Part shown: positions 1 through 64,000 of the stretch, in pieces
How positions within the stretch are numbered: position 1 is the stretch's first letter
How the letters are laid out: each line of letters begins with the position of its first letter
From: Minisyncoccota bacterium
GTDB taxonomy: Bacteria; Patescibacteriota; Minisyncoccia; UBA6257; JAGOQP01
Length of the DNA stretch: 64,000 nt
Direction: 5' to 3'
NCBI GenBank assembly: GCA_041661795.1
Contig: JBAZTS010000005.1
Span: 768 to 64,767 of the forward strand
The notes under the pieces: model-generated
What the model was told of the DNA's origin: nothing
What the model saw: only the letters and a program-made list of their open reading frames with translations
Database searches by the model: none
Made by a program: the position numbers and the translations under genes

Positions 1-1480
1 GGGAGCTGGAACACCCGCTTTGGTTGTTTCCGGTTCAACTGATGCCAATGGAATCGTTAGATTCTCTAACGGTGCCGGATTGTTCAACGTTGTTCCAGGA
101 ACATCTGTCTATATAACTCTTAAAGGTGATATAGCTTCGGATGGATCCGGAACTTCCGGAGCCGACTCTGGAGACAATTTGAGATTGGCCTTGTACATGG
201 CTGATGACAACGCTGTTCAGGACTTTAGAGCTGTTGGTGTAAGTTCATCTACTGCTCTTCAGGAAGCTGACGCAGCTACCAACAACACAGCTCCAGTTAT
301 CGCTAACTTAACGTATGCCGATAACGTTGCTAACGTTGACGGAGACCTTGACACGACATTTATCGCCGGAAGCGATACTATTGTCAGAAAGTCAAAGCCA
401 ACTGTTGTCTCTACAGCCACAGCTGGAAGCTTGAGCAATGGTGATGACACCTTGCTTGAGTACACAATTTCAGCTACTGGTTCTGATGACGTAGCTCTAA
501 AGAGATTCCTCTTCAACTACTCTGAGACAGGAACATTCACATCTTCTGACTTCAAATTCTTTGAAGGAGGAACTGATATTACTTCTCAGGTAGCTATGAG
601 AGCTGTTGGTGACTTTGATGCCAACGGAGCTTTGGATCTGGAACAAGACATTGATTCAACCGCCGGTGACATTGGTGTTACCGATGGAGGATCAGCTATT
701 GTTTCCGTTACATTTACCAATGAGAAAACAATCTCATCTGGTTCATCCAAGACATTCTCTTTGAGATCATCTGTTGCCGGAGCCGGAACTGGAGAATCTA
801 TAACCGTTTCAATGAGAAACGACACGGTTAACGGAGGAACCACAACCGCTTTGGGACAGTACAGAGACATTGATGTCTACCTAAACACAACTGTAGCTTC
901 TGACTTCATCGCTGGTGGAGCCGAAGTTCTTAGTGTGTTCTGGGACTTGGACGGAGATGCCGTCTTAGATGCTACTGACCCATCAATCGTTGAAGCTGGA
1001 TTTACCGATGGTGCTAACCATGCAACCGCCGGTGAAGCTGTAAGCACATTCAACGTAAGATTAACTGGAGCTTGCGCCCTTCTTACAGAAGGAGGTGGAG
1101 CTGACACATTCACATTTGATGCTGATTGTGACGGAGCCATTGATGCAACGGAAATTACCATTGCAACTGGTGCTAGCGGTCTTACTAACGAGGCCTACAC
1201 GACCATCAACGACTTGAGACCTTACGCTTGGAGAACTGCAGCGGACACAGTGTTATATCTTGATATCAACGGCAGTGCTGCCGATGATGCCACAGAGCCA
1301 ACATTTGTTGTTCTTACAGGACACACAGCTACCGTTTCAGCTGGTGTTGTTTCCAATTTTGTTTGGTCTGATTCTTCAGCCGACATTCACGCTGAGAACA
1401 CTGCTGATTGGGCTAACGGATTTTACGTTAACGCTTCAGCTAGTTCGCTTTCTAACGTGAAGAAGACCTTGTCTTTGTAA
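1..1480 (+). CDS. Large Thr/Ser/Gly/Asp-rich surface (S-layer/adhesin-like) protein, 5'-partial. The reading frame stays open to base 2, so the gene begins upstream of the window.
   Basis: Open frame from the window edge to TAA at 1478-1480. Low-complexity T/S/G/D/A-rich composition with motifs shared with the 1717..4419 protein (TDANG, DGSG...GDN). A rho-independent terminator follows. Confidence 0.6.
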   Translation, partial: GAGTPALVVSGSTDANGIVRFSNGAGLFNVVPGTSVYITLKGDIASDGSGTSGADSGDNLRLALYMADDNAVQDFRAVGVSSSTALQEADAATNNTAPVIANLTYADNVANVDGDLDTTFIAGSDTIVRKSKPTVVSTATAGSLSNGDDTLLEYTISATGSDDVALKRFLFNYSETGTFTSSDFKFFEGGTDITSQVAMRAVGDFDANGALDLEQDIDSTAGDIGVTDGGSAIVSVTFTNEKTISSGSSKTFSLRSSVAGAGTGESITVSMRNDTVNGGTTTALGQYRDIDVYLNTTVASDFIAGGAEVLSVFWDLDGDAVLDATDPSIVEAGFTDGANHATAGEAVSTFNVRLTGACALLTEGGGADTFTFDADCDGAIDATEITIATGASGLTNEAYTTINDLRPYAWRTAADTVLYLDINGSAADDATEPTFVVLTGHTATVSAGVVSNFVWSDSSADIHAENTADWANGFYVNASASSLSNVKKTLSL

Positions 1481-1504
1481 ACTTGTTTACAGGACAGGCA
1501 AAAC

Positions 1505-1536
1505 AAAAACTCCCGTAAAAGGGAGTTTTTGTTTTT
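1505..1536 (+). terminator. Rho-independent terminator
   Basis: aaaaactccc-gtaaaa-gggagttttt hairpin followed by a T-run, directly after the stop at 1480. Confidence 0.7.
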
Positions 1537-1716
1537 ATAGGTTTATTTTAGTTATCCACATCTTTCTTAACTTATTTTGTTTTTTGATATATAATATATT
1601 AGTAAAAAATAGTTTTTAATCGCTATAAGGTCGATGCCTCTTTGGCTATGTTCACAGCGAATTTGAATTTGTCGGTATAAAATAAAAAATAATAAAATTA
1701 ATTAAAAAAAATAAAC

Positions 1717-4419
1717 ATGAATAAATTTGTGAAATTTTCAGTGATTGGATTTATGATTCTCTCCACTGTTATGTGGTCAGCCGGTTCGGCTTTAGCTGTA
1801 TCTGTTGCCGCCGATTATACCAAAAGTGATGTTGCCACTAATACGATTGGCAGAGGAGATACCAATCAATTGGTGTTTAACGTTCTTTTAAACAACGATG
1901 TTCTTATTACTAATGGAGGTGGCGCTTCTGCTGCTGGAAATGCATTGGCAACTTTACAAGGAGCCACTGATCCCGTTTTTGTTGACGGAACTTCAAATGA
2001 CAATACTTATACTAACGGTGAAGCAGTTATCTACAGCGTTGACTTAACATTGGATGCCGGAGTATTGAGCGGAGCCGGAACCGATGATGTTTTAATCGCC
2101 GGTCCGTCTGACATCAAACCTTTTCCGGGGACTATTTATGGTCTTGATGCCGCTGCCGGTACGGACGGTGCTTACGATGCTGGAGAAGTTCTTATTTCTT
2201 CCGCTGATACAAATTTGACTAACGGTGATACGGTTGTTACCGCCGGTACGGCTGATGTGACAAATTTTATTGCCGCTGATGGTGTGCTGTTTGATGATGG
2301 TGCTGAATGGGACACAGGAGTGGATGATATATTTATTGATTCTGATAATGACGATGTTTATACAACCGCAGCCGATGCATTGATTGATAATAATGCCGAT
2401 GCGCCAGCTGCTGGAGCGACAACATTTGATGTTGTGGCCGGTGATCAACTTTGTTCCGATAATGTCGTTGGAACTTTAGCGACCGCTGTCTGGACTTATA
2501 CAGGTACTGGAGCAGATGTTACCGCCTGTACAGCTGATGATGTAGTGGGAGTTCAGTATCTGGGGGCTGGAGCAGCCGCCGGTGGAACTTTGATAGTAAC
2601 CGGAATGAACTGGGCAAGCTCCGATAACGTTTTGGATGGAACAACTGATTTGTACGAAGAAAATGTTGCCGAGCAGTTAACTTACTCTGCCGCTGCTGAT
2701 GTTGTTCTTTATAATGGATCAGGAACTTTGACTTTAGGAGATGCCGGTTCAGAAATGGGTGTTGCTGATGCCGAAGCTATATATTTGGATTCTGATCATG
2801 GTGGTACCTACACCAATGGTGAACCAATAATTGATTTAGGAAATGGAAACACATTGGCTGATGATGGTAACTTGCCATTGACAGCAATATTTCTTGCTAA
2901 AGCCACAGGTAACTGGACGGTTGATTGGACAGCTATGAATGCTGCGGCCAATGCCGATATTGGATACGCTGACGCTAACCACGGTTCAACATTTACAACT
3001 GGAGAGGCGGTTATTATGGAAGCTGCCGCGGCTGCGACAGATACCATACTTGAAACAACCGATGTGGTGACTTCAACTGGTTCTGCGGAACTTACTCAAT
3101 TTCCCGTGGGTTTTAGATATGTAGATGTTGGAGGGGCTAACTATGATGCCGCTGATGACATTTATTTTGAGAACGACAACTCTGGAGATGGAGATAACGT
3201 TGTAGATAAACTTCAACTAAACTCTATTACGGTTCAAAATGCCGGAACAGCTGTTTTCAACGATATTGCCGCTGTTCATGTCTGGTGGGACGCTGACAGC
3301 AATGCAATATTAAACCCTGCCTTGGACACCGATTTAGGCGCAATGACAGCCGATGCTAATGGATGGGCGCTAACAGGACTTACTCAAGCTCTTTCGACTG
3401 TCAACTCAAGATTGTTTGTCTCGGTAAATATTTATTCAGGAGCCGATGACAACAGAACAATTCAGATGAGAATTCCATTAAGAGTTGATACTAATGCCAA
3501 TGGAACTTATGACGCAGGTGATGAAGGTATATTTGTTGATGCCGCTTCAACTGTTGGTGACGGACCAAGCGATGTCCTTATACTTAACGCCAACGTTCTT
3601 ACAATTGATGTTCCCTCTTCCACTGGTTCTGGTGGAGACATAACTCCTCCATCTGCTCCTTCTGGAGTCAGTGCGCAAGGAACTGGAATTGCAAATGAAA
3701 TAAAATTGATGTGGACTAATCCAACTGCTTCCGATTTTGCCGGAGTCAGAATATTCAGATCTCAGACATCGGGAAATGCGGTAGCTAATGGAGCTATTGT
3801 AGTGGTTTCCACAACTGGAACTTCTTACACGGATACCAACCTTGCTAATGGTTCTACTTACTACTATGTACTAAGGGCCATGGACAATACTGGTAACTAT
3901 ACAAATTCTTCTGAGGTTAGCGCTGTAGCCGGAAGTCAACCATCAAGCACAACGACTACAACTTCTACTTCTACAACTGCTACTTCAACAGAAGGAACGA
4001 CCACAACAACTACAACAACCACAACGACCACAACTCCTCCTGCTACGCTTCCTTATCCAAACCCAACCACTGTTGAACAGATGCAGGCAAATATTGTGGT
4101 TTTGCTGGCTCAATTATCTTTCTTACAGACCCAGTTAAGCCAAGCTCAGGAAACTGGAACGGAGCTTCCTCCTTTGGCTAAAGTTTATGTCTTTAACACT
4201 AACTTTGGACAAGGAATCAGAAGTGGCACGGTTACAAATCTCCAGACCATTTTGGCTCATGAGGGACTTTATGAGGTTAAATACATAACAGGATATTTTG
4301 GTCCTATTACCAAAGCAGCCGTTATAAAATTCCAAGCCAAATACGGAATTTCTCCTCAGAGCGGATATGTTGGACCTTTGACTAGAGCTCAACTTAGTAA
4401 GCTCTACGGAGGTAATTAA
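1717..4419 (+). CDS. Secreted cell-surface protein: signal peptide, T/D/G/A-rich repeat region, FN3-like module, poly-Thr linker and a C-terminal peptidoglycan-binding (PG_binding_1-like) domain
   Basis: N-terminal MNKFVKFSVIGFMILSTVMWSAGSALA signal-like sequence. FN3-like segment PPSAPSGV...LMWTNP...YYYVLRAMDNTGN. T-rich linker TTTTSTSTTATSTEGTTTTTTTTTTTTTPP. C-terminal ...TNLQTILAHEGLYEVKYITGYFGPITKAAVIKFQAKYGISPQSGYVGPLTRAQL matches the PG-binding fold. No SD, as is common in this genome. Confidence 0.75.
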   Translation: MNKFVKFSVIGFMILSTVMWSAGSALAVSVAADYTKSDVATNTIGRGDTNQLVFNVLLNNDVLITNGGGASAAGNALATLQGATDPVFVDGTSNDNTYTNGEAVIYSVDLTLDAGVLSGAGTDDVLIAGPSDIKPFPGTIYGLDAAAGTDGAYDAGEVLISSADTNLTNGDTVVTAGTADVTNFIAADGVLFDDGAEWDTGVDDIFIDSDNDDVYTTAADALIDNNADAPAAGATTFDVVAGDQLCSDNVVGTLATAVWTYTGTGADVTACTADDVVGVQYLGAGAAAGGTLIVTGMNWASSDNVLDGTTDLYEENVAEQLTYSAAADVVLYNGSGTLTLGDAGSEMGVADAEAIYLDSDHGGTYTNGEPIIDLGNGNTLADDGNLPLTAIFLAKATGNWTVDWTAMNAAANADIGYADANHGSTFTTGEAVIMEAAAAATDTILETTDVVTSTGSAELTQFPVGFRYVDVGGANYDAADDIYFENDNSGDGDNVVDKLQLNSITVQNAGTAVFNDIAAVHVWWDADSNAILNPALDTDLGAMTADANGWALTGLTQALSTVNSRLFVSVNIYSGADDNRTIQMRIPLRVDTNANGTYDAGDEGIFVDAASTVGDGPSDVLILNANVLTIDVPSSTGSGGDITPPSAPSGVSAQGTGIANEIKLMWTNPTASDFAGVRIFRSQTSGNAVANGAIVVVSTTGTSYTDTNLANGSTYYYVLRAMDNTGNYTNSSEVSAVAGSQPSSTTTTTSTSTTATSTEGTTTTTTTTTTTTTPPATLPYPNPTTVEQMQANIVVLLAQLSFLQTQLSQAQETGTELPPLAKVYVFNTNFGQGIRSGTVTNLQTILAHEGLYEVKYITGYFGPITKAAVIKFQAKYGISPQSGYVGPLTRAQLSKLYGGN

Positions 4420-4444
4420 ATTTTGTTGTGAAACAAAAATCAAA

Positions 4445-4470
4445 AGGAGACCACAAGGTCTCTTTTTGGT
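4445..4470 (+). terminator. Rho-independent terminator
   Basis: ggagacc-acaa-ggtctc stem followed by tttttggttt after the stop at 4419. Confidence 0.65.
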
Positions 4471-4509
4471 TTAAGGATAAATGCTGATATAATATAAGTA
4501 ATAAGTGAT

Positions 4510-6678
4510 ATGAAAATTTCTATAAAAATACTACTTTTGTCTTTAGGTTTTTTAACGCCTTTAATTGTTGATTCCTCTGTTTTTTTCCCTTACATTACCG
4601 GAAAATCAATGTTTATCCGCGGGATTGTTTCTTTGGCTTGGTTGGTGTTTTTTGTGGGACTAGCGGTATTCCCCAATTTTAGAAAAGAAATTCTAACCAG
4701 ATTAAAAAAGGTTTGGAAAAATCCCGTTTTTATTTCCGTCTTATTTTTTTGGGGAACAATACTTTTAAGCACTATTTTTTCTGTGAATAGATTCAGAGCT
4801 TTTTTGGGAGACACAGAAAGAGGGGAGGGTTTTATCGGGCTGACATTTTTTATATCTTTTTTTATTATCTCGCTTCTTGTTTTTGAAAAAAAGGACTGGG
4901 TTAACTTTTTCCGATTGAGTATTTTTACCGGGTTAATTCTTTTTGTTGGCTCGCTTATGGAACTTTTTAGAGGTGTTTCAAGACCAGCTTCTTTTACCGG
5001 AAATCCGATATATCTGGCGGCTTTTTTTCTTTTTGTAATATGCTCGGCTTTGGTTGTTATTTGGGATAGTTGGCAACAGAGAAAAAAGTTTTGGTTCTAT
5101 ACTTCACTGGCTGCTATTATTTTTTCTATATTTGGGATTTTTATCACACAGACCAGAGGAGTAATAATTGGACTTTTCGCTGGGGTTATTATGGCTTTAT
5201 TGTGGCTGGTTTTTTCTGCCAAAGAGATAAAAATATTCAACAAAGTGTCTTTGAAAAAACTATCTATTTGGACTCTTGTGGTTATGGGGCTTTTTTCTTC
5301 AATTTTTTATCTGACAAAAGATGGTTCTTTTTGGCAGAAAATTCCGGGATTTGATCGCTTATCGCAGCTTTCTTTGAAAGACCCAACTTTTCAAACGCGG
5401 TTGATATCTTTGGGAGTCAGTTTAAAAGCCATAAATCCGGTAACCAATGGATTTGAAAGATTGTTAATCGGATGGGGCCCAGAAAACTTTTCTTTTGCTT
5501 ATAACAAATACTATAACCCCGACTACTACCAATATGAGAATAGCTGGTTTGACAGAGCTCATAACAAGTTAATGGATGTTTTGGTAATGCACGGAATTTT
5601 GGGTTTATTGGCTTATCTTGTAATTTGGATTGGGGCCTTTTGGTCAATCTTAAAGTCAAAAAAGTTTAATATTGCCTCTTTTGGATTGATATTTTTTGGA
5701 GTTTCTTATTTTGTCCAGAATCTCTTTGTCTTTGATTCTGTCGCAACGTATATTCCCTTCTTTGCTTTTATGAGCTTTACTGTTTTCTGGAAAAGTCAGG
5801 AAGATTCAGAAGAGATTTCCAGCCCAACTAATCATTCTAAAAAAGATAATATTGTTGTTTTATCAATTTTTGGATTAACTTCTTTAGCGCTCTTAGTTCT
5901 TTTCTATTTTTATTCTCTAATTTCCTATGTCCAGATGAGAAATTATATATCTCTGATAAAAAGTGGAGACGGACCGACTATTTTAGAGAATATTGATAAA
6001 GTTATGTCGCCATATTCTTTTTCACAGGAAAACATCAGGACCCATTTTGCCGCCTTGGTGATTAATTATTTTGGTCAGGGTGGGTCTTCTGATGGGCTCA
6101 TACGAAAAGCCGTTTATTATTTTGAAGAGTTGTGGAAAAAAGAGCCGTATAGCCCAAGATATGCCCTACAGCTTGGTGAAATTTATACCAACATAGGTGT
6201 GGCTTCTAAAAATCCAGATTTGATTAAAAAAGGAGAGGACTATCTGAGAGCTTCTTTAGCGCTGGCTCCTTTAAGGCAGGATGTGAGGCATGTTCTTTCT
6301 AATAATCTTTCTCTGCAGGGGAGATATCAGGAAGCTATAGATTTAGCCAATAAAACGATTGATTTAAATAAAAACATCGGAGATTCTTATTTCCACCTGG
6401 CAATAGTTTTCTTAGAAATGGGAGAAGAAACTTATAATCAGGCATTGGAAAATTTAGAAAAGGCTTTTTCCAGTTTGGGTTTCTGGCAAAAGAATGATGA
6501 TTTTTTGTCAAACGCTTATGAAAAACTTTTTGATTATTTTTACAAAAAAAGAGACACTAAAAACTTTGTTGTAGTTGCGACCAGATTAATTCAAATTGAG
6601 CCCGAAAGAGAAGAGCTTTTAAAAAGTATTATTGTTTTGGCGCTCAACGGTCAATGGGATAAGATAAATCTAAAATAA
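4510..6678 (+). CDS. Polytopic membrane protein of the O-antigen ligase/polymerase (Wzy_C) type with a C-terminal TPR-repeat domain. Candidate O-oligosaccharyltransferase or ligase.
   Basis: About 12 predicted TM helices with a large loop typical of Wzy_C/WaaL-like proteins. The C-terminal ~250 aa has TPR-like repeats (YALQLGEIY..., HLAIVFLEMGEE...). Confidence 0.6.
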   Translation: MKISIKILLLSLGFLTPLIVDSSVFFPYITGKSMFIRGIVSLAWLVFFVGLAVFPNFRKEILTRLKKVWKNPVFISVLFFWGTILLSTIFSVNRFRAFLGDTERGEGFIGLTFFISFFIISLLVFEKKDWVNFFRLSIFTGLILFVGSLMELFRGVSRPASFTGNPIYLAAFFLFVICSALVVIWDSWQQRKKFWFYTSLAAIIFSIFGIFITQTRGVIIGLFAGVIMALLWLVFSAKEIKIFNKVSLKKLSIWTLVVMGLFSSIFYLTKDGSFWQKIPGFDRLSQLSLKDPTFQTRLISLGVSLKAINPVTNGFERLLIGWGPENFSFAYNKYYNPDYYQYENSWFDRAHNKLMDVLVMHGILGLLAYLVIWIGAFWSILKSKKFNIASFGLIFFGVSYFVQNLFVFDSVATYIPFFAFMSFTVFWKSQEDSEEISSPTNHSKKDNIVVLSIFGLTSLALLVLFYFYSLISYVQMRNYISLIKSGDGPTILENIDKVMSPYSFSQENIRTHFAALVINYFGQGGSSDGLIRKAVYYFEELWKKEPYSPRYALQLGEIYTNIGVASKNPDLIKKGEDYLRASLALAPLRQDVRHVLSNNLSLQGRYQEAIDLANKTIDLNKNIGDSYFHLAIVFLEMGEETYNQALENLEKAFSSLGFWQKNDDFLSNAYEKLFDYFYKKRDTKNFVVVATRLIQIEPEREELLKSIIVLALNGQWDKINLK

Positions 6679-7353
6679 ATGTTTTTGAAAAATATTAAAT
6701 ATATTTTTGCCTCAACGTTGCGAAGAAAAATATTGGATAAATTATTATCCGATAATGTTGGTTATTTTAAATCTGACTCGGTGGTTTTGGATATTGGTGG
6801 AAGAGATAGGGGGAAATTTATAAAACCAAAAAACAATGTAAAAAAATGGATTTTTGCTGATATTGACCCTTCTTACAATCCTGACGTTGTTTTAGATGTT
6901 TCTGATATGAAGCCGATTAAAAGCAATTCTATTGATGTGATTTTAGCAACGGAGCTTTTTGAACACGTGGCGGAACCCCAAAAAGGGATAAAGGAATGTT
7001 TTAGAGTTTTAAAAAAAGGAGGAATTTTTATAATATCAGCACCCTTTTTATACAGAATCCATGCCGACCCCGATGACTTTCAAAGATGGACGGATAAAAA
7101 ATGGATTTATGAACTGGAAACTATCGGTTTTAAATTGGAAAAAATTGAAGTGATGGGAAGGTTTTTTTCTGTGATGTCAGATAATTTCAGATTTTTTATC
7201 CAATCATTACCAAGATTGATAAAATACATACTTTATCCATTGGTTTTGATGTCGGATTTTATCTCTCTTTTGGATAGAACCAAACTGATTTTGAACAGTA
7301 AAATTCTTGATAGTTTTCATGGGGGGTATTTTATAGTTGCCACAAAGTCCTAA
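6679..7353 (+). CDS. Class I SAM-dependent methyltransferase
   Basis: Motif I VLDIGGRDRG and the post-I region ILATELFEHVAEP...LKKGGIFIISAP (Methyltransf_11-like). Start abuts the previous stop. Confidence 0.7.
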   Translation: MFLKNIKYIFASTLRRKILDKLLSDNVGYFKSDSVVLDIGGRDRGKFIKPKNNVKKWIFADIDPSYNPDVVLDVSDMKPIKSNSIDVILATELFEHVAEPQKGIKECFRVLKKGGIFIISAPFLYRIHADPDDFQRWTDKKWIYELETIGFKLEKIEVMGRFFSVMSDNFRFFIQSLPRLIKYILYPLVLMSDFISLLDRTKLILNSKILDSFHGGYFIVATKS

Positions 7354-7365
7354 TTTATTGAGTTT

Positions 7366-8163
7366 ATGGAAAAGAAAATAGATATTGGCATAGTTAATTT
7401 TAACTCATCAGATTTTATTGAAGTCAATCTTTTGGCTTTATCTAAACTGACAAAAAATGATTTTAGAGTTTTTATTTGTGACAATGGATCTTCAAAAAAC
7501 GATATAAAAAGATTGAAAAAGATTTCCAGTCAGTACAATAACGTCAGTTTGTTTTATAAAAAACAGGAAATAAATGGTTCTATTGGTCATGCTCAGGCAT
7601 TAAATTTCCTTTTAACAAAAATAGAAGCGCCTTACGGGTGTATCTTTGATGCTGATTGTGTTTTTCTGAAAAATGACTGGGATCAGATACTTATTAACCA
7701 AATTAACGACAAAATAAAAATTATTGGGACTCAAGCCCCGGAGCCAAAACCTCAGGATTTTCCTATTATGTTTGGAGTTTTATTTAAAACCAAAACTTTC
7801 AAAGATTTAAACATTAATTTTTTGCCCGACAAAAATGTTTCTAACGATGCCACCAAAGATACCGGTTGGGAAATGAGAGAAAAGTTTTTGAAAGCCGGGT
7901 ATTTAGGAAAAGTTATTGATATGAAAAGTACCAGATATTATAAAAATGGTCCTTTTACTAAAATAAGTGCCTGTGCCGAATATTATCTCAATGAAGATAA
8001 TCAAATATTTGCTTCTCATTTTGGCAGGGGCTCAAATCCTTTTGGAAAAAGATATTCTACTGTAAATATTCCTATCTTTAGCCAACTAATCAATTATTTT
8101 AGATGGAAGAAAGATAAACAAAATTGGATAAAAACAGCTTTGAGTATAATTTTTAAACAATAA
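7366..8163 (+). CDS. Glycosyltransferase family 2
   Basis: IGIVNFNSSDF...FICDNGSSKND and DxD-like FDADCVF, typical of the GT-A fold. Confidence 0.65.
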   Translation: MEKKIDIGIVNFNSSDFIEVNLLALSKLTKNDFRVFICDNGSSKNDIKRLKKISSQYNNVSLFYKKQEINGSIGHAQALNFLLTKIEAPYGCIFDADCVFLKNDWDQILINQINDKIKIIGTQAPEPKPQDFPIMFGVLFKTKTFKDLNINFLPDKNVSNDATKDTGWEMREKFLKAGYLGKVIDMKSTRYYKNGPFTKISACAEYYLNEDNQIFASHFGRGSNPFGKRYSTVNIPIFSQLINYFRWKKDKQNWIKTALSIIFKQ

Positions 8164-8166
8164 AAT

Positions 8167-9180
8167 ATGGACAACAATAGTTTTGATAAAATTGAATTTG
8201 AAACCGTTGACTGTCCCTTTTGTCGAGACGAGCAAGAGTTAAAAAATCTTTTTAGCGCCCCTGATAGATTAAACAATTTACCGGGAGAATTTTATGTGGT
8301 CAAATGTCAAAGATGCGGGTTGGTTTTTCAAAACCCAAGACCCAAAGAAAAATGGATTGAGTTATATTATCCTGACAATGCCGGATATTTTGTTCCTAGC
8401 GATGTTAGAATGGGAAAACTAAAGAAGAGAATAGATGAATTAATTCTTATCAATTTTTTTGGGTATAAAAATCTGGGAAGTAAAAATCTTGCCATAAAAA
8501 TATTACTTTTTCTTGTTTTTGTTTATTTTTACAGGTCAAAATCTATTCCCAGGTATGTTGAAAATGGGAAACTTTTAGAAATTGGTTGTTCCCATGGAGC
8601 TAAACTGGAATACTTAAAGGAGTTGGGATGGGAGGTTAAAGGTATAGAATTTAATAAAAAAGCGGCGCAATATGCCAAAGAAAAAAGAGGGCTTAATGTT
8701 TTAGCGGGATCTTTTTTTGAAGTTGATTTATCACAGGGACATTTTGATGTGGTTATTATGGATATGGTTTTGGAGCATCTTTATTGTCCCAAAGAAGCTA
8801 TTAAAAAAGTGTTTGAAATTTTAAAGCCGGGAGGGCAGTTAATTTTTTCCATCCCTTATTTCAATGGGCTGGAATACAAATTATTTAAGAATTTTTCCTA
8901 CGGACTTCAACTCCCGGCTCATATCTTTTTTCTTAATAAAGAGAATGTTGCTGATTTGCTAAAGGGCATGTTTATAAACACCAAAATCATTTTTCAACAT
9001 TTTGACAGAGATGTAGTTGCTTCGGCTTTCTATAAACATAAGGAAAAAGGGGGATTTTGGCTAAAGATTGTCTCTCAAAACAAAATTGTAAGATGGGTTT
9101 TTATTAAACCATCGGTTTTTATAATGTCACTTTTTGGATTAACAAGCAGAATAACCGTAAAGACAAATAAGATTAGGTAG
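8167..9180 (+). CDS. SAM-dependent methyltransferase with an N-terminal Cys4 zinc-ribbon
   Basis: CPFC...CQRCG zinc ribbon, then LEIGCSHGAKLEYL (motif I) and VIMDMVLEHL...LKPGGQLIFSIP. Confidence 0.65.
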   Translation: MDNNSFDKIEFETVDCPFCRDEQELKNLFSAPDRLNNLPGEFYVVKCQRCGLVFQNPRPKEKWIELYYPDNAGYFVPSDVRMGKLKKRIDELILINFFGYKNLGSKNLAIKILLFLVFVYFYRSKSIPRYVENGKLLEIGCSHGAKLEYLKELGWEVKGIEFNKKAAQYAKEKRGLNVLAGSFFEVDLSQGHFDVVIMDMVLEHLYCPKEAIKKVFEILKPGGQLIFSIPYFNGLEYKLFKNFSYGLQLPAHIFFLNKENVADLLKGMFINTKIIFQHFDRDVVASAFYKHKEKGGFWLKIVSQNKIVRWVFIKPSVFIMSLFGLTSRITVKTNKIR

Positions 9181-9954
9181 TTATTTTTCCGAAATAACCA
9201 TAAATCCTATGCTGGCATTAGGGTTATTTTCTACTTTTTTATGTTTCCACCGCCAAAGTTTCTTATAGAGAGACAGGTTTATTCCTCCTACAAGGTCAAT
9301 AAGTCCGGTTAAAGGGAAATCGTAAACTATTGGATTTATTTCTTTTATCTTAAATCCTGTTTTTTGGTGTTCCTTTATTATTTCTTCTTTTGAGTATTCT
9401 ATTTTATGGTCGGAATCGGAATAAAAATTAACTCTTGCTGATTTTTGAAATTCTTTCCAGGGCGTTTGACTGTTGGGGATAGCCAGCACCATTGCTCCTT
9501 TTGGTTTTAAAACCCTAAAACACTCCTTCATTATTTGCGCACGGTTGTTTAGGTGCTCTAGAACATCTAAGAAAAGTATCTTATCAAATTGGTTGTCTAA
9601 AAAAGGCAAAGAATTTTCTGCTGACAGACATGAAAAATCTATATTTCCAAAGCTGTATTTTTCCTGCCACTCTTTGGCTTGATTGATCGCCTTTCCCTCA
9701 TAATCAAAGGCGATTATCTTTTTAACCAAAGGAGATAGCTTAAAATCTCTTTGCCCGTTGTCGCATCCGATATCCAAAACCTCATCTTCTTTATTAAAGT
9801 ATTTTAACCACTCTGGATAGTCGTCTATTAAATGCTTTGGGTGTATGTATTGAGACGATTTTCCCGTCCACTTAACCAAGCGGATTGAAATCCCCGAACC
9901 AAGCCAGTTAATTAGCTTTATTGTCTTTATTAGGATTTTTTTAAGAAGTTTCAT
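9181..9954 (-). CDS. Class I SAM-dependent methyltransferase
   Basis: VLDIGCDNGQ motif I, ILFLDVLEHL, LKPKGAMVLAIPN. Confidence 0.7.
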   Translation of the reverse strand: MKLLKKILIKTIKLINWLGSGISIRLVKWTGKSSQYIHPKHLIDDYPEWLKYFNKEDEVLDIGCDNGQRDFKLSPLVKKIIAFDYEGKAINQAKEWQEKYSFGNIDFSCLSAENSLPFLDNQFDKILFLDVLEHLNNRAQIMKECFRVLKPKGAMVLAIPNSQTPWKEFQKSARVNFYSDSDHKIEYSKEEIIKEHQKTGFKIKEINPIVYDFPLTGLIDLVGGINLSLYKKLWRWKHKKVENNPNASIGFMVISEK

Positions 9955-11038
9955 CTAGAGATTTAATAAGTGTAATTTCCTTTTCCAATATATTTTTTAT
10001 ATCGTTATTTTTTAGAACAAAATCTCTAGCGTTTTTTGATATTTTTTCTCTAAGTTTTTTATCTTTTGTAAGCAATTCTATTTTGTGACAGATGTTTTCA
10101 GGGTTAAAATCACAAACAATTCCATTTTCTCTATCTTTTATAATCTGTTCGTGGCCGAGATATTTGCCGACAACACAGGCAAGTCCGCAGGACATAGCTT
10201 CTATAAGAACCTTTGGATATCCTTCTGAGAGAGAGGGGAGTAAGAAAATATCGGATTTCTGATAGTATTTTACAAGCTGATTATGTGGCACGGATGGGAT
10301 TATTTGATATCCGATATCGAGTTTAGCAATAAGATTTTTTTTAAGAGATCCATCTCCCACGAGAGTAATAAAATAATTAGAGCCGTTTTCTAAAATAGAT
10401 AGGGCTTCTGCCAGATTTAATATATTCTTTTCGGTCTCAAATCTTCCTATAAACAGTAAATTTATTTTTTTGTTTTCATTATTTATAGGTTTGAATATTT
10501 TAGTATCTACTCCATTGGGGAGTAGATTTATTTTCTTTTTATTAACCCCTCTTTTGAGCAGGTGATTTAGAGTGTTTTTATAAGTAACTATGTATTTATC
10601 GGGTCTATTGACCAAAAATCTTTCTAGAATATTCCAGATTATAGATTGTGTCTTTTTCTTTTGGGTTTTAAACAGATTGCCATAGATAAATCCGTAAGTG
10701 GCGATGATGGGTATTTTGTAAACAAATTTTGAGATGACGGCTGGAATTATGGGGGTCAACTGCATTAAGCGAATTACGGAACATTCTCTAATTTCTATTT
10801 TATTAATAAAGGGTAGAAAAAGATTATATAAATATGGGTTTATATTTCTTCTATTGGGAACCAGAAATACGTTCTTTATGGGAAAGCTATAAGTCTCGTT
10901 AATCCAACTGAAGATGTAAATTTTCTCAAAGTTTTTTGAGTATGGTTTTAAATAATATTCAATAAAGCGATTGTCTTGACCGACCCGCCTCATAATTTCC
11001 ATACTCTCCTTAAACGATAAAAATATGGCTAAATTCAT
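9941..11038 (-). CDS. Glycosyltransferase family 4 (GT-B fold)
   Basis: C-terminal EX7E-type motif PSLSEGYPKVLIEAMSCGLACVV. Overlaps the downstream gene by 14 nt. Confidence 0.75.
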   Translation of the reverse strand: MNLAIFLSFKESMEIMRRVGQDNRFIEYYLKPYSKNFEKIYIFSWINETYSFPIKNVFLVPNRRNINPYLYNLFLPFINKIEIRECSVIRLMQLTPIIPAVISKFVYKIPIIATYGFIYGNLFKTQKKKTQSIIWNILERFLVNRPDKYIVTYKNTLNHLLKRGVNKKKINLLPNGVDTKIFKPINNENKKINLLFIGRFETEKNILNLAEALSILENGSNYFITLVGDGSLKKNLIAKLDIGYQIIPSVPHNQLVKYYQKSDIFLLPSLSEGYPKVLIEAMSCGLACVVGKYLGHEQIIKDRENGIVCDFNPENICHKIELLTKDKKLREKISKNARDFVLKNNDIKNILEKEITLIKSLDETS

Positions 11039-11046
11039 TTTGATTT

Positions 11047-12051
11047 TTAAAACAATTTATTCTTAATTTTTGCCAAGAGCCAAATAATCTGAAGGTATAG
11101 AAAAACAAGCGTGTCTTGGTACCCAATTCTTTTTTTATTAGTATTCCCACCGGCGACAGATTTTATAAAAGTAACATATTCATTGCTTTTCTGAGACATT
11201 AAGTAATTCGGAATAGCTGAGAAATATTTTTGATAGTTCCTTAAAACCATCTCTATTTTATTTATAAAATCGTCTTTGCTGTTAAAAAGTTCTCCTCCCC
11301 TTCCGATTAATTCGGGATTCCCTCCGCTATTTAAAGCCACCACAGGAAGTCCGCAAGAAAGGGCTTCAATAATAGCATTAGAGCACGGCTCGTCTTTGTT
11401 GGGAGATATAAAAATGTCACTCTCTTTTAGTTCCTTAGCTATTGATTCAGAATCTAAAATTCCCAGTTCTTTGATGTTTTTAAATTCTATTGGAGATCTG
11501 CCTATGAAAATCATATCATACTTCTTCCAATCAAAATGATTGTCCAAGTATTGATAATATTCAAATCCTTTATTCCAGTTATCTGACCAGCTGACGGATA
11601 TTAACCTGGTTTTGGCTTCTTTATTAAAACCTTTCCTACCCTCTTGATTAAATATTTTATTATCAGGGGCGTTATAAATTATTATTTCCTGATTATCGCT
11701 TTTAAATCCCAATTTCTTTGATCTATCCAAACACCATTTTGATTGGAAAATTGTTCCGCTGGCTATTTTGGAATTGACATAAAATATTATTTTGTCTATT
11801 ATTTTATTTTTTCCTCTAACCAGAGAAATTGGCCCGTCAACCCGGTGAATAAACGTCTTGTTGGGATATTTTTTAGCCAGCTTCCAAACTTGAGATATAT
11901 CTTGAAAGCTGTTAAAAAGAATCACATCTGATTTTAATAGGTCTTTCTCGTAAATACCAAGGTTAATAAACTCGTTTCTAAGTCCCTTTAGAAACTGATT
12001 TCCTCCTCCCCAGGGGGAATTTTTTATTGGAAAAAATATATTAATTTTCAT
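11047..12051 (-). CDS. Glycosyltransferase family 4
   Basis: SPNKDEPCSNAIIEALSCGLPVVALNSGGNPE, a GT4 catalytic-domain signature. Confidence 0.7.
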   Translation of the reverse strand: MKINIFFPIKNSPWGGGNQFLKGLRNEFINLGIYEKDLLKSDVILFNSFQDISQVWKLAKKYPNKTFIHRVDGPISLVRGKNKIIDKIIFYVNSKIASGTIFQSKWCLDRSKKLGFKSDNQEIIIYNAPDNKIFNQEGRKGFNKEAKTRLISVSWSDNWNKGFEYYQYLDNHFDWKKYDMIFIGRSPIEFKNIKELGILDSESIAKELKESDIFISPNKDEPCSNAIIEALSCGLPVVALNSGGNPELIGRGGELFNSKDDFINKIEMVLRNYQKYFSAIPNYLMSQKSNEYVTFIKSVAGGNTNKKRIGYQDTLVFLYLQIIWLLAKIKNKLF

Positions 12052-13120
12052 TTCTTTTTGTTAATTCAATGATTTTGCTAATAGCTTCTTCCCAAGTAAA
12101 TTTTTTAACCCAATTTTTGCCCTGTTCCGAAAGTTTTTTAGCCAACTGAGGGTTTCTAATTATATTTTTTATTTCTCTTGCCCACAAATTCTTGTCTAAA
12201 GGAATAACAATACCTCCTTCTCCTACGGTTTCTGGCAAAGCTCCTCTGTCGCTGGCAACGACTGGAACTCCGAGGGCCATGGCCTCAAGAGGAGCCAAAC
12301 CAAATCCTTCCATTAAGGATGGAAAAACGAATATTTTAGATTGTCTGATTGCCTGATCTTTTTCTTTGTTTTTCAGGTTCGAGAGAATAAATATATTATT
12401 TTCTAATCCTAGCTTCTTTATTTTATACCCCAATTTATTTTTTAGTGGTCCATTTCCTATAATATTTAGCTTGATCCCGTCATTTTTTAATTCTCTCATC
12501 AATTCGATCAGAAAATTTACATTTTTTCTTTTTATTAATTTTCCGCAGAAGGATATTTCGTTTTGTCTTTTAACTGCAATTGGCTCTGGCTGGTCAATTC
12601 CGGGATAAATTATAGATATTTTCTCTTTCTTAATTTTGTAATCGGTTTTTATCTGTTGAGCTGTTGTTTGTGAAGAGGTGATTATATGATCCCATTTATT
12701 GATAAACATTCTATCTATTAAATTAAAGACGATTTTGTCTTCGAAATGAAAATAAGTAGTAACCAGTTTAACTTCTTTAGCAAATACGTTTTTAAATATC
12801 CATGCGCCTATACCTACATAATAGGGAGAATGAATTCTTAAAATCTTGAAATGAGTTTTTTTGTATATGGATATTAATTGGAGGATTATCGCTAAGTTAA
12901 AAAGATATGAATAGTGAATGAAAGGAATTTTTATATGGTGGACAAACCAATTTTTTTGATTTTGGTCATATTCTTTTCCGTAAGGAAGGATAATTTCTAC
13001 TTTTACACCTTTGTCGGCTAATCCCTTTAATATTTTCTCGTCATAAACCTCTCCACCGGCATCGGAATTTGGTTTTAATCCATATTGAGGAGAACATATA
13101 ACAATATCTTGTTTTTTCAT
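12041..13120 (-). CDS. Glycosyltransferase family 4
   Basis: FPSLMEGFGLAPLEAMALGVPVVASDRGALPE. Overlaps its neighbours by 4-11 nt. Confidence 0.75.
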   Translation of the reverse strand: MKKQDIVICSPQYGLKPNSDAGGEVYDEKILKGLADKGVKVEIILPYGKEYDQNQKNWFVHHIKIPFIHYSYLFNLAIILQLISIYKKTHFKILRIHSPYYVGIGAWIFKNVFAKEVKLVTTYFHFEDKIVFNLIDRMFINKWDHIITSSQTTAQQIKTDYKIKKEKISIIYPGIDQPEPIAVKRQNEISFCGKLIKRKNVNFLIELMRELKNDGIKLNIIGNGPLKNKLGYKIKKLGLENNIFILSNLKNKEKDQAIRQSKIFVFPSLMEGFGLAPLEAMALGVPVVASDRGALPETVGEGGIVIPLDKNLWAREIKNIIRNPQLAKKLSEQGKNWVKKFTWEEAISKIIELTKRNEN

Positions 13121-13812
13121 TTTCTTATTATCGCCAAAAATCTAACCACAAAACCCATTAAAAGCATAAGTGATCGATTTCTGGAAGTTATACCTGTTTT
13201 ATTTTGTCTATATTTTAACAGAAACTGGGGAATATTGGCTGTTTTAAACTTGGAAACTATCCGCGTCCACAATTCGTAGTCCTCAACGTGTTTGAGCTTG
13301 GGATTATATAATCCAACCGTTTCCATGATTTCCTTTTTGAACATTACCGAGGGATGTATAAAAGGATTGTGGAATATTATTCTTCTTTTAATTTCTTCGT
13401 TGTTTATTGGAGTTTTGTATTCTCCCATTTCTTCTCCTTTTTCGTCTATTATTTTTGCCCAAGTTCCACAAATAGCTATTTCTTTGTTTAATTCTAAAAA
13501 TTTTATCTGTTCCTCTAATCGGGTTGGTAGAGAAATATCATCAGCGTCCATTCTGGCAATATAACTTCCCTTGGACATTTTAATTCCTTCATTCAATGAA
13601 TGGGTTAGTCCCTTATTCTCTCTGGAAATTATTTTTATGCGTGGATCTTGGTATGTTTTGATTGTATCTAAAGATTTGTCGGTTGAACCGTCATTTATGA
13701 TTATGAATTCGAAATCGGTAAATGTCTGGCTTAAGATGCTGTTTATAGCTCCTTTTAAGAATTTTTCTCCGTTATAAACAGACATTACAACGCTGATTTT
13801 TGGGTTATTCAT
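13117..13812 (-). CDS. Glycosyltransferase family 2
   Basis: ISVVMSVYNGEKFLKGAINSILSQTFTDFEFIIINDGSTD and ARMDADDIS (DXD). Confidence 0.8.
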   Translation of the reverse strand: MNNPKISVVMSVYNGEKFLKGAINSILSQTFTDFEFIIINDGSTDKSLDTIKTYQDPRIKIISRENKGLTHSLNEGIKMSKGSYIARMDADDISLPTRLEEQIKFLELNKEIAICGTWAKIIDEKGEEMGEYKTPINNEEIKRRIIFHNPFIHPSVMFKKEIMETVGLYNPKLKHVEDYELWTRIVSKFKTANIPQFLLKYRQNKTGITSRNRSLMLLMGFVVRFLAIIRK

Positions 13813-14927
13813 AATAAATTGTTATATTCCTCTACCATTTTATCTAACGAAAATTTTTGGCTATTTTCTTGGTTTTTCTTCCCGTATTCGCTTCTGACTG
13901 GTTCGTTTTTTATAAGAAAGTTAATTTTTTCAAAAACCTCCTTTTTATTTTCCAAAGAAAATAATTGTCTTTTGTCGTCGTTTAAAATTTCGGAGTTTCC
14001 TCCCGTATCTGATGCCAAAACAGGCAGTCCGGCTTTAGTCGCCTCTATCATTGTTAACGATAGTCCCTCATAGATTGAAGGAAGTATAAAGATATCAAAC
14101 CCTCCAAGAAGCTCTGAGGCGTTTTTTATACCACCCAGCATAAAGAAGTTGCTCTCAATATTTAATTTGGATATAAAATTTTGATAACGTGGTTTCTCTG
14201 GTCCGTCTCCTATTAGAATAAAAGCCGTATCGGGATTTTCTTTGATAAGCACTGGGGCGGTTTCCATTAGTAATTCATAATTTTTGGGATAAGCTAATCT
14301 GCCTATTGATCCAATAATTAGTTTATTTGTTAATTTTTCTCCGATTATTTTCTCAAATATTTCTACACTTTCTTTTTTCGGAAGGAAATTTGCGTCTAAA
14401 CCGTTATGGATTATTTGTCCTCTTTTTATTAGTTTTGTTTTTAAAGCATATTCTAAATTGGTTTTGCTGACAAAAATATTTTTATCAACCAGAGGAAGTA
14501 ACAATTTAAACATTAACCAAAGAAAAAATTTGGACAAATGTTTTTTTGAATTTGGGTCTAAAAAGGATAATCCGTGGTGAGTAAATATTATTTGGGGTCT
14601 ATTTTTAACAAAACGCGCTCCAAGAGCGATAAAAAGAGCATTGGAACTATTAATTTGAATAACGTCAAATTGGGACTCAATGATATATTTTCTGGATTCT
14701 AAAACAAAAAACAAATTTTTTAGGGGAGAAAAACTTCTTGATAAGTTATAAAATCTTTTAAAATCTATCTTTTCTTCAGCCGCCGAATTTTCCAAAAAAT
14801 CTCCTTTATCATTGCCGATGGCTAAAGTTATAAAGTGTCCTTTATTTTTTAATCCGATGGCCAAATTTTTTGCAAAAATTTGAGCGCCTCCAAGTTCTCC
14901 TTTAGTTGTTACTATTAATATTTTCAT
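13809..14927 (-). CDS. Glycosyltransferase family 4
   Basis: PSIYEGLSLTMIEATKAGLPVLASDTGGNSE; N-terminal GT4 donor-binding-like region. Confidence 0.75.
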   Translation of the reverse strand: MKILIVTTKGELGGAQIFAKNLAIGLKNKGHFITLAIGNDKGDFLENSAAEEKIDFKRFYNLSRSFSPLKNLFFVLESRKYIIESQFDVIQINSSNALFIALGARFVKNRPQIIFTHHGLSFLDPNSKKHLSKFFLWLMFKLLLPLVDKNIFVSKTNLEYALKTKLIKRGQIIHNGLDANFLPKKESVEIFEKIIGEKLTNKLIIGSIGRLAYPKNYELLMETAPVLIKENPDTAFILIGDGPEKPRYQNFISKLNIESNFFMLGGIKNASELLGGFDIFILPSIYEGLSLTMIEATKAGLPVLASDTGGNSEILNDDKRQLFSLENKKEVFEKINFLIKNEPVRSEYGKKNQENSQKFSLDKMVEEYNNLL

Positions 14928-16425
14928 CTTTTGGGACCGACAAATTTCTTACTGACTCAATTATTTTCCAAGTAAATTCTTCTTTAAACAAAGTCAACAT
15001 TGAGACGTAGATTAGTCCTCCAAGCAATATATTTATAATTATATTAACTCCCATCAAATCCAACAGATAAACGGCTATGCCCATAGCAATAAGAGAAAAT
15101 AAGGGCTTTGACCAATTAAACTTTGGGAAAATGTTAATTTCTTTGGAGAGTGAGAAATATAAATAACAAAGACCTATTATTTGATTAATTACAGTTGAAA
15201 GAGCTGCTCCGGCTATTCCCCATTGCGGTATAAAAATGATATTAAATAAAGCGTTCCCTAGGGTTGATAAGATGACATATTTTAATAATATTTTCTCTTT
15301 TCTTATGGCAAAAATAGCGTTTCCAAAAACCGTTGCTATAAAAGCGGGAAGATAAGTTAGATTCATTAAGAGAAAAGCGGTAACTCCCGGCAAGTATTCT
15401 GCGCCATACAGAAGAGATATTATTGATTTAGAGAGTATTATTCCTCCCAAAGATAAAGGGGCTGCCAGTAAGATGAGGGCATAAATCTCCTGTTTAGAAA
15501 GATAAGAGAATCTTTCTTTGTCTTGATAGCTTTTGGCAAGTGATGGAAAAAAAGCGGTAGCGATAAGAGCGGGGATTATATAAATTAACTGGACTATTCT
15601 TTGTCCGGCGCTGTAATATCCCACATCTTCTATATTAGAGAGCCATCCTATCATTACAGAATCGGTATTGAGCATTATGGCTCCCACAAGTCCCATCATC
15701 CCAAAAACCCAGCTTGATTTAAATATTTCTTTGACAAAAGAGAAAGAAAAATTCTTAAAGGGATTTTTGATAAAGCGTCTAAAGGGAATAAAAGCAACTA
15801 TCATACCTAGTCCCGTTCCAATAATGTATCCCAAAGCCAATGATTTTCCCGAAGCAACGTTGTTAATGGCTATAAATCCGGCAATAACAATAATTACATT
15901 TGTAAAAATTTGAATAAAAGATTCTATTTCCATTTTTTCCCAAGCGCGACATAAAGAAGCGCCAAAATCTCTTAGTGTATCAAAGAGAACCACCAGTATC
16001 ATTAAGGGAACTAACATGGCCACCAAGTTGGCGTCTGCTTGGGAAGATGTGATATGGGGAGCTAATAAAGGATAAACAACAACTAAAATTATTCCTATCA
16101 AAAGACCCATAAAAATCTTTAAAGCCAAAGCGGTAGAAAAATATTTTTCCTGTTTTGATTTATCGGAGGCGGCTTCTCTTGTTATAACCGCGTTTATTCC
16201 AAAATCGGCAAAAATGGTGAAAAAAGCGGCAATACTCAAAGCATAATTAAAAGCTCCAAATTCGGTGGCTCCAATAACTCGGGCGGCATATATCAAAATA
16301 GCTGCTCTTATTAAGCGGGATATGATGTTTCCAAAAAACAGCCAAAAAGTGTTTTTAACTATTGTCTGCTTGGCGGTTTTATTTTCAAATAGAAATGACT
16401 TTATCTTATTCATTTTATATTTCAA
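14902..16425 (-). CDS. Polysaccharide/oligosaccharide flippase of the Wzx/MOP (PST) family
   Basis: 507 aa with ~12-14 TM helices and Wzx-like organisation. It sits inside the glycosyltransferase cluster. Confidence 0.7.
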   Translation of the reverse strand: MKYKMNKIKSFLFENKTAKQTIVKNTFWLFFGNIISRLIRAAILIYAARVIGATEFGAFNYALSIAAFFTIFADFGINAVITREAASDKSKQEKYFSTALALKIFMGLLIGIILVVVYPLLAPHITSSQADANLVAMLVPLMILVVLFDTLRDFGASLCRAWEKMEIESFIQIFTNVIIVIAGFIAINNVASGKSLALGYIIGTGLGMIVAFIPFRRFIKNPFKNFSFSFVKEIFKSSWVFGMMGLVGAIMLNTDSVMIGWLSNIEDVGYYSAGQRIVQLIYIIPALIATAFFPSLAKSYQDKERFSYLSKQEIYALILLAAPLSLGGIILSKSIISLLYGAEYLPGVTAFLLMNLTYLPAFIATVFGNAIFAIRKEKILLKYVILSTLGNALFNIIFIPQWGIAGAALSTVINQIIGLCYLYFSLSKEINIFPKFNWSKPLFSLIAMGIAVYLLDLMGVNIIINILLGGLIYVSMLTLFKEEFTWKIIESVRNLSVPKDENINSNN

Positions 16426-16463
16426 ACTCTTTACCCTTACCCCTTATCTCTTTACTCTATCTT

Positions 16464-17741
16464 TTAATAGTTGAAAAATACCATTTTTATGGTTCTTAAT
16501 ATTATCAGAAGATCCAAAGTTAACGAGCGATTCTTTATATAATAAATATCATACTGCATTTTGTTTCTGGTTTCTTCTACGGATAATCCATATCGATAAT
16601 TAACTTGAGCCCAGCCGGTCAGTCCGGGTTTTATTAAATGTCTTAAGTTGTAGTAGGGTATCTGCTTTTCAAATTCTTTAACAAATCCCAGCTGTTCCGG
16701 TCTTGGCCCTACAAAAGAAATATCTCCTTTGATTATATTAAGTAGCTGTGGGATTTCATCTAAATGAGTAAACCTAAGCACTTTTCCAATGGCAATAATT
16801 TTTTGGTCTTTTTCGTCAGTCATAGTTCTGAATTTGTAGATGATAAAATTTTTCTGGTTTTTACCCACGCGAACCTGTTTATATATTCCGGGTCCCCTTG
16901 AAGTAATTTTTATCAATACAAAAATTATCACCATTAAAGGCAAAAGAACAATCGCTAAGACCAAAGATATAAGAAATTCCAAAGGTCTTTTTATGGCTTG
17001 GTATATTTTTCTGCTTTTGGATATCTGGGTCATTAGAAAAATTTTCTGGCTTTCTTCTATGGGAGTTTTTTTAAACAATTCTTCATAAGCGGTAGCGCTG
17101 TCGGTTATTTCTAGTCCTTGTGATATTTTGTCATAAATAGTTTCAATTATATTTTTATTAACCAAATGAGGAACAAATATTATCTTGTTAATCTGATTTT
17201 CTCCTATAATCTTTTTTATTTCCAAATCGTTGTATTTATCGGGATCTTTTATTTGATAACTAATTTCATATCCCATCTGGGGATTTTTAATAAGAAATTC
17301 TGTCAGCTCTGATATTTCAGGACCAGTCCCAATTATCAGTGTTTTTCTTTGTGGGGTTTTTGAGATAAAACTGAAAATCCATCTCCAAGCAAAGGTAACT
17401 ACCATAAACAAAAATGAAAAAATAACCAAGTTTGTTTTTGGAGAGATGTAGAAATAAGGCACTAAGTAGAAAGTGACAATAGCCAAAATCATTCCTACCA
17501 GAACAGCCAAAAAAACGTTTTGGGCTATGTTATATCCAAATTTTAATTCTTTTATGTCATAGAGCCCTACTATATAGAAAGATATCAGCCACAACACAAA
17601 AACCACTGAAAATGGTCCCAAATGGTCCCCAAGAAAGCGGTTTATATCGCCGTATCTTAATAATAAGGTTAAAAACAGACAGCCATACAACAAAATTATA
17701 TCTCCGGCAATAAGTAGAATTTGCTTTATTCTTATCGGCAT
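16464..17741 (-). CDS. Undecaprenyl-phosphate sugar phosphotransferase (bacterial sugar transferase, WbaP/WsaP-like initiating enzyme)
   Basis: N-terminal TM helices plus the C-terminal Bac_transf signature ...FRTMTDEKD...FVGPRPEQLGFVKEFEKQIPYYNLRHLIKPGLTGWAQVNYR. Confidence 0.8.
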   Translation of the reverse strand: MPIRIKQILLIAGDIILLYGCLFLTLLLRYGDINRFLGDHLGPFSVVFVLWLISFYIVGLYDIKELKFGYNIAQNVFLAVLVGMILAIVTFYLVPYFYISPKTNLVIFSFLFMVVTFAWRWIFSFISKTPQRKTLIIGTGPEISELTEFLIKNPQMGYEISYQIKDPDKYNDLEIKKIIGENQINKIIFVPHLVNKNIIETIYDKISQGLEITDSATAYEELFKKTPIEESQKIFLMTQISKSRKIYQAIKRPLEFLISLVLAIVLLPLMVIIFVLIKITSRGPGIYKQVRVGKNQKNFIIYKFRTMTDEKDQKIIAIGKVLRFTHLDEIPQLLNIIKGDISFVGPRPEQLGFVKEFEKQIPYYNLRHLIKPGLTGWAQVNYRYGLSVEETRNKMQYDIYYIKNRSLTLDLLIILRTIKMVFFNY

Positions 17742-17794
17742 TTTATAATGGGCGTACTTTATTATTAAACATTGCTTAGTATAATCTTATCCTT

Positions 17795-18544
17795 ATGGAA
17801 AACACAAATCAAAGCAAAAACGGTCTTGTAATAGCCGGTAGTATAATAGTCGCTGGAGTTATCATTGCTGTTGCTTTAATCTATGCTGTCGGTTCGGGAA
17901 ACGGAGGAAACGTTGATGACAATAAAGATAATCCTGACAATAATACTGTCGTTGCCCAAGTGGGGGATGCTCCGGTATTAGGAGAAGAAAAGGCGCCTGT
18001 TACCATGATTGAGTTTGGAGATTTTCAGTGCCCGGCCTGTAACGTTTTTTATCAACAAATAGAACCTCTTTTAAGAGAAAATTACATAAATACTGGGAAA
18101 GCTAAGATGGCTTTTAAAACCCTTACTTTTATAGACAGCTTTGATGGAAGCAAAGACCCTAAAGAATCTTTTCTGGCCGGATCAGCCGGTGAATGCGCTA
18201 AAGAACAAGGAAAATTTTGGGCTATGCACGATGCTATTTATCAAGCCGAGAAAAAAGAAATGGACTTGGAGACCAGTTCAGAGAATAATGGAAATCTTGA
18301 TAAAGATTTCTTTCTAAAAACCGCCAAGGATCTAGAACTGGACGAAAATAAATTTCTTTCTTGTTTTAGCGACTCTTCAAAACATTTAAAAACTTTTGAG
18401 GATAATATGGGAGAAGCTGACGAGCTTATGGGAGGAAGAGTTTCTACTCCGACGTTATTTATCAACGGAAAAATGATTCAGGGTGTTTCACAATGGAGTG
18501 ATTATCAAAAAGCGATAGATGAGGCACTTGCTAAAACCAATTAA
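17795..18544 (+). CDS. Membrane-anchored thiol:disulfide oxidoreductase of the DsbA/BdbD family
   Basis: N-terminal TM helix and the thioredoxin-fold active site FGDFQCPACNVF. Confidence 0.75.
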   Translation: MENTNQSKNGLVIAGSIIVAGVIIAVALIYAVGSGNGGNVDDNKDNPDNNTVVAQVGDAPVLGEEKAPVTMIEFGDFQCPACNVFYQQIEPLLRENYINTGKAKMAFKTLTFIDSFDGSKDPKESFLAGSAGECAKEQGKFWAMHDAIYQAEKKEMDLETSSENNGNLDKDFFLKTAKDLELDENKFLSCFSDSSKHLKTFEDNMGEADELMGGRVSTPTLFINGKMIQGVSQWSDYQKAIDEALAKTN

Positions 18545-18594
18545 CAGTTATCAACTTACAACTAACATAATTATTATTAATAATTTTAAATATT

Positions 18595-18837
18595 ATGGTA
18601 AAAATATATTCAACAGAGACCTGTCCTTACTGCGAGTTGGCTAAAAAATATTTTAGCAAAATAAACGTTGAGTACCAGGAGTTTAATGTTCAGAAAGACG
18701 AGGAATCCTTCAAAGAAATGGTCAAAAAATCATCCCAAATGGGAGTTCCAGTAATAGACATAGACGGAACGATTATTGTTGGTTTTGACAGAGAAGCCAT
18801 TGATCATGCTTTGGGGATAGCAGACCATCAACACTAA
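18595..18837 (+). CDS. Glutaredoxin-like protein (NrdH/Grx family)
   Basis: 80 aa with CPYC near the N-terminus (YSTETCPYCELAKKYF) and a GVPVI motif. Confidence 0.75.
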   Translation: MVKIYSTETCPYCELAKKYFSKINVEYQEFNVQKDEESFKEMVKKSSQMGVPVIDIDGTIIVGFDREAIDHALGIADHQH

Positions 18838-18841
18838 TTCT

Positions 18842-19753
18842 ATGTACGATCTTATAATAATTGGAGGAGGACCCTCAGGAGTTGCTGCTGGAATATATGC
18901 CTCAAGAAAGGCCTTAAAAGCCCTTCTTTTGACTAAAGATTTTGGCGGACAATCAATTAATTCGGCCAGTATAGAAAATTTTATAGGATTTAAATCAATT
19001 TCCGGAATTGATTTTGCCAAAAACCTTGAGGAGCACTTGAGGGCTCAAAAAGGAATAGAAATAAAAGATGGAGTTTTTGTAACCTCTATTAAAAAAGACG
19101 AGCAAGGTTTTAAGATAACCGACTCACAGGGGAACGTCTTTCAATCAAAGACGATTCTTATTACTTTAGGAAGCAGTTATAAAAAACTTAATATTCCCGG
19201 GGAAAAAGAATTTGAGGGCAAAGGAGTTTTTTATTGCTCTATTTGCGATGCTCCGTTGATGAAAGATAAGGTTGTGGCAGTTATCGGGGGAGGCAATAGT
19301 GGACTTGAGTCGGCTATGGACCTAGTCCCTTATGCTTCTAAAATTTTCATACTTGAACATTCCGACAAACCCAAAGGGGATCAGGTGACATTGGAAAAGA
19401 TAGTTTCTAGTGGCAAAGTTGAATTACTTACTAACTCTAAAACGGAAAAAATTGAAGGCGAGCAATTCGTTAATAGTTTGGAGTATATAGATTCAAAAAG
19501 TGGAGAAAAGAAAAGATTAGAAGTTTCAGGAATTTTTGTGGCTATTGGATATAAACCCAACACCGATTTAGTTAAAGATCTGGTAAAACTGGATGATTAC
19601 GGAAGAATTGTTGTTGATCATAGAACTTATCAGACGTCTTGTACTGGAATTTGGGCGGCGGGAGATATAACCGATGGGCTTTATAACCAGATAAATCCAG
19701 CCATAGGTGACGCCATTAAGGCCGTTTTGAATATAAACGATTTTCTTAAGTAA
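18842..19753 (+). CDS. trxB: Thioredoxin-disulfide reductase
   Basis: FAD motif IIGGGPSGVAAGIYASR, redox CxxC in YCSICDAP, NAD(P) motif AVIGGGNSGLESA, and C-terminal GIWAAGD. Confidence 0.85.
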   Translation: MYDLIIIGGGPSGVAAGIYASRKALKALLLTKDFGGQSINSASIENFIGFKSISGIDFAKNLEEHLRAQKGIEIKDGVFVTSIKKDEQGFKITDSQGNVFQSKTILITLGSSYKKLNIPGEKEFEGKGVFYCSICDAPLMKDKVVAVIGGGNSGLESAMDLVPYASKIFILEHSDKPKGDQVTLEKIVSSGKVELLTNSKTEKIEGEQFVNSLEYIDSKSGEKKRLEVSGIFVAIGYKPNTDLVKDLVKLDDYGRIVVDHRTYQTSCTGIWAAGDITDGLYNQINPAIGDAIKAVLNINDFLK

Positions 19754-19804
19754 ACCCGTTCGCTCTGTTATAAAAGGGGCGATTTTTTGTTATAATAAAC
19801 AGTA

Positions 19805-20161
19805 ATGATTTTCATATTTGTCATTAAAACCGTTTACTACCGATTCCTTTATTTTTTCAAACACTGGTATGTGGACAGTTTTTATGTGATTAAGGGATGG
19901 ACTATGGGGCGCGTTAGAATCTTGGAAAAACGCTTAGCTCTTAGAATAAATCTTCATTTTTTATTTTCTCCCCTTTATCAGGAATATAATATATACGGGT
20001 ATGTTTTAGGTTTTCTTTTCAGATTATTTAAGATTATTACTGGGGGAATTTTCTATTTAATATTAGTGTTGTTGGGGGCTTTTGTTTATCTAGCGTGGAT
20101 TATCATCCCATTGTTTTTTGTTTATAAAATCTTTTTTGATGGCGTTAATTTAAATTTCTAA
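19805..20161 (+). CDS. Hypothetical small membrane protein; start uncertain (could be the internal Met at ~19904)
   Basis: Hydrophobic ORF upstream of the Clp-like gene. No recognisable family. Confidence 0.3.
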   Translation: MIFIFVIKTVYYRFLYFFKHWYVDSFYVIKGWTMGRVRILEKRLALRINLHFLFSPLYQEYNIYGYVLGFLFRLFKIITGGIFYLILVLLGAFVYLAWIIIPLFFVYKIFFDGVNLNF

Positions 20162-20164
20162 AAA

Positions 20165-22687
20165 ATGTTTAATCAAGAAAAAAACAAAAAAATAGAAACG
20201 ATTTTTAATAGACGACTTTTTGTTATGAGTGCTTTTTCTCGTTCCTTAATAAGGGTTCTGTTTTATTCTTTTTCAATAATAATGGTTGGAGTAATAATCG
20301 CTCTTTTTATATCTGACGTTGAAAAGTTGAATTGGCTGGGGGCTTTGATTTTTATAATTTTTGCGGATTATCTTTTGCACTACCGAACCTCTCATTATTC
20401 AATCAGTGATTTTTTCAACGGCAAAGTTCCTAAGAATAATGTCGCTCTATGTCTAAACAGGGAATCTCTTTATTTTTTAATTAATGCTTTTGAAAAAGCG
20501 TTAATTTTTGGGGGAGATCCAAGGATTTTTCTAACTTCACTTTTGATTGAAAAAGACAGTGTATCTAAAACTTTATCTCGATTGGATATATCTGCTAAAG
20601 AAATAAAAACCAAATTAGAGAATGAAATTAAAATTAGTGTCGGATCTAAAATAAGCAGAGAACAGGCCTTGGAGATAATAAAAGAGTTGGTAATCAAGGC
20701 CGCTGATGTTTCAAAATTTCACCTTCAGGAGGAAATTGACCCGGAAAGCTTGTTTGTAGCCGTGGCTAATTCTAATACCTCTTGGATGTCAAAAATTTTG
20801 GATTTTTTTGGGGTTACTCCAGACGACATAAATTCAGCAGCTGTTTTTTCAAAATTTGCTTATGGCAGAAAATCTCTTACTCCTCAAGTTACGGGCGGTT
20901 TTGCTATTAAAGGGTCAAAAATAAAATCCCATCGGGTCAACAGGTCTTTGACTTCTAAACCAACTCCTGTTCTTAATAGATTTTCAACTGATCTTACTGA
21001 TCTTGCCAGAATGGGACAGGCCGGATTTCTTATTGGGCATGGAAACGATTATGAACAGATGATTAACGGGCTTTCTCGTGTTGGTAAAAGAAACGTGTTA
21101 TTGGTGGGTGAGCCGGGAGTTGGGAAAGAAACCATAATCAATCACTTGGCATTTCAAATTATTAATGACAATGTTCCCGCTCCGCTTTTTGACAGGCGAC
21201 TGATTAAACTTTCTTTGGGGGAACTGGTTTCTGGGGCTTCTATGGAAGATTTGACTGATAGATTTAAAAAAGCGGTGGATGAAATTATTTTAGCCGGGAA
21301 CATAATTCTTTATATTCCAGACATACATATTTTGTCAAAAACTTCCCAAGGTAAGGAAATGGATCTTTCTGATATGCTAATGCCGGTTATTGAAAACGCT
21401 TCTTTTCCGGTTATTGGGACTACTTATCCTAAAGAGTTTAAGGAATTTGTTGAACCCAGATCTGATTTTGCTTCTTCCTTTGAAGTTCTAAGAATAGAGG
21501 AAATATCTAAAGAAGATGCAATAACTTTTTTGACTTATGATGCTATTTTACTTGAAAGACAGTATCGGGTGACAATTAATTTTTCTGCTATAAAACAATC
21601 GGTAATTCTGGCGTCCAAATATCTCCATTACAAACATCTACCATTAAGCGCTCAAGAAATTCTAAGAGAAGCGCTGGCATGGGCTACTCAAAAAGGAGAA
21701 AAATCAATTAATGGAGAAACAATTGTTTCTGTGGTTGAAAGAAAAACAAATATTCCGGTTCACAGAGCCGGCAGAGAGGAAGCTCAAGCACTTCTTAACT
21801 TAGAAGACCTTATCCATAATTCTTTTATAGACCAGGAAGAGGCGGTTATTAGCGTGGCAAGAGCGTTGAGGTCTTATCGGGCGGGTCTTGCCAGAAAAGG
21901 AGGGCCTATTGCCACCTTTCTTTTTGTGGGACCTACGGGGGTAGGGAAAACTGAGCTTTCTAAGATTTTATCTAAAATACACTTTGGGTCTGATAAAGCA
22001 ATGATTAGATTTGATATGTCAGAGTTCCAACAGAAAGATTCAATTTCTCGGTTGATTGGTTCTAACGATGGGAAAATTGCCGGCTCTCTTACCGAAACAA
22101 TTATTCAAAAACCCTATTCACTGGTGCTTTTAGATGAATTTGAAAAAGCCAACTCAGATATACTCAATTTATTTTTACAGGTCTTTGACGACGGACGGTT
22201 GACTGATAGTTTGGGAAGAGTAGTTGATTTCCAAAATACTATTATTATTACCACCTCCAATGCTCACTCGGTATTTATTCAGGATAAAATAAGAGCCGGA
22301 GAAAATATTAAGGACTTTGCCGATGAATTTAAGAAGAAGTTAACAGAATATTTCAAACCGGAACTTTTAAACAGATTTTCTGATGTGGTTGTTTTTAAAC
22401 CTCTGTCTTTGGAAGACATAAAAAAAGTAACTAAACTTAATTTAGACAAACTATCCAAGGATATTAAAGAATCTCAAAATATTATTTTGGAATTTAGTTC
22501 TGCGGCCAACGACAAAATAGCGGAAATTGGGTATGACCCGGCTTTTGGCGCAAGACCACTAAGAAAAGCGATTGACGATAATATAAAATCGGTTTTATCG
22601 GAAGCGATACTTTCCGAAAAAATCATTAAAGGAGGAAAGGTGTTTGTAGACATAAATCAAGAAGGAAATTTTTCTTTTAGTTTTTAA
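20165..22687 (+). CDS. Membrane-anchored AAA+ chaperone ATPase of the ClpA/ClpB (Hsp100) family with two nucleotide-binding domains. The first domain has degenerate Walker motifs.
   Basis: Two N-terminal TM helices and a Clp_N-like repeat. D1: LLVGEPGVGKETII (K followed by E instead of T/S) with IILYIPDIHIL in place of the hhhhDE Walker B. D2: FLFVGPTGVGKTELSK, LVLLDEFEKA, TIIITTSN, GARPLRKAI. No IGF/ClpP loop seen. Confidence 0.75.
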   Translation: MFNQEKNKKIETIFNRRLFVMSAFSRSLIRVLFYSFSIIMVGVIIALFISDVEKLNWLGALIFIIFADYLLHYRTSHYSISDFFNGKVPKNNVALCLNRESLYFLINAFEKALIFGGDPRIFLTSLLIEKDSVSKTLSRLDISAKEIKTKLENEIKISVGSKISREQALEIIKELVIKAADVSKFHLQEEIDPESLFVAVANSNTSWMSKILDFFGVTPDDINSAAVFSKFAYGRKSLTPQVTGGFAIKGSKIKSHRVNRSLTSKPTPVLNRFSTDLTDLARMGQAGFLIGHGNDYEQMINGLSRVGKRNVLLVGEPGVGKETIINHLAFQIINDNVPAPLFDRRLIKLSLGELVSGASMEDLTDRFKKAVDEIILAGNIILYIPDIHILSKTSQGKEMDLSDMLMPVIENASFPVIGTTYPKEFKEFVEPRSDFASSFEVLRIEEISKEDAITFLTYDAILLERQYRVTINFSAIKQSVILASKYLHYKHLPLSAQEILREALAWATQKGEKSINGETIVSVVERKTNIPVHRAGREEAQALLNLEDLIHNSFIDQEEAVISVARALRSYRAGLARKGGPIATFLFVGPTGVGKTELSKILSKIHFGSDKAMIRFDMSEFQQKDSISRLIGSNDGKIAGSLTETIIQKPYSLVLLDEFEKANSDILNLFLQVFDDGRLTDSLGRVVDFQNTIIITTSNAHSVFIQDKIRAGENIKDFADEFKKKLTEYFKPELLNRFSDVVVFKPLSLEDIKKVTKLNLDKLSKDIKESQNIILEFSSAANDKIAEIGYDPAFGARPLRKAIDDNIKSVLSEAILSEKIIKGGKVFVDINQEGNFSFSF

Positions 22688-22705
22688 TAATTGTAAAATA
22701 TTAAT

Positions 22706-23194
22706 ATGATCACAAAAAATAACCAAGAAGAGCAAGGACCCGGGGAGAAAATTGTCTCTTCTGGGGTTATTATTTTCAGAAAATCAGAAGAAGGTCCCAG
22801 ATTTTTGATGTTATATTATGGTCATAATTATTGGACTTTTCCCAGAGGCAAAATTGAGAAAGGGGAGAATGGTTTTTCAGCGGCTCTTAGAGAGACAAAA
22901 GAAGAAACAGGTCTTTCTAAAAGCGACCTAATGCTTTCTTCTTATTTTAAAGCCCACGAAAGATGGATTTTTGTAAGAAACAACAGGAAGATATTTAGAG
23001 TAATCATTTTTTATTTAGCCCAAACTCATCAGTCCAATATTAAAATCTCTTCTGAACACAAGGGTTATGGATGGTTTACTTATCATGAAGCCATAAAGAT
23101 ACTTGTTGGGGAGAAAAACAGCGAGAATAGGAAAGTATTAAAAAGGGCTTATGATTTCATAAACAAAAATAGCAACAAAAAAACAGCGGAATAA
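22706..23194 (+). CDS. NUDIX hydrolase
   Basis: Nudix box GKIEKGENGFSAALRETKEETGL (GX5EX7REUXEEXGU). Confidence 0.8.
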   Translation: MITKNNQEEQGPGEKIVSSGVIIFRKSEEGPRFLMLYYGHNYWTFPRGKIEKGENGFSAALRETKEETGLSKSDLMLSSYFKAHERWIFVRNNRKIFRVIIFYLAQTHQSNIKISSEHKGYGWFTYHEAIKILVGEKNSENRKVLKRAYDFINKNSNKKTAE

Positions 23195-23215
23195 TTGCTG
23201 TTTTTTTGTAGTAGA

Positions 23216-23560
23216 TTACGAGAGTGACTTTACTATCATTTCAAAAACTTGAGGATGTTTCTGAGCGATTTCTGATAAGATTTTTCTGTCCAGTTCTACT
23301 TTGTTATCCTTTAGTTTCTTTATAAATTGGCTGTAAGATATTCCTTGTTTTCTTGAGGCGGCGTTAATTCTTACCTGCCAAATCCTTCTAAAATCTCTTT
23401 TTCTTTCTTTTCTTCCTTTAAAACTTCTAGATTGAGAATGAAGCAGGGCCTCTTTGGCGGCTCTTTCCTTTGATTTTCTTCCCCACCTAAATCCTTTAAC
23501 TTTTTTTAATAACTTTTCCCTTTTTTTATGGGCAATGGTGCCTCTTTTTATTCTTGTCAT
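23216..23560 (-). CDS. rplT: 50S ribosomal protein L20
   Basis: MTRIKRGTIAHKKREKLLKKVKGFRWGRK... is a conserved L20 N-terminus. Operon order infC-rpmI-rplT. Confidence 0.9.
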   Translation of the reverse strand: MTRIKRGTIAHKKREKLLKKVKGFRWGRKSKERAAKEALLHSQSRSFKGRKERKRDFRRIWQVRINAASRKQGISYSQFIKKLKDNKVELDRKILSEIAQKHPQVFEMIVKSLS

Positions 23561-23564
23561 ATTT

Positions 23565-23744
23565 TTACAAAGTTCCTGGTTTTTTAAATATTCTTCTGGC
23601 TATAGAATCGGCCGATCTTGGGTTTGATTTCTGTCTTGTCTGCTTTCCTGTTCTTTTAGCGCGGAAATGGCACTGAGCAATCTGTCTTCGGACGGTCTTC
23701 CCATTTTTGGTTATTTTAATTCTTGTGGATATGGATTTTTTCAT
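23565..23744 (-). CDS. rpmI: 50S ribosomal protein L35
   Basis: Not in the ORF track because it is under 60 aa. Manual translation gives MKKSISTRIKITKNGKTVRRQIAQCHFRAKRTGKQTRQKSNPRSADSIARRIFKKPGTL (59 aa, basic, L35-like). It sits between infC and rplT. Confidence 0.75.
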   Translation of the reverse strand: MKKSISTRIKITKNGKTVRRQIAQCHFRAKRTGKQTRQKSNPRSADSIARRIFKKPGTL

Positions 23745-23745
23745 A

Positions 23746-24249
23746 TTATTTTTTCATTATCTGAACACTCATTCCTCTGCCGACAAACTTTTCTGGGGAA
23801 GTCACCTTATATTCATGTCCTATCATTGTCATAAATTCTGACATTTTGGTTTTAGCCCAATCACGATTGTATTTTTCTCTGCCTCTTAAGACCATATCTA
23901 TCTCTACGGTGTGATTTTCCTCTAAAAACTCGTCAACTTTCTTGGCTTTTATGTTTAAATCATTTTTTGCTGCTCGGGCCGATATTCTTACTTGCTTTAG
24001 CTCGTTTCCTGATTTTTTCTGGCGATTTTTCTTTTCTTCTTTCGTTTGCTGATACCTGAATTTATCAAAACTGATGAGTTTAGCTACCGGAGGGTTGGCC
24101 ATCGGGGCCGTTTCTATCAAATCCAAGCCCTTTTCTACGGCCAATTTTAGGGCCTCCTCCTTACTCATAACCCCCAAGCTCTCTCCTAATTCTCCTACTA
24201 CTCTTAGTGTTGGAGAGGTTATCTGATGATTGATTTTTGTCTGTTTAAT
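23746..24249 (-). CDS. infC: Translation initiation factor IF-3 with a non-AUG (AUU/AUA) start
   Basis: The ORF-track fragment starts ...LGVMSKEEALKLAVEKGLDLIE. The frame stays open upstream to ...KINHQITSPTLRVVGELGES, which is the IF-3 N-domain, with no in-frame ATG. The first in-frame ATT/ATA after the stop at 24268-70 lies at 24247-49 or 24253-55. A non-AUG start is the rule for infC. Confidence 0.75.
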   Translation of the reverse strand: MKQTKINHQITSPTLRVVGELGESLGVMSKEEALKLAVEKGLDLIETAPMANPPVAKLISFDKFRYQQTKEEKKNRQKKSGNELKQVRISARAAKNDLNIKAKKVDEFLEENHTVEIDMVLRGREKYNRDWAKTKMSEFMTMIGHEYKVTSPEKFVGRGMSVQIMKK

Positions 24250-24335
24250 TAATATATTTTTGCAGATTAATTACGGGTTTAAATTAGCATAAACATGAAG
24301 TGTTTGCAACCCCGTTATGGTAAGATATACATGAT

Positions 24336-25025
24336 ATGCCTCTTATTAAAATTCCCAAAAATTTAAAGGTGGTTTATGTTGACGGATTTAAAATCCGCAA
24401 CCATATTGATGATGATTTTGCCATAGCTCACGTTTTTTTTGACGAACTTTGTTATTTTCCTAAAAAATTCTATATTCCTAAAGATGAAATTTGGATTGAT
24501 TACCATTATCGCAATGAAACTGAATTTCTAATCAAAACTCAACACTATTTTTCTTTTTCGGCGAAATCATATTTACATATCAGGAATTTGATGAAAAAAG
24601 AATTATGCAAAAAAGGTCCTGTTCCCGACTTCAAATTAAAAATTTTTAGAAAGGATAGTAAAAAAATAGTTTATGTTGACGGAAAAGTTTTAAGGGAATA
24701 TATTGACCCAGAATTTGTCATGGGGGGCCATGGGCTTGTTTACTCTTATATTCCTGAAAATGAAATATGGATTGATGTTAAGGTTGATCTCAAAGAGGTT
24801 CCTTATATTTTGCTTCACGAACGGGTGGAGTATGATTTGATGAAAAAAGGAAAGAGTTATGATGTTGCTCATGAATATGCGGTTGTAGCTGATAAAGAAG
24901 AACGTAGAAAAAGGACCGGGGCTTCTTATGCCGGTGATTATAATTATCCATGGTATGGCCAAAGCAACAAAAAAATTATAAAAAAGATCACAGTTTCTCA
25001 AAAAATATGGAAAATAAAGAGTTAG
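24336..25025 (+). CDS. Hypothetical protein with an internally duplicated ~90-aa domain
   Basis: Two related segments: VVYVDGFKIRNHIDDDFAI...IPKDEIWIDY and IVYVDGKVLREYIDPEFVMGGHGLVYSYIPENEIWIDV. No known family recognised. Confidence 0.45.
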   Translation: MPLIKIPKNLKVVYVDGFKIRNHIDDDFAIAHVFFDELCYFPKKFYIPKDEIWIDYHYRNETEFLIKTQHYFSFSAKSYLHIRNLMKKELCKKGPVPDFKLKIFRKDSKKIVYVDGKVLREYIDPEFVMGGHGLVYSYIPENEIWIDVKVDLKEVPYILLHERVEYDLMKKGKSYDVAHEYAVVADKEERRKRTGASYAGDYNYPWYGQSNKKIIKKITVSQKIWKIKS

Positions 25026-25537
25026 AAAAAAAGGAAAAATCAATTGAAGTGGAAAAGTTTGTCCAGAGCCCGGGTTTTTGCGGTCCGGCTTCATTGAAAA
25101 TTCTTCTCTCGTATTTTGGTGTAAATCACTCCGAGGAACAATTAGGACAACTTTGTTATACCACTTACGATTCTGGGACCGAACATGAAGGGATGACACA
25201 GGCCGTTAAAGCTACAGGGGCTTATGTTTTTACCAAAGAAAACGGAACTATTGAAGAATTGGAGTATTTTATAAAAGAAGAGAAACTCCCGGTTATTATT
25301 GGGTGGTTTGATAAGGACGGAGACCATTACAGCGTATTGGTTAATATTACCGACAAAAATATTATTATTGTAGATCCGGCAGTTAATGACCCGGAAAGAT
25401 GGATAGACAAAGAAGTTTTTCCCCGTGTTTGGTTTGACTTTGTAGGCAAGGACAACAAAGTAGTTTCCTGGGGATGGTATTTGGTGGCTACTTTTGAGAA
25501 GAAGAGGTTTAAAGTAAAAGGAGGATACTACTATTAA
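25007..25537 (+). CDS. Peptidase C39-like (papain-fold cysteine peptidase) domain protein
   Basis: VQSPGFCGPASLKILLSYFG matches the C39 catalytic Cys motif (Q..CG.A.L..IL.YFG), with a downstream His region DGDHYSVLVNITDKNIIIVDPA. The start is taken as the internal Met (MENKELEKK) to avoid a 76-nt overlap with the upstream gene. Confidence 0.6.
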   Translation: MENKELEKKEKSIEVEKFVQSPGFCGPASLKILLSYFGVNHSEEQLGQLCYTTYDSGTEHEGMTQAVKATGAYVFTKENGTIEELEYFIKEEKLPVIIGWFDKDGDHYSVLVNITDKNIIIVDPAVNDPERWIDKEVFPRVWFDFVGKDNKVVSWGWYLVATFEKKRFKVKGGYYY

Positions 25538-25547
25538 TAATTTCTAA

Positions 25548-26255
25548 ATGGATTCTGTCTCTTTGTTGAGGTTTGATATAAATAAATTAAAAAGCTCTTA
25601 CCGAGCTAAAGTTTCCCAAAGTTTTTTTAAGACAGGTAAAGGACAGTATGGAGAAGGGGATATTTTTATAGGACTGACGGTTCCTCAATGCAGGATGTTA
25701 TCTAAAAAATATCTTGACCTTTCAAAATCTGAAGTTGGAAAAATTCTTAAATCAAAGATACATGAAGAAAGATTAATAGCTCTTTTGATTTTGGTGGAAA
25801 AATTTTCTAAAGGAGATAATAAAAAAAGAAAAGAAATATTTGATTTTTATCTTAAAAATATCAAATATATAAACAATTGGGACTTGGTTGATTTATCGGC
25901 AGATAAAATTGTTGGTGCTTATCTTTTGGACAAAGATAAGAATATTCTTTTAAAACTGGTTTTATCCAAAAATATTTGGGAAAGAAGGATTTCTGTAATA
26001 TCCACTTTTAATTTTATAAAGAATGGCAAATTTGATTGGACTCTTAAAATATCCAAAATTCTTTTAAACGATAGTCACGATTTAATCCAAAAGGCGGTCG
26101 GATGGATGCTAAGGGAAGTGGGTAAAAAATCAATTGCGGTTGAAAAAACTTTTTTAAATAAATATTACCGTAAAATGCCTCGTACCATGTTAAGGTATGC
26201 TATTGAGAGATTTTCAGAAAAGGAGAGGCAAAAATATTTAAAAGGTGTGGTATAA
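25548..26255 (+). CDS. DNA alkylation repair enzyme (AlkD/AlkC-like HEAT-repeat glycosylase family)
   Basis: FFKTGKGQYGEGDIFIGLTVPQCRMLSKKY...NNWDLVDLSADKIVGAYL...KAVGWMLREVGKK matches the DNA_alkylation family. Confidence 0.7.
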   Translation: MDSVSLLRFDINKLKSSYRAKVSQSFFKTGKGQYGEGDIFIGLTVPQCRMLSKKYLDLSKSEVGKILKSKIHEERLIALLILVEKFSKGDNKKRKEIFDFYLKNIKYINNWDLVDLSADKIVGAYLLDKDKNILLKLVLSKNIWERRISVISTFNFIKNGKFDWTLKISKILLNDSHDLIQKAVGWMLREVGKKSIAVEKTFLNKYYRKMPRTMLRYAIERFSEKERQKYLKGVV

Positions 26256-26297
26256 TAAAGTTATTATCCCCGACGCTTTGGTTGGGGCTATAATAAG

Positions 26298-26460
26298 TTT
26301 ACCCCCTCACTCATTGATACAAAGTTAATGAGTTAGTATCCAGACAGAGCCGTAAGGCGACTTTCGTCTCTATCTTATGCTATCACCCAAGGCATTGCTA
26401 CAATAAGTGAGTGGGTGCTCGGTTTTATAATTAATCGCTACGCTCTTAAATAAAAACGGC
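26298..26460 (+). repeat. Structured ~165-bp intergenic repeat element, copy 1: long imperfect hairpin plus a promoter-like tail that abuts the ATG of the downstream gene
   Basis: About 90% identical to 43034..43199. The outer stem ccccctcactcattg...caat(a/g)agtgag(t/g)gggg encloses a GNRA hairpin gcc-gtaa-ggc and is followed by ggtgctcggttttat and ttaattaatcgctacgctcttaaataaaaacggc immediately before the start codon. Confidence 0.8.
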
Positions 26461-26907
26461 ATGAAAATACCACAAAAACTTCCGCAATTTGAAAAAGAAA
26501 AATATTTTGTTATAGTAGCCGGACATCAGGAAGCCGATTTTTACACTGTTTTTGAGGGGAATATTGATAAAAAGGCGTCTTTTAAGTTTGAAAAGCCAAA
26601 ATATTCAGATAAGGAGGGTTTTACCGCCAGGGCTACTCAGGGAAAATCAATTGGTGGAGGTCCGGCTCTAGAGATATCAAAGGAAAAGATAACCCAGGAC
26701 TTTTTGAAAGAATTCAAGAAGATAATAAGAGCATTTTCAAACGATAAGAGTATAAAAAAAGTTGTTATTTTCTCTTCGCCTTATGTTATCAGCCACATAA
26801 AAGACAATCTTCCTGTTGGGCTTAGAGATAAAGTTAAAAAGGTTATTTCTGGAAATTATTCTAAAACCCATCCGTTAAAAATAGTGGAAATGATTTTTGC
26901 CCGCTAG
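26461..26907 (+). CDS. Hypothetical protein
   Basis: 148-aa ORF starting directly after the repeat element. No recognisable family. Confidence 0.45.
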   Translation: MKIPQKLPQFEKEKYFVIVAGHQEADFYTVFEGNIDKKASFKFEKPKYSDKEGFTARATQGKSIGGGPALEISKEKITQDFLKEFKKIIRAFSNDKSIKKVVIFSSPYVISHIKDNLPVGLRDKVKKVISGNYSKTHPLKIVEMIFAR

Positions 26908-26939
26908 AAGCGGGTCCGCCTCTGGCGGAAAAAATTATT

Positions 26940-27200
26940 ATGCCAATAACCTACGTATTGTTTAGTGAGAAAACGAACAGGTTTTATACTGGTTCGTCTC
27001 ATGATGATAATATAGAGATAAGAATGAGGACACATAATTTGGGAGGAGTGAGATCTACTAAATATGGAAGACCATGGAAGTTAGTTGAGGTTGAGAACTT
27101 TAGTAGTTATACTGATGCAAGAAAAAGAGAGTTATTCTTAAAAACTGGTGTTGGGAGGCAGTACATTCATAAAAATTTTGGATATTTGAAAGAGAAATGA
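26940..27200 (+). CDS. GIY-YIG nuclease-domain small protein (UPF0213-like)
   Basis: YVLFSEKTNRFYTGSSHDDNIEIRMRTHNLG...PWKLVEVENF...ARKRELFLK carries GIY-YIG motifs in an ~86-aa protein. Confidence 0.75.
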   Translation: MPITYVLFSEKTNRFYTGSSHDDNIEIRMRTHNLGGVRSTKYGRPWKLVEVENFSSYTDARKRELFLKTGVGRQYIHKNFGYLKEK

Positions 27201-27214
27201 TTCTCGCCTAAAGC

Positions 27215-27301
27215 GGAAGGTTGGCAGAGTGGTCTAACGCGCCGCACTTGAAATGCGGTATCCCGGAAACGGGATCGGAGGTTCGAATCCTCCACCTTCC
27301 G
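27215..27301 (+). tRNA. tRNA-Ser (anticodon UGA)
   Basis: 7-bp acceptor ggaaggt/accttcc, anticodon stem-loop ccgca-cttgaaa-tgcgg (anticodon tga), long variable arm atcccggaaacgggat, T-arm ggagg-ttcgaat-cctcc, discriminator G. Confidence 0.85.
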
Positions 27302-27390
27302 CTTTGTGCGGGAAAATATGGTGTGCCAAAAAGGCGTAAAGAGTATTTTTGAAATATTTCTCCGTTTGATTTGTAGTAATATGGAAGGTA

Positions 27391-27936
27391 ATGGATAAAA
27401 CCGACAAAGAATTGATTCTGCTTGCCAAAGACGGGGATAGCCAGGCCTTCGGTTTTTTAATTGACAGGTACGAGGACAAGATTTCAAGATATGCCAGAAA
27501 ATTTTTATCTAATACCCATGACATTCAGGATATAGTTCAAGAGGTTTTTATTAAAGCGTATATCAATATCCAAAGTTTTAATGAGGAAGAGAGCTTTTCT
27601 CCTTGGGTGTATCGGATTGCTCACAACGAATTTATTAACGCTCTTAAAAAGAAAAAAAGAGAACCGCTATCTTTTTTTGATGCCGATACTCTTTTCCCTC
27701 ATCCTGTGTCTTTGCAAAATGCCGATGATTCGTTAAACGAAAGAGAATCAAAAGAGATGGTTGATAAGTTCTTGGATCAAGTTTCGGTAAAATACAAAGA
27801 GCCATTGGTATTATATTATTTTGAAAATTTGAGTTATCAAGAGATTTCTCAAATTCTTAAAATTCCCATATCTACGGTTGGCGTTAGGTTACAAAGAGCT
27901 AAGAAAATGATAAAAAAAATATATGAGCGAGAATAA
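27391..27936 (+). CDS. RNA polymerase sigma-70 family, ECF-type sigma factor
   Basis: Region 2 (DIVQEVFIKAYINIQSFN...SPWVYRIAHNEFINALKK) and region 4 HTH (LSYQEISQILKIPISTVGVRLQRAKKMIKK). Confidence 0.8.
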   Translation: MDKTDKELILLAKDGDSQAFGFLIDRYEDKISRYARKFLSNTHDIQDIVQEVFIKAYINIQSFNEEESFSPWVYRIAHNEFINALKKKKREPLSFFDADTLFPHPVSLQNADDSLNERESKEMVDKFLDQVSVKYKEPLVLYYFENLSYQEISQILKIPISTVGVRLQRAKKMIKKIYERE

Positions 27937-28672
27937 AACAATAAAAGATTTCGTAATTGAAAAAATAAAAAGCGGTCAGGCAAAGATGAAACCCAAATGG
28001 CACTTTGTGTTAAAGGCCGTATTGTTTATTTTGGGGATTATCCTGATAACTTTGACGATTCTCTATCTAATCAGTTTTATTATTTTCTCTTTGAATCAAA
28101 CAGGCGCTATATTCGCTCCGTCTTTTGGTTTGAGGGGGTTTGGAATTTTTATGGCTTCTTTGCCTTGGGTGTTGATATTAGTTTCTGGGATCTTCATAAT
28201 TATTCTTGAGATTCTGGTAAAACATTATTCTTTTGCTTATAAAAAACCCATTTTTTATTCGGTGTTGGGGATTTTGATTTTGGTTTTGGCTGGGGGATTT
28301 ATAATCTCCAGATCCGGATTCCATCAGAAATTTTTTAGAGATGCTCGCAATTTTAAACTGCCTTTAGCTGGGCCCCTTTATCGAGAATTTGGAATGAAGA
28401 AGTTTGACGATATCCACATCGGAACAATCGTTAAAATAAATGAAAAAAGTTTTGTTTTAGAAAATAACAGAGGAGAAATGCTTAGTGTAAATATTTTATC
28501 AAATACTCGTTTATCTGTAGATTTAGACCTTAAGGAGGGTGATTTGGTTATGGTTGTAGGAAGGAGAAATGGAGACATTGTTGATGCTTTTGGTATAAGA
28601 AAAGCCGATGATCAAATGATGATGTTTGAAAGAGGCGCAATAATGAACCGCCCACCAGCGCCTTTGGAGTGA
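27923..28672 (+). CDS. Multi-pass membrane protein, putative anti-sigma factor or partner of the ECF sigma
   Basis: Overlaps the sigma gene by 14 nt. Has 4-5 TM helices and a C-terminal soluble domain. Assignment rests on gene context only. Confidence 0.4.
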   Translation: MSENKTIKDFVIEKIKSGQAKMKPKWHFVLKAVLFILGIILITLTILYLISFIIFSLNQTGAIFAPSFGLRGFGIFMASLPWVLILVSGIFIIILEILVKHYSFAYKKPIFYSVLGILILVLAGGFIISRSGFHQKFFRDARNFKLPLAGPLYREFGMKKFDDIHIGTIVKINEKSFVLENNRGEMLSVNILSNTRLSVDLDLKEGDLVMVVGRRNGDIVDAFGIRKADDQMMMFERGAIMNRPPAPLE

Positions 28673-28740
28673 AATATTTTTTTGTTTTAGTTGTAGTAAT
28701 AAGTAGCCGGCAAGATTATTACTATTAAAATAAAAAATAA

Positions 28741-29178
28741 ATGAAGAAAAAATTGATTTACGCGATTATTCCGGTAGTTGGAGCTGGGTTTATTCTAGCA
28801 GGAGTCGCTTCGGCTCACGGGTTCTTTATGGGAGAAGTTAGCGCCGAAGAAATAGCTTCTCGCCAAAAAACAATGTTTGAACACCAGGCAAATATTTTGG
28901 GGGTTGGTGCAGACGTCATAAAAGAAGGATGGGCTCAGGGTAAAACCATTTTTGATATAGCTAAAGAAAATGGAATAACTGAAGCTCAGCTTCAGGAAAA
29001 AATGAAGATTCAGCGTCAAACTCAGATGACAGCCCATATTCAAGCGTTGGTTGATCAGGGAGTCATAACTCAAGATCAGGCCAATAAGCGTTTGGAATTC
29101 GATAAAAGCAATACTGGAAAGAAAGGGATGGGCATGACGGGAAAAAGTAGAGGAGGGTTTGGAATGATGGGGTTATAA
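28741..29178 (+). CDS. Small secreted protein with a Gly/Met-rich C-terminus
   Basis: Signal peptide MKKKLIYAIIPVVGAGFILAGVASA and C-terminal GMGMTGKSRGGFGMMGL. Confidence 0.5.
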   Translation: MKKKLIYAIIPVVGAGFILAGVASAHGFFMGEVSAEEIASRQKTMFEHQANILGVGADVIKEGWAQGKTIFDIAKENGITEAQLQEKMKIQRQTQMTAHIQALVDQGVITQDQANKRLEFDKSNTGKKGMGMTGKSRGGFGMMGL

Positions 29179-29198
29179 ATTAAATTTAAGCCAGTGAA

Positions 29199-29243
29199 GA
29201 TTTCAGGTGCCTTGCTTTCCAATCTTGAGCAGGCACCTGAAAT
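29199..29243 (+). terminator. 13-bp inverted repeat (atttcaggtgcct...aggcacctgaaat) with a ~19-nt loop and an AT-rich tail. Terminator or regulatory hairpin between the secreted-protein gene and the HlyD gene.
   Basis: A perfect 13-bp stem seen directly. It lies inside the N-terminal extension proposed by the ORF track for the next gene, which argues for the downstream Met start. Confidence 0.45.
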
Positions 29244-29257
29244 TTATATTTATAAAT

Positions 29258-31081
29258 ATGTCTGGTAAAATAAAAAAGTATTTAATCAACCCGTTTCTTG
29301 AAGTGGTTAAATATTCTTTAGGACACAAATTTGTTTCTATCGGATTTATTCTGATTTTAATAATTGGTGGTTATTTTATTATTCCGTCTGTTTTTGTTGG
29401 AAGTAGTAAAATTCAGTATGTTCTGGCCAAAGTTCAAAAAAACGACATTGTCATATCTATATCCGGCAGTGGTCAGATATCGGCATCCAATCAGATAGAT
29501 TTAAAATCTAAGGTTTCGGGAGACGTCCTATCGGTGTCAGTTAAACAAGGAGATATAGTTAAATCTGGACAGGTTATAGCCAGAATTGATTCCGGTGATG
29601 TGGAAAAAACAATTAGAGATGCTCAGATAAATTTGGAAAGCGCTAAAATTTCATTTGAAAAAATAAAACAACCGGCCGACAACCTTTCTATAATACAAGC
29701 CCAAAACTCTTTAACTCAAGCAAAACAGTCAAAACAAGATGCTGAAGACAACTTAATCAAGAGTTTCGATGACGGGTTTAATTCGGTGGCAAATTCCTTT
29801 TTAGATTTGCCGTCAATAGTGTCTGGATTGGAAGACATTATAAATGGCGACGACATTAACAGTAGTCAAGGAAACTTTTATGCCTATTACGATTCGATAA
29901 AAAACATCAAAACAGAGGCTCTTCAGTTTTTGAATTCAGCCATAGAAACATATCAAAAAGCCAGAACAATTTATGAAACAAACCTTCAAAATTACAAAAA
30001 TATTAGTCGTTACTCAGAAACAGCTCAAATAGAAGATTTAATAGAGGAGACATACCAAGCAACCAAGCTTATTGCAGAATCCATAAAAAATGTAAAAAAC
30101 TTTCTTGATTTGGTTGATGACACTCAAACATCTCAAAGCATGTCTTCAATTTTATCTTCTCATCAAAACAGCATTCAAGAGTTTACATCAACAACTAATT
30201 CTCATCTTGGAAGTTTGCTTAATATCCAAAATACTATTAAAGATAATCGGAATTCAATAGTTAATACTCAATACTCTATTGACGAAAAAATAGAATCACT
30301 AAAAAATCTCCAAGATGGACCAGACGATTTAGATGTTCAATCTCAGGAGCTTTCATTAATACAAAAGGAGAATTCTTTACAAGACGCCAAAGAAAAACTA
30401 TCGGACTACTATGTAAAATCTCCTTTCAATGGGATGGTCGCTCAGATAGATATTAAAAAAGGAGATAACGTTTCTTCGGCGACAAGTATAGCAACGGTCA
30501 TAACTACCGAAAAAATAGCCGAAATTTCTCTTAACGAAGTTGATATAGCTAAAGTTAAGGTTGGTCAGGAGGCAACCTTGGAATTTGACGCCATTCCCGA
30601 CTTAAAAGTTGTTGGAAAAGTAGCTGAGGTTGACGTAATCGGAACTGCTACTCAGGGAGTGGTTAGTTATGATGTTAAAATATCTTTTAATACTGACAAT
30701 ATTCAAGTCAAACCTGGAATGAGTGTTTCTGCTTCAATTATTATTGAGCAAAAAAAGGATGTTCTTTCTGTGCTTAATACAGCGATAAAATCTTTAGGAG
30801 GAGCAAGTTATGTTGAGTTTTTTGAAAATACATCTCCAAACTCCAATCAGAGAAATCAAACAATTGAAACAGATAATTTGCCTAAAAAACAAAAAGTTGA
30901 AGTTGGTATATCGGATGATTCTTTAACTGAGATAACTGGCGGATTAGAAGAGGGAAGTTGGATAGTGGCTCGTTCGGTGGTTTCTAATTCTTCTAATTCT
31001 ACTCAAACTACTCAATCTAGTGTAAATACTATTAGGGCTTCTGGTGGTGGAGGTGTGGGAGGATTTATGATTCCAAGATAA
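29258..31081 (+). CDS. HlyD/MacA-type periplasmic adaptor (membrane fusion protein) with a long coiled-coil
   Basis: N-terminal TM anchor, biotinyl/lipoyl-like hairpin motifs (VSGDVLSVSVKQGDIVKSGQVIARID; SPFNGMVAQIDIKKGDNV), a long heptad-rich middle and a C-terminal beta-barrel region. Followed by ABC ATPase and FtsX permease genes. Confidence 0.75.
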   Translation: MSGKIKKYLINPFLEVVKYSLGHKFVSIGFILILIIGGYFIIPSVFVGSSKIQYVLAKVQKNDIVISISGSGQISASNQIDLKSKVSGDVLSVSVKQGDIVKSGQVIARIDSGDVEKTIRDAQINLESAKISFEKIKQPADNLSIIQAQNSLTQAKQSKQDAEDNLIKSFDDGFNSVANSFLDLPSIVSGLEDIINGDDINSSQGNFYAYYDSIKNIKTEALQFLNSAIETYQKARTIYETNLQNYKNISRYSETAQIEDLIEETYQATKLIAESIKNVKNFLDLVDDTQTSQSMSSILSSHQNSIQEFTSTTNSHLGSLLNIQNTIKDNRNSIVNTQYSIDEKIESLKNLQDGPDDLDVQSQELSLIQKENSLQDAKEKLSDYYVKSPFNGMVAQIDIKKGDNVSSATSIATVITTEKIAEISLNEVDIAKVKVGQEATLEFDAIPDLKVVGKVAEVDVIGTATQGVVSYDVKISFNTDNIQVKPGMSVSASIIIEQKKDVLSVLNTAIKSLGGASYVEFFENTSPNSNQRNQTIETDNLPKKQKVEVGISDDSLTEITGGLEEGSWIVARSVVSNSSNSTQTTQSSVNTIRASGGGGVGGFMIPR

Positions 31082-31085
31082 AAAC

Positions 31086-31802
31086 ATGATAGATTGTGAA
31101 AATATAACTAAGGTCTATATTAATGGTGGCATCGAGACGGCCGTACTGAAAAATATCTCATTTAAAATAAAAGAGGGAGAGTTTGTGGCGATTATGGGTC
31201 CTTCTGGATCTGGTAAATCAACTCTAATGCATATAATAGGAGCTTTGGACGTGCCCACTTCAGGAGTGTATAAATTAAATAGTCACGACGTTTCCAAGTT
31301 GTCCGACGATCAACTGGCAGAGATTAGAAATAAAAAAATAGGGTTTGTTTTTCAATCATTTAATCTTCTTTCTCGAGCGACTGTTTTGAAAAATGTAATG
31401 CTCCCTTTAATTTATTCCGATATTTCGGCATCTGAAAGAGATCAAAGAGTTGAAAAATCTTTAGAATCAGCTGGACTTCCTAAAGAAAGATGGGGCCATC
31501 TTTCTAACCAACTCTCTGGAGGTCAGATGCAAAGGGTGGCTATCGCTAGAGCTTTAGTAAATACCCCCTCAATTATATTAGCCGATGAACCAACTGGAAA
31601 TCTTGATACTAAAACCGGAGAGATAGTTTTGAAAACATTTCAGGAACTTAATGACGATCACGGACACACGATCGTTTTAATAACTCACGAGCTTTATGTT
31701 GCTCAGCATGCCGATAGAATTATTCATATTCAAGACGGATCGATTATTGAGGATAAAAAAAATGAAAGGAAGAGAGTTATTAATAGCAGTAATTTATTAT
31801 GA
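31086..31802 (+). CDS. ABC transporter ATP-binding protein, MacB/LolD family
   Basis: Walker A GPSGSGKSTL, signature LSGGQMQRVAIARAL, Walker B ILADEPTGNLD. Confidence 0.9.
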   Translation: MIDCENITKVYINGGIETAVLKNISFKIKEGEFVAIMGPSGSGKSTLMHIIGALDVPTSGVYKLNSHDVSKLSDDQLAEIRNKKIGFVFQSFNLLSRATVLKNVMLPLIYSDISASERDQRVEKSLESAGLPKERWGHLSNQLSGGQMQRVAIARALVNTPSIILADEPTGNLDTKTGEIVLKTFQELNDDHGHTIVLITHELYVAQHADRIIHIQDGSIIEDKKNERKRVINSSNLL

Positions 31803-33022
31803 GACTTACTGATTTACTTGAAGAAACACATTTTTCTTTGACTACCAATAAAGTTAGGTCTGGACTAACTATGCTTGGAATTGTAATCGGAATTGCTTCG
31901 GTTATTGCTATGGTATCCATAGGTCAGGGTGCTCAAGAATCAATCGAGTCCAATATTCAGTCAATCGGATCAAATTTATTAATGATAAGCCCGGGGGCTC
32001 AAAAAGGAGCTGGGGTTCAGGTAAGTTCCGGGAGAGGTTCGGCTCAAACCTTGACACAGGAAGATGCCCAAGCCATAAAAGAAGAAGTCTATTATGTTAA
32101 ATCTATGGCTCCAGAAATTTCCAAACGTTATCAAGTGACGGCCAAAGGAACAAATACGAATACACAGATTATTGGAACTACCGACTCCTATTTAAATGTA
32201 AGGAATATAGAAATTGATCAGGGGTCTTTTATAACTAATAGCAATGTTATTGGTTATAAAAGAGTGGCAGTTATTGGACCGGATGTTCTCATTGATCTTT
32301 TTGGAGATGGGTCTTTTCCGATTGGACAAACAATTAGAATCAATAAAGTTGATTTTAAAATTATTGGAATAACTAAAGAAAAAGGGGGGAGTGGATTTTC
32401 CAATCAAGACGACATGATTTTTATTCCAATCTCAACTGCCCAAAGATTTCTTTCAGGAGATGACTATTTAACATCGATAAGTGTTCAAGCGCTTGACCAG
32501 GAATCAATGACTTTAGCGCAAGAAGAAATAACCAATTTACTTTTAGCTAGACATAATATTAATGATTCGGCTCTATCTGATTTCAGCGTCTTGAATCAAG
32601 CCGATCTAGTGGAAACAGCTTCTTCAGTAACGGACACCTTCACTATTCTTTTGGGAGCTATTGCCGGAATATCGCTTTTAGTTGGAGGAATTGGGATTAT
32701 GAATATGATGTTAACAACCGTAACAGAGAGGACGAGAGAAATAGGATTGCGTAAAGCAATTGGAGCTAAAAGAAAAGATATTACTTATCAATTTTTAACA
32801 GAATCGGTAACTCTAACTTTTCTTGGTGGTTTTTTCGGAATTTTATTGGGATGGGGAAGTTCTTATTTGATAACCCAACTTTCTAATATGGCTACCAAAG
32901 TTTCCATATCGTCCGTTTTATTAGCTTTTCTTGTTTCTGCAAGTATCGGGATAATATTCGGATATTATCCTGCTAAGAGAGCTTCCAAATTAAATCCCAT
33001 AGAGGCACTAAGATACGAATAA
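31799..33022 (+). CDS. ABC transporter permease, FtsX/MacB-type with an N-terminal periplasmic domain
   Basis: One TM helix, a ~220-aa periplasmic domain, then a 3-TM FtsX domain. Overlaps the ATPase gene by 4 nt. Confidence 0.85.
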   Translation: MRLTDLLEETHFSLTTNKVRSGLTMLGIVIGIASVIAMVSIGQGAQESIESNIQSIGSNLLMISPGAQKGAGVQVSSGRGSAQTLTQEDAQAIKEEVYYVKSMAPEISKRYQVTAKGTNTNTQIIGTTDSYLNVRNIEIDQGSFITNSNVIGYKRVAVIGPDVLIDLFGDGSFPIGQTIRINKVDFKIIGITKEKGGSGFSNQDDMIFIPISTAQRFLSGDDYLTSISVQALDQESMTLAQEEITNLLLARHNINDSALSDFSVLNQADLVETASSVTDTFTILLGAIAGISLLVGGIGIMNMMLTTVTERTREIGLRKAIGAKRKDITYQFLTESVTLTFLGGFFGILLGWGSSYLITQLSNMATKVSISSVLLAFLVSASIGIIFGYYPAKRASKLNPIEALRYE

Positions 33023-33026
33023 AAAT

Positions 33027-34370
33027 GTGTTACAATTATTCCGTTGTATGAAAAAATATCTTATCTACGGAATATTTTTGGTAAATATTTTTATAATTCT
33101 TTTTTTCTGGTGGCAATCATCTCACTCTTTGTTTGGCTTTGGAAATTATGGCATTCTAACGGCCCTTGGAAGAATTTCGGGACTTTTGGCTGTTTTTTTT
33201 GTTCTTATTCAATTTGTTTTAATAGGAAGAAGTATTTGGATAGAACGAATTTTTGGATTGGATAAACTGACCAGAGTTCATCATTTAAACAGTTTTCTTT
33301 CAATATTCTTTATAATCTTCCATCCAATTTTGGTGACTTTGGGGTACGGCGTTGCCAATCAAAAGAGTTTTTTAGGACAGATGTCTGATTTTATATTTAA
33401 TTATGAGAATGTTTTTGGGGCTTTTATTGGTCTGCTTATTTTTATTGGTATCGTTATTGTTTCTTTGTCCATTGTTAGATTAAAATTTAAATACGAATCC
33501 TGGTATTACGTCCATATTTTCACTTACCTTGCTATCTTGCTGGCTTTTGGACACCAAATGGAAATCGGTGGAGATTTTTTGAACAGCGACATGTTCGGGT
33601 ACTACTGGTCTCTTTTATATCTAGTCGTTTTTGGGAACTTGATTGTTTTTAGATTTTTAAGACCCGTTTTTCTTCTTTATAGACATCGTTTCTATATTTC
33701 TAAAGTGGAAAAAGAAAACCCTTTTGTTGTCTCAATTTATATTTCCGGAAAAAATATGGATAAATTTCATGCTTTGCCGGGGCAATTTATCATTGTCAGA
33801 TTTCTTAATAAAAAATTTATTTGGCAGGCGCATCCATTTTCTATTTCAAACGTAGTTGAAGAAAATCAAATTCGCATCACGGTGAAAAACAGCGGTGACT
33901 TTACTTCAGAAATTCAAAACATATTACCTAACACTTTTGTTTTAATAGACGGGCCTTACGGAATATTTACGGAAAAAGCGGCTAATTTGAAAAAGTTTTT
34001 GTTTATAGCTGGAGGAATTGGTATTACTCCCATAAGAGCCATGATTGAAGGACTAACTCAAAAAAATGCTGACATAGTTTTAATTTATGGAGCTAAAAAA
34101 GAAAACGAATTTGTTTTTAAAAAAGAGCTTGAAGAATTATCTGGGAAAAATGATTTTCCCATCCATTATGTTGTTAGTGACGACTCAAGTTTTGTCGGGT
34201 TAAAGGGTCAAGTAACCGAGGCGATGGTGGAAAAACTCGTGCCCGATTTCAAAGAAAGAGAAGTTTATATCTGCGGTCCTACCCCTATGATGATTGGGTT
34301 AAAAAAATCTCTTACTCTGGCTGGGACAAATGAGAAAAATATACATTTTGAAATATTCTCACTTTACTGA
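33027..34370 (+). CDS. Ferric reductase/NADPH-oxidase-like (FRD superfamily) flavocytochrome: 6-TM di-heme domain plus FAD- and NAD-binding domains
   Basis: Paired His in TM helices (HHLNSFLSIFFIIFHPIL; HIFTYLAILLAFGHQ), FAD motif QAHPFSIS, NAD motif FIAGGIGITP, C-terminal YICGPTPM. Confidence 0.75.
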   Translation: MLQLFRCMKKYLIYGIFLVNIFIILFFWWQSSHSLFGFGNYGILTALGRISGLLAVFFVLIQFVLIGRSIWIERIFGLDKLTRVHHLNSFLSIFFIIFHPILVTLGYGVANQKSFLGQMSDFIFNYENVFGAFIGLLIFIGIVIVSLSIVRLKFKYESWYYVHIFTYLAILLAFGHQMEIGGDFLNSDMFGYYWSLLYLVVFGNLIVFRFLRPVFLLYRHRFYISKVEKENPFVVSIYISGKNMDKFHALPGQFIIVRFLNKKFIWQAHPFSISNVVEENQIRITVKNSGDFTSEIQNILPNTFVLIDGPYGIFTEKAANLKKFLFIAGGIGITPIRAMIEGLTQKNADIVLIYGAKKENEFVFKKELEELSGKNDFPIHYVVSDDSSFVGLKGQVTEAMVEKLVPDFKEREVYICGPTPMMIGLKKSLTLAGTNEKNIHFEIFSLY

Positions 34371-34404
34371 TTGTAAATTATTTAATAGGTAGTAAAATCA
34401 ATAT

Positions 34405-34836
34405 ATGGAAAATAGAAACTTTAGCTCTGAAGAAATAAGAACCTTACGAAGATCGGTCAGAAACATAAACGTTGAACACAAAGAGAATCTCTCTCGTCTT
34501 GAGATGGCGGCAGTGGTGGTAACTCAAAAAGTGGGTAGTGTCGGTTTTTTTGTGATTATCGCTCTTTGGAGTGCTGTCTGGATTTTGTGGAATATCTTTG
34601 CCCCGGCTAATTTAAGATTTGATCCATATCCGGCTTTTGAGTTGTGGCTGTTTATCGCCAACATTATTCAGTTGGCTCTTTTGCCTCTTTTAATGGTCGG
34701 CCAAAACCTTTTAGCTCGCCATGCCCAAGCTCGAGCCGATGCCGATTTTGATTTAAATAAAATCTCCGAAAAAGAAATCAGTTTTATATTGGAAAAATTA
34801 GATGAAATAAGCAGGAAGTTAGGTGATAAGAATTAG
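34405..34836 (+). CDS. DUF1003-family membrane protein
   Basis: Two TM helices with conserved DPYPAFELWLFIANIIQLALLPLLMVGQNLLARHAQARADADFDLN. Confidence 0.6.
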   Translation: MENRNFSSEEIRTLRRSVRNINVEHKENLSRLEMAAVVVTQKVGSVGFFVIIALWSAVWILWNIFAPANLRFDPYPAFELWLFIANIIQLALLPLLMVGQNLLARHAQARADADFDLNKISEKEISFILEKLDEISRKLGDKN

Positions 34837-34910
34837 AGAATATCGTATAGCGTATACCGAATACCGGATGCGAAATACAGTATACAGAATACGGTTGCCA
34901 GTATACGATA

Positions 34911-35618
34911 CTATGCCTTGGCTACCACCAGTCCGATAATTTTTCTTGCGCCGTTTTCTTTTAGAATCTTAGAGGCCTCTTTTAGAGTTGCTCCCGAAGT
35001 GGAAATGTCGTCTATAAGTATAAAACTTTTTCCTTTTACGTTTTCTGGATTAATCGCCAGAAAAGAATTTGAAATATTCTCTGCTCTCTTTTGGTTATTT
35101 TTGATTTGGGCTTGGGACTTTGTGTTTTTTATTCTTTTTAGTGTCTTTACAAGGGGAATATTAAAATACTGGCAAAAAATTTTGGCTATTTCCTCGGATT
35201 GATTAAACCCTCTTTTTCTCTCCTTATGAAAATGTAGAGGAATAAATGTTGTCAAAAAAGAACTTGTATCCAGTTGAGATTTTTTTATGTAGGTTATTAA
35301 AATAACCGAAAGAATTTTTGATATCTTTTCAAGTCGCCTGTATTTGAAGTTATGAACAAGCGAGGGTAGGGGAGATTTATAAAATGTGGCTGGAGCAAGA
35401 ACATAGTGATCTTTGCCGTGGCAAATATTTTGGGGGTCTGGCCTTCTTGCAAGGCATGTTGGGCAGTAGAATCCGTCATTTATTTGAATCATTGAAAAAC
35501 AATTATCACATAAAAAATTATCCTGGTTTTCTATGTTTCTTTTGCAATTGACACAAATAGGAGGGAAAAGAATATCCAAGATTAACTTATAACTTTTAAT
35601 CAATGGTCTCTTAAACAT
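34911..35618 (-). CDS. comFC: ComF family competence protein (ComFC), a phosphoribosyltransferase-domain DNA-uptake protein
   Basis: N-terminal double zinc ribbon (CVNCKR...CDNCF...CPTC) and C-terminal PRTase motif SFILIDDISTSGATLKEA. Confidence 0.8.
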   Translation of the reverse strand: MFKRPLIKSYKLILDILFPPICVNCKRNIENQDNFLCDNCFSMIQINDGFYCPTCLARRPDPQNICHGKDHYVLAPATFYKSPLPSLVHNFKYRRLEKISKILSVILITYIKKSQLDTSSFLTTFIPLHFHKERKRGFNQSEEIAKIFCQYFNIPLVKTLKRIKNTKSQAQIKNNQKRAENISNSFLAINPENVKGKSFILIDDISTSGATLKEASKILKENGARKIIGLVVAKA

Positions 35619-35678
35619 AAGCCAATTTTAATGTATAATTACATTATAAAATAGCTAAGTGCCGATTACTAATTACTA

Positions 35679-36767
35679 ATGTTTGATTTTATTAAAAATA
35701 TTTTTTCTGGAAATAAATCGTATGTAGGGGTGGATATAGGCACTACCTCTATTAAAGCCGTTGAGCTTTCTCTTAAAGGCCAAATTCCGTATTTAAACAA
35801 TTATGCCATTTTGGAAAGTTTTGGTCATTTCGAAAGAGCTAATAATGTTATTCAAGCCAATGCCGTCAAGATTTCGGAAAAAGAAACAGTTGCTATGTTA
35901 AAGATTTTATTTAAAAGTGGTGGATTTAAAACCAGATCGGTTATTGCTTCTGTTCCACAATTTTCTTCTTATATTTCTTTAATTGAGCTTCCTGATATGT
36001 CAGAAGAGGAAACCCAAAAAACGATGGTTTTTCAGATAAAACAAAATATTCCTTTGCCCTTGTCGGACATTGCTATTGATTGGATAAGAGTGGGTCAGAG
36101 AAAAGATGAGAACGGATTTGTTAAACAACAAGTCCTTTTAGTGGCTATTCCCAACGAAACTATCGCCAGATTTAAATCCATCTTTAAAAGCGCTGGATTA
36201 AATCTTCGGGCCTTGGAAGTGGAAAATCTTTCTTATGTAAGATCGGTTATCGGCAGTGATCAAACGCCAACTATAATTGTTGATATAGGAGCTCGTTCCA
36301 CGGGTATTAGTGTAGTAGAGCAGGGATTTTTAAAAGGCGTCACTCAGGTAGATTACGCCGGGGATTCTTTAACGTCGGCTATTGTTAAGGGTCTTGGCAT
36401 CAGCTATAAAAGAGCCGAGGAATTAAAAAAACAAAGAGGAATCACTGGGGGAGTAGGTGAATATGAGTTATCCACATTGGAAATACCATTTATTGATGTT
36501 ATAATAAACGAAGTCAAGAAAGTCAAAGCCAAATTTGAAGGCGAGTTTGGAGTGAATATTCAGAGAGTGATACTCATAGGTGGAGGAGCTAATTTGGTGG
36601 GAATAGAAGAATATTTTTCTGGTAAGTTTGATGTGCCGGTAGTTTTGGGGAACGGACTTTTGTATATTGAAGCTCCCTCAAGAATAAATGTAGTGGGAAA
36701 GGAAATTCAAACAAGATTTGCCGGAGCAATAGGGCTGGCAATAAAAGGATTTATGCAGTCCAACTAA
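35679..36767 (+). CDS. pilM: Type IV pilus assembly protein PilM (actin-like ATPase fold)
   Basis: YVGVDIGTTSIKAVEL N-terminus, actin-fold motifs, IVDIGARSTGISVVEQG. Confidence 0.85.
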   Translation: MFDFIKNIFSGNKSYVGVDIGTTSIKAVELSLKGQIPYLNNYAILESFGHFERANNVIQANAVKISEKETVAMLKILFKSGGFKTRSVIASVPQFSSYISLIELPDMSEEETQKTMVFQIKQNIPLPLSDIAIDWIRVGQRKDENGFVKQQVLLVAIPNETIARFKSIFKSAGLNLRALEVENLSYVRSVIGSDQTPTIIVDIGARSTGISVVEQGFLKGVTQVDYAGDSLTSAIVKGLGISYKRAEELKKQRGITGGVGEYELSTLEIPFIDVIINEVKKVKAKFEGEFGVNIQRVILIGGGANLVGIEEYFSGKFDVPVVLGNGLLYIEAPSRINVVGKEIQTRFAGAIGLAIKGFMQSN

Positions 36768-36775
36768 AAAAATAT

Positions 36776-37348
36776 ATGGCAGATTTCAATTTTGGAGCAA
36801 AAACAGTTCAAAAACAAAAAGAATCACCTTATTCTTCGGTGGGTTTTCCTTGGAGAATATTTGTTATAACTTTAGTTATATTCGTTTTGTCTTTGGTTAT
36901 TTATGCCGGAATGGATCTTGGATACAAACCATATTTAGAATCGCAATTATCTAAAGTTGATTCGGATTTTGATGCGCTTTCTGAAACTTTTAATGAGCAA
37001 CAACAAAAAGACCTTCTTAATCTTTATTCGCAACTTTATAATATAAAAAACATTTCCTTATCTCATCCTTATATTTCACAAATATTTAATTTACTGGAGT
37101 CATCTTTGTATCCAACCGTTAAATTAACCAATCTTCAAGCAAGCGTATCTTCGTACGAAGTGAGGGTTGAGGGAATTACGGTTGATTTTGATACTTTGGC
37201 TAATCAATTAGCCGCTTTAAAATCTCACGATAAAATTTCCAGTGTTTCCTTGGATACCTCCAGAAAGATGGAGCAAAAAGAAGGAGGAGGAGTTTTCTTT
37301 TCTATAAAAATAATTTTGGAAAAATCATTCTTTAATCAACCTTCTTAA
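36776..37348 (+). CDS. pilN: PilN-like type IV pilus assembly protein
   Basis: Short cytoplasmic N-terminus, a single TM helix, then a coiled-coil/periplasmic domain. Position directly after pilM. Confidence 0.6.
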   Translation: MADFNFGAKTVQKQKESPYSSVGFPWRIFVITLVIFVLSLVIYAGMDLGYKPYLESQLSKVDSDFDALSETFNEQQQKDLLNLYSQLYNIKNISLSHPYISQIFNLLESSLYPTVKLTNLQASVSSYEVRVEGITVDFDTLANQLAALKSHDKISSVSLDTSRKMEQKEGGGVFFSIKIILEKSFFNQPS

Positions 37349-37356
37349 ATAAAAAA

Positions 37357-37917
37357 ATGAAATCATCTTCAAAAAGAATAACCTTTATAGTAATTTCTCT
37401 AATACTGCTTTTAATGTCGGCTATGGTCTACTCTTCTTTAATTAGAAAATCCTATGGTGACGTGAAAGAGTCAATGTCTCAATTGTCGGCCAAAAGAGAT
37501 TCTCTAAATAAATATCAAACAACATTAAATCAGGTGAAGAGTTTACTTGATAGTTTGGAAAGTAACGCCGATATACAAAAAAAGGTTTCTCTGATGCTTC
37601 CTAAAGATAAAGACGTGGGATATCTGGCTAATCAGATAATTGGACTTTCAAAAATAAACGGTCTTAATTTAGAATCTCTCTCAACTCAAGTAGCTCCAAC
37701 TCAGCCGTCTAATTCAGCCATCATAAAAAATGTGGGAAAACTCAGAGGCGAGGTGAGATTATCGGGAAGTTATGCCGGGTTCAAATCATTTTTAAAACAA
37801 ATTGAAAGTAATATTTTAATTCTTGATGTGAGCGAATTTCGCATAGAAGGATCTTCTAAAAGCGACGCTCCGTTAAAATACACACTTTCGGTATCAAGTT
37901 ATTATCAATCCGATTAG
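37357..37917 (+). CDS. pilO: PilO-like type IV pilus assembly protein
   Basis: Single N-terminal TM helix, coiled-coil and C-terminal domain. Position after pilN. Confidence 0.55.
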   Translation: MKSSSKRITFIVISLILLLMSAMVYSSLIRKSYGDVKESMSQLSAKRDSLNKYQTTLNQVKSLLDSLESNADIQKKVSLMLPKDKDVGYLANQIIGLSKINGLNLESLSTQVAPTQPSNSAIIKNVGKLRGEVRLSGSYAGFKSFLKQIESNILILDVSEFRIEGSSKSDAPLKYTLSVSSYYQSD

Positions 37918-37996
37918 TTAGTAGTTTGTATTCGGTAGTTGGTATATGGAGAGACGATGCCATATACTAAATACCATATACTAAATACCAATCAAT

Positions 37997-38293
37997 ATGG
38001 CCATTTATATACAAGAAGAAAAAGAAGGAGGGAAAAGTTGGTTGAGTTTTGGAGTTATATTTGTGATTTTAGTGATACTTGGAATCGCTTCCTATTATTT
38101 ATTTTTTGTTAAACCGGATTTAATCAGTGGAATAGTAATCCCGGTTAAACTAAAGTCCATAGATGACCTTGCCAAAATGAATTTTAATCCTCAGGACATA
38201 GTTTCCAATCAGTTTTTCAAAATATCCAAACAGTATATTTCTCCTCCGACTCCGATTCCCGGAGGCAACATTTCTCCCTTTGGAGTGTTTTAA
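37997..38293 (+). CDS. Small membrane-anchored protein in the pilus locus, possibly a PilP-like component
   Basis: 98 aa with one TM helix, located between pilO and pilB. No recognisable motifs. Confidence 0.35.
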   Translation: MAIYIQEEKEGGKSWLSFGVIFVILVILGIASYYLFFVKPDLISGIVIPVKLKSIDDLAKMNFNPQDIVSNQFFKISKQYISPPTPIPGGNISPFGVF

Positions 38294-38298
38294 AGTTT

Positions 38299-40041
38299 TT
38301 GTCTATGGAAAATTCAGTTCTTATAAAAAAGTTAATTGATGATGGCTTTTTAAATCAGGAGAACGGTCAGAAGCTTCTTTCAGAAGCTTCTTTGTCCAGG
38401 ATACCGGTAGACGAAATAATCTATGAAAGAAGAGTAGTTTCCGAGGACGTTCTTTTGAAAGCCAAAAGTCAAATTTTATCAATTCCTTCAAAAAAAGTTG
38501 ACCCGGAAAGTATCTCGGATGATTTAATAAAACTTGTTCCTGAGCAAACCGTTAGAAATTTTAAAGTTATTCCTCTTTCTTTGCAGGATGACTTAATGGT
38601 GGTTGGAATGGTCAATCCTGACGATGAAAAAGCTCAAAACGCTATAAAGTTTGTTGCCAAACAAGCAAAAGTTAATCTGGGAATTTATCTAATTTCTTTT
38701 TCTTTATGGGAAACGGTTTTAAGAAAATATTCTCCTTATAAAAGCGAAGTTGAAGCCGCAATAAAATCAATCTATTCGCTTGGTACTAAAAAAACTTCTT
38801 CCGAACAAAGAGCGGTTCAACTTGAAAGCGGAGGAGGGAGTGAAGATGCTCCGATAATAAGAATTGTCGCTTCTACTTTAAAAGAAGCAGTTTGGCAACA
38901 ATCCTCCGATATTCATTTGGAGCCACAAAGAAATAGATTAAGAATTAGATTTAGATTGGACGGACAGTTAAAAGAAGTGGCTTCTATGCCCATAGAACTT
39001 CAACAGGCAATTATTTCTCGTGTTAAGGTTCTTTCTAATTTAAAAATTGATGAAACAAGAATTCCACAAGACGGAAGATTTAGGGCGTTTATTGCCGGAA
39101 GAGATATAGATTTTCGTGTGGCTTCTTTTCCTACTCCCACGGGTGAAAAGATAGCTATCCGCGTTCTTGACCCGCAAATAGGGTTAAAAGGTCTTGAAGA
39201 GCTTGGTTTAATTGAAACAAACTTGGAAATTACCAAAGAGGGAATAAAGGATCCTTATGGGATGATTCTTATTACAGGACCCACTGGTTCTGGTAAAACG
39301 ACCACTCTTTATGCTCTTATGCAGATTCTTAACAATGAATCGGTTAACGTTGTTAGTTTGGAAGATCCGGTTGAATATTATATAGACGGTTTAAATCAAT
39401 CTCAGGTAAGGCCAGAAATTGGATACGACTTTGCTTCTGGGCTCCGACAAATTTTAAGACAGGATCCGGACATTATTATGGTTGGAGAAATAAGAGACAA
39501 CGAAACTGCGGGTCTGGCCATACATGCCGCTTTGACTGGACATATTGTTCTTTCAACTTTGCATACCAATAATGCCGTTGGAGTTATTCCAAGATTGATT
39601 GATATGAAAGTTGATCCGTTTCTTTTGCCCTCTACGGTTAATTTAATGATAGCTCAAAGATTAGTTCCCAAACTTTGTCAAAAATGTTTAACAAAAAAAG
39701 ATCCTCCATCGGAAGTTAAAGCAATTATTGTGGAGGAGATAAAAAAGATGGATGTAGCTATTGTCAAAAGATTTAATATTCCCGAAAATTATACTGTTTT
39801 TGAATCAAAAGGTTGTGACGCTTGCGCTGGGAAAGGAATATCGGGAAGAATGGCTCTTTTTGAGATTTTAAAAATGACCAGAGAACTTGAAGAGGTTATC
39901 AATAAAAGACCAACTGAAGGAGATATTTGGCAGGAGGCCAAAAGACAAAAGATGATAACTCTAAGACAAGATGGAATTATAAAAGCTATAAGGGGATTGG
40001 TTTCAATTGAATCGGTTTTAAGGGAAACAGGAGAACTCTAA
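38299..40041 (+). CDS. pilB: Type IV pilus assembly ATPase PilB (GspE family)
   Basis: N-terminal GspII_E-like domain, Walker A GPTGSGKTTTLYA, Asp/His boxes and the tetracysteine motif CQKC...CDAC. Confidence 0.9.
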   Translation: MSMENSVLIKKLIDDGFLNQENGQKLLSEASLSRIPVDEIIYERRVVSEDVLLKAKSQILSIPSKKVDPESISDDLIKLVPEQTVRNFKVIPLSLQDDLMVVGMVNPDDEKAQNAIKFVAKQAKVNLGIYLISFSLWETVLRKYSPYKSEVEAAIKSIYSLGTKKTSSEQRAVQLESGGGSEDAPIIRIVASTLKEAVWQQSSDIHLEPQRNRLRIRFRLDGQLKEVASMPIELQQAIISRVKVLSNLKIDETRIPQDGRFRAFIAGRDIDFRVASFPTPTGEKIAIRVLDPQIGLKGLEELGLIETNLEITKEGIKDPYGMILITGPTGSGKTTTLYALMQILNNESVNVVSLEDPVEYYIDGLNQSQVRPEIGYDFASGLRQILRQDPDIIMVGEIRDNETAGLAIHAALTGHIVLSTLHTNNAVGVIPRLIDMKVDPFLLPSTVNLMIAQRLVPKLCQKCLTKKDPPSEVKAIIVEEIKKMDVAIVKRFNIPENYTVFESKGCDACAGKGISGRMALFEILKMTRELEEVINKRPTEGDIWQEAKRQKMITLRQDGIIKAIRGLVSIESVLRETGEL

Positions 40042-40153
40042 TTGGTATATAGGGTTTGGTATATCGTATATAGGGAAAACAAAAATAGGAAAGGACTTTA
40101 ATTTTCTTGACTGTTCCTATATACTAACTACTAATTACTAACTACTATTTATT

Positions 40154-41221
40154 ATGGATTACAAACAAAAACTTAATGAATTACTTTTAACCTGCGCCAA
40201 ACAAGACGCTTCCGATCTTCACATTGCCGTGGGAAGATATGCCACTTTAAGAATTGACGGCTCTTTAGTGCCTCTGACCAATCAGCCGATTTTAACACCA
40301 CAGGATGCGGAAGGATTAGTAATGTCTCTTTTGAGTGATGAACAAAAAAGGACACTTTTGGAAAAAAGAGAAATTGACTTTTCTTATACTTTTGAAGATA
40401 AAGCCAGATTTAGAGTAAACGCTTATTTTCAAAGAGGATATATGGCAGCGGCTTTGCGCTTGATTCCGGCTCAAATCAGAACCATTGAAGAATTACGACT
40501 TCCTCCCATTATTCATGATTTTTCTTCTCTCTCTCAAGGATTTGTTTTGGTTGTGGGTCCTGCTGGTCATGGCAAATCAACAACTTTGGCGGCTATACTT
40601 GATGAGATAAATCATACCCATACTCAACACATCATTACGGTTGAAGACCCTATAGAATATATTTTTGTACAAGACAGAAGCATAATTTCTCAAAGAGAAG
40701 TTAAAAGCGATACGTTGGATTTTTCTTCGGCGCTAAGATCGGTTTTAAGACAAGACCCGGATGTTATTATGATAGGAGAAATGAGAGATACTGAATCTAT
40801 CGGAATTGCTTTGACGGCCGCTGAAACCGGACATTTGGTTGTTTCAACTCTACACACTAATTCGGCTGCTCAAACCATAGATAGAATCATAGACAGCTTT
40901 CCTTCTGAACAACAAAATCAAATCGCTTCTCAATTAGCGGCAACTTTAGTGGGAATAGTTTCGGAGAGATTAATTCCAAGAGTTGATGGGGGAAGAGCTC
41001 CGGCTTGCGAAATTATGATAGCCAACCCGGCCATTAGAAATTTGATTCGCGAAAGAAAGACATATCAGATTGATTTAGTTATTGAGACCAATGCTCAAGA
41101 AGGAATGTTAACTCTAAACAGGTCATTGGCGGATCTAGTCAGAAGAAGAGAAATAAGTTTGGAGAACGCTGAAACGTATTCACTCAATCCTTCAGAGCTA
41201 AGAATACTTTTGGAAAAATAA
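40154..41221 (+). CDS. pilT: Twitching-motility/retraction ATPase PilT
   Basis: Walker A VGPAGHGKSTT and the PilT signature ...ACEIMIANPAIRNLIRE. Confidence 0.9.
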   Translation: MDYKQKLNELLLTCAKQDASDLHIAVGRYATLRIDGSLVPLTNQPILTPQDAEGLVMSLLSDEQKRTLLEKREIDFSYTFEDKARFRVNAYFQRGYMAAALRLIPAQIRTIEELRLPPIIHDFSSLSQGFVLVVGPAGHGKSTTLAAILDEINHTHTQHIITVEDPIEYIFVQDRSIISQREVKSDTLDFSSALRSVLRQDPDVIMIGEMRDTESIGIALTAAETGHLVVSTLHTNSAAQTIDRIIDSFPSEQQNQIASQLAATLVGIVSERLIPRVDGGRAPACEIMIANPAIRNLIRERKTYQIDLVIETNAQEGMLTLNRSLADLVRRREISLENAETYSLNPSELRILLEK

Positions 41222-41224
41222 AAA

Positions 41225-42442
41225 ATGGCAAAGTTTAAATATCAAGCAAGAAGTAAAAACGGAGAACTTCAGGTGGGCTTTGTTGAAGCTCCAACTCAAG
41301 AAATGGCGGCTAATATGCTTACTAGCCACGATCTTTTTGTTTTAAGTATCGCCTCCATAGAAAAAAAGGGAATTAAAGAAAAATTTTTTCAGGTTTTAAA
41401 CAGAGTCAAGATAAAAGATCTGATGATTTTTACCAGACAGCTGTCTACTCTGATTGAATCAGAAATGCCCTTGGATAATGCTCTAAAAACTCTTTATCAA
41501 CAAACTAGGAACATAACTTTAAAGGAATCTGTTTATCAAATTCAACAAGATATTGAATCGGGGTTGGCTTTATCGCAAGCATTTGAGAGACAGAAGCCAA
41601 TATTTTCTGATTTTTATGTAAGTATGGTTAGATCCGCTGAAGTTACCGGGCGACTCCAAGAAGCCATGTCTTTTTTGGCCTCTTATATAGAAAAGGAGGC
41701 CCAGTGGAAGGGAAGAATTATTAATGCTCTTATATATCCGATTGTTCTTTTGGGACTTTTTGTGGTGGTGGCCGGTGTTATGGTTGTTATTGTTTTTCCT
41801 AAAATTCAGCCGGTTTTTGAAGAATCAGGAGTCGCTCTTCCTTTGGTTAGTCGTGTTTTACTTTCTGGAGGAACTTTTATTTTAAATTGGTGGTGGTTAA
41901 CTTTAATAATATTTGCCGGACTTGTTTTTGTGGTGGTTGATTATTTTAGAAGCAAAGAGGGAATATTGGTCTCTAACCAAATGATTTTAGTGCTTCCTGT
42001 TTTTGGAGAACTTTTTAAAAAAATTTATATAGCTAGATTTTCTCAATCATTGAGTGTTCTTATCAGAGGAGGAATTCCCATAACTCAGGCCATAGAAATA
42101 AGCGCCGATACGGTTGGCAATGTTATTTATAAAGAGGTTTTAGTTTCAGTAGCTCAAGGGGTTAGAGAAGGAGGATTGTTTTCACAGTTAATGGCCAATC
42201 AGGAAAAATATTTTCCTTCTATGGTGGCGCAAATGGCAGCCATTGGGGAAACTACAGGAAGAATAGACGAGATGATGGTTAAAATTTCCGATTTTTATGA
42301 CAGAGAAGTAAATGACATGATGTCCAATCTATCGGAATTACTTCAACCAATACTGATACTTATAATTGGTCTTCTGATTGGTCTTTTATTTGCTTCCATT
42401 CTTCTCCCTATATATAATCTGGCTCAATCTTTCCAATTGTAG
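41225..42442 (+). CDS. pilC: Type IV pilus platform protein PilC (GspF family)
   Basis: Two GspF-type repeats and three TM segments, placed right after pilT. Confidence 0.85.
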   Translation: MAKFKYQARSKNGELQVGFVEAPTQEMAANMLTSHDLFVLSIASIEKKGIKEKFFQVLNRVKIKDLMIFTRQLSTLIESEMPLDNALKTLYQQTRNITLKESVYQIQQDIESGLALSQAFERQKPIFSDFYVSMVRSAEVTGRLQEAMSFLASYIEKEAQWKGRIINALIYPIVLLGLFVVVAGVMVVIVFPKIQPVFEESGVALPLVSRVLLSGGTFILNWWWLTLIIFAGLVFVVVDYFRSKEGILVSNQMILVLPVFGELFKKIYIARFSQSLSVLIRGGIPITQAIEISADTVGNVIYKEVLVSVAQGVREGGLFSQLMANQEKYFPSMVAQMAAIGETTGRIDEMMVKISDFYDREVNDMMSNLSELLQPILILIIGLLIGLLFASILLPIYNLAQSFQL

Positions 42443-42482
42443 TATAATTAAAAAGTCGAAAGTTTAAAGTTGAAATGATTTT

Positions 42483-42980
42483 ATGTTTAAAATAAAAAGT
42501 GAAAAAGGTTTTACATTGGTGGAAATGCTCGTGGTTGTCGCGATTATTGCCATTTTAGCGTCCATATTTTTGGTCGGACTCAGAGGTTTTAGAGGAAGTG
42601 CCTATGATTCCAAAAGATTAGCCGACCTTCAAAGATCCCAAAGTTATTTGGAAATTTATTACAGCAAAAACAGATCTTATCCTACTGGAATAACTCAATG
42701 GTCTGGGGCTGGCGGATCTCTTCAGGGAGCTTTGGCTGGGGCTGGAATAGGAGTCACTGCTATACCTAACGACCCTCAATTTGCCGATGTTCCCGCAAAT
42801 AATTACGGTTATAAATCTTGTGATAGCGGCCAAGGATATGTTATTTCCGCTTTTATTTCAGCAAACTCTTCATCTTTCAAAGATGCTCCCGGAGTTGGCG
42901 AAGAAAATTGCGATACGGGTACTGGTTTTACTTGCGCCGATACTTCCGGTGATTTAAAAAGATATTGTACCGGGTCCTAA
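42483..42980 (+). CDS. pilA: Type IV (major) pilin with a class III signal peptide
   Basis: MFKIKSEKG|FTLVEMLVVVAIIAILASI has the canonical G|FTLxE prepilin cleavage/methylation motif. The C-terminal domain has 4 Cys. Confidence 0.8.
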   Translation: MFKIKSEKGFTLVEMLVVVAIIAILASIFLVGLRGFRGSAYDSKRLADLQRSQSYLEIYYSKNRSYPTGITQWSGAGGSLQGALAGAGIGVTAIPNDPQFADVPANNYGYKSCDSGQGYVISAFISANSSSFKDAPGVGEENCDTGTGFTCADTSGDLKRYCTGS

Positions 42981-43033
42981 AGTTTTTATTAATTAATTTA
43001 GAGTGAAACGATACAATTAATTACTATAAAAAA

Positions 43034-43199
43034 TTTACCCCCTCACTCATTGATACAAAGTTAATGAGTTAGTACCCAAGACAGAGCCGTAAGGCGACAT
43101 TCGTCTCTATCTTAGGTTGATACACAGACATTGCTACAATGAGTGAGGGGGTGCTCGGTTTTATTAATTAATCGCTACGCTCTTAAATAAAAACGGCAT
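43034..43199 (+). repeat. Structured ~165-bp intergenic repeat element, copy 2 (perfect outer stem), abutting the ATG of pilD
   Basis: ccccctcactcattg...caatgagtgagggggtgctcggttttat followed by taattaatcgctacgctcttaaataaaaacggcat-ATG. About 90% identical to 26298..26460. Confidence 0.8.
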
Positions 43200-44099
43200 A
43201 TGATAGTTTTAAACAATCTTCAATACCTGTTGCTTTTTCTTTTGGGACTTTCCTTTGGGAGTTTCTTAAATGTCCTTTCTATAAGATATCGTCCTCATCG
43301 TGGTCTTTTTCACTCCGATCATATAGAAGGAAGGTCAAAATGTCTCTCCTGCCAAAAAACTTTAAGCTGGTATGAACTGGTTCCTATTTTCAGCTTTATC
43401 TTTCAAATGGGGAAATGTCGTTCCTGTAGTAAATCTCTTTTGTGGCAATACCCCATAGTAGAGATAATTTCGGCGGCGATATTTGTTATGACTCCCTATT
43501 TTATTAAGAGCTCATTTATTTTTTGGAATTTATCCTGGGGAAATTGGGTGTTTTGGGTGGCATCGGCAATTTGGATACTTGTTCTAATGCTCTTGGTTTT
43601 GGCTTTTATTATAGACCTTAGACATTATGTCATACCTAATTCTGTTAGTGCCTTAATTTTTGTATTGGGAATAATTTGGATAGCATTAGGGAATTGGCAG
43701 GGATTTTTCTCTTCCTCTTTTGATGGTTCTTTTCTTAGAAGTTTTTCTGGAATATTTCCGGTAATTGGAAGTTTTTGGATTTCCAGGTTGGTTGGTCTTT
43801 TGTTTGGTTCAGTTTTCTTTCTTTTGATTATTATTTTATCCAAGGGCAGAGCTATGGGTATGGGGGATGTTAAATTAATGGGAGCAGTTGGGCTTATCTT
43901 TGGGTGGCCAGACATTGTTATTATAGTTGCTCTGTCTTTTATTATAGGTCTTTTTGTCTCCTTGATTTTAATGGCTTTTAAACTCAAAAAAGTATCCGAC
44001 AGAATTCCTTTTGGCCCTCTTATTGTCGTTTCTTCCTTTATTGTCTTCTTTTTTGGCTCTGGATTAATGGGCTTGTATTTTAGTATAATTGGGATGTAG
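43200..44099 (+). CDS. pilD: Prepilin peptidase (A24 family) PilD
   Basis: N-terminal zinc-binding CLSCQK...CRSC tetracysteine, 8 TM helices, and the catalytic GMGDVKLMGAVG. Confidence 0.85.
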   Translation: MIVLNNLQYLLLFLLGLSFGSFLNVLSIRYRPHRGLFHSDHIEGRSKCLSCQKTLSWYELVPIFSFIFQMGKCRSCSKSLLWQYPIVEIISAAIFVMTPYFIKSSFIFWNLSWGNWVFWVASAIWILVLMLLVLAFIIDLRHYVIPNSVSALIFVLGIIWIALGNWQGFFSSSFDGSFLRSFSGIFPVIGSFWISRLVGLLFGSVFFLLIIILSKGRAMGMGDVKLMGAVGLIFGWPDIVIIVALSFIIGLFVSLILMAFKLKKVSDRIPFGPLIVVSSFIVFFFGSGLMGLYFSIIGM

Positions 44100-44208
44100 A
44101 ACTATAATTTCTAAATCCTAATATCTAATTTCTAATCAATTTAGAAATTTCTAAATTATGATTTGATTAGTTATTAGTAATTTAGATTTAAGATTTTATA
44201 TCCCCGTT

Positions 44209-44787
44209 ATGAACAAAAACTCTTTTTTCTTTGCAAAAAACATTGAATCAAAAGTTGCTGGATTCACCTTGATTGAGTTGATGGTGGTTGTTTCTTTAAC
44301 CATTCTTTTTGTTGGAGCGGCGGCTTCATATAATAAGACGTCTGATAAGCTCATTTCCTTATATAGAGAGGAGGGTAAAATTGTGGCTCAACTTCAACAA
44401 GCCAAATCTTTGACAGTGGCAACTTATTTGGAGAAAGATGATCCGGGGTGCGGTTATGGGGTTCATTTTGACGCGACTAAACAGGAAATCTATCTTTTTA
44501 AAGATATTCCCGAAACCGGAGTTGAAGAATTGGAAAAGTGTAAAAGTTTTGACGGGCTTCTTTTTTCTGATAGGGATTCTATTATAGATGTTACTAAACT
44601 AGAAACATCTAGATTTGATTTTGGCTCGGAAAAAACAATTTTAGATATTCTGTTTGTTCCTCCAGAGCCCAAAACGTACATTTATCCCCAGGAAGAAAAT
44701 GCTGTTATTCAACTTTCTTCAACCAGCGTTGATAACCTTTTTTTAACAATCAGAGTCAATAAATTTGGACAAATTTCGGCCGATTAA
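44209..44787 (+). CDS. Pilin-like (pseudopilin/minor pilin) protein
   Basis: G|FTLIELMVVVSLTILFVGAA prepilin N-terminal motif. Confidence 0.7.
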   Translation: MNKNSFFFAKNIESKVAGFTLIELMVVVSLTILFVGAAASYNKTSDKLISLYREEGKIVAQLQQAKSLTVATYLEKDDPGCGYGVHFDATKQEIYLFKDIPETGVEELEKCKSFDGLLFSDRDSIIDVTKLETSRFDFGSEKTILDILFVPPEPKTYIYPQEENAVIQLSSTSVDNLFLTIRVNKFGQISAD

Positions 44788-44788
44788 A

Positions 44789-45307
44789 ATGATTAATTTC
44801 AAAAACAAAAAAGGTCAGATGCTTGCTGAAACTATGGTGGGTCTTGGAATGGCCGTTTTGGGTATTTTGGGATTTCTGTCTCTTTTGTCTTACGCTATTG
44901 GGTTAAATAGGGTTATTTCCGACCAGTATGTATCAACTTATCTGGCTTCTGAGGGAATAGAAGTTGTAAAAAATATATTGGATGGAAAATGGCTTTCTGG
45001 AGACGGGTTTGGCTTGGGAGAGGGTTTTTATGAAGTTGATTATGACAGCGCTTCATTAAGGTATATTTCATCTTCCGAATCAGAAGCCAAAGATATTTCC
45101 CGATTTATGAATGTTGATTCCAGCAGCAAAAGATACTCATATAAATTAACCTCGCAAAGAGTAGTCACGCCCTTTAAAAGAATTCTTCATCTTCAGCAAG
45201 TTACTAACCCAGACAGGGTCATAGTCAATTCAAAAGTTTTTTGGGAGTCGCGCTCGGGGTCAGATTTTGAAATTAATTTAGAAGATGTTTTTTTTGGTTG
45301 GAGATAA
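44789..45307 (+). CDS. Pilin-like protein with a variant prepilin motif
   Basis: MINFKNKKGQMLAETMVGLGMAVLGILGF carries a G|QMLAE variant of the G|FTLxE motif. The start is set at the internal Met to avoid overlap with the upstream gene. Confidence 0.5.
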   Translation: MINFKNKKGQMLAETMVGLGMAVLGILGFLSLLSYAIGLNRVISDQYVSTYLASEGIEVVKNILDGKWLSGDGFGLGEGFYEVDYDSASLRYISSSESEAKDISRFMNVDSSSKRYSYKLTSQRVVTPFKRILHLQQVTNPDRVIVNSKVFWESRSGSDFEINLEDVFFGWR

Positions 45308-45328
45308 TTTAGCTACGAAATACGAATT

Positions 45329-45925
45329 ATGTACGAATATACTAACAAAACCACAAGATTTCTAAAACGAAACATCCTTTCGTACTTTCGTAAACTTTTC
45401 GTATTTCGTAGACAAAATGGTTCTACATTGATAGAGTTGCTTTTGGCTCTGGGAATATTTTCCATATTTATATCTGTTATTACCGGTGGTTTTATTCAGA
45501 TGCTTTCTAATCAACGTCTTCTTTTAAAATTAATGGCTTCTACCGACAACGTCAGTTTATCTTTGGAGCAAATAGCCAGAGAACTAAGAACCGGTGGTCA
45601 GTTTCAAACAAGTCCCGGAGGAGGAGATCTTATACAGTTTTTTAATGCCGATAAAAAATTTGTTAAATATTATTTGAATATCAACTCGTCAAGAGGACAG
45701 CTTGTAAGATCCGAAAGTTTGGCGGTTGACGATCCTTCGCCTGTTATAAGACCGATAACCGCCGATAACGTTGATGTTTCCCAATTTAACGTTGAGGTGA
45801 TGGATATAAACCCCTCCGGACCTCCAAGAGTTGTTATAAATGTCGGGGTTAGAGTATCAGAAAGAAAAATAAAAGAGGTTAATACGTTTATTCAAACAAC
45901 GGTTAGTCCAAGAAATATAGAGTAA
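45329..45925 (+). CDS. Pilin-like protein with prepilin-type N-terminal cleavage/methylation domain
   Basis: ...RRQNG|STLIELLLALGIFSIFISV has E at +5 and a hydrophobic helix, with an unusually long 29-aa leader. Confidence 0.55.
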   Translation: MYEYTNKTTRFLKRNILSYFRKLFVFRRQNGSTLIELLLALGIFSIFISVITGGFIQMLSNQRLLLKLMASTDNVSLSLEQIARELRTGGQFQTSPGGGDLIQFFNADKKFVKYYLNINSSRGQLVRSESLAVDDPSPVIRPITADNVDVSQFNVEVMDINPSGPPRVVINVGVRVSERKIKEVNTFIQTTVSPRNIE

Positions 45926-45929
45926 TTTT

Positions 45930-46373
45930 ATGAAAATTTGTAAACAAAATAATCAAGGGCAGGCCCGCCTGCCAACGACTGCGCCCGCCCGGCAATCGCC
46001 TGACGGCTCAAGCCGGATGGCGGACGGGCGTAGCAATGGCGGGCAGGCAATTTTAATGGTGGTTATGATTTTGGGAGCCACCATGCTTGGTGTTTCCACT
46101 ATTGCTGGATATATATTTTTGCAAAAGATAAAAACTGCCACTAATGTTATTAAATCCACCGAAGCTATTTTTGCCGCTGATTATGGAGTAGAGTGTTATC
46201 TTTATAAATTTTCCAAGGATAACAGTTATGATTGTTCTGCTTTGCCACCACTTTCCAATGGAACGACGGTTGAGGTTTCTTCTGTCCAAACCGGAGAAAA
46301 TTCCGAGTTGATAAAATCAATAGGGAAATCAGGAAATATTTCCAGAGCTTTTGGTATTTTCATTGGAGAATAA
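45930..46373 (+). CDS. Hypothetical pilin-like membrane-anchored protein. Its 5' region contains a GC-rich insert, and the true start may be the internal Met at 46017.
   Basis: Hydrophobic helix GGQAILMVVMILGATMLGVSTIAGYIFL after a basic leader. The first 30 codons are a GC-rich palindromic segment unlike the rest of the genome. Confidence 0.4.
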   Translation: MKICKQNNQGQARLPTTAPARQSPDGSSRMADGRSNGGQAILMVVMILGATMLGVSTIAGYIFLQKIKTATNVIKSTEAIFAADYGVECYLYKFSKDNSYDCSALPPLSNGTTVEVSSVQTGENSELIKSIGKSGNISRAFGIFIGE

Positions 46374-46380
46374 AATTGGC

Positions 46381-48477
46381 ATGAACAAACAACAAGCCAA
46401 AGAACGTATAGGAAAACTTCGTAAGTTAATTGATTATCATAGGAACCTTTACCATACATTTGATGAGCCGGAAATCAACGATTCTGCTTTTGATACTCTA
46501 AAAAACGAATTGGAGGAGTTGGAATATAAGTTTCCTGATTTAATAACATCTGATTCTCCGACACAGAAGGTCGGAGGAAAGCCATTGGATAAATTTGAAA
46601 AGGTTTCTCATGAAAAGCCAATGCTTTCTTTTAATGACGCTTTTTCGGAAGAAGAAATGAATGAATGGATGGAGCGTTTGGAAAATTATCTCGGTAGACC
46701 GCTGACTGACGCAGACAGTACGCGGACTAACGCAGAAAAAAGTCGGCGTAAGTCAGCGTCAAGTCCGCGCAAGTCTGCATCTCTGTTTTATTGTGAGCTA
46801 AAAATTGACGGGTTAGCAATTGAACTTATTTATGAGAATGGAATATTAAAACAGGGAGCTACTAGGGGCGATGGAATTATCGGGGAAGATATAACTCAAA
46901 ATTTAAAAACAGTTAAAGCTATTCCACAAAGGTTAGAACAATTGGGAAAATATAAAATTCCCAAGCACTTAGTTGTCAGAGGTGAGGTTTTTATAACAAA
47001 AAAAGATTTAGTAAGAATCAATAAAGAACAGCAAAAATTAGGATTGAAATCTTACGCCAACACCAGAAACTTGGCGGCGGGTTCTGTTAGACAGTTAGAC
47101 CCTCAAATTACTGCCTCAAGAAAACTTGATTCCTTCCAATACGATATCGTCACCAATGTCGGACAAAAAACTCACGAGGAAGAGCATAAAATATTGGCTT
47201 CTTGGGGATTTAAAATTAATCTTCATAATAAAAGCGTTACTGATTTAAATAATGTCTTTGAATTTAGAAATTATTGGGAGAAAAAAAGAGAATCTTTGGG
47301 GTATGAAATTGACGGGATTGTGGTTATTGTTAATGACAACAGTTCTTCTGACAAAGCCGGAAGTATAGGCAAAGCTCCCAGAGCCGCCATCGCTTATAAA
47401 TTTTCTCCTCGCCAGGCGACAACTATTATTGAAGATATAAAAGTCCAAGTGGGAAGAACAGGAACTCTGACTCCCGTGGCTATTTTAAAACCCGTTGAAA
47501 TTTCCGGGGTAACTATTACTCACGCCACTTTGCATAATTTTGACGAGATAAAACGACTTGGAGTTAAGATTGATGATACGGTTATTATTACCCGTTCAGG
47601 GGACGTTATCCCAAAAATTATCCAAGTAATAAAAGAACTGCGCACCGGGAAAGAAAAAGAATTTAAAGTTCCTTTAAAATGTCCGGTAGACGGTTCAGGA
47701 GTCATAAAAGATGGCGTGATGATAAAATGTTCAAATCCTTCCTGTGGAGCTAAAAACAGGAATCAAATCATTCATTTTGTTTCCAGAAACGCCTTTGATA
47801 TTAGAGGTCTTGGTAAAAAAATTATTGACAGATTTTTAGATGAGGGCCTCATAACCAACTCCGCCGACATTTTTAGTTTGGAAAAAGGAGACATATCCGT
47901 TTTGGAGAGATTTGGAAAAAAATCGGCTGATAATCTTATAAAAGAAATCAGTCAATCAAAAAAAATCAGAATTGATAAATTTATTTATGCTCTTGGAATT
48001 TTACATGTAGGACAAGAAACCGCATCTCTTCTTTCTAAAAAAATACAATCGTCCGGAAAAAAAGTAAGTATTGTTAATTTAAAAAAGTTTCTTTCTAATA
48101 TTTCTTTGGAAAAGCTTCAGGAATTACAAGACGTTGGCCCAAAGGTTGCTCAAAGTATTTATTCTTGGTTTTCTGATAAAAAGAACCAAAAACTTTTAGA
48201 TGATTTAAATAAATTTGGAATAGAGCTTGAAGTTATTAAAGAAAAAACATCAGGCGTCTTTAAGGGCTTAAATATCTGTCTGACCGGAACTTTAGAATCA
48301 ATGTCTCGCCAAAGGGCTAAGGAAATTATAGAAAGCCGAGGTGGGCATTTTCACTCAGATGTTTTGTCTTCAACTGATATTGTGATTGCTGGAGAAAACC
48401 CGGGTTCTAAGTATAATAAAGCCAAAGACAAGGGGATTGAGGTTTGGGATGAAAAGAAATTTTTAAATAAAATATGA
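46381..48477 (+). CDS. ligA: NAD-dependent DNA ligase LigA
   Basis: Adenylation motif ELKIDGLAI (KxDG), OB fold, Zn-finger Cys (CPVDGSG...C...C), HhH and C-terminal BRCT domains. Start set at MNKQQAKERI. Carries a ~30-aa low-complexity insert before KxDG. Confidence 0.9.
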   Translation: MNKQQAKERIGKLRKLIDYHRNLYHTFDEPEINDSAFDTLKNELEELEYKFPDLITSDSPTQKVGGKPLDKFEKVSHEKPMLSFNDAFSEEEMNEWMERLENYLGRPLTDADSTRTNAEKSRRKSASSPRKSASLFYCELKIDGLAIELIYENGILKQGATRGDGIIGEDITQNLKTVKAIPQRLEQLGKYKIPKHLVVRGEVFITKKDLVRINKEQQKLGLKSYANTRNLAAGSVRQLDPQITASRKLDSFQYDIVTNVGQKTHEEEHKILASWGFKINLHNKSVTDLNNVFEFRNYWEKKRESLGYEIDGIVVIVNDNSSSDKAGSIGKAPRAAIAYKFSPRQATTIIEDIKVQVGRTGTLTPVAILKPVEISGVTITHATLHNFDEIKRLGVKIDDTVIITRSGDVIPKIIQVIKELRTGKEKEFKVPLKCPVDGSGVIKDGVMIKCSNPSCGAKNRNQIIHFVSRNAFDIRGLGKKIIDRFLDEGLITNSADIFSLEKGDISVLERFGKKSADNLIKEISQSKKIRIDKFIYALGILHVGQETASLLSKKIQSSGKKVSIVNLKKFLSNISLEKLQELQDVGPKVAQSIYSWFSDKKNQKLLDDLNKFGIELEVIKEKTSGVFKGLNICLTGTLESMSRQRAKEIIESRGGHFHSDVLSSTDIVIAGENPGSKYNKAKDKGIEVWDEKKFLNKI

Positions 48478-49760
48478 AGATTTTTATTTTAGATGAGTTT
48501 GCTCCACAGGATAATGCTATGCTCCAGGCGCTTTATTCGCGCAGTTCAAAAAGCGTTGCCGAACACATAGAAAAAGTAAAACAATCCGGCTCGGGAAAAT
48601 TTATGGAGACGTATTATGTGGGCTATGGACATGCCAGTATCGCCGATTGCGGAAGCACTACCATTTTTATAGAAGGGTTAAGTATCTTGGCTGACAAAGC
48701 TGTACAGGATTGGCCTTTATATAGCGGTCAAGAAACAAGCACCCGCTATATTGATATGTCAAAACAACCGGTTATTGATCCTCTAAAAACTAAAGAAAGT
48801 GAGGAGATTATAAAAAAATGGATGGATTTTTATATCAACAATCAGGAAAGAATGATTGAATATATAAAGCAACTTTATCCCAGAAAAGAAAATGATGACG
48901 AAAAAATATACGAAAAAACAGTTAAAGCCAGGGTCTTTGATATTATGAGAGGATTTTTGCCCGCCGGTATAGCCACTCAATTGAGTTGGCATACGAATTT
49001 AAGGCAGGCCTACGATAAATTATCAACCATGATTTATCATCCCTTGGAAGAGGTAAGAAATGTTGCCGGTCAAATATTCTCCCAACTTAAAGAAAAATAT
49101 CCAAACAGCTTTTCCCATCAGGTTTATGAGAAACAGGAAGAATATCGAAAAAACATTACAGAAAAATACAATTATTACTTTGACCAAAATTGTCCTGAGT
49201 TTTCATCTTCAACTACTATAAATAACATTGAATTGGAAAAATATAAGGATATTATTTCTAACCGTCCAGAAAAAACATTGCTCCCGTATTTTATCGGTGA
49301 ATTAGGGCAAGTAACGTTTGATTTTCTTTTGGACTTTGGTTCCTTCCGGGACGTTCAAAGGCACAGAAGCGCCGTTTCCAGAATCCCACTTTTGACAACC
49401 AGATTGGGATTTGGCAATTGGTATTTGAAACAGCTTTCGGATGAATTAAGAAAGGAAGCGGAAGATTTAATAAAATTACAAACCGAAGCCATAAATAAAC
49501 TAGAAACTTCTGACGAAATAAAACAATATTATATTGCTATGGGATTTAAAGTGCCATGTAAATTTACATTTTATCTTCCTGGAGCCGTTTATACGTCCGA
49601 ATTGAGGTCCGGACATTTAGTCCACCCGACCCTAAGAGCTGTGGCTCAAAAAATGATAGAGGCCTTAAAAAATAATTTTCCTTTGCTGGTTCTTCATCCT
49701 GATTTAGAACCAAGCGAATGGGATATAAAAAGAGGGACACAGGATATTATCGGTAAGTAA
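48474..49760 (+). CDS. Hypothetical protein, possibly a divergent ThyX-like (flavin-dependent thymidylate synthase fold) protein
   Basis: The N-terminus ILDEFAPQDNAMLQALYSRSS resembles the ThyX start (ILD...AARVS). QDWPLYSGQETSTRY aligns to ThyX RHRIASYNELSGRY with RHR replaced by DWP. A separate RHR sits in the C-terminal half (QRHRSAVSRIP). At 428 aa it is about twice the ThyX length. Overlaps the ligA stop by 4 nt. Confidence 0.35.
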   Translation: MKIFILDEFAPQDNAMLQALYSRSSKSVAEHIEKVKQSGSGKFMETYYVGYGHASIADCGSTTIFIEGLSILADKAVQDWPLYSGQETSTRYIDMSKQPVIDPLKTKESEEIIKKWMDFYINNQERMIEYIKQLYPRKENDDEKIYEKTVKARVFDIMRGFLPAGIATQLSWHTNLRQAYDKLSTMIYHPLEEVRNVAGQIFSQLKEKYPNSFSHQVYEKQEEYRKNITEKYNYYFDQNCPEFSSSTTINNIELEKYKDIISNRPEKTLLPYFIGELGQVTFDFLLDFGSFRDVQRHRSAVSRIPLLTTRLGFGNWYLKQLSDELRKEAEDLIKLQTEAINKLETSDEIKQYYIAMGFKVPCKFTFYLPGAVYTSELRSGHLVHPTLRAVAQKMIEALKNNFPLLVLHPDLEPSEWDIKRGTQDIIGK

Positions 49761-49806
49761 AAAGTTCAGATTAGAAACGGGTCTCTTTTTAGGGTATAAT
49801 TGTCTT

Positions 49807-52263
49807 ATGTTAAAATATACAAAAGATTTGTCTTTAATAACTATAAAGAATGTCCCAGAGGTGGGGGGTAAAAATGCCTCTTTGGGAGAAATGATAAGAA
49901 CTTTAACTCCAAAAGGAATAAGCGTTCCCGGTGGATTTGCTACGACAGCAAAGGCATTCCGATACTTCTTAAAAAAATCAAAGATTGGAAAGGTGAGTTT
50001 GGAAAAATTTATAAAGGACGCGCTAAAAGATTTAAACACTCATAATTTAAGACAATTACAGGCCAAGGGAAAAATTATCAGAGAGGCAGTAAGATCAGCT
50101 CAGATTCCCAAAGATTTGGAAAAAGAAGTGAGGAGGGGATATCAGATAATGGAAAAAAAGTACGGCAAAAATGTTGACGTAGCCGTGCGCTCGTCCGCTA
50201 CGGCGGAGGACTTACCCGGAGCTTCTTTTGCCGGACAGCAGGAGACATATTTAAATATCCGAGGTGAAGATGATTTAATAATGGCGCTAAGAAGATGTTT
50301 TGCTTCTCTTTTTACCGACAGAGCCATATCTTACAGGCAAGATAAGGGATTTGGGCATTTTAAAATTGCTTTATCGGCCGGAATTCAAAAAATGGTTCGT
50401 TCGGACAGAGCTTCATCCGGGGTCATGTTTACTTTGGATACCGAATCGGGATTTAAGGATGTAGTTTTAATAAACGGTTCTTGGGGGCTTGGAGAAATGA
50501 TCGTACAAGGAGAAGTTATTCCAGATGAGTTTTTGGTTTATAAGAAGTTTTTATCCGATGATAAATTGACGCCAATTATAGGAAAAACTTTAGGTAAAAA
50601 AGACAGAAAAATGATTTATTCTTCTGGAGCAAAACCGACTAAAATTGTTTTTACAAACGAAAATGAAAGAAATAAGTTTACTCTAAGAGATGATGAAATC
50701 TTAAAATTGGCAAGATGGGGAGCTGAAATTGAAAAGCACTATACCCAAAAACATAAAAAGTGGACTCCTATGGATATTGAATGGGCTAAAGACGGAGTGT
50801 CAGGAGAGCTTTTTATAGTTCAGGCAAGGCCAGAAACAGTCCAGGCACAAAAAGATTTTTCAGTTATTCGGGAATACAAGCTACAAACTTCAAGTTCCAA
50901 GCTTCGCGTCTTAGTCAGCGGAGCTTCTGTTGGAAGTAAAATAGCATCTGGAAAAGCCAGAGTGATTTTGGATGTAAAGGGAATCCACGGATTTAAAAAA
51001 GGGGAGGTTTTAGTGACTGATATGACCGACCCGGATTGGGAGCCAATAATGAAAATTGCTTCGGCTATTGTTACTGATAAAGGCGGAAGAACTTCTCACG
51101 CGGCTATAGTTTCAAGAGAGCTTGGAATACCTTGTATAGTTGGGTCTCTTAGTGCCAGTAGAAAAATAAAAACGGGACAGATGATAACTATAGATACTAC
51201 TGGAAGTGAGGGATATGTTTATGATGGTCAGGTTAAATTTGAGGTAAAAGAACAAAGCATAAAGAAATTGCCTAAAGTTAAAACTAAAATAATGGTAAAC
51301 ATTGGAACTCCAGAAATTGCTTTTGAAAAATCATTTTTACCGGTTTCCGGGGTGGGACTTGCCAGAGAAGAATTTATCTTGGCTTCAAGTATCGGTATTC
51401 ATCCAATGGCTCTTGTTGATTTTAATAAGTTGAAAGTTGAAAGTAAAAAAGATAAAAATAAAGAAAGAATTGTAAGAGAAATAGATAAAAAAACTCTTGG
51501 GTATAAAGACAAGACAAAATTTTTTGTTGATAATTTGGCTTATGGAATCGCTAAAATTGCCGCCGCATTTTATCCACGAGAAGTGATTGTTAGATTTTCT
51601 GACTTTAAAACAAACGAATATAGACAACTTATTGGAGGGGATATTTATGAACCCTTGGAGGAAAATCCAATGATTGGCTGGAGAGGAGCGTCGCGTTATT
51701 ATCATCCTGATTTTGAAAAGGCCTTTGCTTTAGAAGTTAAGGCGATGAAAAGAGTTAGGGAACAGATGGGGCTTTCTAATGTAAATGTGATGATTCCTGT
51801 TTGTAGAACCGTTGATGAAGGTAAAAGGGTTTTAGCTCTGATGAAAAAGTATGGACTTACAAGGAAATCCTCCTTCGCTAAAGCTACGAAGGATGACAAA
51901 AATCTAAAGATTTTTGTCATGTGCGAACTTCCGGCTAACGTCATTTTGGCTGATGAGTTTTTGGACATTTTTGATGGAATGAGTATCGGCTCAAACGATT
52001 TAACCCAAATGACGTTGGGAATAGATAGAGATGGAAATGAAAAAATAAGAAGCATTGCTAATGAAAATAATGAAGCAATAAAAAAACTTATTTCCCAAGT
52101 TATCAAAAGATGTAATGCCAGAAAGAAATATATCGGAATTTGCGGAGATGCTCCTTCAACATTTCCCGAATTTGCCAGATTTTTGGCAAAAGAAGGGATA
52201 GGCAGTATGTCTCTTAGCCCGGACGCGGTAATAAAAACGATATTAGAACTATCCAAGAAATGA
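49807..52263 (+). CDS. ppsA: Phosphoenolpyruvate synthase (pyruvate, water dikinase)
   Basis: N-terminal PEP/pyruvate-binding ATP-grasp domain (VPEVGGKNASLGEM), phosphohistidine mobile domain GGRTSHAAIVSRELGIPCIVG, and C-terminal PEP-utilising TIM-barrel domain. Confidence 0.9.
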   Translation: MLKYTKDLSLITIKNVPEVGGKNASLGEMIRTLTPKGISVPGGFATTAKAFRYFLKKSKIGKVSLEKFIKDALKDLNTHNLRQLQAKGKIIREAVRSAQIPKDLEKEVRRGYQIMEKKYGKNVDVAVRSSATAEDLPGASFAGQQETYLNIRGEDDLIMALRRCFASLFTDRAISYRQDKGFGHFKIALSAGIQKMVRSDRASSGVMFTLDTESGFKDVVLINGSWGLGEMIVQGEVIPDEFLVYKKFLSDDKLTPIIGKTLGKKDRKMIYSSGAKPTKIVFTNENERNKFTLRDDEILKLARWGAEIEKHYTQKHKKWTPMDIEWAKDGVSGELFIVQARPETVQAQKDFSVIREYKLQTSSSKLRVLVSGASVGSKIASGKARVILDVKGIHGFKKGEVLVTDMTDPDWEPIMKIASAIVTDKGGRTSHAAIVSRELGIPCIVGSLSASRKIKTGQMITIDTTGSEGYVYDGQVKFEVKEQSIKKLPKVKTKIMVNIGTPEIAFEKSFLPVSGVGLAREEFILASSIGIHPMALVDFNKLKVESKKDKNKERIVREIDKKTLGYKDKTKFFVDNLAYGIAKIAAAFYPREVIVRFSDFKTNEYRQLIGGDIYEPLEENPMIGWRGASRYYHPDFEKAFALEVKAMKRVREQMGLSNVNVMIPVCRTVDEGKRVLALMKKYGLTRKSSFAKATKDDKNLKIFVMCELPANVILADEFLDIFDGMSIGSNDLTQMTLGIDRDGNEKIRSIANENNEAIKKLISQVIKRCNARKKYIGICGDAPSTFPEFARFLAKEGIGSMSLSPDAVIKTILELSKK

Positions 52264-53471
52264 AAGCCAAGGATATTAACGTAAAGATAATTTTGGATTC
52301 TCGCGGAGAGCCGACTTTAGAAGCCGAGTTTTTTGGTGAGAATTTCAGCGTTTTTTCCAGTGTTCCGGCCGGGAAAAGTAAAGGAAGTCATGAAATGGTT
52401 TCTTTGGAGCCGGAAATGTGTTTGGAGAAATTTCCTTCCATAAAAACACAGATTCTTGAAAAAGATTTTTCTGGGCAAAAAGAATTTGACGATTTTCTTA
52501 TATTTCTTGATGGAACTAAAGACAAATCAAATTTAGGGGGAAACTTGATTTTGGTATTGTCGTTGGTCTTTGCCAGAGCATTTGCTCGTTCTCAAAATGT
52601 GGAATTGTATAAATATATTAGCGCATTGCTATCTACCAGCTACCAACTACCAGCTACTAATTTCCCTTTGCCTATCTTCAACATCATTAATGGCGGAGCC
52701 CATGCCAAAATAAAATCATTGGAATTTCAGGAGTTTCAGATCATTCCTTCAACTAAAGATTACGCTATTGGGTTAAGCGTGGCCCAGGAATTTTATAAAA
52801 AACTAGGAAGATTTCTGGAGGAAAAATTTGGAAAAGAAAAAGTTTTATTGGGAGATGAGGCGGGTTTTTCTTGTCCCTTTAATTCAAACGAAGAAGCTTT
52901 AGATACAATTTACGAATTAATTCAAAAAAATAAATATCCTCTTAATATCGGAATGGATATTGCCGCATCCCAGTTTTTTGTAAAAGAAAGATATCTTGCC
53001 AACGGAAAAGAATATTCTCCTCAAGAAATGGCCGGATTTTATAAAGATATTATCAATAGGTATGGGATAATTTCTATTGAAGACCCGTTCTATGAGGAAT
53101 CATTTGGAGTTTTTACTGCTTTAACAAGTGAAGTTGGCGGTTCTGTTCTAGTGATAACCGATGACTTAACGGCCACCAATAAAGAACGACTCCAAAAAGC
53201 CATAGAAGAAAAGTCGGGAAATGCCATTTTAATAAAACTTAATCAGATAGGAACGCTATCGGAAACTTTGGAAGTTGTCGCTTTGGCTTATCAAAACAAT
53301 TGGAAATGTGTGGTTAGCCACAGAAGTGGGGAGACGATGGATGATTTTATAGCTGATTTGGCTGTGGGAATTGGCGCTTGGGGAATAAAAGCCGGAGCTC
53401 CGGCTAAACCCGAAAGAATGGCAAAATATAATAGGCTATTGGAAATCCAACAAAAAGGGTTGAAAATGTAA
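52260..53471 (+). CDS. eno: Enolase (phosphopyruvate hydratase)
   Basis: N-terminal ILDSRGEPTLEAE, enolase signature SHRSGETMDDFIADLAVG, and catalytic IKLNQIGTLSE. Overlaps the ppsA stop by 4 nt. Confidence 0.9.
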   Translation: MKAKDINVKIILDSRGEPTLEAEFFGENFSVFSSVPAGKSKGSHEMVSLEPEMCLEKFPSIKTQILEKDFSGQKEFDDFLIFLDGTKDKSNLGGNLILVLSLVFARAFARSQNVELYKYISALLSTSYQLPATNFPLPIFNIINGGAHAKIKSLEFQEFQIIPSTKDYAIGLSVAQEFYKKLGRFLEEKFGKEKVLLGDEAGFSCPFNSNEEALDTIYELIQKNKYPLNIGMDIAASQFFVKERYLANGKEYSPQEMAGFYKDIINRYGIISIEDPFYEESFGVFTALTSEVGGSVLVITDDLTATNKERLQKAIEEKSGNAILIKLNQIGTLSETLEVVALAYQNNWKCVVSHRSGETMDDFIADLAVGIGAWGIKAGAPAKPERMAKYNRLLEIQQKGLKM

Positions 53472-53495
53472 AGTTTGTAAAGTATATTTTTTTCT

Positions 53496-53807
53496 ATGTC
53501 ACAGATAAACGAAGAAGTATTAAAACATCTTTTCAAACTGGCCCGGATAGAGGAAGAACAATCGCCACAAAGAAGGGAAAAACTCTTAAAAGATTTGTCC
53601 AAAATATTGGATTATTTTAATGAGCTTAACGAGGTTGATACTTCAAACGTAGAACCTATGTCTGGTGGAACTTTTTTATCTGATGTTTTTAGAGAAGACG
53701 GGCAAAAGTCGGTTGATGATGATGCGCGAGGAAAACAGAGAAAAGAATCGGTGGAACAATTTCCCAAAAAAGAGGGCGATTATTTAAAAATTCCTCCGGT
53801 ATTCTAA
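53496..53807 (+). CDS. gatC: Asp/Glu-tRNA amidotransferase subunit C
   Basis: INEEVLKHLFKLARIEEEQSP...ILDYFNELNEVDTSNVEPMSG is the GatC consensus. Confidence 0.8.
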   Translation: MSQINEEVLKHLFKLARIEEEQSPQRREKLLKDLSKILDYFNELNEVDTSNVEPMSGGTFLSDVFREDGQKSVDDDARGKQRKESVEQFPKKEGDYLKIPPVF

Positions 53808-53860
53808 TAAGTAGCTGGTATCTGGTAGTTTGTATTTGGTATGAAGAAACAAAAATAATT

Positions 53861-55339
53861 ATGAAGGAGCTCTTTAGTAGAAAATTTGGAATTAAAGAAT
53901 ATCACCAGGGACTTTTGGATAAAGAGTTTTCCGTAACCGAAGCCATTTCGGAGTTTTTTGGTTTTATAAAAAAAGAAGATGAAAATATCGGAGCTTTTTT
54001 GAAAGTTATGGAAGAGGATGGAATTTCAAAGGCCAAAGAACTTGATAAGAAATTATCTTCCGATAATCAGATTTCAGAAATGTTTGGAGTGCCTATGGCT
54101 ATAAAAGACAATATTTTAATAGATGGATTTCAAGCCACCGCCGCTTCAAAAATTTTGGAAAATTATGTGGCTTCTTATGATGCTACGGTTATAAAGAATT
54201 TGAAAAATAGCGACGCTGTTTTCTTGGGAAAAACCAATCTGGATGAATTTGCCATGGGGGCATCAACCGAATATTCGGCTTTTAAACAAACCAGAAATCC
54301 TTTGGATTTATCAAAGGTTCCCGGGGGTTCTTCTGGGGGTTCGGCTGCGGCTGTGGCGGCTAATATGACTTTGGGGGCTTTGGGGTCCGACACTGGGGGA
54401 TCCATAAGACAACCGGCTGGATTTTGCGGAGTCGTTGGACTAAAGCCGACATACGGAGCTGTTTCAAGATATGGAGTCATTTCCTTGGCTTCAAGCTTGG
54501 ATCAGGTTGGGCCTTTTGCTAAAAGCGTTGCCGATGCCGCTTTGATTTTCAAAACCATAGCCGGTCAGGATAATTTTGATTCAACTTCCAATAAAATTAA
54601 TTGGTCGTCTGTTGATGAATATAAAAAAGAAGATGTTAAAAAACTTAAAATTGGAGTACCTAAAGAATATTTTGTTAAGGGTATGAACCCAAAAGTAGAG
54701 AAAGCAATTTGGGATGTTGTGGAGAAATTTAAAAAAGATGGATTTGATGTTAGAGAAGTATCTTTACCAAACAGCAAACACGCTATTTCTTGTTATTATA
54801 TAATCTTGCCAGCCGAGGCCAGCGCCAATTTGGCCAGGTATGATGGAATAAGATATTCGGATGTTAAGGAGTTAAAAGGAAAAGAATTGGGGCTTTTGGA
54901 TTATTATTTAAAACAAAGAGGACTTGGAATCGGAGACGAACCAACAAGAAGAATTCTTCTTGGAACGTTTGTTTTATCTTCTGGGTATTATGACGCTTAC
55001 TATTCTAAAGCCCAAAAAGTAAGAAGGTTAATATTTGAAGATTTTGCGAAAGTTTTTGACGACAAGAATGACGGAGTTGATGTAATCATAACTCCGGTTT
55101 CTCCATCAACCGCTTTTGGAATAGGGGAGAAGAAAGATGATCCGCTCTCAATGTATCTTGAAGATGTGTTTACTTTGCCTATAAATCTATCAGGGCTTTG
55201 CGGACTTTCTTTGCCGGTAGAAAATCCGGAAACATTTAGTAAAGAAAATATGCCAATAAACTTCCAGATTGTAGGACGTCATTTTGAAGAGAAGAATATT
55301 TTAGGACTAGGAAGATATTATGAAGAGGAATTAAAATAA
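53861..55339 (+). CDS. gatA: Asp/Glu-tRNA amidotransferase subunit A (amidase family)
   Basis: Amidase signature GGSSGGSAAAVAANMTLGALGSDTGGSIRQPA with the Ser-cisSer-Lys triad context. Confidence 0.9.
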   Translation: MKELFSRKFGIKEYHQGLLDKEFSVTEAISEFFGFIKKEDENIGAFLKVMEEDGISKAKELDKKLSSDNQISEMFGVPMAIKDNILIDGFQATAASKILENYVASYDATVIKNLKNSDAVFLGKTNLDEFAMGASTEYSAFKQTRNPLDLSKVPGGSSGGSAAAVAANMTLGALGSDTGGSIRQPAGFCGVVGLKPTYGAVSRYGVISLASSLDQVGPFAKSVADAALIFKTIAGQDNFDSTSNKINWSSVDEYKKEDVKKLKIGVPKEYFVKGMNPKVEKAIWDVVEKFKKDGFDVREVSLPNSKHAISCYYIILPAEASANLARYDGIRYSDVKELKGKELGLLDYYLKQRGLGIGDEPTRRILLGTFVLSSGYYDAYYSKAQKVRRLIFEDFAKVFDDKNDGVDVIITPVSPSTAFGIGEKKDDPLSMYLEDVFTLPINLSGLCGLSLPVENPETFSKENMPINFQIVGRHFEEKNILGLGRYYEEELK

Positions 55340-55359
55340 CGGCTTGTAGCCGTTATTTT
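55334..55359. terminator. Bidirectional stem-loop terminator between gatA (+) and tRNA-Asp (-)
   Basis: aaataacggc-ttgta-gccgttattt, a perfect 10-bp stem flanked by A/T runs on both sides. Confidence 0.6.
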
Positions 55360-55366
55360 AATTGTG

Positions 55367-55441
55367 CGGACCGAACGGGATTTGAACCCGTGATCTTCTC
55401 CTTGACAAGGAGACATGTTAACCAGGCTACACCATCGGTCC
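55367..55441 (-). tRNA. tRNA-Asp (anticodon GUC)
   Basis: Reverse complement GGACCGATGGTGTAGCCTGGTTAACATGTCTCCTTGTCAAGGAGAAGATCACGGGTTCAAATCCCGTTCGGTCCG. Anticodon loop TTGTCAA, T-arm ACGGG-TTCAAAT-CCCGT, 7-bp acceptor. Confidence 0.85.
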
Positions 55442-55547
55442 ATAACAAAAACAGTTTACCAATTTTTTGAGATAAATCAATATCAAAATAACCCTATTCA
55501 TCCCACCAAATAAAAATTACCCATAAACGAGTAATTTTTATTACATG

Positions 55548-55619
55548 TTGCGGGAGCCGGAATTGCACCGGCGATCTCAAGGTTATGGGCCTTGCGAGAT
55601 ACTACTTCTCCATCCCGCG
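55548..55619 (-). tRNA. Initiator-like tRNA (anticodon CAU) with atypical features; possible tRNA pseudogene or non-canonical tRNA
   Basis: Reverse complement CGCGGGATGGAGAAGTAGTATCTCGCAAGGCCCATAACCTTGAGATCGCCGGTGCAATTCCGGCTCCCGCAA. It has the C1xA72 mismatch and a CGCGGG start typical of bacterial tRNA-fMet with anticodon CAT. However, the D-loop lacks G18G19, position 33 is C, and the T-loop reads TGCAATT (G at 55). Confidence 0.4.
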
Positions 55620-55702
55620 ATAATAGTTTTGTGATTATATCAGCAAATATCAGGCATTTCAATACTTGATACTTTTGAGTTTTGATTTTATACTCTTTTT
55701 AT

Positions 55703-55774
55703 GCCGACGTAGCTCAATGGTGGAGCAGGGCTTTCATAAGGCCAAGGTTACAGGTTCGACTCCTGTCGTCGGTA
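55703..55774 (+). tRNA. tRNA with anticodon CAU (elongator Met or lysidine-modified Ile2)
   Basis: GCCGACGTAGCTCAATGGTGGAGCAGGGCTTTCATAAGGCCAAGGTTACAGGTTCGACTCCTGTCGTCGGTA. Canonical D-arm (GCTC/GAGC, GG in loop), anticodon loop TTCATAA, T-arm ACAGG-TTCGACT-CCTGT, and a 7-bp acceptor with G1-U72. Confidence 0.75.
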
Positions 55775-55870
55775 CTAGTAACTTTATTCATTTATTATCG
55801 TTTTTATACTTAACGGGACATCCTTTAAATAGCTCGTTTATTAGCGAGCTTCCTGTTGTTTTGCAAAAAT

Positions 55871-57670
55871 ATGTCATCCACCGTAAAAATATCAAAAAAC
55901 AAGTTCTCTAAAAAAGTATTTTTTGAGGGACTTAAAATAGTTTTACAGGAAATAAAACCCCACAAAAAGATGGTATTTTTTTTGGTTGCCCTGAGTATGG
56001 TTGGAGCGACTCTTGAAGCGTTTGTTCCTTTAATGGCGGGAAAAATTTTTGACGCTATAATTAAAATTTCCCAAAGTCCGGTTCTGGCCCTAACTTCCAT
56101 ATTTATAATTATCGCCGGTTGGTTTGTTTTAAGATTTTTAAGCGATACCATTAGTTGGAGAATAAATCACGACAACCAAAAATTAGCCGTTACTCTTGAG
56201 GCCGAATATATGGCCAATGGTTTTGGAAAACTTTTTGAACTCCCTATCGCTGTTCATAAAGACAAAAAACACGGCGAAATAGGGGACAGAATCATGAGAG
56301 CGGCCGGAAAATTATCTGAAATAATTAACAGGGTCTCCATTAACCTTCTTCCTAGTTTTCTTAGTATAATTGTGGCTTTGGTGATAACTTCCTTTATCAA
56401 CTGGCAATTGACGGTAATTTTATTGACGGCGATTATTTTGTATGCAGGAGTTTTAGTAAAATCGGTTCCTTCTTTGGCTGACGTGCAGTCCAAAATGCAC
56501 AAGGCCTACAACCGGGCTTTTGGCAAGGCCTGGGATTCTCTGGAAAATATTCAGGAAATAAAACAAGTGGCTACAGAAAAATACGAACAAAATAGGATAA
56601 GAGAAAATTTTCTGGGTAAAGCCGCTCCTTTGTGGGTTAGGATGATGAATATTTTTATGAAATTGAATTTTTTCCAGCGGTTTCTTATCTCTACATCACA
56701 ACTCTTGATTTTTATTGTTTCGGTATTTTTTGTAAGAAACGGAATGATTACTCCGGGACAATTAGTGGCCTTTAATGGATACGCGGCTATGATATTTGGA
56801 CCGTTTGTTATTTTAGGGCAGAACTGGCAAATAATTCAAAACGGATTTATAGCTCTGATAAGATCCAAAAGAATTCTTGAACTGACTAAGGAAAATTATG
56901 CTCCCGACAAATCAACTCCTTTTAAAAAAATAGAAGGGAATGTTTCATTTGAAAAAGTTTCCTTTGCTTATAAATCTTTGGAAAACAAAATTCTAAAAGA
57001 TGTATCGTTTAATGTTCTACCCGGAGAGAGAATAGCTATTGTCGGTGAATCTGGGGTGGGTAAAACTACTCTGATTAATCTTCTTTTGGGATTGTATTTT
57101 GCTCAGAAAGGAAAAATTTCTGTGGACGGACAAGACATCAGAAAAGTAGATTTAAAATCTTATCGTTCCAGAATAGGAGTGGTTTCCCAGGAGCCGACTC
57201 TTTTTAACGATACCATAGAGGGCAATATCAAATACGGAAATTTTATAAAACCTTTAAAAGAAATAATTGAGGCCGCCAAAGAAGCTCATGCTGATGAATT
57301 TATAGAAAAGTTTTCCAAGAAATACAAACAGATGGTCGGTTGGAAGGGGATAAAACTTTCTATCGGTCAAAAACAAAGAATAGCTTTAGCCAGAGCTTTT
57401 TTAAGAAATCCTGACATTCTGATTTTAGACGAGCCAACATCGGCTTTGGATGCCAGATCAGAACAGTTGATAAAGGAGTCATTGGAAAAATTAATGAAAG
57501 GAAGAACTACGTTTATTATCGCTCATCGCCTGAGCACAATAAGAGAAGCGGATAAAATATTGGTTTTTGAAGGAGGAAAATTGGTTGAGAACGGCAAGCA
57601 CGATGATTTGCTAAAAATTGATGACGGTGTTTACAAAAAATTCTACGAATTACAGAATAAATCCAGTTAA
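55871..57670 (+). CDS. ABC exporter, fused permease/ATPase (MsbA/type I exporter family)
   Basis: 6-TM domain plus NBD with Walker A GESGVGKTTL, signature LSIGQKQRIALARAF, Walker B ILILDEPTSALD. Start set at the internal Met (MSSTVK) because the upstream extension overlaps the tRNA. Confidence 0.85.
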   Translation: MSSTVKISKNKFSKKVFFEGLKIVLQEIKPHKKMVFFLVALSMVGATLEAFVPLMAGKIFDAIIKISQSPVLALTSIFIIIAGWFVLRFLSDTISWRINHDNQKLAVTLEAEYMANGFGKLFELPIAVHKDKKHGEIGDRIMRAAGKLSEIINRVSINLLPSFLSIIVALVITSFINWQLTVILLTAIILYAGVLVKSVPSLADVQSKMHKAYNRAFGKAWDSLENIQEIKQVATEKYEQNRIRENFLGKAAPLWVRMMNIFMKLNFFQRFLISTSQLLIFIVSVFFVRNGMITPGQLVAFNGYAAMIFGPFVILGQNWQIIQNGFIALIRSKRILELTKENYAPDKSTPFKKIEGNVSFEKVSFAYKSLENKILKDVSFNVLPGERIAIVGESGVGKTTLINLLLGLYFAQKGKISVDGQDIRKVDLKSYRSRIGVVSQEPTLFNDTIEGNIKYGNFIKPLKEIIEAAKEAHADEFIEKFSKKYKQMVGWKGIKLSIGQKQRIALARAFLRNPDILILDEPTSALDARSEQLIKESLEKLMKGRTTFIIAHRLSTIREADKILVFEGGKLVENGKHDDLLKIDDGVYKKFYELQNKSS

Positions 57671-57766
57671 ATTTGGACTCTTAAGTTATCCACAGGGGGG
57701 TTGTGGAACATTGAAATATATGGTTTAATGACATTAATACTGAATTTTGTGAGTGGCTGTCAATCC

Positions 57767-57795
57767 TTGACTTTTGTCTAGTACTATGCTATAAT
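57767..57795 (+). promoter_or_regulatory. Sigma-70-like promoter (TTGACT-17 nt-TATAAT) upstream of the small secreted Cys-protein gene
   Basis: ttgact tttgtctagtactatgc tataat. Near-consensus hexamers with a 17-nt spacer, about 45 nt upstream of the ATG at 57842. Confidence 0.55.
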
Positions 57796-57841
57796 GGCAG
57801 TATTAGAAGTAAAAGGCCGCAGATTTAAGAATTCAAAAAAT

Positions 57842-58102
57842 ATGAAAAAGTTATCAATGTTGGTAGGGATTATGACTGTTTTGGGCATTATGTCTATAGC
57901 GATCGCTCAAGCCAGACCTGTTTCCAGACAGCCAAGATTTATTGATCTCAGGCCTTCTCAAAAGCTTTGTCTGGCGGTTATGACTCCAGCTGTCAACGTG
58001 AGAACGGGAGAATGTAAAACATTTAGTAATTCATGTATTCCGGATGGATGGGTAAGAGCAGATTTTTCCAGTAGGTGCTCATATCCTGAATCTGATAGAT
58101 AA
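57842..58102 (+). CDS. Small secreted cysteine-containing protein
   Basis: Signal peptide MKKLSMLVGIMTVLGIMSIAIAQA and 4 Cys in an ~60-aa mature part. Followed by a strong terminator. Confidence 0.55.
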   Translation: MKKLSMLVGIMTVLGIMSIAIAQARPVSRQPRFIDLRPSQKLCLAVMTPAVNVRTGECKTFSNSCIPDGWVRADFSSRCSYPESDR

Positions 58103-58111
58103 AACAAAAAC

Positions 58112-58140
58112 AAAAAAGCGACCTTGGGTCGCTTTTTTGT
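58112..58140 (+). terminator. Rho-independent terminator
   Basis: aaaaaagcgacc-ttg-ggtcgctttttt, a GC stem with flanking A and T runs. Confidence 0.8.
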
Positions 58141-58188
58141 TGCTGGTTTTTATGGAAACAGTGATATAAAATGCTGTTATTTGGGGTA

Positions 58189-58217
58189 TTGTAAAAAAAC
58201 TACGAGTATGGTATAAT
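58189..58217 (+). promoter_or_regulatory. Sigma-70-like promoter (TTGTAA-17 nt-TATAAT) at the AT-rich side of the compositional boundary, pointing into GC-rich block A
   Basis: ttgtaa aaaaactacgagtatgg tataat. The downstream ~160-nt leader is GC-rich with an 8-bp hairpin (tttttcgc-taac-gcgaaaaa, 58255..58274) and the direct repeat GCGAGACGAA x2. Confidence 0.4.
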
Positions 58218-58379
58218 TGATTCAGAAACTGGGAGATTGGCTTCCAGTAGGCCCTTTTTCGCTAACGCGAAAAAGAGGTTAACTGTTCTTTAACATACCT
58301 AACTACAAACGACGAAAGTCGAGCGAGACGAAATCCGCCTACGCTTGAGAAAGCTACGGCGAGACGAAGGGAGGCGGTC

Positions 58380-59594
58380 ATGAACCGCAATCGCAAGAGC
58401 GTGTGGATCGTTACTGTCATGGCGGTCGCGATCGCCATGATCAACATTAACCTGGTGGAGGCAGTTACGCCTCTCACCAGACAGTGGATTCCTTCTGTGG
58501 GATCCGGCTCGGGTATCAACTCGGCGCAGTGGCGGACGACGGTGTGGATTCACAACCCGTCGTCGGTTTCCACCGCCAACGTGGAAGTTTCTTTCTTCGA
58601 GAGGGGATCTTCCATCGGCGTTCCTCTGGTGGTTGTTACTCTCCAGGTTCTTTCTGGGGAGGCGATGACCCACCAGAACTTTATGTCGGATGTCCTGAGA
58701 GTATCAAAGTACGGATCTCTCAGGTTCGTTTCCGACATCCCTGTGTCGGTGCGTTCGCGCATCTACAATGCCAACAGCCCCACTCCTTCGGGAGCTGGGA
58801 CTGCTGGTCAAGCGTTTGACGGCATCAACGAGAACGATGCCGTCGGAGTTGGCCAAAGCGTGACGCTCCAGTCGGTCCCCACAACTTCCGATTTCCGTTT
58901 CAACTTCGGATTCATAGAAGTGGGCGGAACTGAGACGACTGTCCGGGCCCAGAGGATCAATTCCCTGGGACAGCCCGTCGGTGGTGACCGGGTCTACCTG
59001 GCTGGCGAGTATCAGGCCAACCAATTCCCGGTGAGCGATCTTTCCGTTACCACTACCGACATCGGCAGTAGTAACGATCAGATCAAGATGACCGTCACCC
59101 AAGGGGGACGGATCATCGCCTTTGGGTCTCTTGTGGACAACAAGACGGGGGACCCTACCACGGTGACACAGGAGTCACCGCTGGTCCGACCGGGAGTGTA
59201 CAGCTATACCATCCGCGACTCCCAGAACGGCGCCGTGAAGGGGACTCTGATCCTCAACGTGGCTATTGTTGAGGGAGTTCCTACGATGGTGAAGATGAGA
59301 ACCATATACTTGTGCGAGTGCGGACGGAATTGGTACTTCTACATCGACAACAGTGGCACGCCATTCTCTTTACCTATGACAAGCGGAGTGGGGGCTACTG
59401 AAGTAAGCGTCGGTCCCCCTTATGTTGAATTCTGGCTTGGGTGGGTACCGACAGTAAACCCAGATGGCACGGGGGGAGGATACGCCGATTATATGATCAA
59501 GAGCACCAATGCTCCTTGGTCTGAGTGTAATCTACTAACCACCACTCATGATCTTGTGGGAGGGTGGAGTGAACCTCTTCCGGCTGAGCAGTAG
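58380..59594 (+). CDS. Secreted protein of unknown function encoded in GC-rich block A
   Basis: SD gaagggaggcggtc-ATG and signal peptide MNRNRKSVWIVTVMAVAIAMININLVEA. 404 aa, GC-rich codon usage unlike the host genome, no recognisable family, C-terminal Cys cluster (CECGRNWYFY...C). Confidence 0.6.
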   Translation: MNRNRKSVWIVTVMAVAIAMININLVEAVTPLTRQWIPSVGSGSGINSAQWRTTVWIHNPSSVSTANVEVSFFERGSSIGVPLVVVTLQVLSGEAMTHQNFMSDVLRVSKYGSLRFVSDIPVSVRSRIYNANSPTPSGAGTAGQAFDGINENDAVGVGQSVTLQSVPTTSDFRFNFGFIEVGGTETTVRAQRINSLGQPVGGDRVYLAGEYQANQFPVSDLSVTTTDIGSSNDQIKMTVTQGGRIIAFGSLVDNKTGDPTTVTQESPLVRPGVYSYTIRDSQNGAVKGTLILNVAIVEGVPTMVKMRTIYLCECGRNWYFYIDNSGTPFSLPMTSGVGATEVSVGPPYVEFWLGWVPTVNPDGTGGGYADYMIKSTNAPWSECNLLTTTHDLVGGWSEPLPAEQ

Positions 59595-59778
59595 TGTAGT
59601 TAGGTAACAAGTTCTCAAAAGGGGTGTCTCGCAAGAGCACCCCTTGAGCTTTTTATATTGTTTTAATTCTCTAAATGTGATTTAATATATAATAGAAACC
59701 AAGAGATTGTCTCTTGGTATAGCACATTAACAAGTCGTGTGATCTGGGTGAGACATCCCCGGAAAGGAGGTGAGAAGA

Positions 59779-59925
59779 ATGGGGAACGAAAAGCGCCAGA
59801 AGTGGGCGGAGGATCGCCAGAAGCGTTACGAGCCCAAGGGACCCAAGACCGACAAGGGAGGCGGTCGCGAAAGGAATGTTGGTCATCCCAAGGGGGAGGA
59901 ACACAGTCGCGTCAGCAAGAAGTAG
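59779..59925 (+). CDS. Small hydrophilic basic protein (48 aa), possibly KGG/stress-protein-like
   Basis: Strong SD ggaaaggaggtgagaagaATG and translation MGNEKRQKWAEDRQKRYEPKGPKTDKGGGRERNVGHPKGEEHSRVSKK. Followed by a ggggcga...tcgcccc hairpin. Not in the ORF track because it is under 60 aa. Preferred over the antisense hydrophobic ORF 59671..59943. Confidence 0.4.
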   Translation: MGNEKRQKWAEDRQKRYEPKGPKTDKGGGRERNVGHPKGEEHSRVSKK

Positions 59926-59932
59926 CACCATG

Positions 59933-59954
59933 GGGGCGAGCAAATGTTCGCCCC
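59933..59954 (+). terminator. GC-rich hairpin (ggggcga-gcaaatgt-tcgcccc) at the end of GC-rich block A
   Basis: A perfect 7-bp GC stem just after the stop of the small ORF, followed by an AT-rich stretch. Confidence 0.45.
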
Positions 59955-59991
59955 TGCTATTATTATATGGTATATTATTGGAAATACTTAT

Positions 59992-61248
59992 ATGAACGTT
60001 AAAGTAAAAAAATTAAAAAATGGATTTAAAATTATTTATTTGCCTTTTGACAACTTTTCTTCAACCGTCATTAGACTTCTTGTTCCGGCGGGTTCATTTT
60101 TGGACGGCAAACGACATGGATTGGCACACATGGTGGAGCATATGGCAACCAAATGGATTGAAAATAGGATACACGACATTACAAGCACTGTATGGGCCGC
60201 CGATCATCTTGTCACTCATTTTGAATCCGGAATAAATCGTCAATACGCATATTTTAGCTTTGATGTTCACCACAAAGACGCCAAACGCGTAGTTAATATA
60301 TTAAGAGATATGCTTATTTTAGACAAAATTTCATTGGGTGATTTAACGGGAGAAAAAAATATTATACTTTCCGAAATTCGCGACTCAATTGATTCTTCCT
60401 CATACAACTTTGAAAAAGACGCAAGTATATCACTGGGAGACATATTAGGAGTGGCGCACCCCGTGCTTGGATATTCTTCTTCTGTAAGACGTTTTACTAA
60501 CAAGATCATAAATAACTTTTTTGTTCATTATTATCAGAATACTAGCGCGATTCTTGTGGTTTCGGGTAAGGTGACATCTGACATACAAAAAGAAATAGAA
60601 ACATCTTTTAATAATGCCCATCTAACACCATCCACATCTCACTTTGTTGGTCTCAGAACTCTTCTTAAGCGATCCCGATTTCATATTGTGAATAATTTTA
60701 CGCGTCAATCTTATTGCACAATATTTTATCCTCTTCCTGTAAAAAATTTAAACGAGTTACTTGTGTGGAAATTTGTCGGTTTTGTGTTATATGATTACCT
60801 ACGTTACGTTTTAAGAGAAAATGGATATATTTCATATTCTACCGATGTTGACGTGGAGGATCTTTGGCAGCGCCCAGTATTAGCGGTAAGATTTTCTGTT
60901 GAGGTTAATAAAATGACGCACGCTTTACAACTCTGGCAAGATGCTTTATCTAAATTCTCGGATGTATTTACACAACACGAATATATAATCGCTCTCAGGG
61001 CTTATATTCAGGAAATAGAGCTTGATAAAGATTACCCAATTACACAGGCAAAAAATTTTGGTCATTACGCAATGCTATTTGGCCTAAATTCGGTACAAAA
61101 CATTAAGCGGGAGAACTATAAAAAATTGTTTTCTCAAAAAAGAGTTATAAAAAATATTCACACAATAATGCAAAATCCACACTTTCTTCATATTGTGGCA
61201 TCAAAAAAACGACTAGACGAGAAGAAATTACGCAAAGATTTTATATAA
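59992..61248 (+). CDS. M16-family (insulinase/pitrilysin-like) zinc metallopeptidase
   Basis: Inverted zinc-binding motif HxxEH in GLAHMVEHMATK near the N-terminus, typical of M16. The ORF-track start (59944) overlaps the upstream hairpin, so the internal MNVKVKKL is used. Confidence 0.6.
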   Translation: MNVKVKKLKNGFKIIYLPFDNFSSTVIRLLVPAGSFLDGKRHGLAHMVEHMATKWIENRIHDITSTVWAADHLVTHFESGINRQYAYFSFDVHHKDAKRVVNILRDMLILDKISLGDLTGEKNIILSEIRDSIDSSSYNFEKDASISLGDILGVAHPVLGYSSSVRRFTNKIINNFFVHYYQNTSAILVVSGKVTSDIQKEIETSFNNAHLTPSTSHFVGLRTLLKRSRFHIVNNFTRQSYCTIFYPLPVKNLNELLVWKFVGFVLYDYLRYVLRENGYISYSTDVDVEDLWQRPVLAVRFSVEVNKMTHALQLWQDALSKFSDVFTQHEYIIALRAYIQEIELDKDYPITQAKNFGHYAMLFGLNSVQNIKRENYKKLFSQKRVIKNIHTIMQNPHFLHIVASKKRLDEKKLRKDFI

Positions 61249-61285
61249 ATATAGAGACAATAAAAGTTTGGTTGTCGTTTACTAT

Positions 61286-61462
61286 ATGAAATTATTTTTA
61301 ATTCGTCATGGAGAAACCGAAGAATCTAAAAAAGGCATATTGCTCGGACATCTTTCAGGGCGTTTAACTGTTAGAGGAAAAAGGGAAATGTTGAATGTTG
61401 CTAAGAAAATAGAAAAACTAAATCCGGATATAATATTTTCAAGTGATTTAAAAAGAGCTTAG
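61286..61462 (+). pseudogene. Truncated histidine-phosphatase (phosphoglycerate mutase-like) N-terminal fragment
   Basis: MKLFLIRHGETEESKKGIL... carries the catalytic RHG motif of the PGM/histidine phosphatase family but stops after ~58 aa. Intact members are ~200 aa. Confidence 0.5.
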
Positions 61463-61501
61463 GTGGTTTTTATTTAAGATAAAATATGTTTTACTTAAAT
61501 T

Positions 61502-62221
61502 ATGATAAGATTGCGTTTTTACGTAAATAAATCGCTAGATAAAAGAATGGTCAAAGAATTTATCAGTGTCCAAGCTGGAGGAGTAAATTTTGGTCAAAAT
61601 ATTATCAAATTACATCCCCGATTAAGATTTGATAGGTTAAACAAAAGATCACAGCCTAAAATCATTGATGATTATTTTGATGTTTACTATAAAATTCACA
61701 AAGAAAAAATAAAACGGAAAATTAACGAAATAAGAAGAGAATGGATTAAATGGGAGGAAAATTTCGTTTCCATTACAGAAAAATACTTTGGAGGTTTTAA
61801 ATTTTCTAAAGGAAGATATATAGCATATCCGTCAATCATAAATTGCAACCCACGTTTTCTTGATTCAAAAACATTTCAATTTTTCTATAAAAAAGAAATT
61901 CCGGATGCCGTTCATACTATAGCCCACGAACTTCTTCACTTTATATTCTTTGATTTTGTAAATAAAAAACTTCCTAAAATAAAACATGAACTTTCTGACG
62001 ATGAGTTATGGGACCTATCAGAAATATTTAATGTTGTTTTGTTGAGAATGCTATATAAAAACATTATAAATCATAGATATATTCATCCCTATCCTGATCA
62101 TAAAAAATATTTACGTGATATAATACAAACTTTTCTAAAATCCACCAATATAAAAGAATTTATTATAAAGAGTGCCAGCGTCATCAGACAAAGAAAAACA
62201 GAAATTAGAAGAGGGAGCTAA
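61502..62221 (+). CDS. Hypothetical protein with an HExxH motif (putative metalloprotease-like)
   Basis: HTIAHELLHFIFFDF. 239 aa with no other recognisable motifs. Convergent with the rSAM gene. Confidence 0.4.
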   Translation: MIRLRFYVNKSLDKRMVKEFISVQAGGVNFGQNIIKLHPRLRFDRLNKRSQPKIIDDYFDVYYKIHKEKIKRKINEIRREWIKWEENFVSITEKYFGGFKFSKGRYIAYPSIINCNPRFLDSKTFQFFYKKEIPDAVHTIAHELLHFIFFDFVNKKLPKIKHELSDDELWDLSEIFNVVLLRMLYKNIINHRYIHPYPDHKKYLRDIIQTFLKSTNIKEFIIKSASVIRQRKTEIRRGS

Positions 62222-62229
62222 AAGCTCCC
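62213..62229. terminator. Bidirectional stem-loop (gggagct-aaa-agctccc) between convergent genes, overlapping both stop codons
   Basis: A perfect 7-bp inverted repeat at the junction of the AT-rich segment and GC-rich block B. Confidence 0.55.
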
Positions 62230-62231
62230 TC

Positions 62232-63614
62232 TTAAGATCTGTTCTCTGCCACCCATTTCTCCTTCTGTTTCTCCCAAAGATCCTGAATGAGAAAAAGAGT
62301 GGCTGATTTCGCGTGCGCGCAGAAGCGCGTGTCCAGCGCTTCCAATGATCCAGTTAAGCGATATGCGTTGTAGGGACACCCACCTCCGCAGTTACCGAGT
62401 GCTAGACACCCGAGACATTCTTGGTTGCTCAACGGTGAGCGCCGTCTCCAGAGTTTCCAGAAAGGGTGCATCTCGGGTTGAAAGGTCTCCAGGGATTCTT
62501 CTACAAAGAACTCCTTTTGCCCGCAGAATGCTTGACACACTCCGATCTTTCCGTCTGGGCTTACGACCACCTGAAGACCACAACCTCCGCAGTCACTCAG
62601 AACTGGCGTCTTGTCTATAAAGTTGCGAACTCGCCTCATCATCCTATCTTCATAGACGCCTCTCTCACGAGCGATTTTAAAGCACTCAATAAGTTCTTGA
62701 GCAATGGTTTCTGCATAGTCATGGTTTCCATGACCATCTCCATCGTTTTCAATGAGAATATTGAATCCCATCCCCTTAGCACCAAGTTCATCGGTGAGCC
62801 AGGTTACTATCTCCCTCATGTGTGAGAGATTGTGACGATCGACAGTGACGCAAACTCCAGTGTGCACACCCATCTGCTGAGCGAGACGGTAGGAACGAAT
62901 TACATCATCAAACGTTCCTTCGCCGGTAGAGTAAACCCGCATTTGATCGTGAATCTCTTTCGGCCCGTCTATGGAGATAGCAACTACTGCGCCGCTCTCC
63001 TTACACGAAGTCAAAATCTCTTCGTCAAGAAGAATACCGTTGGTATTCAGGGTAACTCCCATGCTTTGTGGAAGTACTTCCGCTTCCTTGTTCTCCTTGA
63101 TGTACTGCAGAACTTCAAGGAGGACCTTACGATTCAGCGTTGGTTCACCTCCGTAGATGACTATCTGCTGGTCGGTATGTCCCTTGGCAATACTCCTCTT
63201 CACACACCTAGCAAAGAAATCGATAGCAGCATGCGCCGTCTCCGACTTCATTTGTGAAAAGCGGTAGTGAGGAGGCATATTGGCCAAGAAATAGCAGTAC
63301 CGACAACGGATATTGCAAGCATCAGAAAGAAGTAGATAAAGGATGTTGATGGATGGATCGTCTAACGCTTTCTGATACTCCCGATAATGTTCACATCCGT
63401 CATCATTCTCTGCTAGGAGAAAACCCAATGACTGGAGCGATTCCAGGAGTTGCTCTGACTCAGCGTCAGATGACGTGAACCAACCATCTTCTTGACACTG
63501 TTTCACGGTCGATGCTTTGATAAACACTGTTTCCAAGTCAAGGCTGTGATACAATGCCACGTACTCCTCATCTACCGGAATGATGTACAGGAAAGGACTT
63601 TGTTGTAGTCTCAC
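62232..63614 (-). CDS. Radical SAM enzyme with a C-terminal SPASM domain: a RiPP maturase of the SCIFF/ranthipeptide (or anSME-like) type
   Basis: GTG start preceded by SD AAGGAGGT. CxxxCxxC motif in DACNIRCRYCYF, glycine-rich SAM motif IYGGEPTL, and a C-terminal Cys cluster CGGCGLQVVVSPDGKIGVCQAFCG...CLGCLALGNCGGGCPYNA (twitch/SPASM auxiliary clusters). Roughly 50% GC. Confidence 0.8.
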   Translation of the reverse strand: MRLQQSPFLYIIPVDEEYVALYHSLDLETVFIKASTVKQCQEDGWFTSSDAESEQLLESLQSLGFLLAENDDGCEHYREYQKALDDPSINILYLLLSDACNIRCRYCYFLANMPPHYRFSQMKSETAHAAIDFFARCVKRSIAKGHTDQQIVIYGGEPTLNRKVLLEVLQYIKENKEAEVLPQSMGVTLNTNGILLDEEILTSCKESGAVVAISIDGPKEIHDQMRVYSTGEGTFDDVIRSYRLAQQMGVHTGVCVTVDRHNLSHMREIVTWLTDELGAKGMGFNILIENDGDGHGNHDYAETIAQELIECFKIARERGVYEDRMMRRVRNFIDKTPVLSDCGGCGLQVVVSPDGKIGVCQAFCGQKEFFVEESLETFQPEMHPFWKLWRRRSPLSNQECLGCLALGNCGGGCPYNAYRLTGSLEALDTRFCAHAKSATLFLIQDLWEKQKEKWVAENRS

Positions 63615-63641
63615 TTTAAACCTCCTTTCTTTTTAGAAAGT

Positions 63642-63669
63642 TGGGGGTGGCATAACTCAACCACCCCCA
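63642..63669 (-). promoter_or_regulatory. Intercistronic GC hairpin (9-bp stem tgggggtgg/ccaccccca) between the precursor peptide gene and the rSAM gene; candidate attenuator or partial terminator
   Basis: Perfect 9-bp stem with a 10-nt loop, located 20 nt downstream of the precursor stop and ahead of the maturase SD. Confidence 0.55.
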
Positions 63670-63688
63670 TTCCTAATTTCTGTTTCAC

Positions 63689-63841
63689 CTACTTGCTCGA
63701 CTTGCACGGCGTGCAACGGCATGAGCTACAAGATGTGCAGTCGCACGGGCGGGAATTGACCGCTTCGTTGAGATCGATCCTCCCGACGATCTTCGAGCGT
63801 GTTTCCGCCGCAGGAACTACGAGAACATTGGCTTTACTCAT
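63689..63841 (-). CDS. RiPP precursor peptide with six cysteines in the C-terminal 14 residues (SCIFF/ranthipeptide-like)
   Basis: SD GGAGGTG 8 nt before ATG. Translation MSKANVLVVPAAETRSKIVGRIDLNEAVNSRPCDCTSCSSCRCTPCKSSK (50 aa). The ORF track extends to an upstream GTG. Immediately upstream of a radical SAM/SPASM gene on the same strand. Confidence 0.7.
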   Translation of the reverse strand: MSKANVLVVPAAETRSKIVGRIDLNEAVNSRPCDCTSCSSCRCTPCKSSK

Positions 63842-63901
63842 TCTCATCACCTCCTCTCTGGGGAAAGAATCACCCGACCTCACAACTTGTTAATGTGCTA
63901 T

Positions 63902-63954
63902 ATCCAGAGCCAATCTCTGGATTTCTAAGATTATATTAAATCATATTTTGTCAA
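63902..63954 (-). promoter_or_regulatory. Putative promoter region for the precursor-maturase operon with a perfect 8-bp palindrome in the leader
   Basis: On the minus strand: TTGACA (63949-54), a 13-nt spacer, TATAAT (63930-35), then the inverted repeat atccagag-ccaat-ctctggat (63902..63922) between the -10 and the SD. The short spacer keeps confidence low. Confidence 0.35.
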
Positions 63955-64000
63955 AAACAACAATAAGAATTTCTTGTATTACTAGTAGTTCCGTTTACCC

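What the first reader, a model, noticed from the sequence alone, without database searches (positions are those of the whole stretch)
26298..26460. A ~165-bp structured intergenic element present twice (26298..26460 and 43034..43199), each copy fused to the start codon of an unrelated gene
The two copies are about 90% identical. They share a long outer stem (ccccctcactcattg / caatgagtgaggggg), an internal GNRA-capped hairpin (gcc-GUAA-ggc), a second small hairpin, a terminator-like GGGGGUGCUCGGUUUUAU, and then an AT-rich tail with -35/-10-like hexamers. The tail ends 0-2 nt before the ATG of a hypothetical gene (26461) and of pilD (43200).

It may be a mobile terminator-promoter cassette (MITE-like) that yields leaderless transcripts, or a cis-regulatory or small RNA. 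The segment ctcattg can pair either locally or with the distal arm, which resembles a switch.
Basis: seen in the sequence. Interest (0 to 1): 0.7.

Follow-up and report, generated by a model that had tools for sequence, protein, structure and literature searches.

The report
Palindromic repeat filling stop-to-start gene spacers
The two look-alike segments belong to a small, probably mobile family of hairpin-forming repeats in Wolfebacteria-like ultra-small (CPR) bacteria; each copy fills the whole gap between two same-strand genes, from stop codon to start codon, and it is more likely an ERIC- or Correia-type selfish repeat than a riboswitch or a promoter cassette.

Summary
There are two ~90% identical copies and no Rfam match. 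Each unit is larger than reported (26256-26460 and 42981-43199) and fills the whole spacer from the upstream stop codon to the downstream ATG.

I found homologous copies at seven more loci in at least three Patescibacteria lineages, in front of htrA, mreC, hisS, pilB, ligA, ftsZ and rpsU. All have the same orientation relative to the flanking genes, and all end at the ATG. Orthologous junctions without the element have spacers of 2-79 nt, so the element comes and goes.

The unit is three adjacent hairpins:
- a left arm, well supported by compensatory changes;
- a central hairpin with perfect 11-16-bp arms and no conserved sequence, whose interior is inverted between copies;
- a right arm ("tail") carrying the conserved loop AATCGCTWCGCTCTT.

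In some copies the left arm is an imperfect inverted copy of the right arm.

Inversion of the interior, loss of the GNRA loop in another copy and the lack of any strand bias argue against a riboswitch or small RNA. No conserved promoter hexamers or canonical terminator were found. The window encodes no transposase or invertase.

Best reading: a new MITE/ERIC/Correia-like intergenic repeat, probably co-transcribed with its neighbours. Its function and its means of moving are inferred, not shown.

The parts
26253..26255 (+). Flank: TAA stop codon of the upstream DNA-alkylation-repair gene (25548-26255). Copy A begins at the next base.
26256..26301 (+). Copy A, left-arm hairpin SL1. The stem is TAAAGTTATTAT / ATAATAAGTTTA, capped by the small hairpin CCCCGAC-GCTTTG-GTTGGGG. 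It contains the TATAAT box.
   Evidence: In one search, 97.6% of cells are paired, 7 of 14 pairs show changes on both sides, and 0 of 500 shuffles reach the observed value.
26302..26415 (+). Copy A, central long hairpin SL2. The arms are 26302-26316 and 26401-26415, with two mismatches. The interior includes GCC-GTAA-GGC.
26416..26460 (+). Copy A, right arm (tail) SL3. It reads TGCTC, then the stem GGTTTTAT / ATAAAAAC around the conserved loop AATCGCTACGCTCTT, then GGC directly before the ATG.
26461..26907 (+). Flank: downstream gene, 148 aa. It matches Pfam baeRF_family12 exactly at the gathering cut-off (27.7 bits) and the host-attachment family (PF10116) below its cut-off.
42978..42980 (+). 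Flank: TAA stop codon of the type IV pilin gene (42483-42980). Copy B begins at the next base.
42981..43037 (+). Copy B, left arm, long form. AGTTTTTATTAATTAATTTAGAGTGAAACGAT...CTATAAAAAATTTA is an imperfect inverted copy of the right arm.
   Evidence: In one search the local alignment scores 21 against a null of 13.3 +/- 2.6, reached by 9 of 500 shuffles.
43038..43151 (+). Copy B, central long hairpin SL2, with perfect arms at 43038-43052 and 43137-43151.
43152..43199 (+). Copy B, right arm (tail) SL3. It carries one extra T compared with copy A and ends in GGCAT directly before the ATG.
43200..44099 (+). Flank: prepilin peptidase PilD.
38291..38307 (+). Junction before pilB that lacks the element: TAA-AGTTTTTGTCT-ATG. 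It shares AGTTTTT with the element's left end. The orthologous junction in the Wolfebacteria relative holds a full copy (W1). It may be a remnant or a target; this is unresolved.
46371..46383 (+). Junction before ligA that lacks the element: TAA-AATTGGC-ATG. It reads like the element's right end (ATAAAATTGGCATG in L040, TAAAAATGGCATG in W2). The orthologous junction in the relative holds a full copy (W2). It may be a remnant; this is unresolved.

Best explanation
The two window copies are members of a dispersed family of non-coding, nested-palindromic intergenic repeats, 160-225 bp long, in Wolfebacteria-related Patescibacteria (CPR). The family is of the same kind as bacterial MITE-like repeats such as ERIC/IRU, Correia/NEMIS and SPRITE.

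Shown:
- A copy consists of three adjacent hairpins: left arm, central hairpin, right arm.
- It occupies the entire spacer between two co-directional genes, from stop codon to start codon, always in the same orientation.
- It is gained and lost at individual gene junctions.
- The perfect arms of the central hairpin allow its interior to invert. The inverted forms persist, so only the stem, and not the loop sequence or the strand, appears to matter.

Inferred:
- The element is selfish, non-autonomous DNA. It may be moved by a transposase encoded elsewhere that recognises the conserved arm motif AATCGCTWCGCTCTT. That motif is present in inverted orientation in both arms of the long form.
- It sits inside classic operon pairs (mreB-mreC, ftsA-ftsZ, pilin-pilD), so it is probably co-transcribed with its neighbours.
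- The hairpins would then act on the mRNA, by partial termination, RNase processing or stabilisation. This would uncouple upstream from downstream expression, as described for ERIC and Correia elements.
- The A-rich right end provides the context directly upstream of the downstream start codon.
For: 1. Family and spread. Copies lie before baeRF-like and pilD genes (window); htrA, mreC and hisS (L010, L012, L013); pilB, ligA and ftsZ in Candidatus Wolfebacteria GCA_000994475.1; and rpsU in a third lineage, as a decayed copy. Between the window-like lineage and the Wolfebacteria relative, PilD is only 58% identical and HisS 67%. The tail between the same two lineages is about 83% identical.

2. 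Presence and absence at orthologous junctions (plus for L038/L040).
- pilin-pilD: 219 nt in the window, against 79, 9 and 2 nt in relatives.
- pilB: 176 nt in W1, against 11 nt in the window.
- ligA: 158 nt in W2, against 7 nt in the window.
- ftsZ: 158 nt in W3, against 3, 4 and 19 nt elsewhere.

3. Exact junctions. All six complete copies start directly after a TAA stop codon. All nine right ends lie 0-2 nt from the ATG, in the same orientation.

4. Structure. SL1 has 97.6% of cells paired, 7 of 14 pairs with changes on both sides, and 0 of 500 shuffles reaching it. SL3 has 87.5% paired, 3 of 7 pairs compensatory, and 1 of 500 shuffles. SL2 has perfect stems with three unrelated sequences.

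5. Inversion. The W1 interior GGCGGCTCCGCCT is the exact reverse complement of the W2 interior AGGCGGAGCCGCC. The window copies are inverted relative to L010, L012 and L013.

6. The left arm resembles the inverted right arm in B, W1 and W2.

7. Logan contigs break inside the tail, as expected of a multi-copy repeat.

8. Properties of the known analogues are taken from PMC2229807, PMC2649163 and PMC10969869.
Against: - No target-site duplication could be defined, and the terminal inverted repeats are imperfect and absent in the short-left-arm form (A, L012, W3).
- No transposase or recombinase is encoded in the 64-kb window: 58 ORFs were scanned against Pfam. No partner IS was found.
- Copy number per genome is unknown. 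There are only 2 copies in 64 kb here and 3 in about 42 kb of the relative.
- The strict orientation and the exact abutment to stop and start codons are not typical of random MITE insertion. They suggest selection on expression, or a targeted mechanism that I cannot identify.
- Co-transcription and any RNA-level effect are untested.
Confidence: 0.6

Rival explanations
1. Terminator-promoter cassette. The central hairpin stops transcription from the upstream gene. A promoter in the element then restarts transcription of the downstream gene, either as a leaderless mRNA from the tail or as a leadered mRNA from the conserved TATAAW box 6-7 nt upstream of the central hairpin.
For: - The host genome has almost no Shine-Dalgarno sequences, and many genes carry TATAAT 5-9 nt before the ATG, so promoter-to-ATG spacing would be fixed.
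- The tail is always fused to the ATG.
- A TATAAT or TATAAA box is present in all six complete copies, 7 nt before the central hairpin (6 nt in L012).
- In the decayed L040 copy the tail survives while the rest is lost.
- Correia elements are known to create promoters at their ends (PMC2649163).
Against: - The consensus scans find no shared promoter-like site, and no terminator at the central hairpin.
- The hexamer at the -10 position of the tail is not conserved and lacks the final T in most copies: TAAATA, TGAACA, TAGGTA, TAAACA.
- The TATAAW box is one strand of the SL1 stem and changes together with its pairing partner, so the structure alone can explain its conservation.
- The U-run follows the central stem only after 7 nt.
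- The elements sit inside operon-type gene pairs (mreB-mreC, ftsA-ftsZ) that need no new promoter.
Confidence: 0.2
2. A cis-regulatory RNA (riboswitch, thermosensor or protein-binding leader) or an independent small RNA, in which the long hairpin and its alternative local pairing act as a switch.
For: - The element folds stably.
- It lies upstream of several unrelated genes.
- SL1 and SL3 show compensatory changes.
- One G-U pair in W2 is tolerated only on the sense strand.
Against: - There is no Rfam match at gathering thresholds or at E<=10.
- The hairpin interior is inverted between copies, which would turn the RNA into its complement.
- The interior is replaced by unrelated sequence in other lineages.
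- The GNRA loop is not conserved.
- The sense strand folds better in 3 of 6 copies and the antisense strand in the other 3.
- The genes served share no pathway.
Confidence: 0.07
3. An invertible DNA switch (an 'inverton'). A site-specific invertase would flip the segment between the 16-bp inverted repeats to turn the downstream genes on or off, acting on many loci, as Mpi does in Bacteroides.
For: - Perfect inverted repeats flank an 85-nt segment directly upstream of genes.
- Both orientations occur among family members, and the repeats are shared by several loci.
Against: - Orientation at a given locus is identical in every assembly that spans it: W1 in four and W2 in at least twelve strains or samples.
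- No recombinase is encoded in the 64-kb window.
- No promoter was detected in the interior.
- In the relative the inverted segment is only 13 nt, too small to carry a promoter.
- Spontaneous inversion of hairpin loops between perfect arms is a known mutational process in plastid DNA (my own knowledge).
Confidence: 0.04
4. The two copies are the direct-repeat ends (attL/attR) of a 16.7-kb integrated element, or the tail encodes a small protein on the minus strand (MPFLFKSVAI...).
For: - Two direct repeats lie 16,736 bp apart, with a tRNA gene and a GIY-YIG ORF between them.
- A minus-strand mini-ORF beginning MPFL is recognisable in several copies.
Against: - The region between the copies is the conserved type IV pilus cluster plus housekeeping genes. 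It is syntenic in relatives and contains no integrase.
- Copies occur singly at many other loci.
- The mini-ORF is 11 aa in B and 30 aa in A, and its frame is not kept after codon 13 (W1 versus W2).
- By my hand count on the alignment, variable sites fall 4:4:6 over the three codon positions.
- The mini-ORF has no room for a promoter.
Confidence: 0.02

Closest known systems
ERIC / IRU (enterobacterial repetitive intergenic consensus)
   Same: Both are imperfect palindromes of ~130-220 bp. Both lie in transcribed intergenic regions between genes of an operon. Both are conserved in sequence across genera while their locations differ between species. Both come in size variants and have variable copy number. 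ERIC's effect on neighbouring mRNA depends on orientation and on ribosomes approaching the element (PMC2229807, PMC10969869).
   Different: There is no sequence relationship, and the host is a different phylum (CPR). ERIC has TA at its termini and a TA target duplication; this element has none that I can recognise. ERIC occurs in both orientations, whereas all nine copies here share one orientation. ERIC does not fill the spacer exactly from stop to start codon.
Correia / NEMIS / CREE elements of Neisseria
   Same: Both are 100-155-bp non-autonomous elements with inverted-repeat ends. Both are inserted next to genes, are co-transcribed and form long hairpins. Correia elements can supply promoters at their ends and are RNase III targets. 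Both show presence/absence differences between strains (PMC2649163).
   Different: Correia elements have 24-26-bp terminal inverted repeats and a TA duplication, and some have an IHF site. This element has three tandem hairpins and only imperfect long arms. No promoter is demonstrated here, and copy number appears far lower.
SPRITE / BOX / RUP of Streptococcus pneumoniae, and CIR of Caulobacter
   Same: All are small, structured intergenic repeats. SPRITE looks like a Rho-independent terminator. CIR has 5' and 3' sections that independently form stem-loops, like SL1 and SL3 here (PMC2229807, PMC10969869).
   Different: The sequences are unrelated. The central hairpin here lacks an adjacent U-tract. 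The fixed stop-to-start placement has not been reported for those families in the papers I read.
Putative mobile promoters (Matus-Garcia et al., Promoter propagation in prokaryotes, PMC3488235)
   Same: Both involve highly similar upstream regions in front of non-homologous genes within and between genomes.
   Different: That category is defined by position and similarity only. Promoter activity is neither shown nor predicted here, and the conserved unit also includes the region directly downstream of the preceding gene.
REP / REPIN elements mobilised by RAYT transposases
   Same: Both are hairpin-forming extragenic palindromes that persist in compact genomes (PMC3116915).
   Different: REPs are ~20-40 nt with a conserved GTAG foot and occur as inverted doublets in many copies. 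No RAYT gene was seen here, and the architecture and size differ.

Membership tests
Bacterial MITE-like repeats (generic) | Small (<~300 bp) and non-coding | tested here: met
   Units are 158-219 bp. The only ORFs are an inconsistent 11-30-aa minus-strand ORF and short chance ORFs.
Bacterial MITE-like repeats (generic) | Several dispersed copies next to unrelated genes, with presence/absence at orthologous sites | tested here: met
   Nine loci in at least three lineages. Orthologous junctions without the element have 2-79-nt spacers. Copy number per genome is not known.
Bacterial MITE-like repeats (generic) | Terminal inverted repeats | tested here: inconclusive
   The left arm resembles the inverted right arm in B, W1 and W2 (1-12 of 500 shuffles reach the score) but not in A or W3. 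GTTTTTAT is shared at both ends.
Bacterial MITE-like repeats (generic) | Target-site duplication | tested here: not met
   Comparison of junctions with and without the element shows no consistent duplication. Only copy B could be read as flanked by TA.
Bacterial MITE-like repeats (generic) | A related autonomous IS or transposase with the same ends | tested here: not met
   No transposase or recombinase among 58 window ORFs. No similarity in the plasmid or phage collections. Whole genomes could not be searched.
Any Rfam family (riboswitch, cis-regulatory element, sRNA) | Match to a curated covariance model | tested here: not met
   Nothing at gathering score in the window or in L012, L019 and L037. 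Only chance-level hits at E 6-10.
Structured functional RNA (generic) | Structure conserved on one strand, with conserved loops | tested here: not met
   The central hairpin interior is inverted or replaced between copies, the GNRA loop is lost in L012, and neither strand is consistently more stable. SL1 and SL3 do covary, but A-U/G-C exchanges do not identify the strand.
Intrinsic terminator | G+C-rich stem followed immediately by a U-run | tested here: not met
   The scan finds none at the central hairpin in either copy. On the sense strand the U-run starts 7 nt after the stem.
Sigma-70 promoter in the tail (leaderless start) | -35 and -10 hexamers at the right spacing, conserved among copies | tested here: not met
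   The scans report no shared site. The hexamer at the -10 position varies and mostly lacks the final T. Activity cannot be tested here.
Inverton (phase-variable invertible promoter) | Both orientations at one locus within a population, plus an invertase | tested here: not met
   Orientation at W1 and at W2 is the same in every assembly that spans the locus (4 and at least 12). No recombinase is encoded in the window. Read-level data cannot be tested with these tools.
Putative mobile promoter (PMP) | Homologous upstream region in front of non-homologous genes | tested here: met
   Nine different downstream genes.
Putative mobile promoter (PMP) | Promoter function | not testable with these tools
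   This needs mapping of transcript 5' ends or reporter assays.

The most novel reading that the evidence does not exclude
The element may be adapted to a compact genome that lacks Shine-Dalgarno sequences and depends on translational coupling. Nearly every base of the insert lies in one of three abutting hairpins. In the long form the two ends also pair with each other: 5'-GUUUUUAU directly after the UAA, with AUAAAAAC 3 nt before the AUG. The folded mRNA would then bring the upstream stop codon and the downstream start codon back together. A terminating ribosome could melt the outer helix and reinitiate, as if the 160-220-nt insert were absent. This would explain three features: the exact stop-to-start occupancy, the single orientation, and the conserved A-rich right end. 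It would be a self-neutralising intercistronic mobile element.
Probability: 0.15. Interest if true: 0.75.

Novelty: new member of a known kind. Interest (0 to 1): 0.45.

Why it matters
CPR/Patescibacteria genomes are tiny and tightly packed, and I found no description of MITE-like repeats in them: one full-text search gave a single, unrelated paper. This family shows that selfish palindromic DNA can persist even there.

It persists by occupying whole intercistronic spacers inside essential operons (mreB-mreC, ftsA-ftsZ, pilin-pilD). That makes the family a natural probe of how these organisms, which appear largely leaderless and free of Shine-Dalgarno sequences, start translation of downstream cistrons.

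There are also practical consequences. The repeats break metagenome assemblies, and they can mislead searches for riboswitches or small RNAs.

Tried and rejected
- Rfam at gathering and permissive thresholds gave nothing.
- The genome-contig scan with the inverted-repeat pattern gave only a chance hit inside a coding region.
- Three viral-contig scans gave only chance matches or nothing.
- Plasmid and phage BLAST found no match.
- L011, from the metagenome scan, is a chance 26-nt match in coding sequence.
- The minus-strand mini-ORF (MPFLFKS...) is rejected. Its length and frame are inconsistent between copies, and there is no codon-position bias.
- The attL/attR reading of the two direct repeats is rejected, because the interval is the conserved pilus cluster and copies occur singly elsewhere.
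- The idea that orientation is uniform within a genome was dropped. W1 and W2 in one genome are inverted relative to each other. The Ga0172379 copies probably come from the same or a very close population as the window, because an identical HisS and an identical PilD both occur in the single sample SRR6484324.
- Outer-helix pairing of the two ends as a universal feature is not supported. It is absent in L012, weak in W3, and in A the compensatory change supports the local SL1 hairpin instead.
- The triplet after CTCT in the tail is always TAA, TGA or TAG, but it is in no consistent frame, so I judge it chance.
- The 55-nt inverted repeat at 59.7/63.9 kb is not a partner transposon. It encloses peptidase and radical-SAM genes.

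Full report
**1. The observation**

The two segments are real. Window 26250-26480 and 42986-43219 align at 88% identity overall. The repeat finder splits them into collinear blocks of 92-97% identity, 16,736-16,737 bp apart. The 30-nt right end occurs exactly twice, against zero expected.

The 15-nt arm CCCCCTCACTCATTG occurs four times, as two arms per copy. It is perfect in copy B and has two mismatches in the right arm of copy A. Both copies fold better than shuffled controls. The minus strand of copy B folds best, at -66.3 kcal/mol with z = -8.3.

Rfam gives only three tRNAs in the window. Around copy A it gives nothing better than E = 6.

**2. The host**

PilD homologues are named Candidatus Wolfebacteria or Paceibacterota, so the host is a CPR/Patescibacteria bacterium. 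The window has 36% G+C.

Upstream regions of about 60 genes show almost no Shine-Dalgarno sequences. Many have TATAAT 5-9 nt before the ATG, which suggests widespread leaderless mRNAs.

Pfam scans of 58 window ORFs found housekeeping, glycosyltransferase and type IV pilus genes. They found no transposase, integrase or invertase.

**3. More copies**

One metagenome scan with a 20-mer from the left arm returned three real copies from sample Ga0172379:
- L010, before an HtrA-like protease;
- L012, between mreB and mreC, on the minus strand;
- L013, before hisS.

L011 is a chance match in coding sequence.

A profile of the tail then found three copies in Candidatus Wolfebacteria GCA_000994475.1 and in many related groundwater assemblies. 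W1 lies before pilB, W2 before ligA and W3 before ftsZ. A decayed copy lies before rpsU in a third lineage, L040.

Between the window-like lineage and the Wolfebacteria relative, PilD is 58% and HisS 67% identical, yet the tail is about 83% identical. That is far more than neutral intergenic DNA should retain.

Logan contigs carrying the window's pilD, and the hisS of L013, start inside the tail. This is the signature of a repeat that breaks assemblies.

**4. True extent and anatomy**

Comparing the complete copies shows that the unit begins directly after the upstream gene's TAA and ends at the downstream ATG. In the window, copy A is 26256-26460 and copy B is 42981-43199.

The unit has three parts.

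(i) Left-arm hairpin SL1.
- The stem is AAGTTTTTAT / ATAAAAAGTTT. The cap is either a small G+C hairpin (A, L012, W3) or a longer segment (B, W1, W2).
- 97.6% of cells are paired, 7 of 14 pairs change on both sides, and 0 of 500 shuffles reach this.

(ii) Central hairpin SL2.
- It is flanked by ...TTTA and TGCTC...
- Its arms are perfect but unrelated in sequence: CCCCCTCACTCATTG in the window lineage, CCCCGTTAGAT in W1/W2 and CCGAGCACATAAAT in W3.
- Total length is 35-117 nt. The Wolfebacteria copies carry an extra G+C-rich hairpin after it.

- The stem is GGTTTTAT / ATAAAAAC around the near-invariant loop AATCGCTWCGCTCTT, followed by GGC-ATG.
- 87.5% of cells are paired, 3 of 7 pairs are compensatory, and 1 of 500 shuffles reaches this.

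In B, W1 and W2 the left arm is an imperfect inverted copy of the right arm, including the motif TAAGAGC-GAAGCGA. The whole unit is therefore a nested palindrome.

**5. Mobility**

Orthologous junctions differ by presence or absence of the element (plus for L038/L040):

| Junction | With element | Without element |
|---|---|---|
| pilin-pilD | 219 nt (window) | 79, 9, 2 nt (three relatives) |
| pilB | 176 nt (W1) | 11 nt (window) |
| ligA | 158 nt (W2) | 7 nt (window) |
| ftsA-ftsZ | 158 nt (W3) | 3, 4, 19 nt (others) |

The start codons are orthologous; for example, pilB begins MEN... in all four genomes.

I could not define a target-site duplication.

Two window junctions that lack the element resemble the element's ends. 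One is TAA-AGTTTTTGTCT-ATG before pilB. The other is TAA-AATTGGC-ATG before ligA, whose last 13 nt are identical to the right end in L040. They may be remnants of lost copies or reflect a target preference.

**6. Inversion of the central hairpin**

Relative to the arms and to the downstream gene, the interior of SL2 is reverse-complemented in L010, L012 and L013 compared with the two window copies. It is also reverse-complemented in W1 compared with W2 within one genome: GGCGGCTCCGCCT against AGGCGGAGCCGCC.

At a given locus the orientation is the same in every assembly that spans it, four for W1 and at least twelve for W2. These therefore look like occasional evolutionary flips between perfect inverted arms, not active phase variation.

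The flips have three consequences:
- sense and antisense folds are each the more stable in three of six copies;
- only the stem, not the interior sequence, can be under selection.

This argues strongly against a riboswitch, a switch or a specific small RNA.

**7. Promoter and terminator readings**

The consensus scans find no shared promoter-like site in either copy, and no terminator at the central hairpin.

The hexamer at the -10 position of the tail is TAAATA, TGAACA, TAGGTA or TAAACA. The conserved TATAAW box 6-7 nt upstream of SL2 forms one strand of the SL1 stem and covaries with its partner.

A promoter cannot be excluded, and Correia elements do create promoters (PMC2649163). It is not what the conservation pattern points to.

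**8. Most likely mechanism**

All nine copies lie between co-directional genes, in one orientation, and several sit inside classic operon pairs. I therefore infer that the element is co-transcribed. I also infer that its hairpins act on the mRNA, through attenuation, RNase processing or stabilisation. This is documented for ERIC in Yersinia and for Correia in Neisseria (PMC2229807, PMC10969869, PMC2649163).

The conserved arm motif, present in inverted orientation in both arms of the long form, is the best candidate for a recognition site of whatever enzyme moves the element. These steps are inference.

A more novel reading is that the abutting hairpins, and in B, W1 and W2 the pairing of the two ends, bring the stop and start codons together so that translational coupling survives the insertion. 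It is compatible with the data, but the ends do not pair in all copies.

**9. Verdict**

The element is a previously undescribed member of the known class of MITE/ERIC/Correia-like palindromic intergenic repeats.

Its unusual features are the host (CPR bacteria), the exact stop-to-start occupancy, the single orientation and the invertible central hairpin. Function, copy number and means of transposition remain open.

Noticed in passing
window, all gene starts (for example 17795, 19805, 49807, 57794): Almost no gene has a Shine-Dalgarno sequence. Many have TATAAT or a close variant 5-9 nt upstream of the ATG, which suggests that leaderless mRNAs are common in this CPR genome.
   Followed up: partly
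window 59693-59747 and 63873-63927: A 55-nt inverted repeat (84% complementary), with arms 4.1 kb apart. It encloses an M16-peptidase-like ORF, a 239-aa ORF with no Pfam match and a radical-SAM ORF on the minus strand. It lies downstream of an ABC transporter. No transposase was found. This may be a peptide-maturation cassette.
   Followed up: partly
window 45308-45416; L015 2940-2990: An inverted repeat rich in TACGAA motifs overlaps the start of a pilin-like gene (45329). A similar GTACGAAAGTACGAAAATG...TTTTCGTATTT sits in the pilin-pilD spacer of the Wolfebacteria relative. It may be a shared operator of pilus genes.
   Followed up: partly
window 38291-38307 and 46371-46383: The element-free junctions before pilB (TAA-AGTTTTTGTCT-ATG) and ligA (TAA-AATTGGC-ATG) resemble the element's left and right ends. 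The relative carries full copies at exactly these two junctions. They may be remnants of lost copies or reflect a target preference.
   Followed up: partly
window 26940-27301: An 86-aa stand-alone GIY-YIG nuclease ORF lies directly upstream of a long-variable-arm tRNA gene (27215-27301), two genes downstream of copy A. A similar small GIY-YIG ORF occurs in L032 (17762-18034).
   Followed up: no
L034 4627-5999 (Logan SRR6484324): A reverse transcriptase (RVT_1) gene next to a bAvd-like gene, with a second bAvd/23S_rRNA_IVP gene at 1418-1789. This is a diversity-generating-retroelement-like cassette, on the contig that carries the hisS copy of the element.
   Followed up: no
L019 19319-19597; L037 56-266; L021 19579-20016: Group I introns: one inside the 23S rRNA gene of the Wolfebacteria relative, with a LAGLIDADG ORF in a sister strain, and another at the start of L037.
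   Followed up: no
L037 14744-14790 (W3): The central hairpin of W3 (CCGAGCAC...GTGCTCCGG) is followed by GTGCTCC again. Its arm looks like an inverted or tandem duplication of the conserved TGCTC flank. This hints that these hairpins can arise by template switching at this position.
   Followed up: no
tails of all copies (alignment A4, columns 33-35): The triplet after the conserved CTCT is TAA, TGA or TAG in seven of the eight copies aligned in A4 (the decayed L040 copy reads CAA). It is not in a consistent frame with either flanking gene and is probably chance.
   Followed up: yes

Follow-up and report, generated by a model that had tools for sequence, protein, structure and literature searches.

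The ligA gene of the window (the whole 64-kb stretch of DNA analysed here) codes for an NAD-dependent DNA ligase that carries, just ahead of the strand bearing its KxDG adenylation motif, a GC-rich, imperfectly palindromic segment lodged in frame (Table 1). The product is 100% identical to P0001, 'NAD-dependent DNA ligase LigA [Candidatus Paceibacterota bacterium]', and matches LigA of the PDB at E = 1e-73. The complete set of Pfam domains is present, and the ORF is uninterrupted despite the insert. The KxDG motif follows 3-4 codons downstream. Its residues K141, D143 and G144, as well as E139, are invariant in an alignment of 87 LigA sequences, and all invariant LigA columns are kept in the insert-bearing protein. 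An assembly artefact is ruled out, as the cluster of proteins identical to P0001 has two member sequences on two contigs, with four sources listing it, and orthologous inserts are present in independent assemblies too. From the protein names we take the host to belong to the Paceibacterota, and homology to the sequences of the Rickettsia palindromic elements (RPEs) was thus not expected.

Table 1. Coordinates of the features at the ligA locus (positions in the window)
Feature	Position	Strand	Details
GC-rich in-frame palindrome, different family	45963..46047	+	within neighbouring ORF 45930..46373
ligA, NAD-dependent DNA ligase, host of the insert	46381..48477	+	698 aa from ATG (MNKQQ..); from the ORF list
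In-frame GC-rich hairpin element in ligA	46694..46785	+	ends uncertain by a few bases; paired region 46694-46778
Left arm	46700..46741	+	four tandem CGCNGA(C/A) units, 10-11 nt spacing; equals two 21-nt direct repeats (46700-20 / 46721-41)
Hairpin loop	46729-46740		last left-arm unit, 12 nt
Right arm, inverted unit copies	46742..46781	+	inverted repeats I1, I5, I6, I7; read as SRRKSASSPRKSA
Arm pair CGCGGACT / AGTCCGCG	46721-28 with 46762-69		complementarity 100%
Arm pair GACGCAGAC / GTCTGCATC	46708-16 with 46773-81		complementarity 89%
Arm pair TGACGCAGAC / GTCAGCGTCA	46707-16 with 46752-61		complementarity 90%
ELKIDG, KxDG adenylation motif, intact	46795..46812	+	Lys codon 46801-46803; from the translation

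Sequence and folding of the insert

The element encodes (G)RPLTDADSTRTNAEKSRRKSASSPRKSAS(L), corresponding to LigA residues ~105-135, and adds ~28 residues to the enzyme. The peptide RPLTDADSTRTNAEKSRRKSASSPRKSAS, coded by 46696-46782, is the one given in the first-pass annotation of this DNA, and the segments NYLGRPLTDADSTR and KSASLFYCELK belong to the predicted insert-bearing LigA. The GC content of the insert is 0.56 (46700-46779), compared with 0.364 for the whole window (mean 0.364 and sd 0.086 in 60-nt windows). Both other forward frames contain stops.

Each arm is built from short units. Those of the left arm, which represents direct-repeat family D1, read CGCTGAC TGA, CGCAGAC AGTA, CGCGGAC TAA and CGCAGAA AAAA; those of the right arm read GTCGGCG TAA, GTCAGCG TCAA, GTCCGCG CAA and GTCTGCA. 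The only match to the unit pattern CGCNGACNNNNCGCNGAC in the window is the left arm of the ligA element, with the minus-strand match at 46752-46769 in its right arm. The region 46680-46800, taken as RNA, folds at -42.1 kcal/mol, compared with -31.0 +/- 3.2 in dinucleotide shuffles (z = -3.5), and one of the 200 shuffles folds as well. The major hairpin extends over ~85 nt with ~28 interrupted pairs. The three arm pairs that had been quoted at first all exist, but a single hairpin can nest only two of them. Since ~10.5-nt units are repeated in tandem along each arm, the third pair is an alternative register. The initial description of a GC-rich palindromic insert in an intact ligA ORF thus holds. 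No terminator-like call was obtained at 46694-46790, and the idea of a terminator or attenuator was dropped on that ground; a known RNA family was dropped likewise, as the Rfam scan of the window matched tRNAs only and gave no family match for the hairpin.

Absence from close relatives and dispersal of the family

Solved LigA structures contain nothing that corresponds to residues 106-133 of the window LigA, with the HMMER match being split into residues 1-105 and 134-340. Among 160 related loci, the commonest length of the segment between MLSF..F and K.DG is 40 aa, against 64 aa here, in agreement with the earlier estimate that most ligases have about 25 fewer residues. The length of this segment varies widely (38 to 88 aa), and the 64-aa length is identical in six lineages. 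The alignment of orthologues, which had been proposed as the way to define the boundaries, places the insert between ..NYLG and (L)FYCELKIDG. The sister group of the window LigA (P0002 and P0006, 90% bootstrap) lacks it, with loops of 12 and 15 aa versus 32. Judged from these comparisons, the insert is a true insertion, though allele exchange complicates the pattern: the short loop allele differs from the long allele minus the insert, which points to replacement rather than plain interruption.

In the AlphaFold2 model, the insert joins a helix (residues 90-104) to the KxDG strand (136-142). The pLDDT is ~50 at residues 111-130, between flanks at 85-95 in a model with a mean of 86. The insert peptide is thus predicted to be a disordered surface loop of the nucleotidyl-transferase domain, a location that the first-pass annotation had suggested for verification by modelling.

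The same LigA loop harbours the hairpin family in at least 13 further loci. Well-formed hairpins are found in L163, L167, L168 and L169 (-35 to -43 kcal/mol) and decayed copies in L161, L166, L007 and L115, while other lineages have unrelated hairpin families in that loop. In the LigA tree, insert-bearing and insert-free alleles are interleaved, as exemplified by the pairs P0004 (long) and P0012 (short), with 100% bootstrap, and P0007 (long) and P0014 (short), with 82% bootstrap. This interleaving suggests that the loop cassette has been exchanged by recombination. At codons 91-150, informative sites favour grouping by allele (18 to 5), as opposed to grouping by lineage over the whole gene (175 to 47); most of the former support lies inside the loop, where long and short alleles are non-homologous. 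As only ~4-5 flanking informative sites support co-conversion, wide co-conversion of the flanks was dropped, and the pattern implies exchange of a short tract only.

The family has a common architecture, in which each arm comprises 2-4 tandem units of ~10-11 nt (ACGCNGAY) followed by inverted copies. All copies found at the DNA level outside the LigA loop lie within long ORFs and are open in the host frame. They are located at one site of GatA in four loci (L013, L169, L003 and L293), in GatC (L014), at a second LigA site (L145) and in two hypothetical ORFs. The L293 locus contains four family copies in 17.9 kb, including two in MurD and one in a further ORF. The nhmmer matches elsewhere align to 46695-46785 of the ligA element. 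A peptide-profile HMMER search of 1.84e9 proteins gave 19 matches. Pfam or source names establish the identity of MurD, MnmA (twice), DnaG, PCMT, an MBL-fold protein, class I tRNA synthetases and RluA-type (pseudouridine) synthases, and the source name of one match is Candidatus Harrisonbacteria. The matches also include P0137, recognised as an IF-2-like GTPase solely from reading its sequence. A protein word-index search with aligned insert peptides returned 35 candidates and no match. Taken at the sequence level, these data indicate a repeat family dispersed in frame across housekeeping genes of Paceibacterota. The search for similar palindromes proposed at the outset was therefore successful in other Paceibacterota genes but not in the window itself, where the unit pattern, a cluster scan and nhmmer all returned the ligA copy only; dispersal within this particular genome is not shown.

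A scan of viral contigs, from which only two-strand palindromic matches were used, gave many matches, part of which are expected by chance according to a rough estimate. They include related, mostly intergenic hairpins in contigs of ~60% GC. A phage vector for the Candidate Phyla Radiation (CPR) is not demonstrated by these matches.

Constraint on the insert and possible explanations

In ten pairs of orthologues, amino acid identity of the insert is 0.34-0.79, compared with 0.67-0.92 in the remaining domain, and it is lower in all ten. Conversely, the insert surpasses the remaining domain in third-position identity in 10 of 10 pairs, and conservation is about equal at codon positions 1, 2 and 3. 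Stem pairing is kept in 87.5% of cells across six orthologous inserts, against 23-38% with slid partners. Changes on both sides affect six pairs, compared with 2.7 +/- 1.2 in shuffles, a covariation signal that comes from six related sequences, which also served to derive the structure. Given the poor conservation of amino acids, the flat codon profile and the retained pairing, any constraint appears to fall on the nucleic acid rather than on the insert peptide. Protein-level conservation across distant LigA, which the first-pass annotation had named as evidence that would speak against an insertion, was not observed, and the palindrome does show conservation of its nucleotides.

We consider it likely that the ligA insert is a tolerated, selfish, small non-autonomous hairpin repeat similar to RPEs, lodged in frame in a permissive loop. 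A foldback of ~10-11 nt ACGCNGAY units and their inverted copies would have settled between helix 90-104 and the KxDG strand, and frame conservation suggests that it is transcribed and translated along with ligA. The left arm would read T/N/D-A-D/E and the right arm R/K-S-A, so that the acidic-then-basic, S/R/K-rich peptide would merely be a translated palindrome, which the ligase would accept as a disordered loop on its surface. For LigA, the insert is probably neutral in function. The element may be, or may have been, mobile or copied between sites, and the survivors would be insertions in the single stop-free frame and in permissive loops, in genomes almost devoid of intergenic space. Homologous recombination over short tracts could then carry a filled loop allele from one lineage to a related one. 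Presumably, the palindrome is kept by processes at the nucleic-acid level, namely selection for structure or template-switch correction of the quasi-palindrome, and erodes under AT pressure once this upkeep fails. As for signs of mobility, no transposase was found among the ten window ORFs that were scanned with Pfam or in the gene calls around other copies, and neither a terminal signature nor a clean target-site duplication was found at the ligA element. ATCTC (46687-91 and 46780-84) is the sole direct repeat on the two sides of the insert; it was rejected as a target-site duplication, as the insert plus one copy amounts to 91 nt, whose removal would be out of frame.

A more far-reaching proposal, which we put forward only tentatively and regard as rather doubtful, is that the ACGCNGAY hairpins, together with the other hairpin families found in the same loops, make up active, structure-maintained mobile DNA of the CPR. 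The loops of LigA, GatA, MurD, MnmA and others would serve as safe harbours, because CPR genomes are almost devoid of intergenic space. Spread would then proceed by homing-like, short-tract gene conversion, with the palindrome kept by selection or templated repair and the 10.5-bp phased units acting as a putative protein recognition site.

Alternatively, the element might have been co-opted for a function in cis, either as a fold in the mRNA that delays translation or makes the message more stable or as a phased ~10.5 bp array of CGCNGAC sites bound by a protein. We think this unlikely. The retained pairing and some both-sided changes among orthologous inserts are consistent with such a role, as are nucleotide conservation spread evenly over codon positions, the unit spacing of 10-11 nt, which equals one turn of the DNA helix, and the persistence of a GC-rich hairpin in a 36% GC genome. 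However, the hairpin is decayed in four of the loci listed above and missing in close relatives, indicating that it is not needed for ligA expression. Moreover, it has no terminator-like context or Rfam match, and the covariation is modest and can be mimicked by quasi-palindrome correction or recent spread.

It is very unlikely, in our opinion, that the insert represents a functional LigA loop particular to this lineage, such as a basic S/R/K-rich DNA-binding arm, maintained by selection on the protein with an incidental palindrome. Its position 3-4 codons ahead of the KxDG strand, the segment length shared by six lineages, the similar peptides in more distant LigA proteins and the basic right arm would fit this idea. 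Nevertheless, the closest relatives and all PDB ligases dispense with the loop, the same sequence occurs in unrelated enzymes and unrelated hairpins occupy the loop in other lineages. The lower amino acid identity in 10 of 10 pairs, the flat codon-position profile and the low pLDDT also argue against it, and a translated ACGCNGAY palindrome must in any case give a peptide of such composition. Finally, the repeat could have arisen on the spot, as a non-mobile product of template switching and slippage within a loop that permits it, with convergent sequences elsewhere. This would account for the highly variable loop length, for arms of tandem short units such as slippage yields and for the missing transposition signature. 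Yet it is scarcely credible, given that more than 10 different host genes of several genomes share the 8-nt unit, the order of the arms and the reading, that unrelated GC-rich contigs commonly contain related hairpins and that so many convergences on the exact unit are improbable.

Comparison with known elements and implications

Like the ligA element, RPE-1 to RPE-10 of Rickettsia are hairpin palindromes that sit within unrelated housekeeping genes of a small AT-rich genome without shifting the frame, and the peptide that they add is tolerated, apparently on the protein surface (PMC10969869). The ligA element fits an RPE-like class in that its hairpin is beyond chance, its host gene is intact and in frame, and it is absent in orthologues and located in a loop; repeated copies occur across Paceibacterota, with one in the window. 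The systems differ in that RPE hosts are Alphaproteobacteria and the host here belongs to the Paceibacterota/CPR. RPEs are ~100-150 bp long with arms of unique sequence, whereas the ligA element is ~85-92 nt long with arms of tandem ~10.5-nt units and, unlike RPEs, exceeds its host in GC content. In-frame insertions number 44 per genome in Rickettsia conorii, compared with one copy of the ligA family in the 64-kb window. The resemblance, which the first-pass annotation had pointed out along with the unbroken essential protein, is supported as an analogy of functional class, not family membership, as phylum, sequence and architecture differ.

Compact, AT-rich organelle genomes also have essential protein genes that contain in-frame hairpins richer in GC than the DNA around them, with both arms translated, as in the GC clusters of yeast mitochondria and the double-hairpin elements of Allomyces. 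Nematomorpha mitochondrial genes harbour perfect coding palindromes of up to 284 bp, which are likewise translated over both arms, in frame in essential genes and GC-rich in an AT-rich compact genome (PMC6649704). These elements are organellar, in contrast with the bacterial ligA element, and their sequences are unrelated to it.

Intragenic REPs (GTAG- or CGTC-tagged; Di Nocera et al. 2013) are another point of comparison. REP dimers in genes encode 20-30 amino acids and often reside in replication or repair genes, including the DNA ligase of Opitutus terrae, as well as in several pseudouridine synthases and tRNA synthetases; a dedicated transposase is lacking for CGTC REPs (PMC3733652). A REP is a single stem-loop of 20-40 bp (stem 5-13 bp, loop 2-20 nt) that bears an unpaired GTAG/CGTC head and a 3-nt tail (PMC3733652). 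The ligA element is instead one long interrupted hairpin made of direct-repeat units, without an unpaired head, and CGTC/GACG is confined to unit interiors. REP membership was thus rejected on architecture (~85 nt, ~28 interrupted pairs, a 12-nt loop and no head). Bacterial MITEs such as the QMITEs of Coxiella burnetii, Correia and ERIC are likewise small non-autonomous hairpin repeats that can form in-frame ORF fusions (PMC5896051, PMC10969869). Unlike in MITEs, no target-site duplication and no terminal inverted repeats separate from the body were found at the ligA element; excision at the ATCTC pair would shift the frame, and the short allele is not the long one minus the insert. No related IS was found in the window ORFs scanned or around the other copies.

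Our search for literature on in-frame palindromic elements in CPR/Patescibacteria, limited to one collection, returned nothing relevant. The ligA element would extend to the CPR a classic curiosity of Rickettsia, 'selfish DNA inside protein-coding genes'. As coding density is extreme in the CPR, essential genes may be the sole landing sites available. Such elements would explain odd low-complexity inserts (..TxADxTRTNAE..RKSAxSxRKSA..) in CPR housekeeping proteins, which inflate and confuse alignments, domain models and annotation. They also map the permissive insertion loops of LigA and GatA by way of natural inserts, and filled versus empty loop alleles could provide a marker for recombination among uncultured lineages. 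Of note, the ORF next to ligA contains a palindrome of a different family, with a GC content of up to 0.77 and a fold of -53.6 kcal/mol, which is missing from the orthologues in L161, L171 and L172. Its presence shows that inserts of this kind are tolerated by more than one gene of this genome.

The hairpin insert in ligA

The first-pass annotation had read a GC-rich palindromic in-frame insert in ligA, and base composition, the reading frame, RNA folding and comparison with orthologues all confirm it. The contig has a GC content of 36.4% over the window, and its proteins bear the name Candidatus Paceibacterota (CPR/Patescibacteria group) in public records. The insert, which encodes RPLTDADSTRTNAEKSRRKSASSPRKSAS, is found between two conserved segments of LigA, PMLSFNDAF..ERLENYLG and FYCELKIDG. 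Its RNA folds into a single long interrupted hairpin; dinucleotide shuffles of the region gave -31.0 +/- 3.2 kcal/mol (z = -3.5), and 1 of 200 was equally stable. The left arm, formed by two direct repeats, comprises four tandem CGCNGA(C/A) units spaced by 10-11 nt, and the right arm their inverted form, GTCNGCG. Because the arms are tandem units and inverted copies, three arm pairs are visible, only two of which can nest at once. An inverted-repeat search recovered all the complementary arms proposed initially.

In a HMMER search of all PDB chains, the adenylation-domain match of LigA splits into query residues 1-105 and 134-340, leaving residues 106-133 unmatched. In 160 related loci, taken from metagenomes and species-representative genomes, the MLSF-to-K.DG segment is 38-88 aa long and usually 40 aa, versus 64 in the window, in line with the initial estimate that most ligases have about 25 fewer residues. 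In a neighbour-joining tree with the loop masked, the window LigA groups with the database proteins P0002 and P0006 (90% bootstrap). Alignment with these nearest relatives, which have loops of 12 and 15 aa versus 32 aa in the window, bounds the insert. The AlphaFold2 model, built from an 87-sequence alignment, has a confident ligase fold (mean pLDDT 86) with a pLDDT of ~50 at residues 111-130, between helix 90-104 and strand 136-142, which bears the KxDG lysine. The catalytic motifs are intact. The PDB gap, the short loops of the relatives and the low-pLDDT loop therefore establish that the insert is real; in the model it occupies the surface connection from helix to strand, as a loop predicted to be disordered.

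Coordinates and loci of the repeats and associated features
Feature	Locus	Position	Strand	Remarks
ligA	window	46381..48477	+	698 aa, 100% identity to database protein P0001
GC-rich stretch of ligA	window	46700-46779	+	56% GC
ligA hairpin	window	46694-46778		-42.1 kcal/mol
Left-arm direct repeats	window	46700-20, 46721-41		21 nt each
GatA copy	L013	6575-6665		DNA search
GatA copy	L169	7275-7371		DNA search
GatA copy	L003	6547-6634		DNA search
GatA copy	L293	12555-12645		DNA search
Four-copy cluster	L293 (contig OBEQ011435224.1)	588-12645		
Viral-contig hairpins	L239 + L249 (IMGVR_UViG_3300042846_000010), L229, L251			~60% GC 'viral' contigs
Unrelated LigA-loop insert	L095			GC palindrome, reading ACLPAGRQ, z = -5.2
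Unrelated LigA-loop insert	L134, L096			hairpin between direct repeats (IPNS.. / PISN..)
Unrelated LigA-loop insert	L099, L014			~130 nt, -60 to -65 kcal/mol
Unrelated LigA-loop insert	L049, L054			
gatA	window	53861..55339		
Second GC-rich palindrome	window	45963-46047		inside ORF 45930..46373; GC up to 0.77, -53.6 kcal/mol
TACGAAWW hairpin	window	45308-45416		overlaps start of pseudopilin ORF 45329..45925
Tandem-unit hairpin	window	37913-37996		between listed ORFs
Plain-arm hairpin	window	43037-43152		between listed ORFs
Tandem-unit hairpin	window	44112-44190		between listed ORFs
GC block	window	58300-59960		60-68% GC
ORF in GC block	window	58380..59594		404 aa

Dispersal of the repeat family

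The same architecture, namely two to four ACGCNGAY units, a short A-rich loop and the inverted units, recurs with the same reading (..[TI][ND]AD..T[RQ][IT][ND]A[DE]..[RQ]KSA.S.R.SA..) in no fewer than 13 other loci, each time at this LigA loop. Some hairpins are near-perfect (L163, -42.7; L168, -42.3; L167, -41.2; L169, -34.8 kcal/mol), and the copies in L161, L166, L007 and L115 are visibly decayed toward host AT content.

A frame-blind DNA search (motif clusters and nhmmer) of ~1.1 Mb of fetched Paceibacterota sequence revealed copies in other genes. Those in GatA share one loop, from RFDGIRY to GFGxE, which is 18-24 aa long at baseline and at least 37 aa with the element; this loop is a second recurrent landing site of the family. 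The loop pattern has no match in the window's own gatA, which may or may not carry an insert there. GatC of L014 has a copy too, as do two hypothetical ORFs and, in L145, a second site of LigA. In locus L293, MurD has two copies, GatA one and a further ORF another, making four within 17.9 kb; element density is therefore very uneven among Paceibacterota genomes. All 12 DNA-level copies lie within long open stretches (129-751 codons) with the host frame open, and the window ligA copy has stops in both other forward frames.

When 1.84 billion representative proteins were searched exhaustively (HMMER) with a 29-position profile of the insert peptide, 19 hits had E <= 0.001, none of them LigA. Judging from Pfam and source names, the hosts include MurD with two inserts, MnmA (two inserts, one site being common to two proteins), PCMT, class I tRNA synthetases, an MBL-fold protein, DnaG primase and RluA-type pseudouridine synthases, one from Candidatus Harrisonbacteria. 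P0137, another host, resembles the GTPase IF-2 on reading its sequence. The search for similar palindromes thus places the family in frame in unrelated genes of Paceibacterota, with a single copy within the window, which is one weak point of the finding.

Hairpins of an ACGCNGAY-type unit are also common, mostly intergenically, in ~60% GC contigs of our viral-contig scan, in which single-strand matches arise partly by chance according to a rough estimate. With three units and three inverted ones at a 9-nt spacing, they read NADERR / ICVHLRSSA in translation. The near-perfect ones, made of three ACGCAGAT-type 9-nt units and as many inverted units, have folds of -50 to -78 kcal/mol and are mostly outside long ORFs; one 24.8-kb contig has four copies. 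The unit therefore belongs to a superfamily wider than CPR.

The LigA loop as a hot spot of insertion and exchange

In other Paceibacterota lineages, the same LigA loop is filled by unrelated hairpin inserts. The direct repeats flanking the hairpin of L134 and L096 occur only once in the relatives L069 and L051, which lack the insert, and they look like a target-site duplication.

Two homologous loop states, a long one with the element (LG(K/R)(S/P)L..SASL) and a short one (LGYDAL..KKESF), are interleaved within one LigA clade of 100% bootstrap. Long P0004 pairs with short P0012 (100%), and long P0007 with short P0014 (82%). DNA identity between P0004 and P0012 is 82-94% along the gene and falls to 57-75% around the loop, where each resembles the same-state allele of the other lineage. 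Four-taxon informative sites favour the lineage grouping over the whole gene (175 versus 47) and the allele grouping in codons 91-150 (18 versus 5), the latter sites being mostly within the loop. Repeated identical insertions, each replacing a short loop, would also mix the states but are less parsimonious. Only four to five flank sites (e.g. ERMNN versus ERLEN) support the allele grouping, and we therefore confine the claim to recombinational exchange of a short cassette, which these sequence comparisons are taken to demonstrate, and do not extend it to a long co-conversion tract.

Constraint, proposed origin and related elements

Five orthologous inserts were compared in ten pairs: amino-acid identity was 0.34-0.79 in the insert versus 0.67-0.92 in the remaining nucleotidyl-transferase domain. 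In all ten pairs, second-position identity was below, and third-position identity above, that of the rest of the domain; the usual coding profile (2 >> 3) is thus flattened. Standard pairs fill 87.5% of the stem cells of six orthologous inserts of equal length, versus 23-38% with partners slid by one to three columns. Six pairs changed on both sides, versus 2.7 +/- 1.2 in shuffles (4 of 500 matching the observed count), in a small sample of related sequences with a structure derived from the same sequences. Pairing and two-sided changes are supportive of stem retention, without being decisive. These patterns together show a weakly constrained peptide; either the constraint acts at the nucleic acid, or the copies arose more recently than their host genes. 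The acidic/T/N left half and R/K/S/A right half are the necessary translation of ACGCNGAY and its complement.

The element is probably selfish, or at least neutral: selection would leave only insertions in permissive loops and in the one frame free of stops, and copies would then be maintained or decay by lineage. No transposase was found in the gene surroundings of the window copy and other copies, and neither a target-site duplication, a terminator-like context nor an Rfam match at the ligA site.

The closest analogues are the Rickettsia RPEs (ten families of ~150 bp, with 44 insertions in frame in R. conorii; PMC10969869). Their pattern is that of the present family, short palindromic repeats scattered in frame over housekeeping genes unrelated to one another, and the likeness drawn in the first-pass annotation holds as an analogy. 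The intragenic REPs described by Di Nocera et al. come close too; they code for 20-30 residues and occur preferentially in replication and repair genes (PMC3733652). Their hosts, such as the DNA ligase of Opitutus terrae, tRNA synthetases and pseudouridine synthases (PMC3733652), overlap strikingly with those of our family. However, REPs are defined as single 20-40 bp stem-loops with an unpaired GTAG or CGTC head (PMC3733652), which the ligA element is not, and, unlike MITEs, it has no target-site duplication. We therefore file it as neither RPE nor REP, but as a new family in an established class, the 'in-frame palindromic repeats'. Searches of one literature library gave no account of elements of this kind in CPR/Patescibacteria; the novelty is a known class in a phylum without a report in the literature searched, and the recurrent LigA and GatA hot spots and the cassette exchange add to its interest.

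In the small protein encoded just upstream of ligA, a second GC-rich palindrome, in frame but from another family, encodes GQARLPTTAPARQSPDGSSRMADGRSNGGQA within the N-terminal tail, before the transmembrane helix. The orthologues of L161, L171 and L172 do not have it, and each of its ends bears GGGCAGGC. Another hairpin, with 38-nt arms of tandem TACGAAWW units (76% complementary), covers the start of a pseudopilin ORF, which therefore opens with MYEYTNKTTRFLKRNILSYFRKLFVFRR, 26 residues before the N-terminal methylation motif. Three more long hairpins lie in the type IV pilus gene cluster or immediately before it; two are made of short tandem units and inverted copies, the third of plain 25-nt arms (ACCCCCTCACTCATTG.. 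/ ..CAATGAGTGAGGGGGT). Tandem-unit foldbacks occur at several sites and so are a general feature of this genome. Finally, the GC block may be foreign DNA; its ORF, without a Pfam match and overlapped by ORFs on both strands, has a product that looks secreted.

Follow-up and report, generated by a model that had tools for sequence, protein, structure and literature searches.

A Paceibacterota (CPR) bacterium carries a chromosomal accessory island of 5.8 kb (about 58.15–63.97 kb), which we identified within a 64,000-nucleotide stretch of DNA here referred to as the window. The four GC-rich genes of the island lie on copies of one promoter/leader, and are not two foreign cassettes. The best explanation for its mosaic composition, to which we give a probability of about 60%, is an old GC boundary inside a RiPP cluster with a later addition of the gene for a secreted protein (p404), all within an accessory CPR island.

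Base composition and assembly of the island

The GC content was 0.535 in block A (58255–59955), 0.315 in the adjacent segment (59956–62209) and 0.484 in block B (62210–63900), with a background of 0.351 (4500–58000); none of the 570 1-kb sliding windows scanned over positions 1–58000 exceeded 0.465. Relative to 49 native ORFs (GC3 0.311 ± 0.037, range 0.24–0.42), GC3 reached 0.65 in p404 (z 9.2) and 0.73 in a small basic ORF, basic48 (z 11.5), both in block A, and 0.50 in the peptide maturase gene, rSAM (z 5.2), and 0.67 in the precursor gene (z 9.7), both in block B. In the AT-rich segment, GC3 was 0.30 for an M16 peptidase gene, 0.22 for p239 and 0.23 for a His-phosphatase remnant, and the composition of the M16 and truncated His-phosphatase genes is of the host type. 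The GC shift lies at synonymous sites and extends to all codon classes (C- over T-ending, G- over A-ending, fourfold, CGN Arg and CTN Leu). An earlier note on this DNA had described such a compositional mosaic, with a hairpin or terminator at each GC switch. Both GC and GC3 statistics agree with it, and leader hairpins or terminators were found at all four switches (58224–58250 with 58250–58280, 59931–59956, 62209–62233 and 63900–63926). Elsewhere in the window, the raised GC at 1–4.4 kb and 54.2–54.5 kb stems from the first two codon positions, through the amino acids encoded, with native GC3.

The abrupt switches at hairpins, and the fact that both Logan contigs stop 26 nt beyond the window end, would be expected if GC-rich reads of another organism had been joined to a CPR contig. 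Such a chimera is, however, extremely improbable. The island is 100% identical across the four junctions in two Logan runs (SRR6484324 and SRR18595301) and one NCBI MAG (GCA_041664185.1), and since three assemblies carry the identical island, it is not an assembly artefact, as the earlier note had argued. Furthermore, the NCBI contig runs 5 kb further into DNA of native composition, the leader copies span the junctions, and the gene order and contrast are repeated in related clusters, in dozens of assemblies made independently.

In Wolfebacteria, the nearest sampled relatives, the syntenic site after the orthologous ABC transporter gene has no island; these relatives are just 76–77% identical. 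They retain the enolase...gatC-gatA...ABC order, and other rearrangements are also present.

Leader modules and the genes of block A

The left edge of the island is marked by the terminator hairpin of a native gene encoding a 102-aa secreted protein (58109..58141, +; terminator scan and sequence). The predicted p404 promoter follows (58189..58217, +; TTGTAA-17-TATAAT with a TG extended −10, TGGTATAAT; promoter scan, 10/12 matches), and then leader copy 1 (58224..58250, +; motif count and fold), in which AGAAA precedes an 8-bp 5′ hairpin. It has diverged further than the other two copies, and folds at −26.7 kcal/mol (z −4.0). A second, terminator- or attenuator-like hairpin was detected by folding at the GC switch in the long p404 5′UTR (58250..58280, +), which also contains a terminator-like scan match at 58239–58253. 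Leader copy 2 (59656..59786, +; repeats, alignments and fold) comprises an extended −10, AGAAA, a 9-bp hairpin, the box ATAGCACATTAACAAGT and the Shine-Dalgarno (SD) stretch AGGAGGTGA leading to the ATG. Leader copy 3, identified on the same evidence at the right edge of the island (63834..63965, −), has a promoter, AGAAA, an 8-bp hairpin, the conserved box and the AGGAGGTGA SD. Copies 2 and 3 are 79–84% identical and mutually inverted (inverted repeats I1, I2 and I4; alignments).

The window contains exactly three occurrences of the leader motif, where 0.13 would be expected, and the three hairpins show compensatory stem changes. A homologous leader is present in members of the RiPP family; in its main clade, the precursor and rSAM genes each have their own leader copy, which together form inverted repeats as long as 278 nt at 100% identity, and leader conversion tracts end about 5 nt inside the coding regions. 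What is new here is that three GC-rich transcription units have a common duplicated module of promoter, 5′ hairpin and SD. The earlier note had located promoters on the AT-rich side of the GC-rich genes. Their location stands, and the promoter at 58189–58217 was recovered by the scan, but the one at about 63930–63954 is better read, on sequence inspection, as an extended −10 (TGnTAnnnT) common to the basic48 leader copy. Leader copy 3 would drive the precursor–rSAM operon. Judging from the sequence, the leaders probably include promoter and transcription start, and the hairpins may be functional and the leaders co-regulated; as a DNA element, the inverted repeat might just as well be an operator, and no regulator gene is present inside the island.

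GGAGG was found 6–8 nt upstream of the start codon in 4/4 GC-rich genes, whereas a 5-mer SD core precedes just 1–2 of the 54 native window ORFs, even when any start within the first 30 codons is permitted; thus, the SD contrast that had been noted before is reproduced. In the family loci, this core is present before 16/22 precursor and 17/24 rSAM genes, compared with 20/181 host ORFs, and is missing from 22/24 p239 genes. The RiPP genes have a perfect SD complement of 11 nt.

The p404 gene (58380..59594, +; ORF and homology; GC 0.55, GGAGG SD) encodes a protein of 404 aa that has a signal/anchor helix at its N-terminus. Residues 33–262 form a beta-rich N-terminal domain of an uncharacterised family of high-GC bacteria, whose homologues show at most 38% identity and lie exclusively on contigs of about 0.67 GC, with GC3 of 0.87–0.89. 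No homologue of p404 or of M16 was found in 99 rSAM-related loci (L006–L104). The nearest relatives of p404 are distant, but a high-GC donor is its most likely source. An intrinsic terminator (59617..59655, +; AGGGGTG...CACCCCT then a T-run, by sequence inspection) lies downstream of p404. Next is basic48 (59779..59925, +), a 48-aa Lys/Arg/Glu/Gly-rich ORF (MGNEKRQKWAEDRQKRYEPKGPKTDKGGGRERNVGHPKGEEHSRVSKK) that is an orphan among the 104 fetched loci, none of which has a homologue in the correct frame. It sits where the main clade has the precursor (leader → precursor → p239), and is followed by an intrinsic terminator at the GC switch (59931..59956, +; terminator scan, 11 pairs).

The AT-rich segment begins with the gene for the M16 (insulinase-type) peptidase (59992..61248, +), with an HMVEH motif, a Pfam match (PF00675, E 1e-9) and no SD. 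The 64-aa His-phosphatase remnant (61268..61462, +) is truncated and matches only positions 1–56 of 194 of the PF00300 Pfam profile. At the same position, the closest relative of the window cluster (L059) has a full gene for a 173-aa His-phosphatase, with 69% identity to the remnant.

The RiPP cluster and its GC contrast across CPR loci

The precursor gene (63689..63841, −; ORF and family comparison) encodes a 50-aa peptide (MSKANVLVVPAAETRSKIVGRIDLNEAVNSRPCDCTSCSSCRCTPCKSSK) whose six-Cys core (ARPCDCTACGSCRCTPCK) is conserved family-wide, and which no NCBIfam or Pfam model matches. Between it and rSAM, sequence inspection revealed a GC-rich hairpin (63643..63668, −), possibly an attenuator or processing site through which the ratio of precursor to enzyme might be fixed. 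The rSAM gene (62232..63614, −; GC 0.48) encodes a 460-aa radical-SAM/SPASM peptide maturase (PF04055, E 2e-19) with the motif CNIRCRYC and C-terminal Cys clusters. Its residues 18–447 match NCBIfam TIGR04136 (FibroRumin maturase; E 3e-81) at 274 bits, under the cut-off of 400, and it also matches the PapB, CefB and ScfB models, each far under its own cut-off. More than 80 related sequences were matched at 52–79% identity. The close ones (58–79%) with a taxon name are all CPR except one MAG binned as Nitrospirota, a statement that covers named records and proteins, as most matches are metagenome sequences with no name. No recognisably higher-GC donor lineage was seen among these close relatives. 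A bidirectional terminator (62209..62233; terminator scan) lies at the GC switch between rSAM and the convergent p239 gene.

The p239 gene (61502..62221, +; GC 0.28, no SD), recognised by synteny, co-evolution and invariant columns, encodes 239 aa with an invariant HExxH (H142, E143 and H146). Weak, sub-threshold Pfam matches to the zincin DUF3267 occur in 14/15 members, and p239 is a putative leader peptidase of the zincin type. By tblastn, it was matched in 56 of 105 sequences (the 104 fetched loci and the window's own 44–64 kb), some as distant as 25–37% identity; among the 44 fetched loci with an rSAM at least 55% identical, 38 have it. Over 276 pairs, identity between rSAMs tracks identity between p239s (r = 0.876, rho = 0.81). 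It is, then, a conserved and co-evolving third gene of the cluster and the convergent partner of rSAM.

Of 24 non-redundant CPR loci, 23 had a higher GC3 in rSAM than in p239 (mean +0.171; Wilcoxon p = 2.7e-5, the p-values being optimistic because the loci are phylogenetically non-independent), and the contrast is visible in all codon classes. Relative to the host, GC3 differed by +0.108 in rSAM (14/17) and +0.193 in the precursor (14/16), and by −0.057 in p239; GC3 of rSAM does not correlate with that of the host (rho 0.12). As the dS of rSAM about equals that of p239 in most pairs, rSAM is without synonymous constraint. Its polarised synonymous changes (290 GC>AT and 255 AT>GC) imply, by a crude parsimony on 10 triplets, an equilibrium GC3 of 0.49, the present value. 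L032/L034 deviate, with 34 GC>AT versus 6 AT>GC changes, and therefore some rSAM copies are decaying. L059 has the same His-phosphatase–p239–rSAM order as the window, and dS between the two is saturated; GC3 in the window and L059, respectively, is 0.50 and 0.50 for rSAM, 0.22 and 0.37 for p239, and 0.19 and 0.34 for the phosphatase.

The earlier note had taken blocks A and B for two cassettes acquired from a higher-GC donor around a native AT-rich segment. Two separate, recent and unameliorated imports of this kind would explain the GC3 z scores of 5–11 in four genes, the strong SD in a genome otherwise lacking it, the empty Wolfebacteria site, and the confinement of p404 kin to 67% GC contigs, but we regard them as decidedly unlikely. 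The segment taken as native contains p239, which co-evolves with rSAM, and the contrast is found again in 23 of 24 orthologous loci and also in L059, the closest relative, where a GC-rich rSAM is paired with AT-rich p239 and phosphatase genes despite saturated dS. In addition, rSAM is apparently at compositional equilibrium, its named kin are CPR save the single Nitrospirota-binned MAG, and there is no integrase, transposase or flanking direct repeat. Nor do the genes fit one donor at one date, because GC3 is 0.50 in rSAM and 0.65–0.73 in the other GC-rich genes. Acquisition from a higher-GC source is thus partly supported: protein homology favours it for block A, through p404, and speaks against it for block B. 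Block B as a fresh import beside native DNA is contradicted by the 23/24-locus contrast, the saturated dS and L059, which for this block is the sort of case that the earlier note had itself named as refuting its reading.

Cluster neighbours vary by locus and have host-like GC3, and rSAM–p239 recombination was detected in two pairs (L043/L039 and L026/L036), indicating that partial module exchange occurs; this could contribute to the rSAM–p239 contrast. Together with the independence of rSAM GC3 from host GC3 and the empty site of the relatives, these observations would suit a one-step acquisition of the whole 5.8-kb mosaic from another CPR genome, descending from a chimeric ancestor that hopped too fast to ameliorate. 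We consider this unlikely, as the contrast persists across saturated dS with rSAM seemingly at equilibrium, and a gene-specific force would still be required because hopping would act on rSAM and p239 alike. The matching gene order in L059 also suggests long residence in the lineage, and p404, basic48 and M16 adjoin no other cluster.

It is also conceivable, but very unlikely, that no foreign donor was involved, and that genes on the leader/SD module were driven GC-rich by selection (on the stability of the mRNA, or on its translation in a host that is AT-rich and poor in SD sites) or by GC-biased gene conversion, the locus being prone to recombination. Every leader-borne gene in the window and the family is GC-rich and the leaderless p239 is AT-rich, the near-perfect inverted leader copies show active gene conversion, and the equilibrium GC3 of rSAM would be consistent with this. 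On the other hand, enrichment in G-ending Lys/Glu/Gln and in CGN/CTN codons is unlike the usual translational selection in AT-rich genomes, the housekeeping genes enolase and GatA in the window have GC3 of 0.30–0.32, and 0/49 native ORFs exceed 0.42. Moreover, the p404 family is otherwise restricted to high-GC bacteria, and the conversion tracts halt shortly after entering the coding regions.

Proposed origin and comparison with known systems

According to the reading we prefer, an old boundary with a later p404 addition, the core of the island is a compact three-gene RiPP cluster, widespread in CPR, of a six-Cys precursor, rSAM and the convergent p239. An extended −10 promoter would give a transcript opening with an 8–9-bp hairpin and an unusually long SD (AAAGGAGGTGA), and the three copies of this module would serve the precursor–rSAM operon, basic48 and the gene for the secreted beta-rich p404, one each. 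Most likely, rSAM would put thioether-type cross-links into the Cys-rich core, and the zincin-like p239 would cleave off the leader. Two layers of composition may be distinguished. In the first, precursor and rSAM are GC-rich with an SD in almost every cluster-bearing genome, irrespective of host composition, and p239 is AT-rich with none. The switch at 62.2 kb is an old gene-specific boundary because the contrast recurs across hosts within one co-inherited cluster, and not an integration junction because it was kept through complete synonymous turnover. In the second, p404, and perhaps basic48, would be a lineage-specific addition, the imported p404 having been joined to a RiPP leader copy. 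Perhaps p404 is kept GC-rich by whatever maintains the other GC-rich genes.

The ompA and aprE leaders have 5′-terminal stem-loops that stabilise bacterial mRNAs. The hairpin of the island resembles them by its conserved position a few nt past the −10 box, its compensatory changes and its counterpart in family members, but its transcript start is predicted and it may as well be an operator.

A subgroup of Parcubacteria lacks the anti-SD motif of 16S rRNA (Tsurumaki et al. 2022, PMC9297842). The almost SD-free native genes of the window are expected of such lineages, whereas the 11-nt SD of the RiPP genes would be paradoxical if the host anti-SD were missing; the 16S rRNA gene lies outside the window.

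With the TIGR04136, PapB, CefB and ScfB systems, the window rSAM shares CxxxCxxC, SPASM-type Cys clusters, a full-length alignment to TIGR04136, and a short precursor with a Cys-rich C-terminus encoded directly upstream. The core PCDCTxCxSCRCTPCK and the fixed HExxH partner, however, mark a separate RiPP family with nearly all named members in CPR and a predicted cross-link chemistry.

Finally, the island resembles a classical genomic island in its deviant GC3 and translation signals, its absence from the relatives' syntenic site, its accessory cargo (a secondary-metabolite cluster and a secreted protein) and the tRNA genes 2.4 kb upstream. It differs in having no mobility gene or flanking repeat of the kinds sought, and in that the deviation runs gene by gene within one co-inherited cluster and is preserved in different hosts and despite saturated synonymous sites, an outcome that amelioration theory would not lead one to expect.

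Composition and contiguity of the island

The compositional mosaic described in the earlier note is real and statistically extreme. In sliding windows, GC is 0.535 at 58255-59955 (block A), 0.315 at 59956-62209 and 0.484 at 62210-63900 (block B), whereas the bulk of the window has a value of 0.351, and no 1-kb window of the first 58 kb rises above 0.465. As that note had also stated, there is a hairpin or terminator at every switch. Four genes are GC-rich, namely those for p404 (58380-59594, plus strand; 404 aa, GC3 0.65) and the small basic ORF basic48 (59779-59925, plus strand; GC3 0.73) in block A, and, in block B, the radical-SAM gene (rSAM; 62232-63614, minus strand; GC3 0.50) with the gene for a 50-aa precursor peptide upstream of it (63689-63841, minus strand; GC3 0.67). 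GC3 of the 49 native ORFs is 0.311 +/- 0.037 and reaches at most 0.42; the z-scores of the four genes (5.2-11.5) place their deviation from the host at synonymous sites, and the enrichment is present in every codon class. The three intervening genes, encoding an M16 peptidase, a histidine phosphatase remnant and the HExxH protein p239, have GC3 values at or below the native level (0.30, 0.23 and 0.22, respectively). The reported difference in Shine-Dalgarno (SD) sites was likewise recovered, since GGAGG precedes 4/4 GC-rich genes while a 5-mer SD core was found before only 1-2 of the 54 native ORFs.

Elsewhere in the window, two large ORFs of 486 aa (beginning 20 nt into the window) and 900 aa at 1-4419 have a GC of 0.44-0.46, which comes from codon positions 1 and 2 (0.49-0.53), with GC3 remaining native (0.30-0.37); they are not foreign DNA. 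A hydrophobic stretch at the start of the 900-aa ORF suggests that its product is secreted. A GC spike of 0.50-0.53 at 54200-54500, within gatA, is an amino-acid effect: it falls on the amidase signature GGSSGGSAAAVA, which is conserved and rich in Gly, Ser and Ala, and GC3 there is native.

Contigs from three assemblies, two unrelated Logan runs (SRR6484324 and SRR18595301) and the NCBI MAG GCA_041664185.1 (JBAYLG010000005.1), also encode rSAM and p404 and match the window at 100%, 100% and 99.987% identity, so that the mosaic is not a chimera, in line with the earlier note's argument against random chimerism. The only two mismatches are located in the PPDK gene (50775 and 51105). The NCBI contig extends 5 kb beyond the window end at native GC (0.32-0.42) and encodes a large PKD-domain protein. 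A strong hairpin, CCCCCACACTAATTCTATTAGTGTGGGGG (15620-15650 of the fetched locus L003; about 64000-64030 in window coordinates), is where both Logan contigs stop, 26 nt beyond the window end; the NCBI contig passes through it.

By annotation, the host belongs to Candidatus Paceibacterota, and the sequences nearest to its ABC transporter are those of Wolfebacteria (76-77%). Five Wolfebacteria loci (L105-L109) share the order enolase...gatC-gatA...ABC, followed by a 60-aa ORF, GreA and Pth. The island is absent from this syntenic site, as is expected of the accessory DNA it had been taken for; since these relatives are only 76-77% identical, the absence is weak evidence for dating. No integrase or transposase domain was detected among the island proteins, and a search for flanking direct repeats around the island found none. 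The interval from gatA to the ABC transporter contains a cluster of three tRNA genes (55366-55775; 2.4 kb upstream of the island): a tRNA-Asp and two divergently oriented tRNA-Met(CAT), the second of which is below the Rfam gathering score. The island is abutted on its left by a 102-aa ORF (57794-58102; 86 aa in the NCBI call) of native composition, with a signal peptide, several Cys and no family match.

A conserved RiPP cluster across the 62.2-kb switch

We fetched 99 rSAM-related loci and searched, by tblastn, 105 sequences (104 fetched loci, numbered with the prefix L, and the window's own 44-64 kb). A match to p239, as the convergent neighbour of rSAM, was detected in 56 of the 105, and the partnership reaches distant clusters in which rSAM is 35-37% and p239 25-35% identical. 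Precursor homologues were identified in 45/105 sequences, in each case inside the cluster, where they precede either rSAM or p239. The locus is thus a RiPP biosynthetic gene cluster, in which a short precursor gene lies by a modifying enzyme and is conserved together with it. The commoner arrangement has a leader (a promoter, 5' hairpin and SD site) followed by the precursor and p239, convergent with an rSAM gene that has its own leader; here the AT-rich p239 is directly downstream of the GC-rich precursor on the same strand. In the second arrangement, that of the window, the leader is followed by the precursor and rSAM, convergent with p239. Pairwise identities of rSAM and p239 are strongly correlated (r = 0.876, 276 pairs from 24 non-redundant loci), and so the two genes were mostly co-inherited.

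The 62.2-kb switch sits inside this one conserved cluster. The earlier note had read block B as an import flanking native DNA, and neither half of that reading survives. The AT-rich middle holds p239, the conserved and co-inherited partner of rSAM, and is not a native segment. Moreover, the closest relative, L059, has the same order as the window (NUDIX, full-length histidine phosphatase and p239, convergent with rSAM), and its GC drops from 0.49 to 0.35 at the matching junction; it is a locus of the kind that the earlier note had itself named as refuting its reading, here for block B. For the rSAM of L059, the best tblastn segment shows 79% identity; codon alignments made piece by piece put the N-terminal 158 codons at 70% and the other 305 at 79%. 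Synonymous sites are saturated between the window and L059 in rSAM, p239 and the phosphatase, and the GC3 values are 0.50/0.50, 0.22/0.37 and 0.19/0.34, respectively. The phosphatase remnant of the window (61268-61462; 64 aa) corresponds to the N-terminal third of a histidine phosphatase; as L059 has a full 173-aa phosphatase abutting p239 (2147-2668), about 330 bp were deleted in the window copy.

No family could be assigned to p239. In this protein, the residues H142, E143 and H146 of the HExxH motif are invariant among 15 orthologues, 14 of which match Pfam DUF3267 (putative zincin peptidase), with a best, sub-threshold E of 0.0018. No PDB sequence matched p239, a PDB profile search returned only noise (E 0.23), and a single-sequence AF2 model had a pLDDT of 40, too low to use. 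The motif and the family resemblance suggest that p239 may act as a peptidase. The M16 peptidase has the insulinase motif HxxEH.

Age of the contrast and the shared leader

The GC3 contrast extends across the family. It was tested in 24 non-redundant loci, with background ORFs called mechanically. GC3 of rSAM exceeded that of p239 in 23/24 loci (mean +0.171; Wilcoxon p = 2.7e-5, for loci that are not phylogenetically independent), in all codon classes. Compared with the locus background, GC3 was higher for rSAM in 14/17 loci (mean +0.108) and for the precursor in 14/16 (mean +0.193), and lower for p239 in 12/17 (mean -0.057). GC3 of rSAM does not track that of the host (rho 0.12). The extremes are L035 (rSAM 0.49, precursor 0.57, p239 0.14, host 0.18) and L026/L029 (0.56, 0.65, 0.27 and 0.26, respectively).

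Synonymous constraint on rSAM was ruled out as the cause of its high GC3, since dS is alike in rSAM and p239 in most pairs (e.g. 0.19/0.19, 0.52/0.48 and 1.10/0.97). Polarised by parsimony, the synonymous changes in rSAM are near balance (290 GC>AT vs 255 AT>GC), and the implied equilibrium GC3 of 0.49 equals the present value; that of p239 is 0.37, an overestimate through parsimony bias. Some lineages are decaying, such as L032/L034 (34 GC>AT vs 6 AT>GC). The contrast is therefore old, having survived complete synonymous turnover in many lineages.

What keeps the precursor and rSAM GC-rich has three candidate explanations. The first is selection on expression or on mRNA properties. In its plain form, as translational selection, this is unlikely, because G-ending codons and CGN and CTN codons are enriched too, and because no native ORF, housekeeping genes included, exceeds a GC3 of 0.42. 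The second is continual exchange of the precursor-rSAM module. Recombination between rSAM and p239 does occur, as indicated by two strain pairs, L043 and L039, in which the rSAM proteins are identical and the p239 proteins 87.7% identical, and by L026 and L036, with a dS of 0.50 in rSAM and 2.17 in p239. In L043/L039, the AT-rich stretches are generally more diverged (identity 0.80-0.93 vs 0.96-1.00).

The third candidate is GC-biased gene conversion at a recombination-active locus, on which the leaders bear. In the commoner arrangement, rSAM and the precursor each have a leader copy, which gives inverted repeats around the cluster. In L026 (1511-1788 and 4137-4414; 278 nt, 100% identical), L036 (1-231 and 2578-2808; at least 231 nt, 100%) and L007 (517-657 and 3037-3177; 141 nt, 95%), the repeats bracket all three genes and contain the promoter-leader and an upstream palindrome, GCGAGCAAAAATT...AATTTTTTGCTCGC. 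Leader copies are more alike within a genome than between orthologues, which indicates concerted evolution, and we read the inverted repeats as concerted evolution of duplicated leaders. Repeats of 141-278 nt imply gene conversion and would also allow the cluster to invert. We rejected a transposon-like element with terminal inverted repeats, as the repeat lengths vary (41-278 nt) and the copies are promoter-leaders; no convincing target-site duplication was seen around the cluster.

Loci with a precursor-rSAM operon normally have a single leader copy. The window is an exception, in that basic48 and p404 each have an additional copy. From the promoter up to and including the ATG, the 130 nt that precede basic48 (59656-59786) and those that precede the precursor on the opposite strand (63834-63965) share 79-84% identity, and a more diverged copy precedes p404. 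In 3/3 copies, a hairpin of 8-9 bp follows directly after AGAAA, and changes on both sides of the stem preserve the pairing at four positions; the window contains exactly 3 occurrences of the hairpin motif, vs 0.13 expected. Leaders of other family members have the same layout, that is, an extended -10, a hairpin, an AGCAC-containing box and AAAGGAGGTGA. No credible Rfam match was found in the leaders or the island, at gathering scores or at E<=1. Repeated CGAGACGAA-like motifs (cgacgaaagtcgagcgagacgaaa...ggcgagacgaaggg) were observed after the second hairpin in the p404 5'UTR (58282-58379).

The use of SD sites follows the same division of genes. The 5-mer SD core stands before the precursor in 16/22 loci and before rSAM in 17/24, is missing before p239 in 22/24, and was detected for 20 of the 181 host ORFs of 16 related CPR loci. 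According to a published survey (PMC9297842), only 48% of Parcubacteria have a detectable 16S anti-SD motif; the scarce native SD sites of the window, which itself has no 16S rRNA, fit this published loss.

Turning to block A, no homologue of p404 or of the M16 peptidase was found in the 99 rSAM-related loci. For basic48, no tblastn match better than E 0.7 was obtained in the 104 fetched loci and no Pfam or NCBIfam match at E<=1; it is a singleton 90% cluster, found only on this organism's contigs. The idea that basic48 arose from the precursor by duplication and decay was rejected, since the homology ends at the ATG and the ORF bodies give no convincing alignment. For p404, only 24 relatives were found among 5.8 billion proteins, the best being 38% identical over the N-terminal 57-67%, and the named ones are Acidobacteriota. 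Three contigs of these relatives have a GC of 0.67 and a GC3 of 0.87-0.89, so that the GC3 of p404 (0.65) lies between them and the host. The protein has a signal or anchor helix and a beta-rich N-terminal domain that was modelled with confidence, for which Foldseek against the PDB returned nothing below E 0.005, only generic beta-sandwiches. As p404 is absent by other clusters, its relatives are of high GC and the island is absent in Wolfebacteria, import from a high-GC source is the best reading, and here the earlier note's proposal for block A holds up, although the relatives are distant (at most 38%). It is likely that p404 was imported from such a donor and then fused to a copy of the RiPP leader. 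Whatever force keeps the precursor and rSAM GC-rich could also be acting on p404.

A proposed maintained expression module, and the cluster's place among known systems

With a probability of roughly three in ten, and hence only tentatively, we propose that the GC-rich, strong-SD state is no historical baggage, but a trait actively maintained in an expression module that is portable among CPR genomes otherwise AT-rich and SD-poor. The module would combine an extended -10 promoter with a 5' hairpin, an 11-nt SD and a coding region of high GC; the genes placed in it (the precursor, the maturase and, here, p404 and basic48) would be at an equilibrium GC3 of about 0.5-0.7, with the adjacent, co-inherited putative peptidase gene staying AT-rich and SD-less. 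If so, the cluster would have a built-in setting of very different expression levels, or else bear the footprint of GC-biased gene conversion at a site prone to recombination. Should the host also lack the 16S anti-SD, as do about half of Parcubacteria (PMC9297842), another explanation would have to be found for the conserved SD complement.

It is routine to take sharp GC3 switches for scars of recent horizontal transfer. Since the switch described here lies between co-inherited genes and has survived synonymous turnover, composition-based island callers would both mis-date and mis-delimit the locus. What is of interest is the conserved gene-by-gene contrast in composition and SD sites inside a co-inherited CPR RiPP cluster, the duplicated promoter/hairpin/SD module as a mark of the GC-rich genes, and the high-GC-type secreted protein recruited to that leader. 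Two questions become tractable at this locus, how an equilibrium GC specific to a gene is set and what strong SD sites do in Parcubacteria whose other genes make no use of them, and the recognisable leader could be used to find co-regulated cargo.

The maturase belongs to the radical SAM superfamily (PF04055, E 2e-19; 70.8 bits against a cut-off of 29.5), and the Cys of its CxxxCxxC motif (CNIRCRYC, residues 100-107) are invariant among 20 homologues. Its C-terminal invariant Cys (C342, C345, C360, C364, C400, C403, C409, C413 and C432) were compared with the auxiliary-cluster motifs that define SPASM (CX2CX5CX3C and upstream Cys); NCBIfam rSAM/SPASM models align through residue ~447, and no Pfam SPASM match was obtained at E<=0.01. 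More than 80 matches at 52-79% identity were found, and the taxon-named ones are CPR/Patescibacteria except for one MAG binned as Nitrospirota; the same holds for the named close relatives of the precursor and p239. A second, distant rSAM/SPASM gene, 24% identical to that of the window, lies 1.3-3.2 kb from the cluster in L009 (5418-6806) and L011 (4738-6138), from two CPR genomes, suggesting neighbouring RiPP systems.

No NCBIfam or Pfam model matched the precursor, whose C-terminal end is PCDCTSCSSCRCTPCKSSK, with the core ARPCDCTACGSCRCTPCK common to orthologues. Judging from motifs and family resemblance, the six Cys of the core may be cross-linked by thioethers. Among titles and abstracts on CPR ranthipeptide or RiPP families or on 'FibroRumin', none dealt with this cluster. 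The closest NCBIfam model to rSAM is TIGR04136, the FibroRumin-system peptide maturase equivalog, which it matches over its full length at 273.7 bits, below the cut-off of 400, so that it is not a member. Weaker matches were to PapB, CefB and ScfB, and the scores for PapB of ranthipeptides (NF047865; 149 bits vs 340) and ScfB of SCIFF (TIGR03974; 130 bits vs 425) are also below the cut-offs. Beside these systems, the locus defines a RiPP family, mainly of CPR, that combines the six-Cys core PCDCTxCxSCRCTPCK with an rSAM maturase, putatively of the SPASM type, and a HExxH partner.
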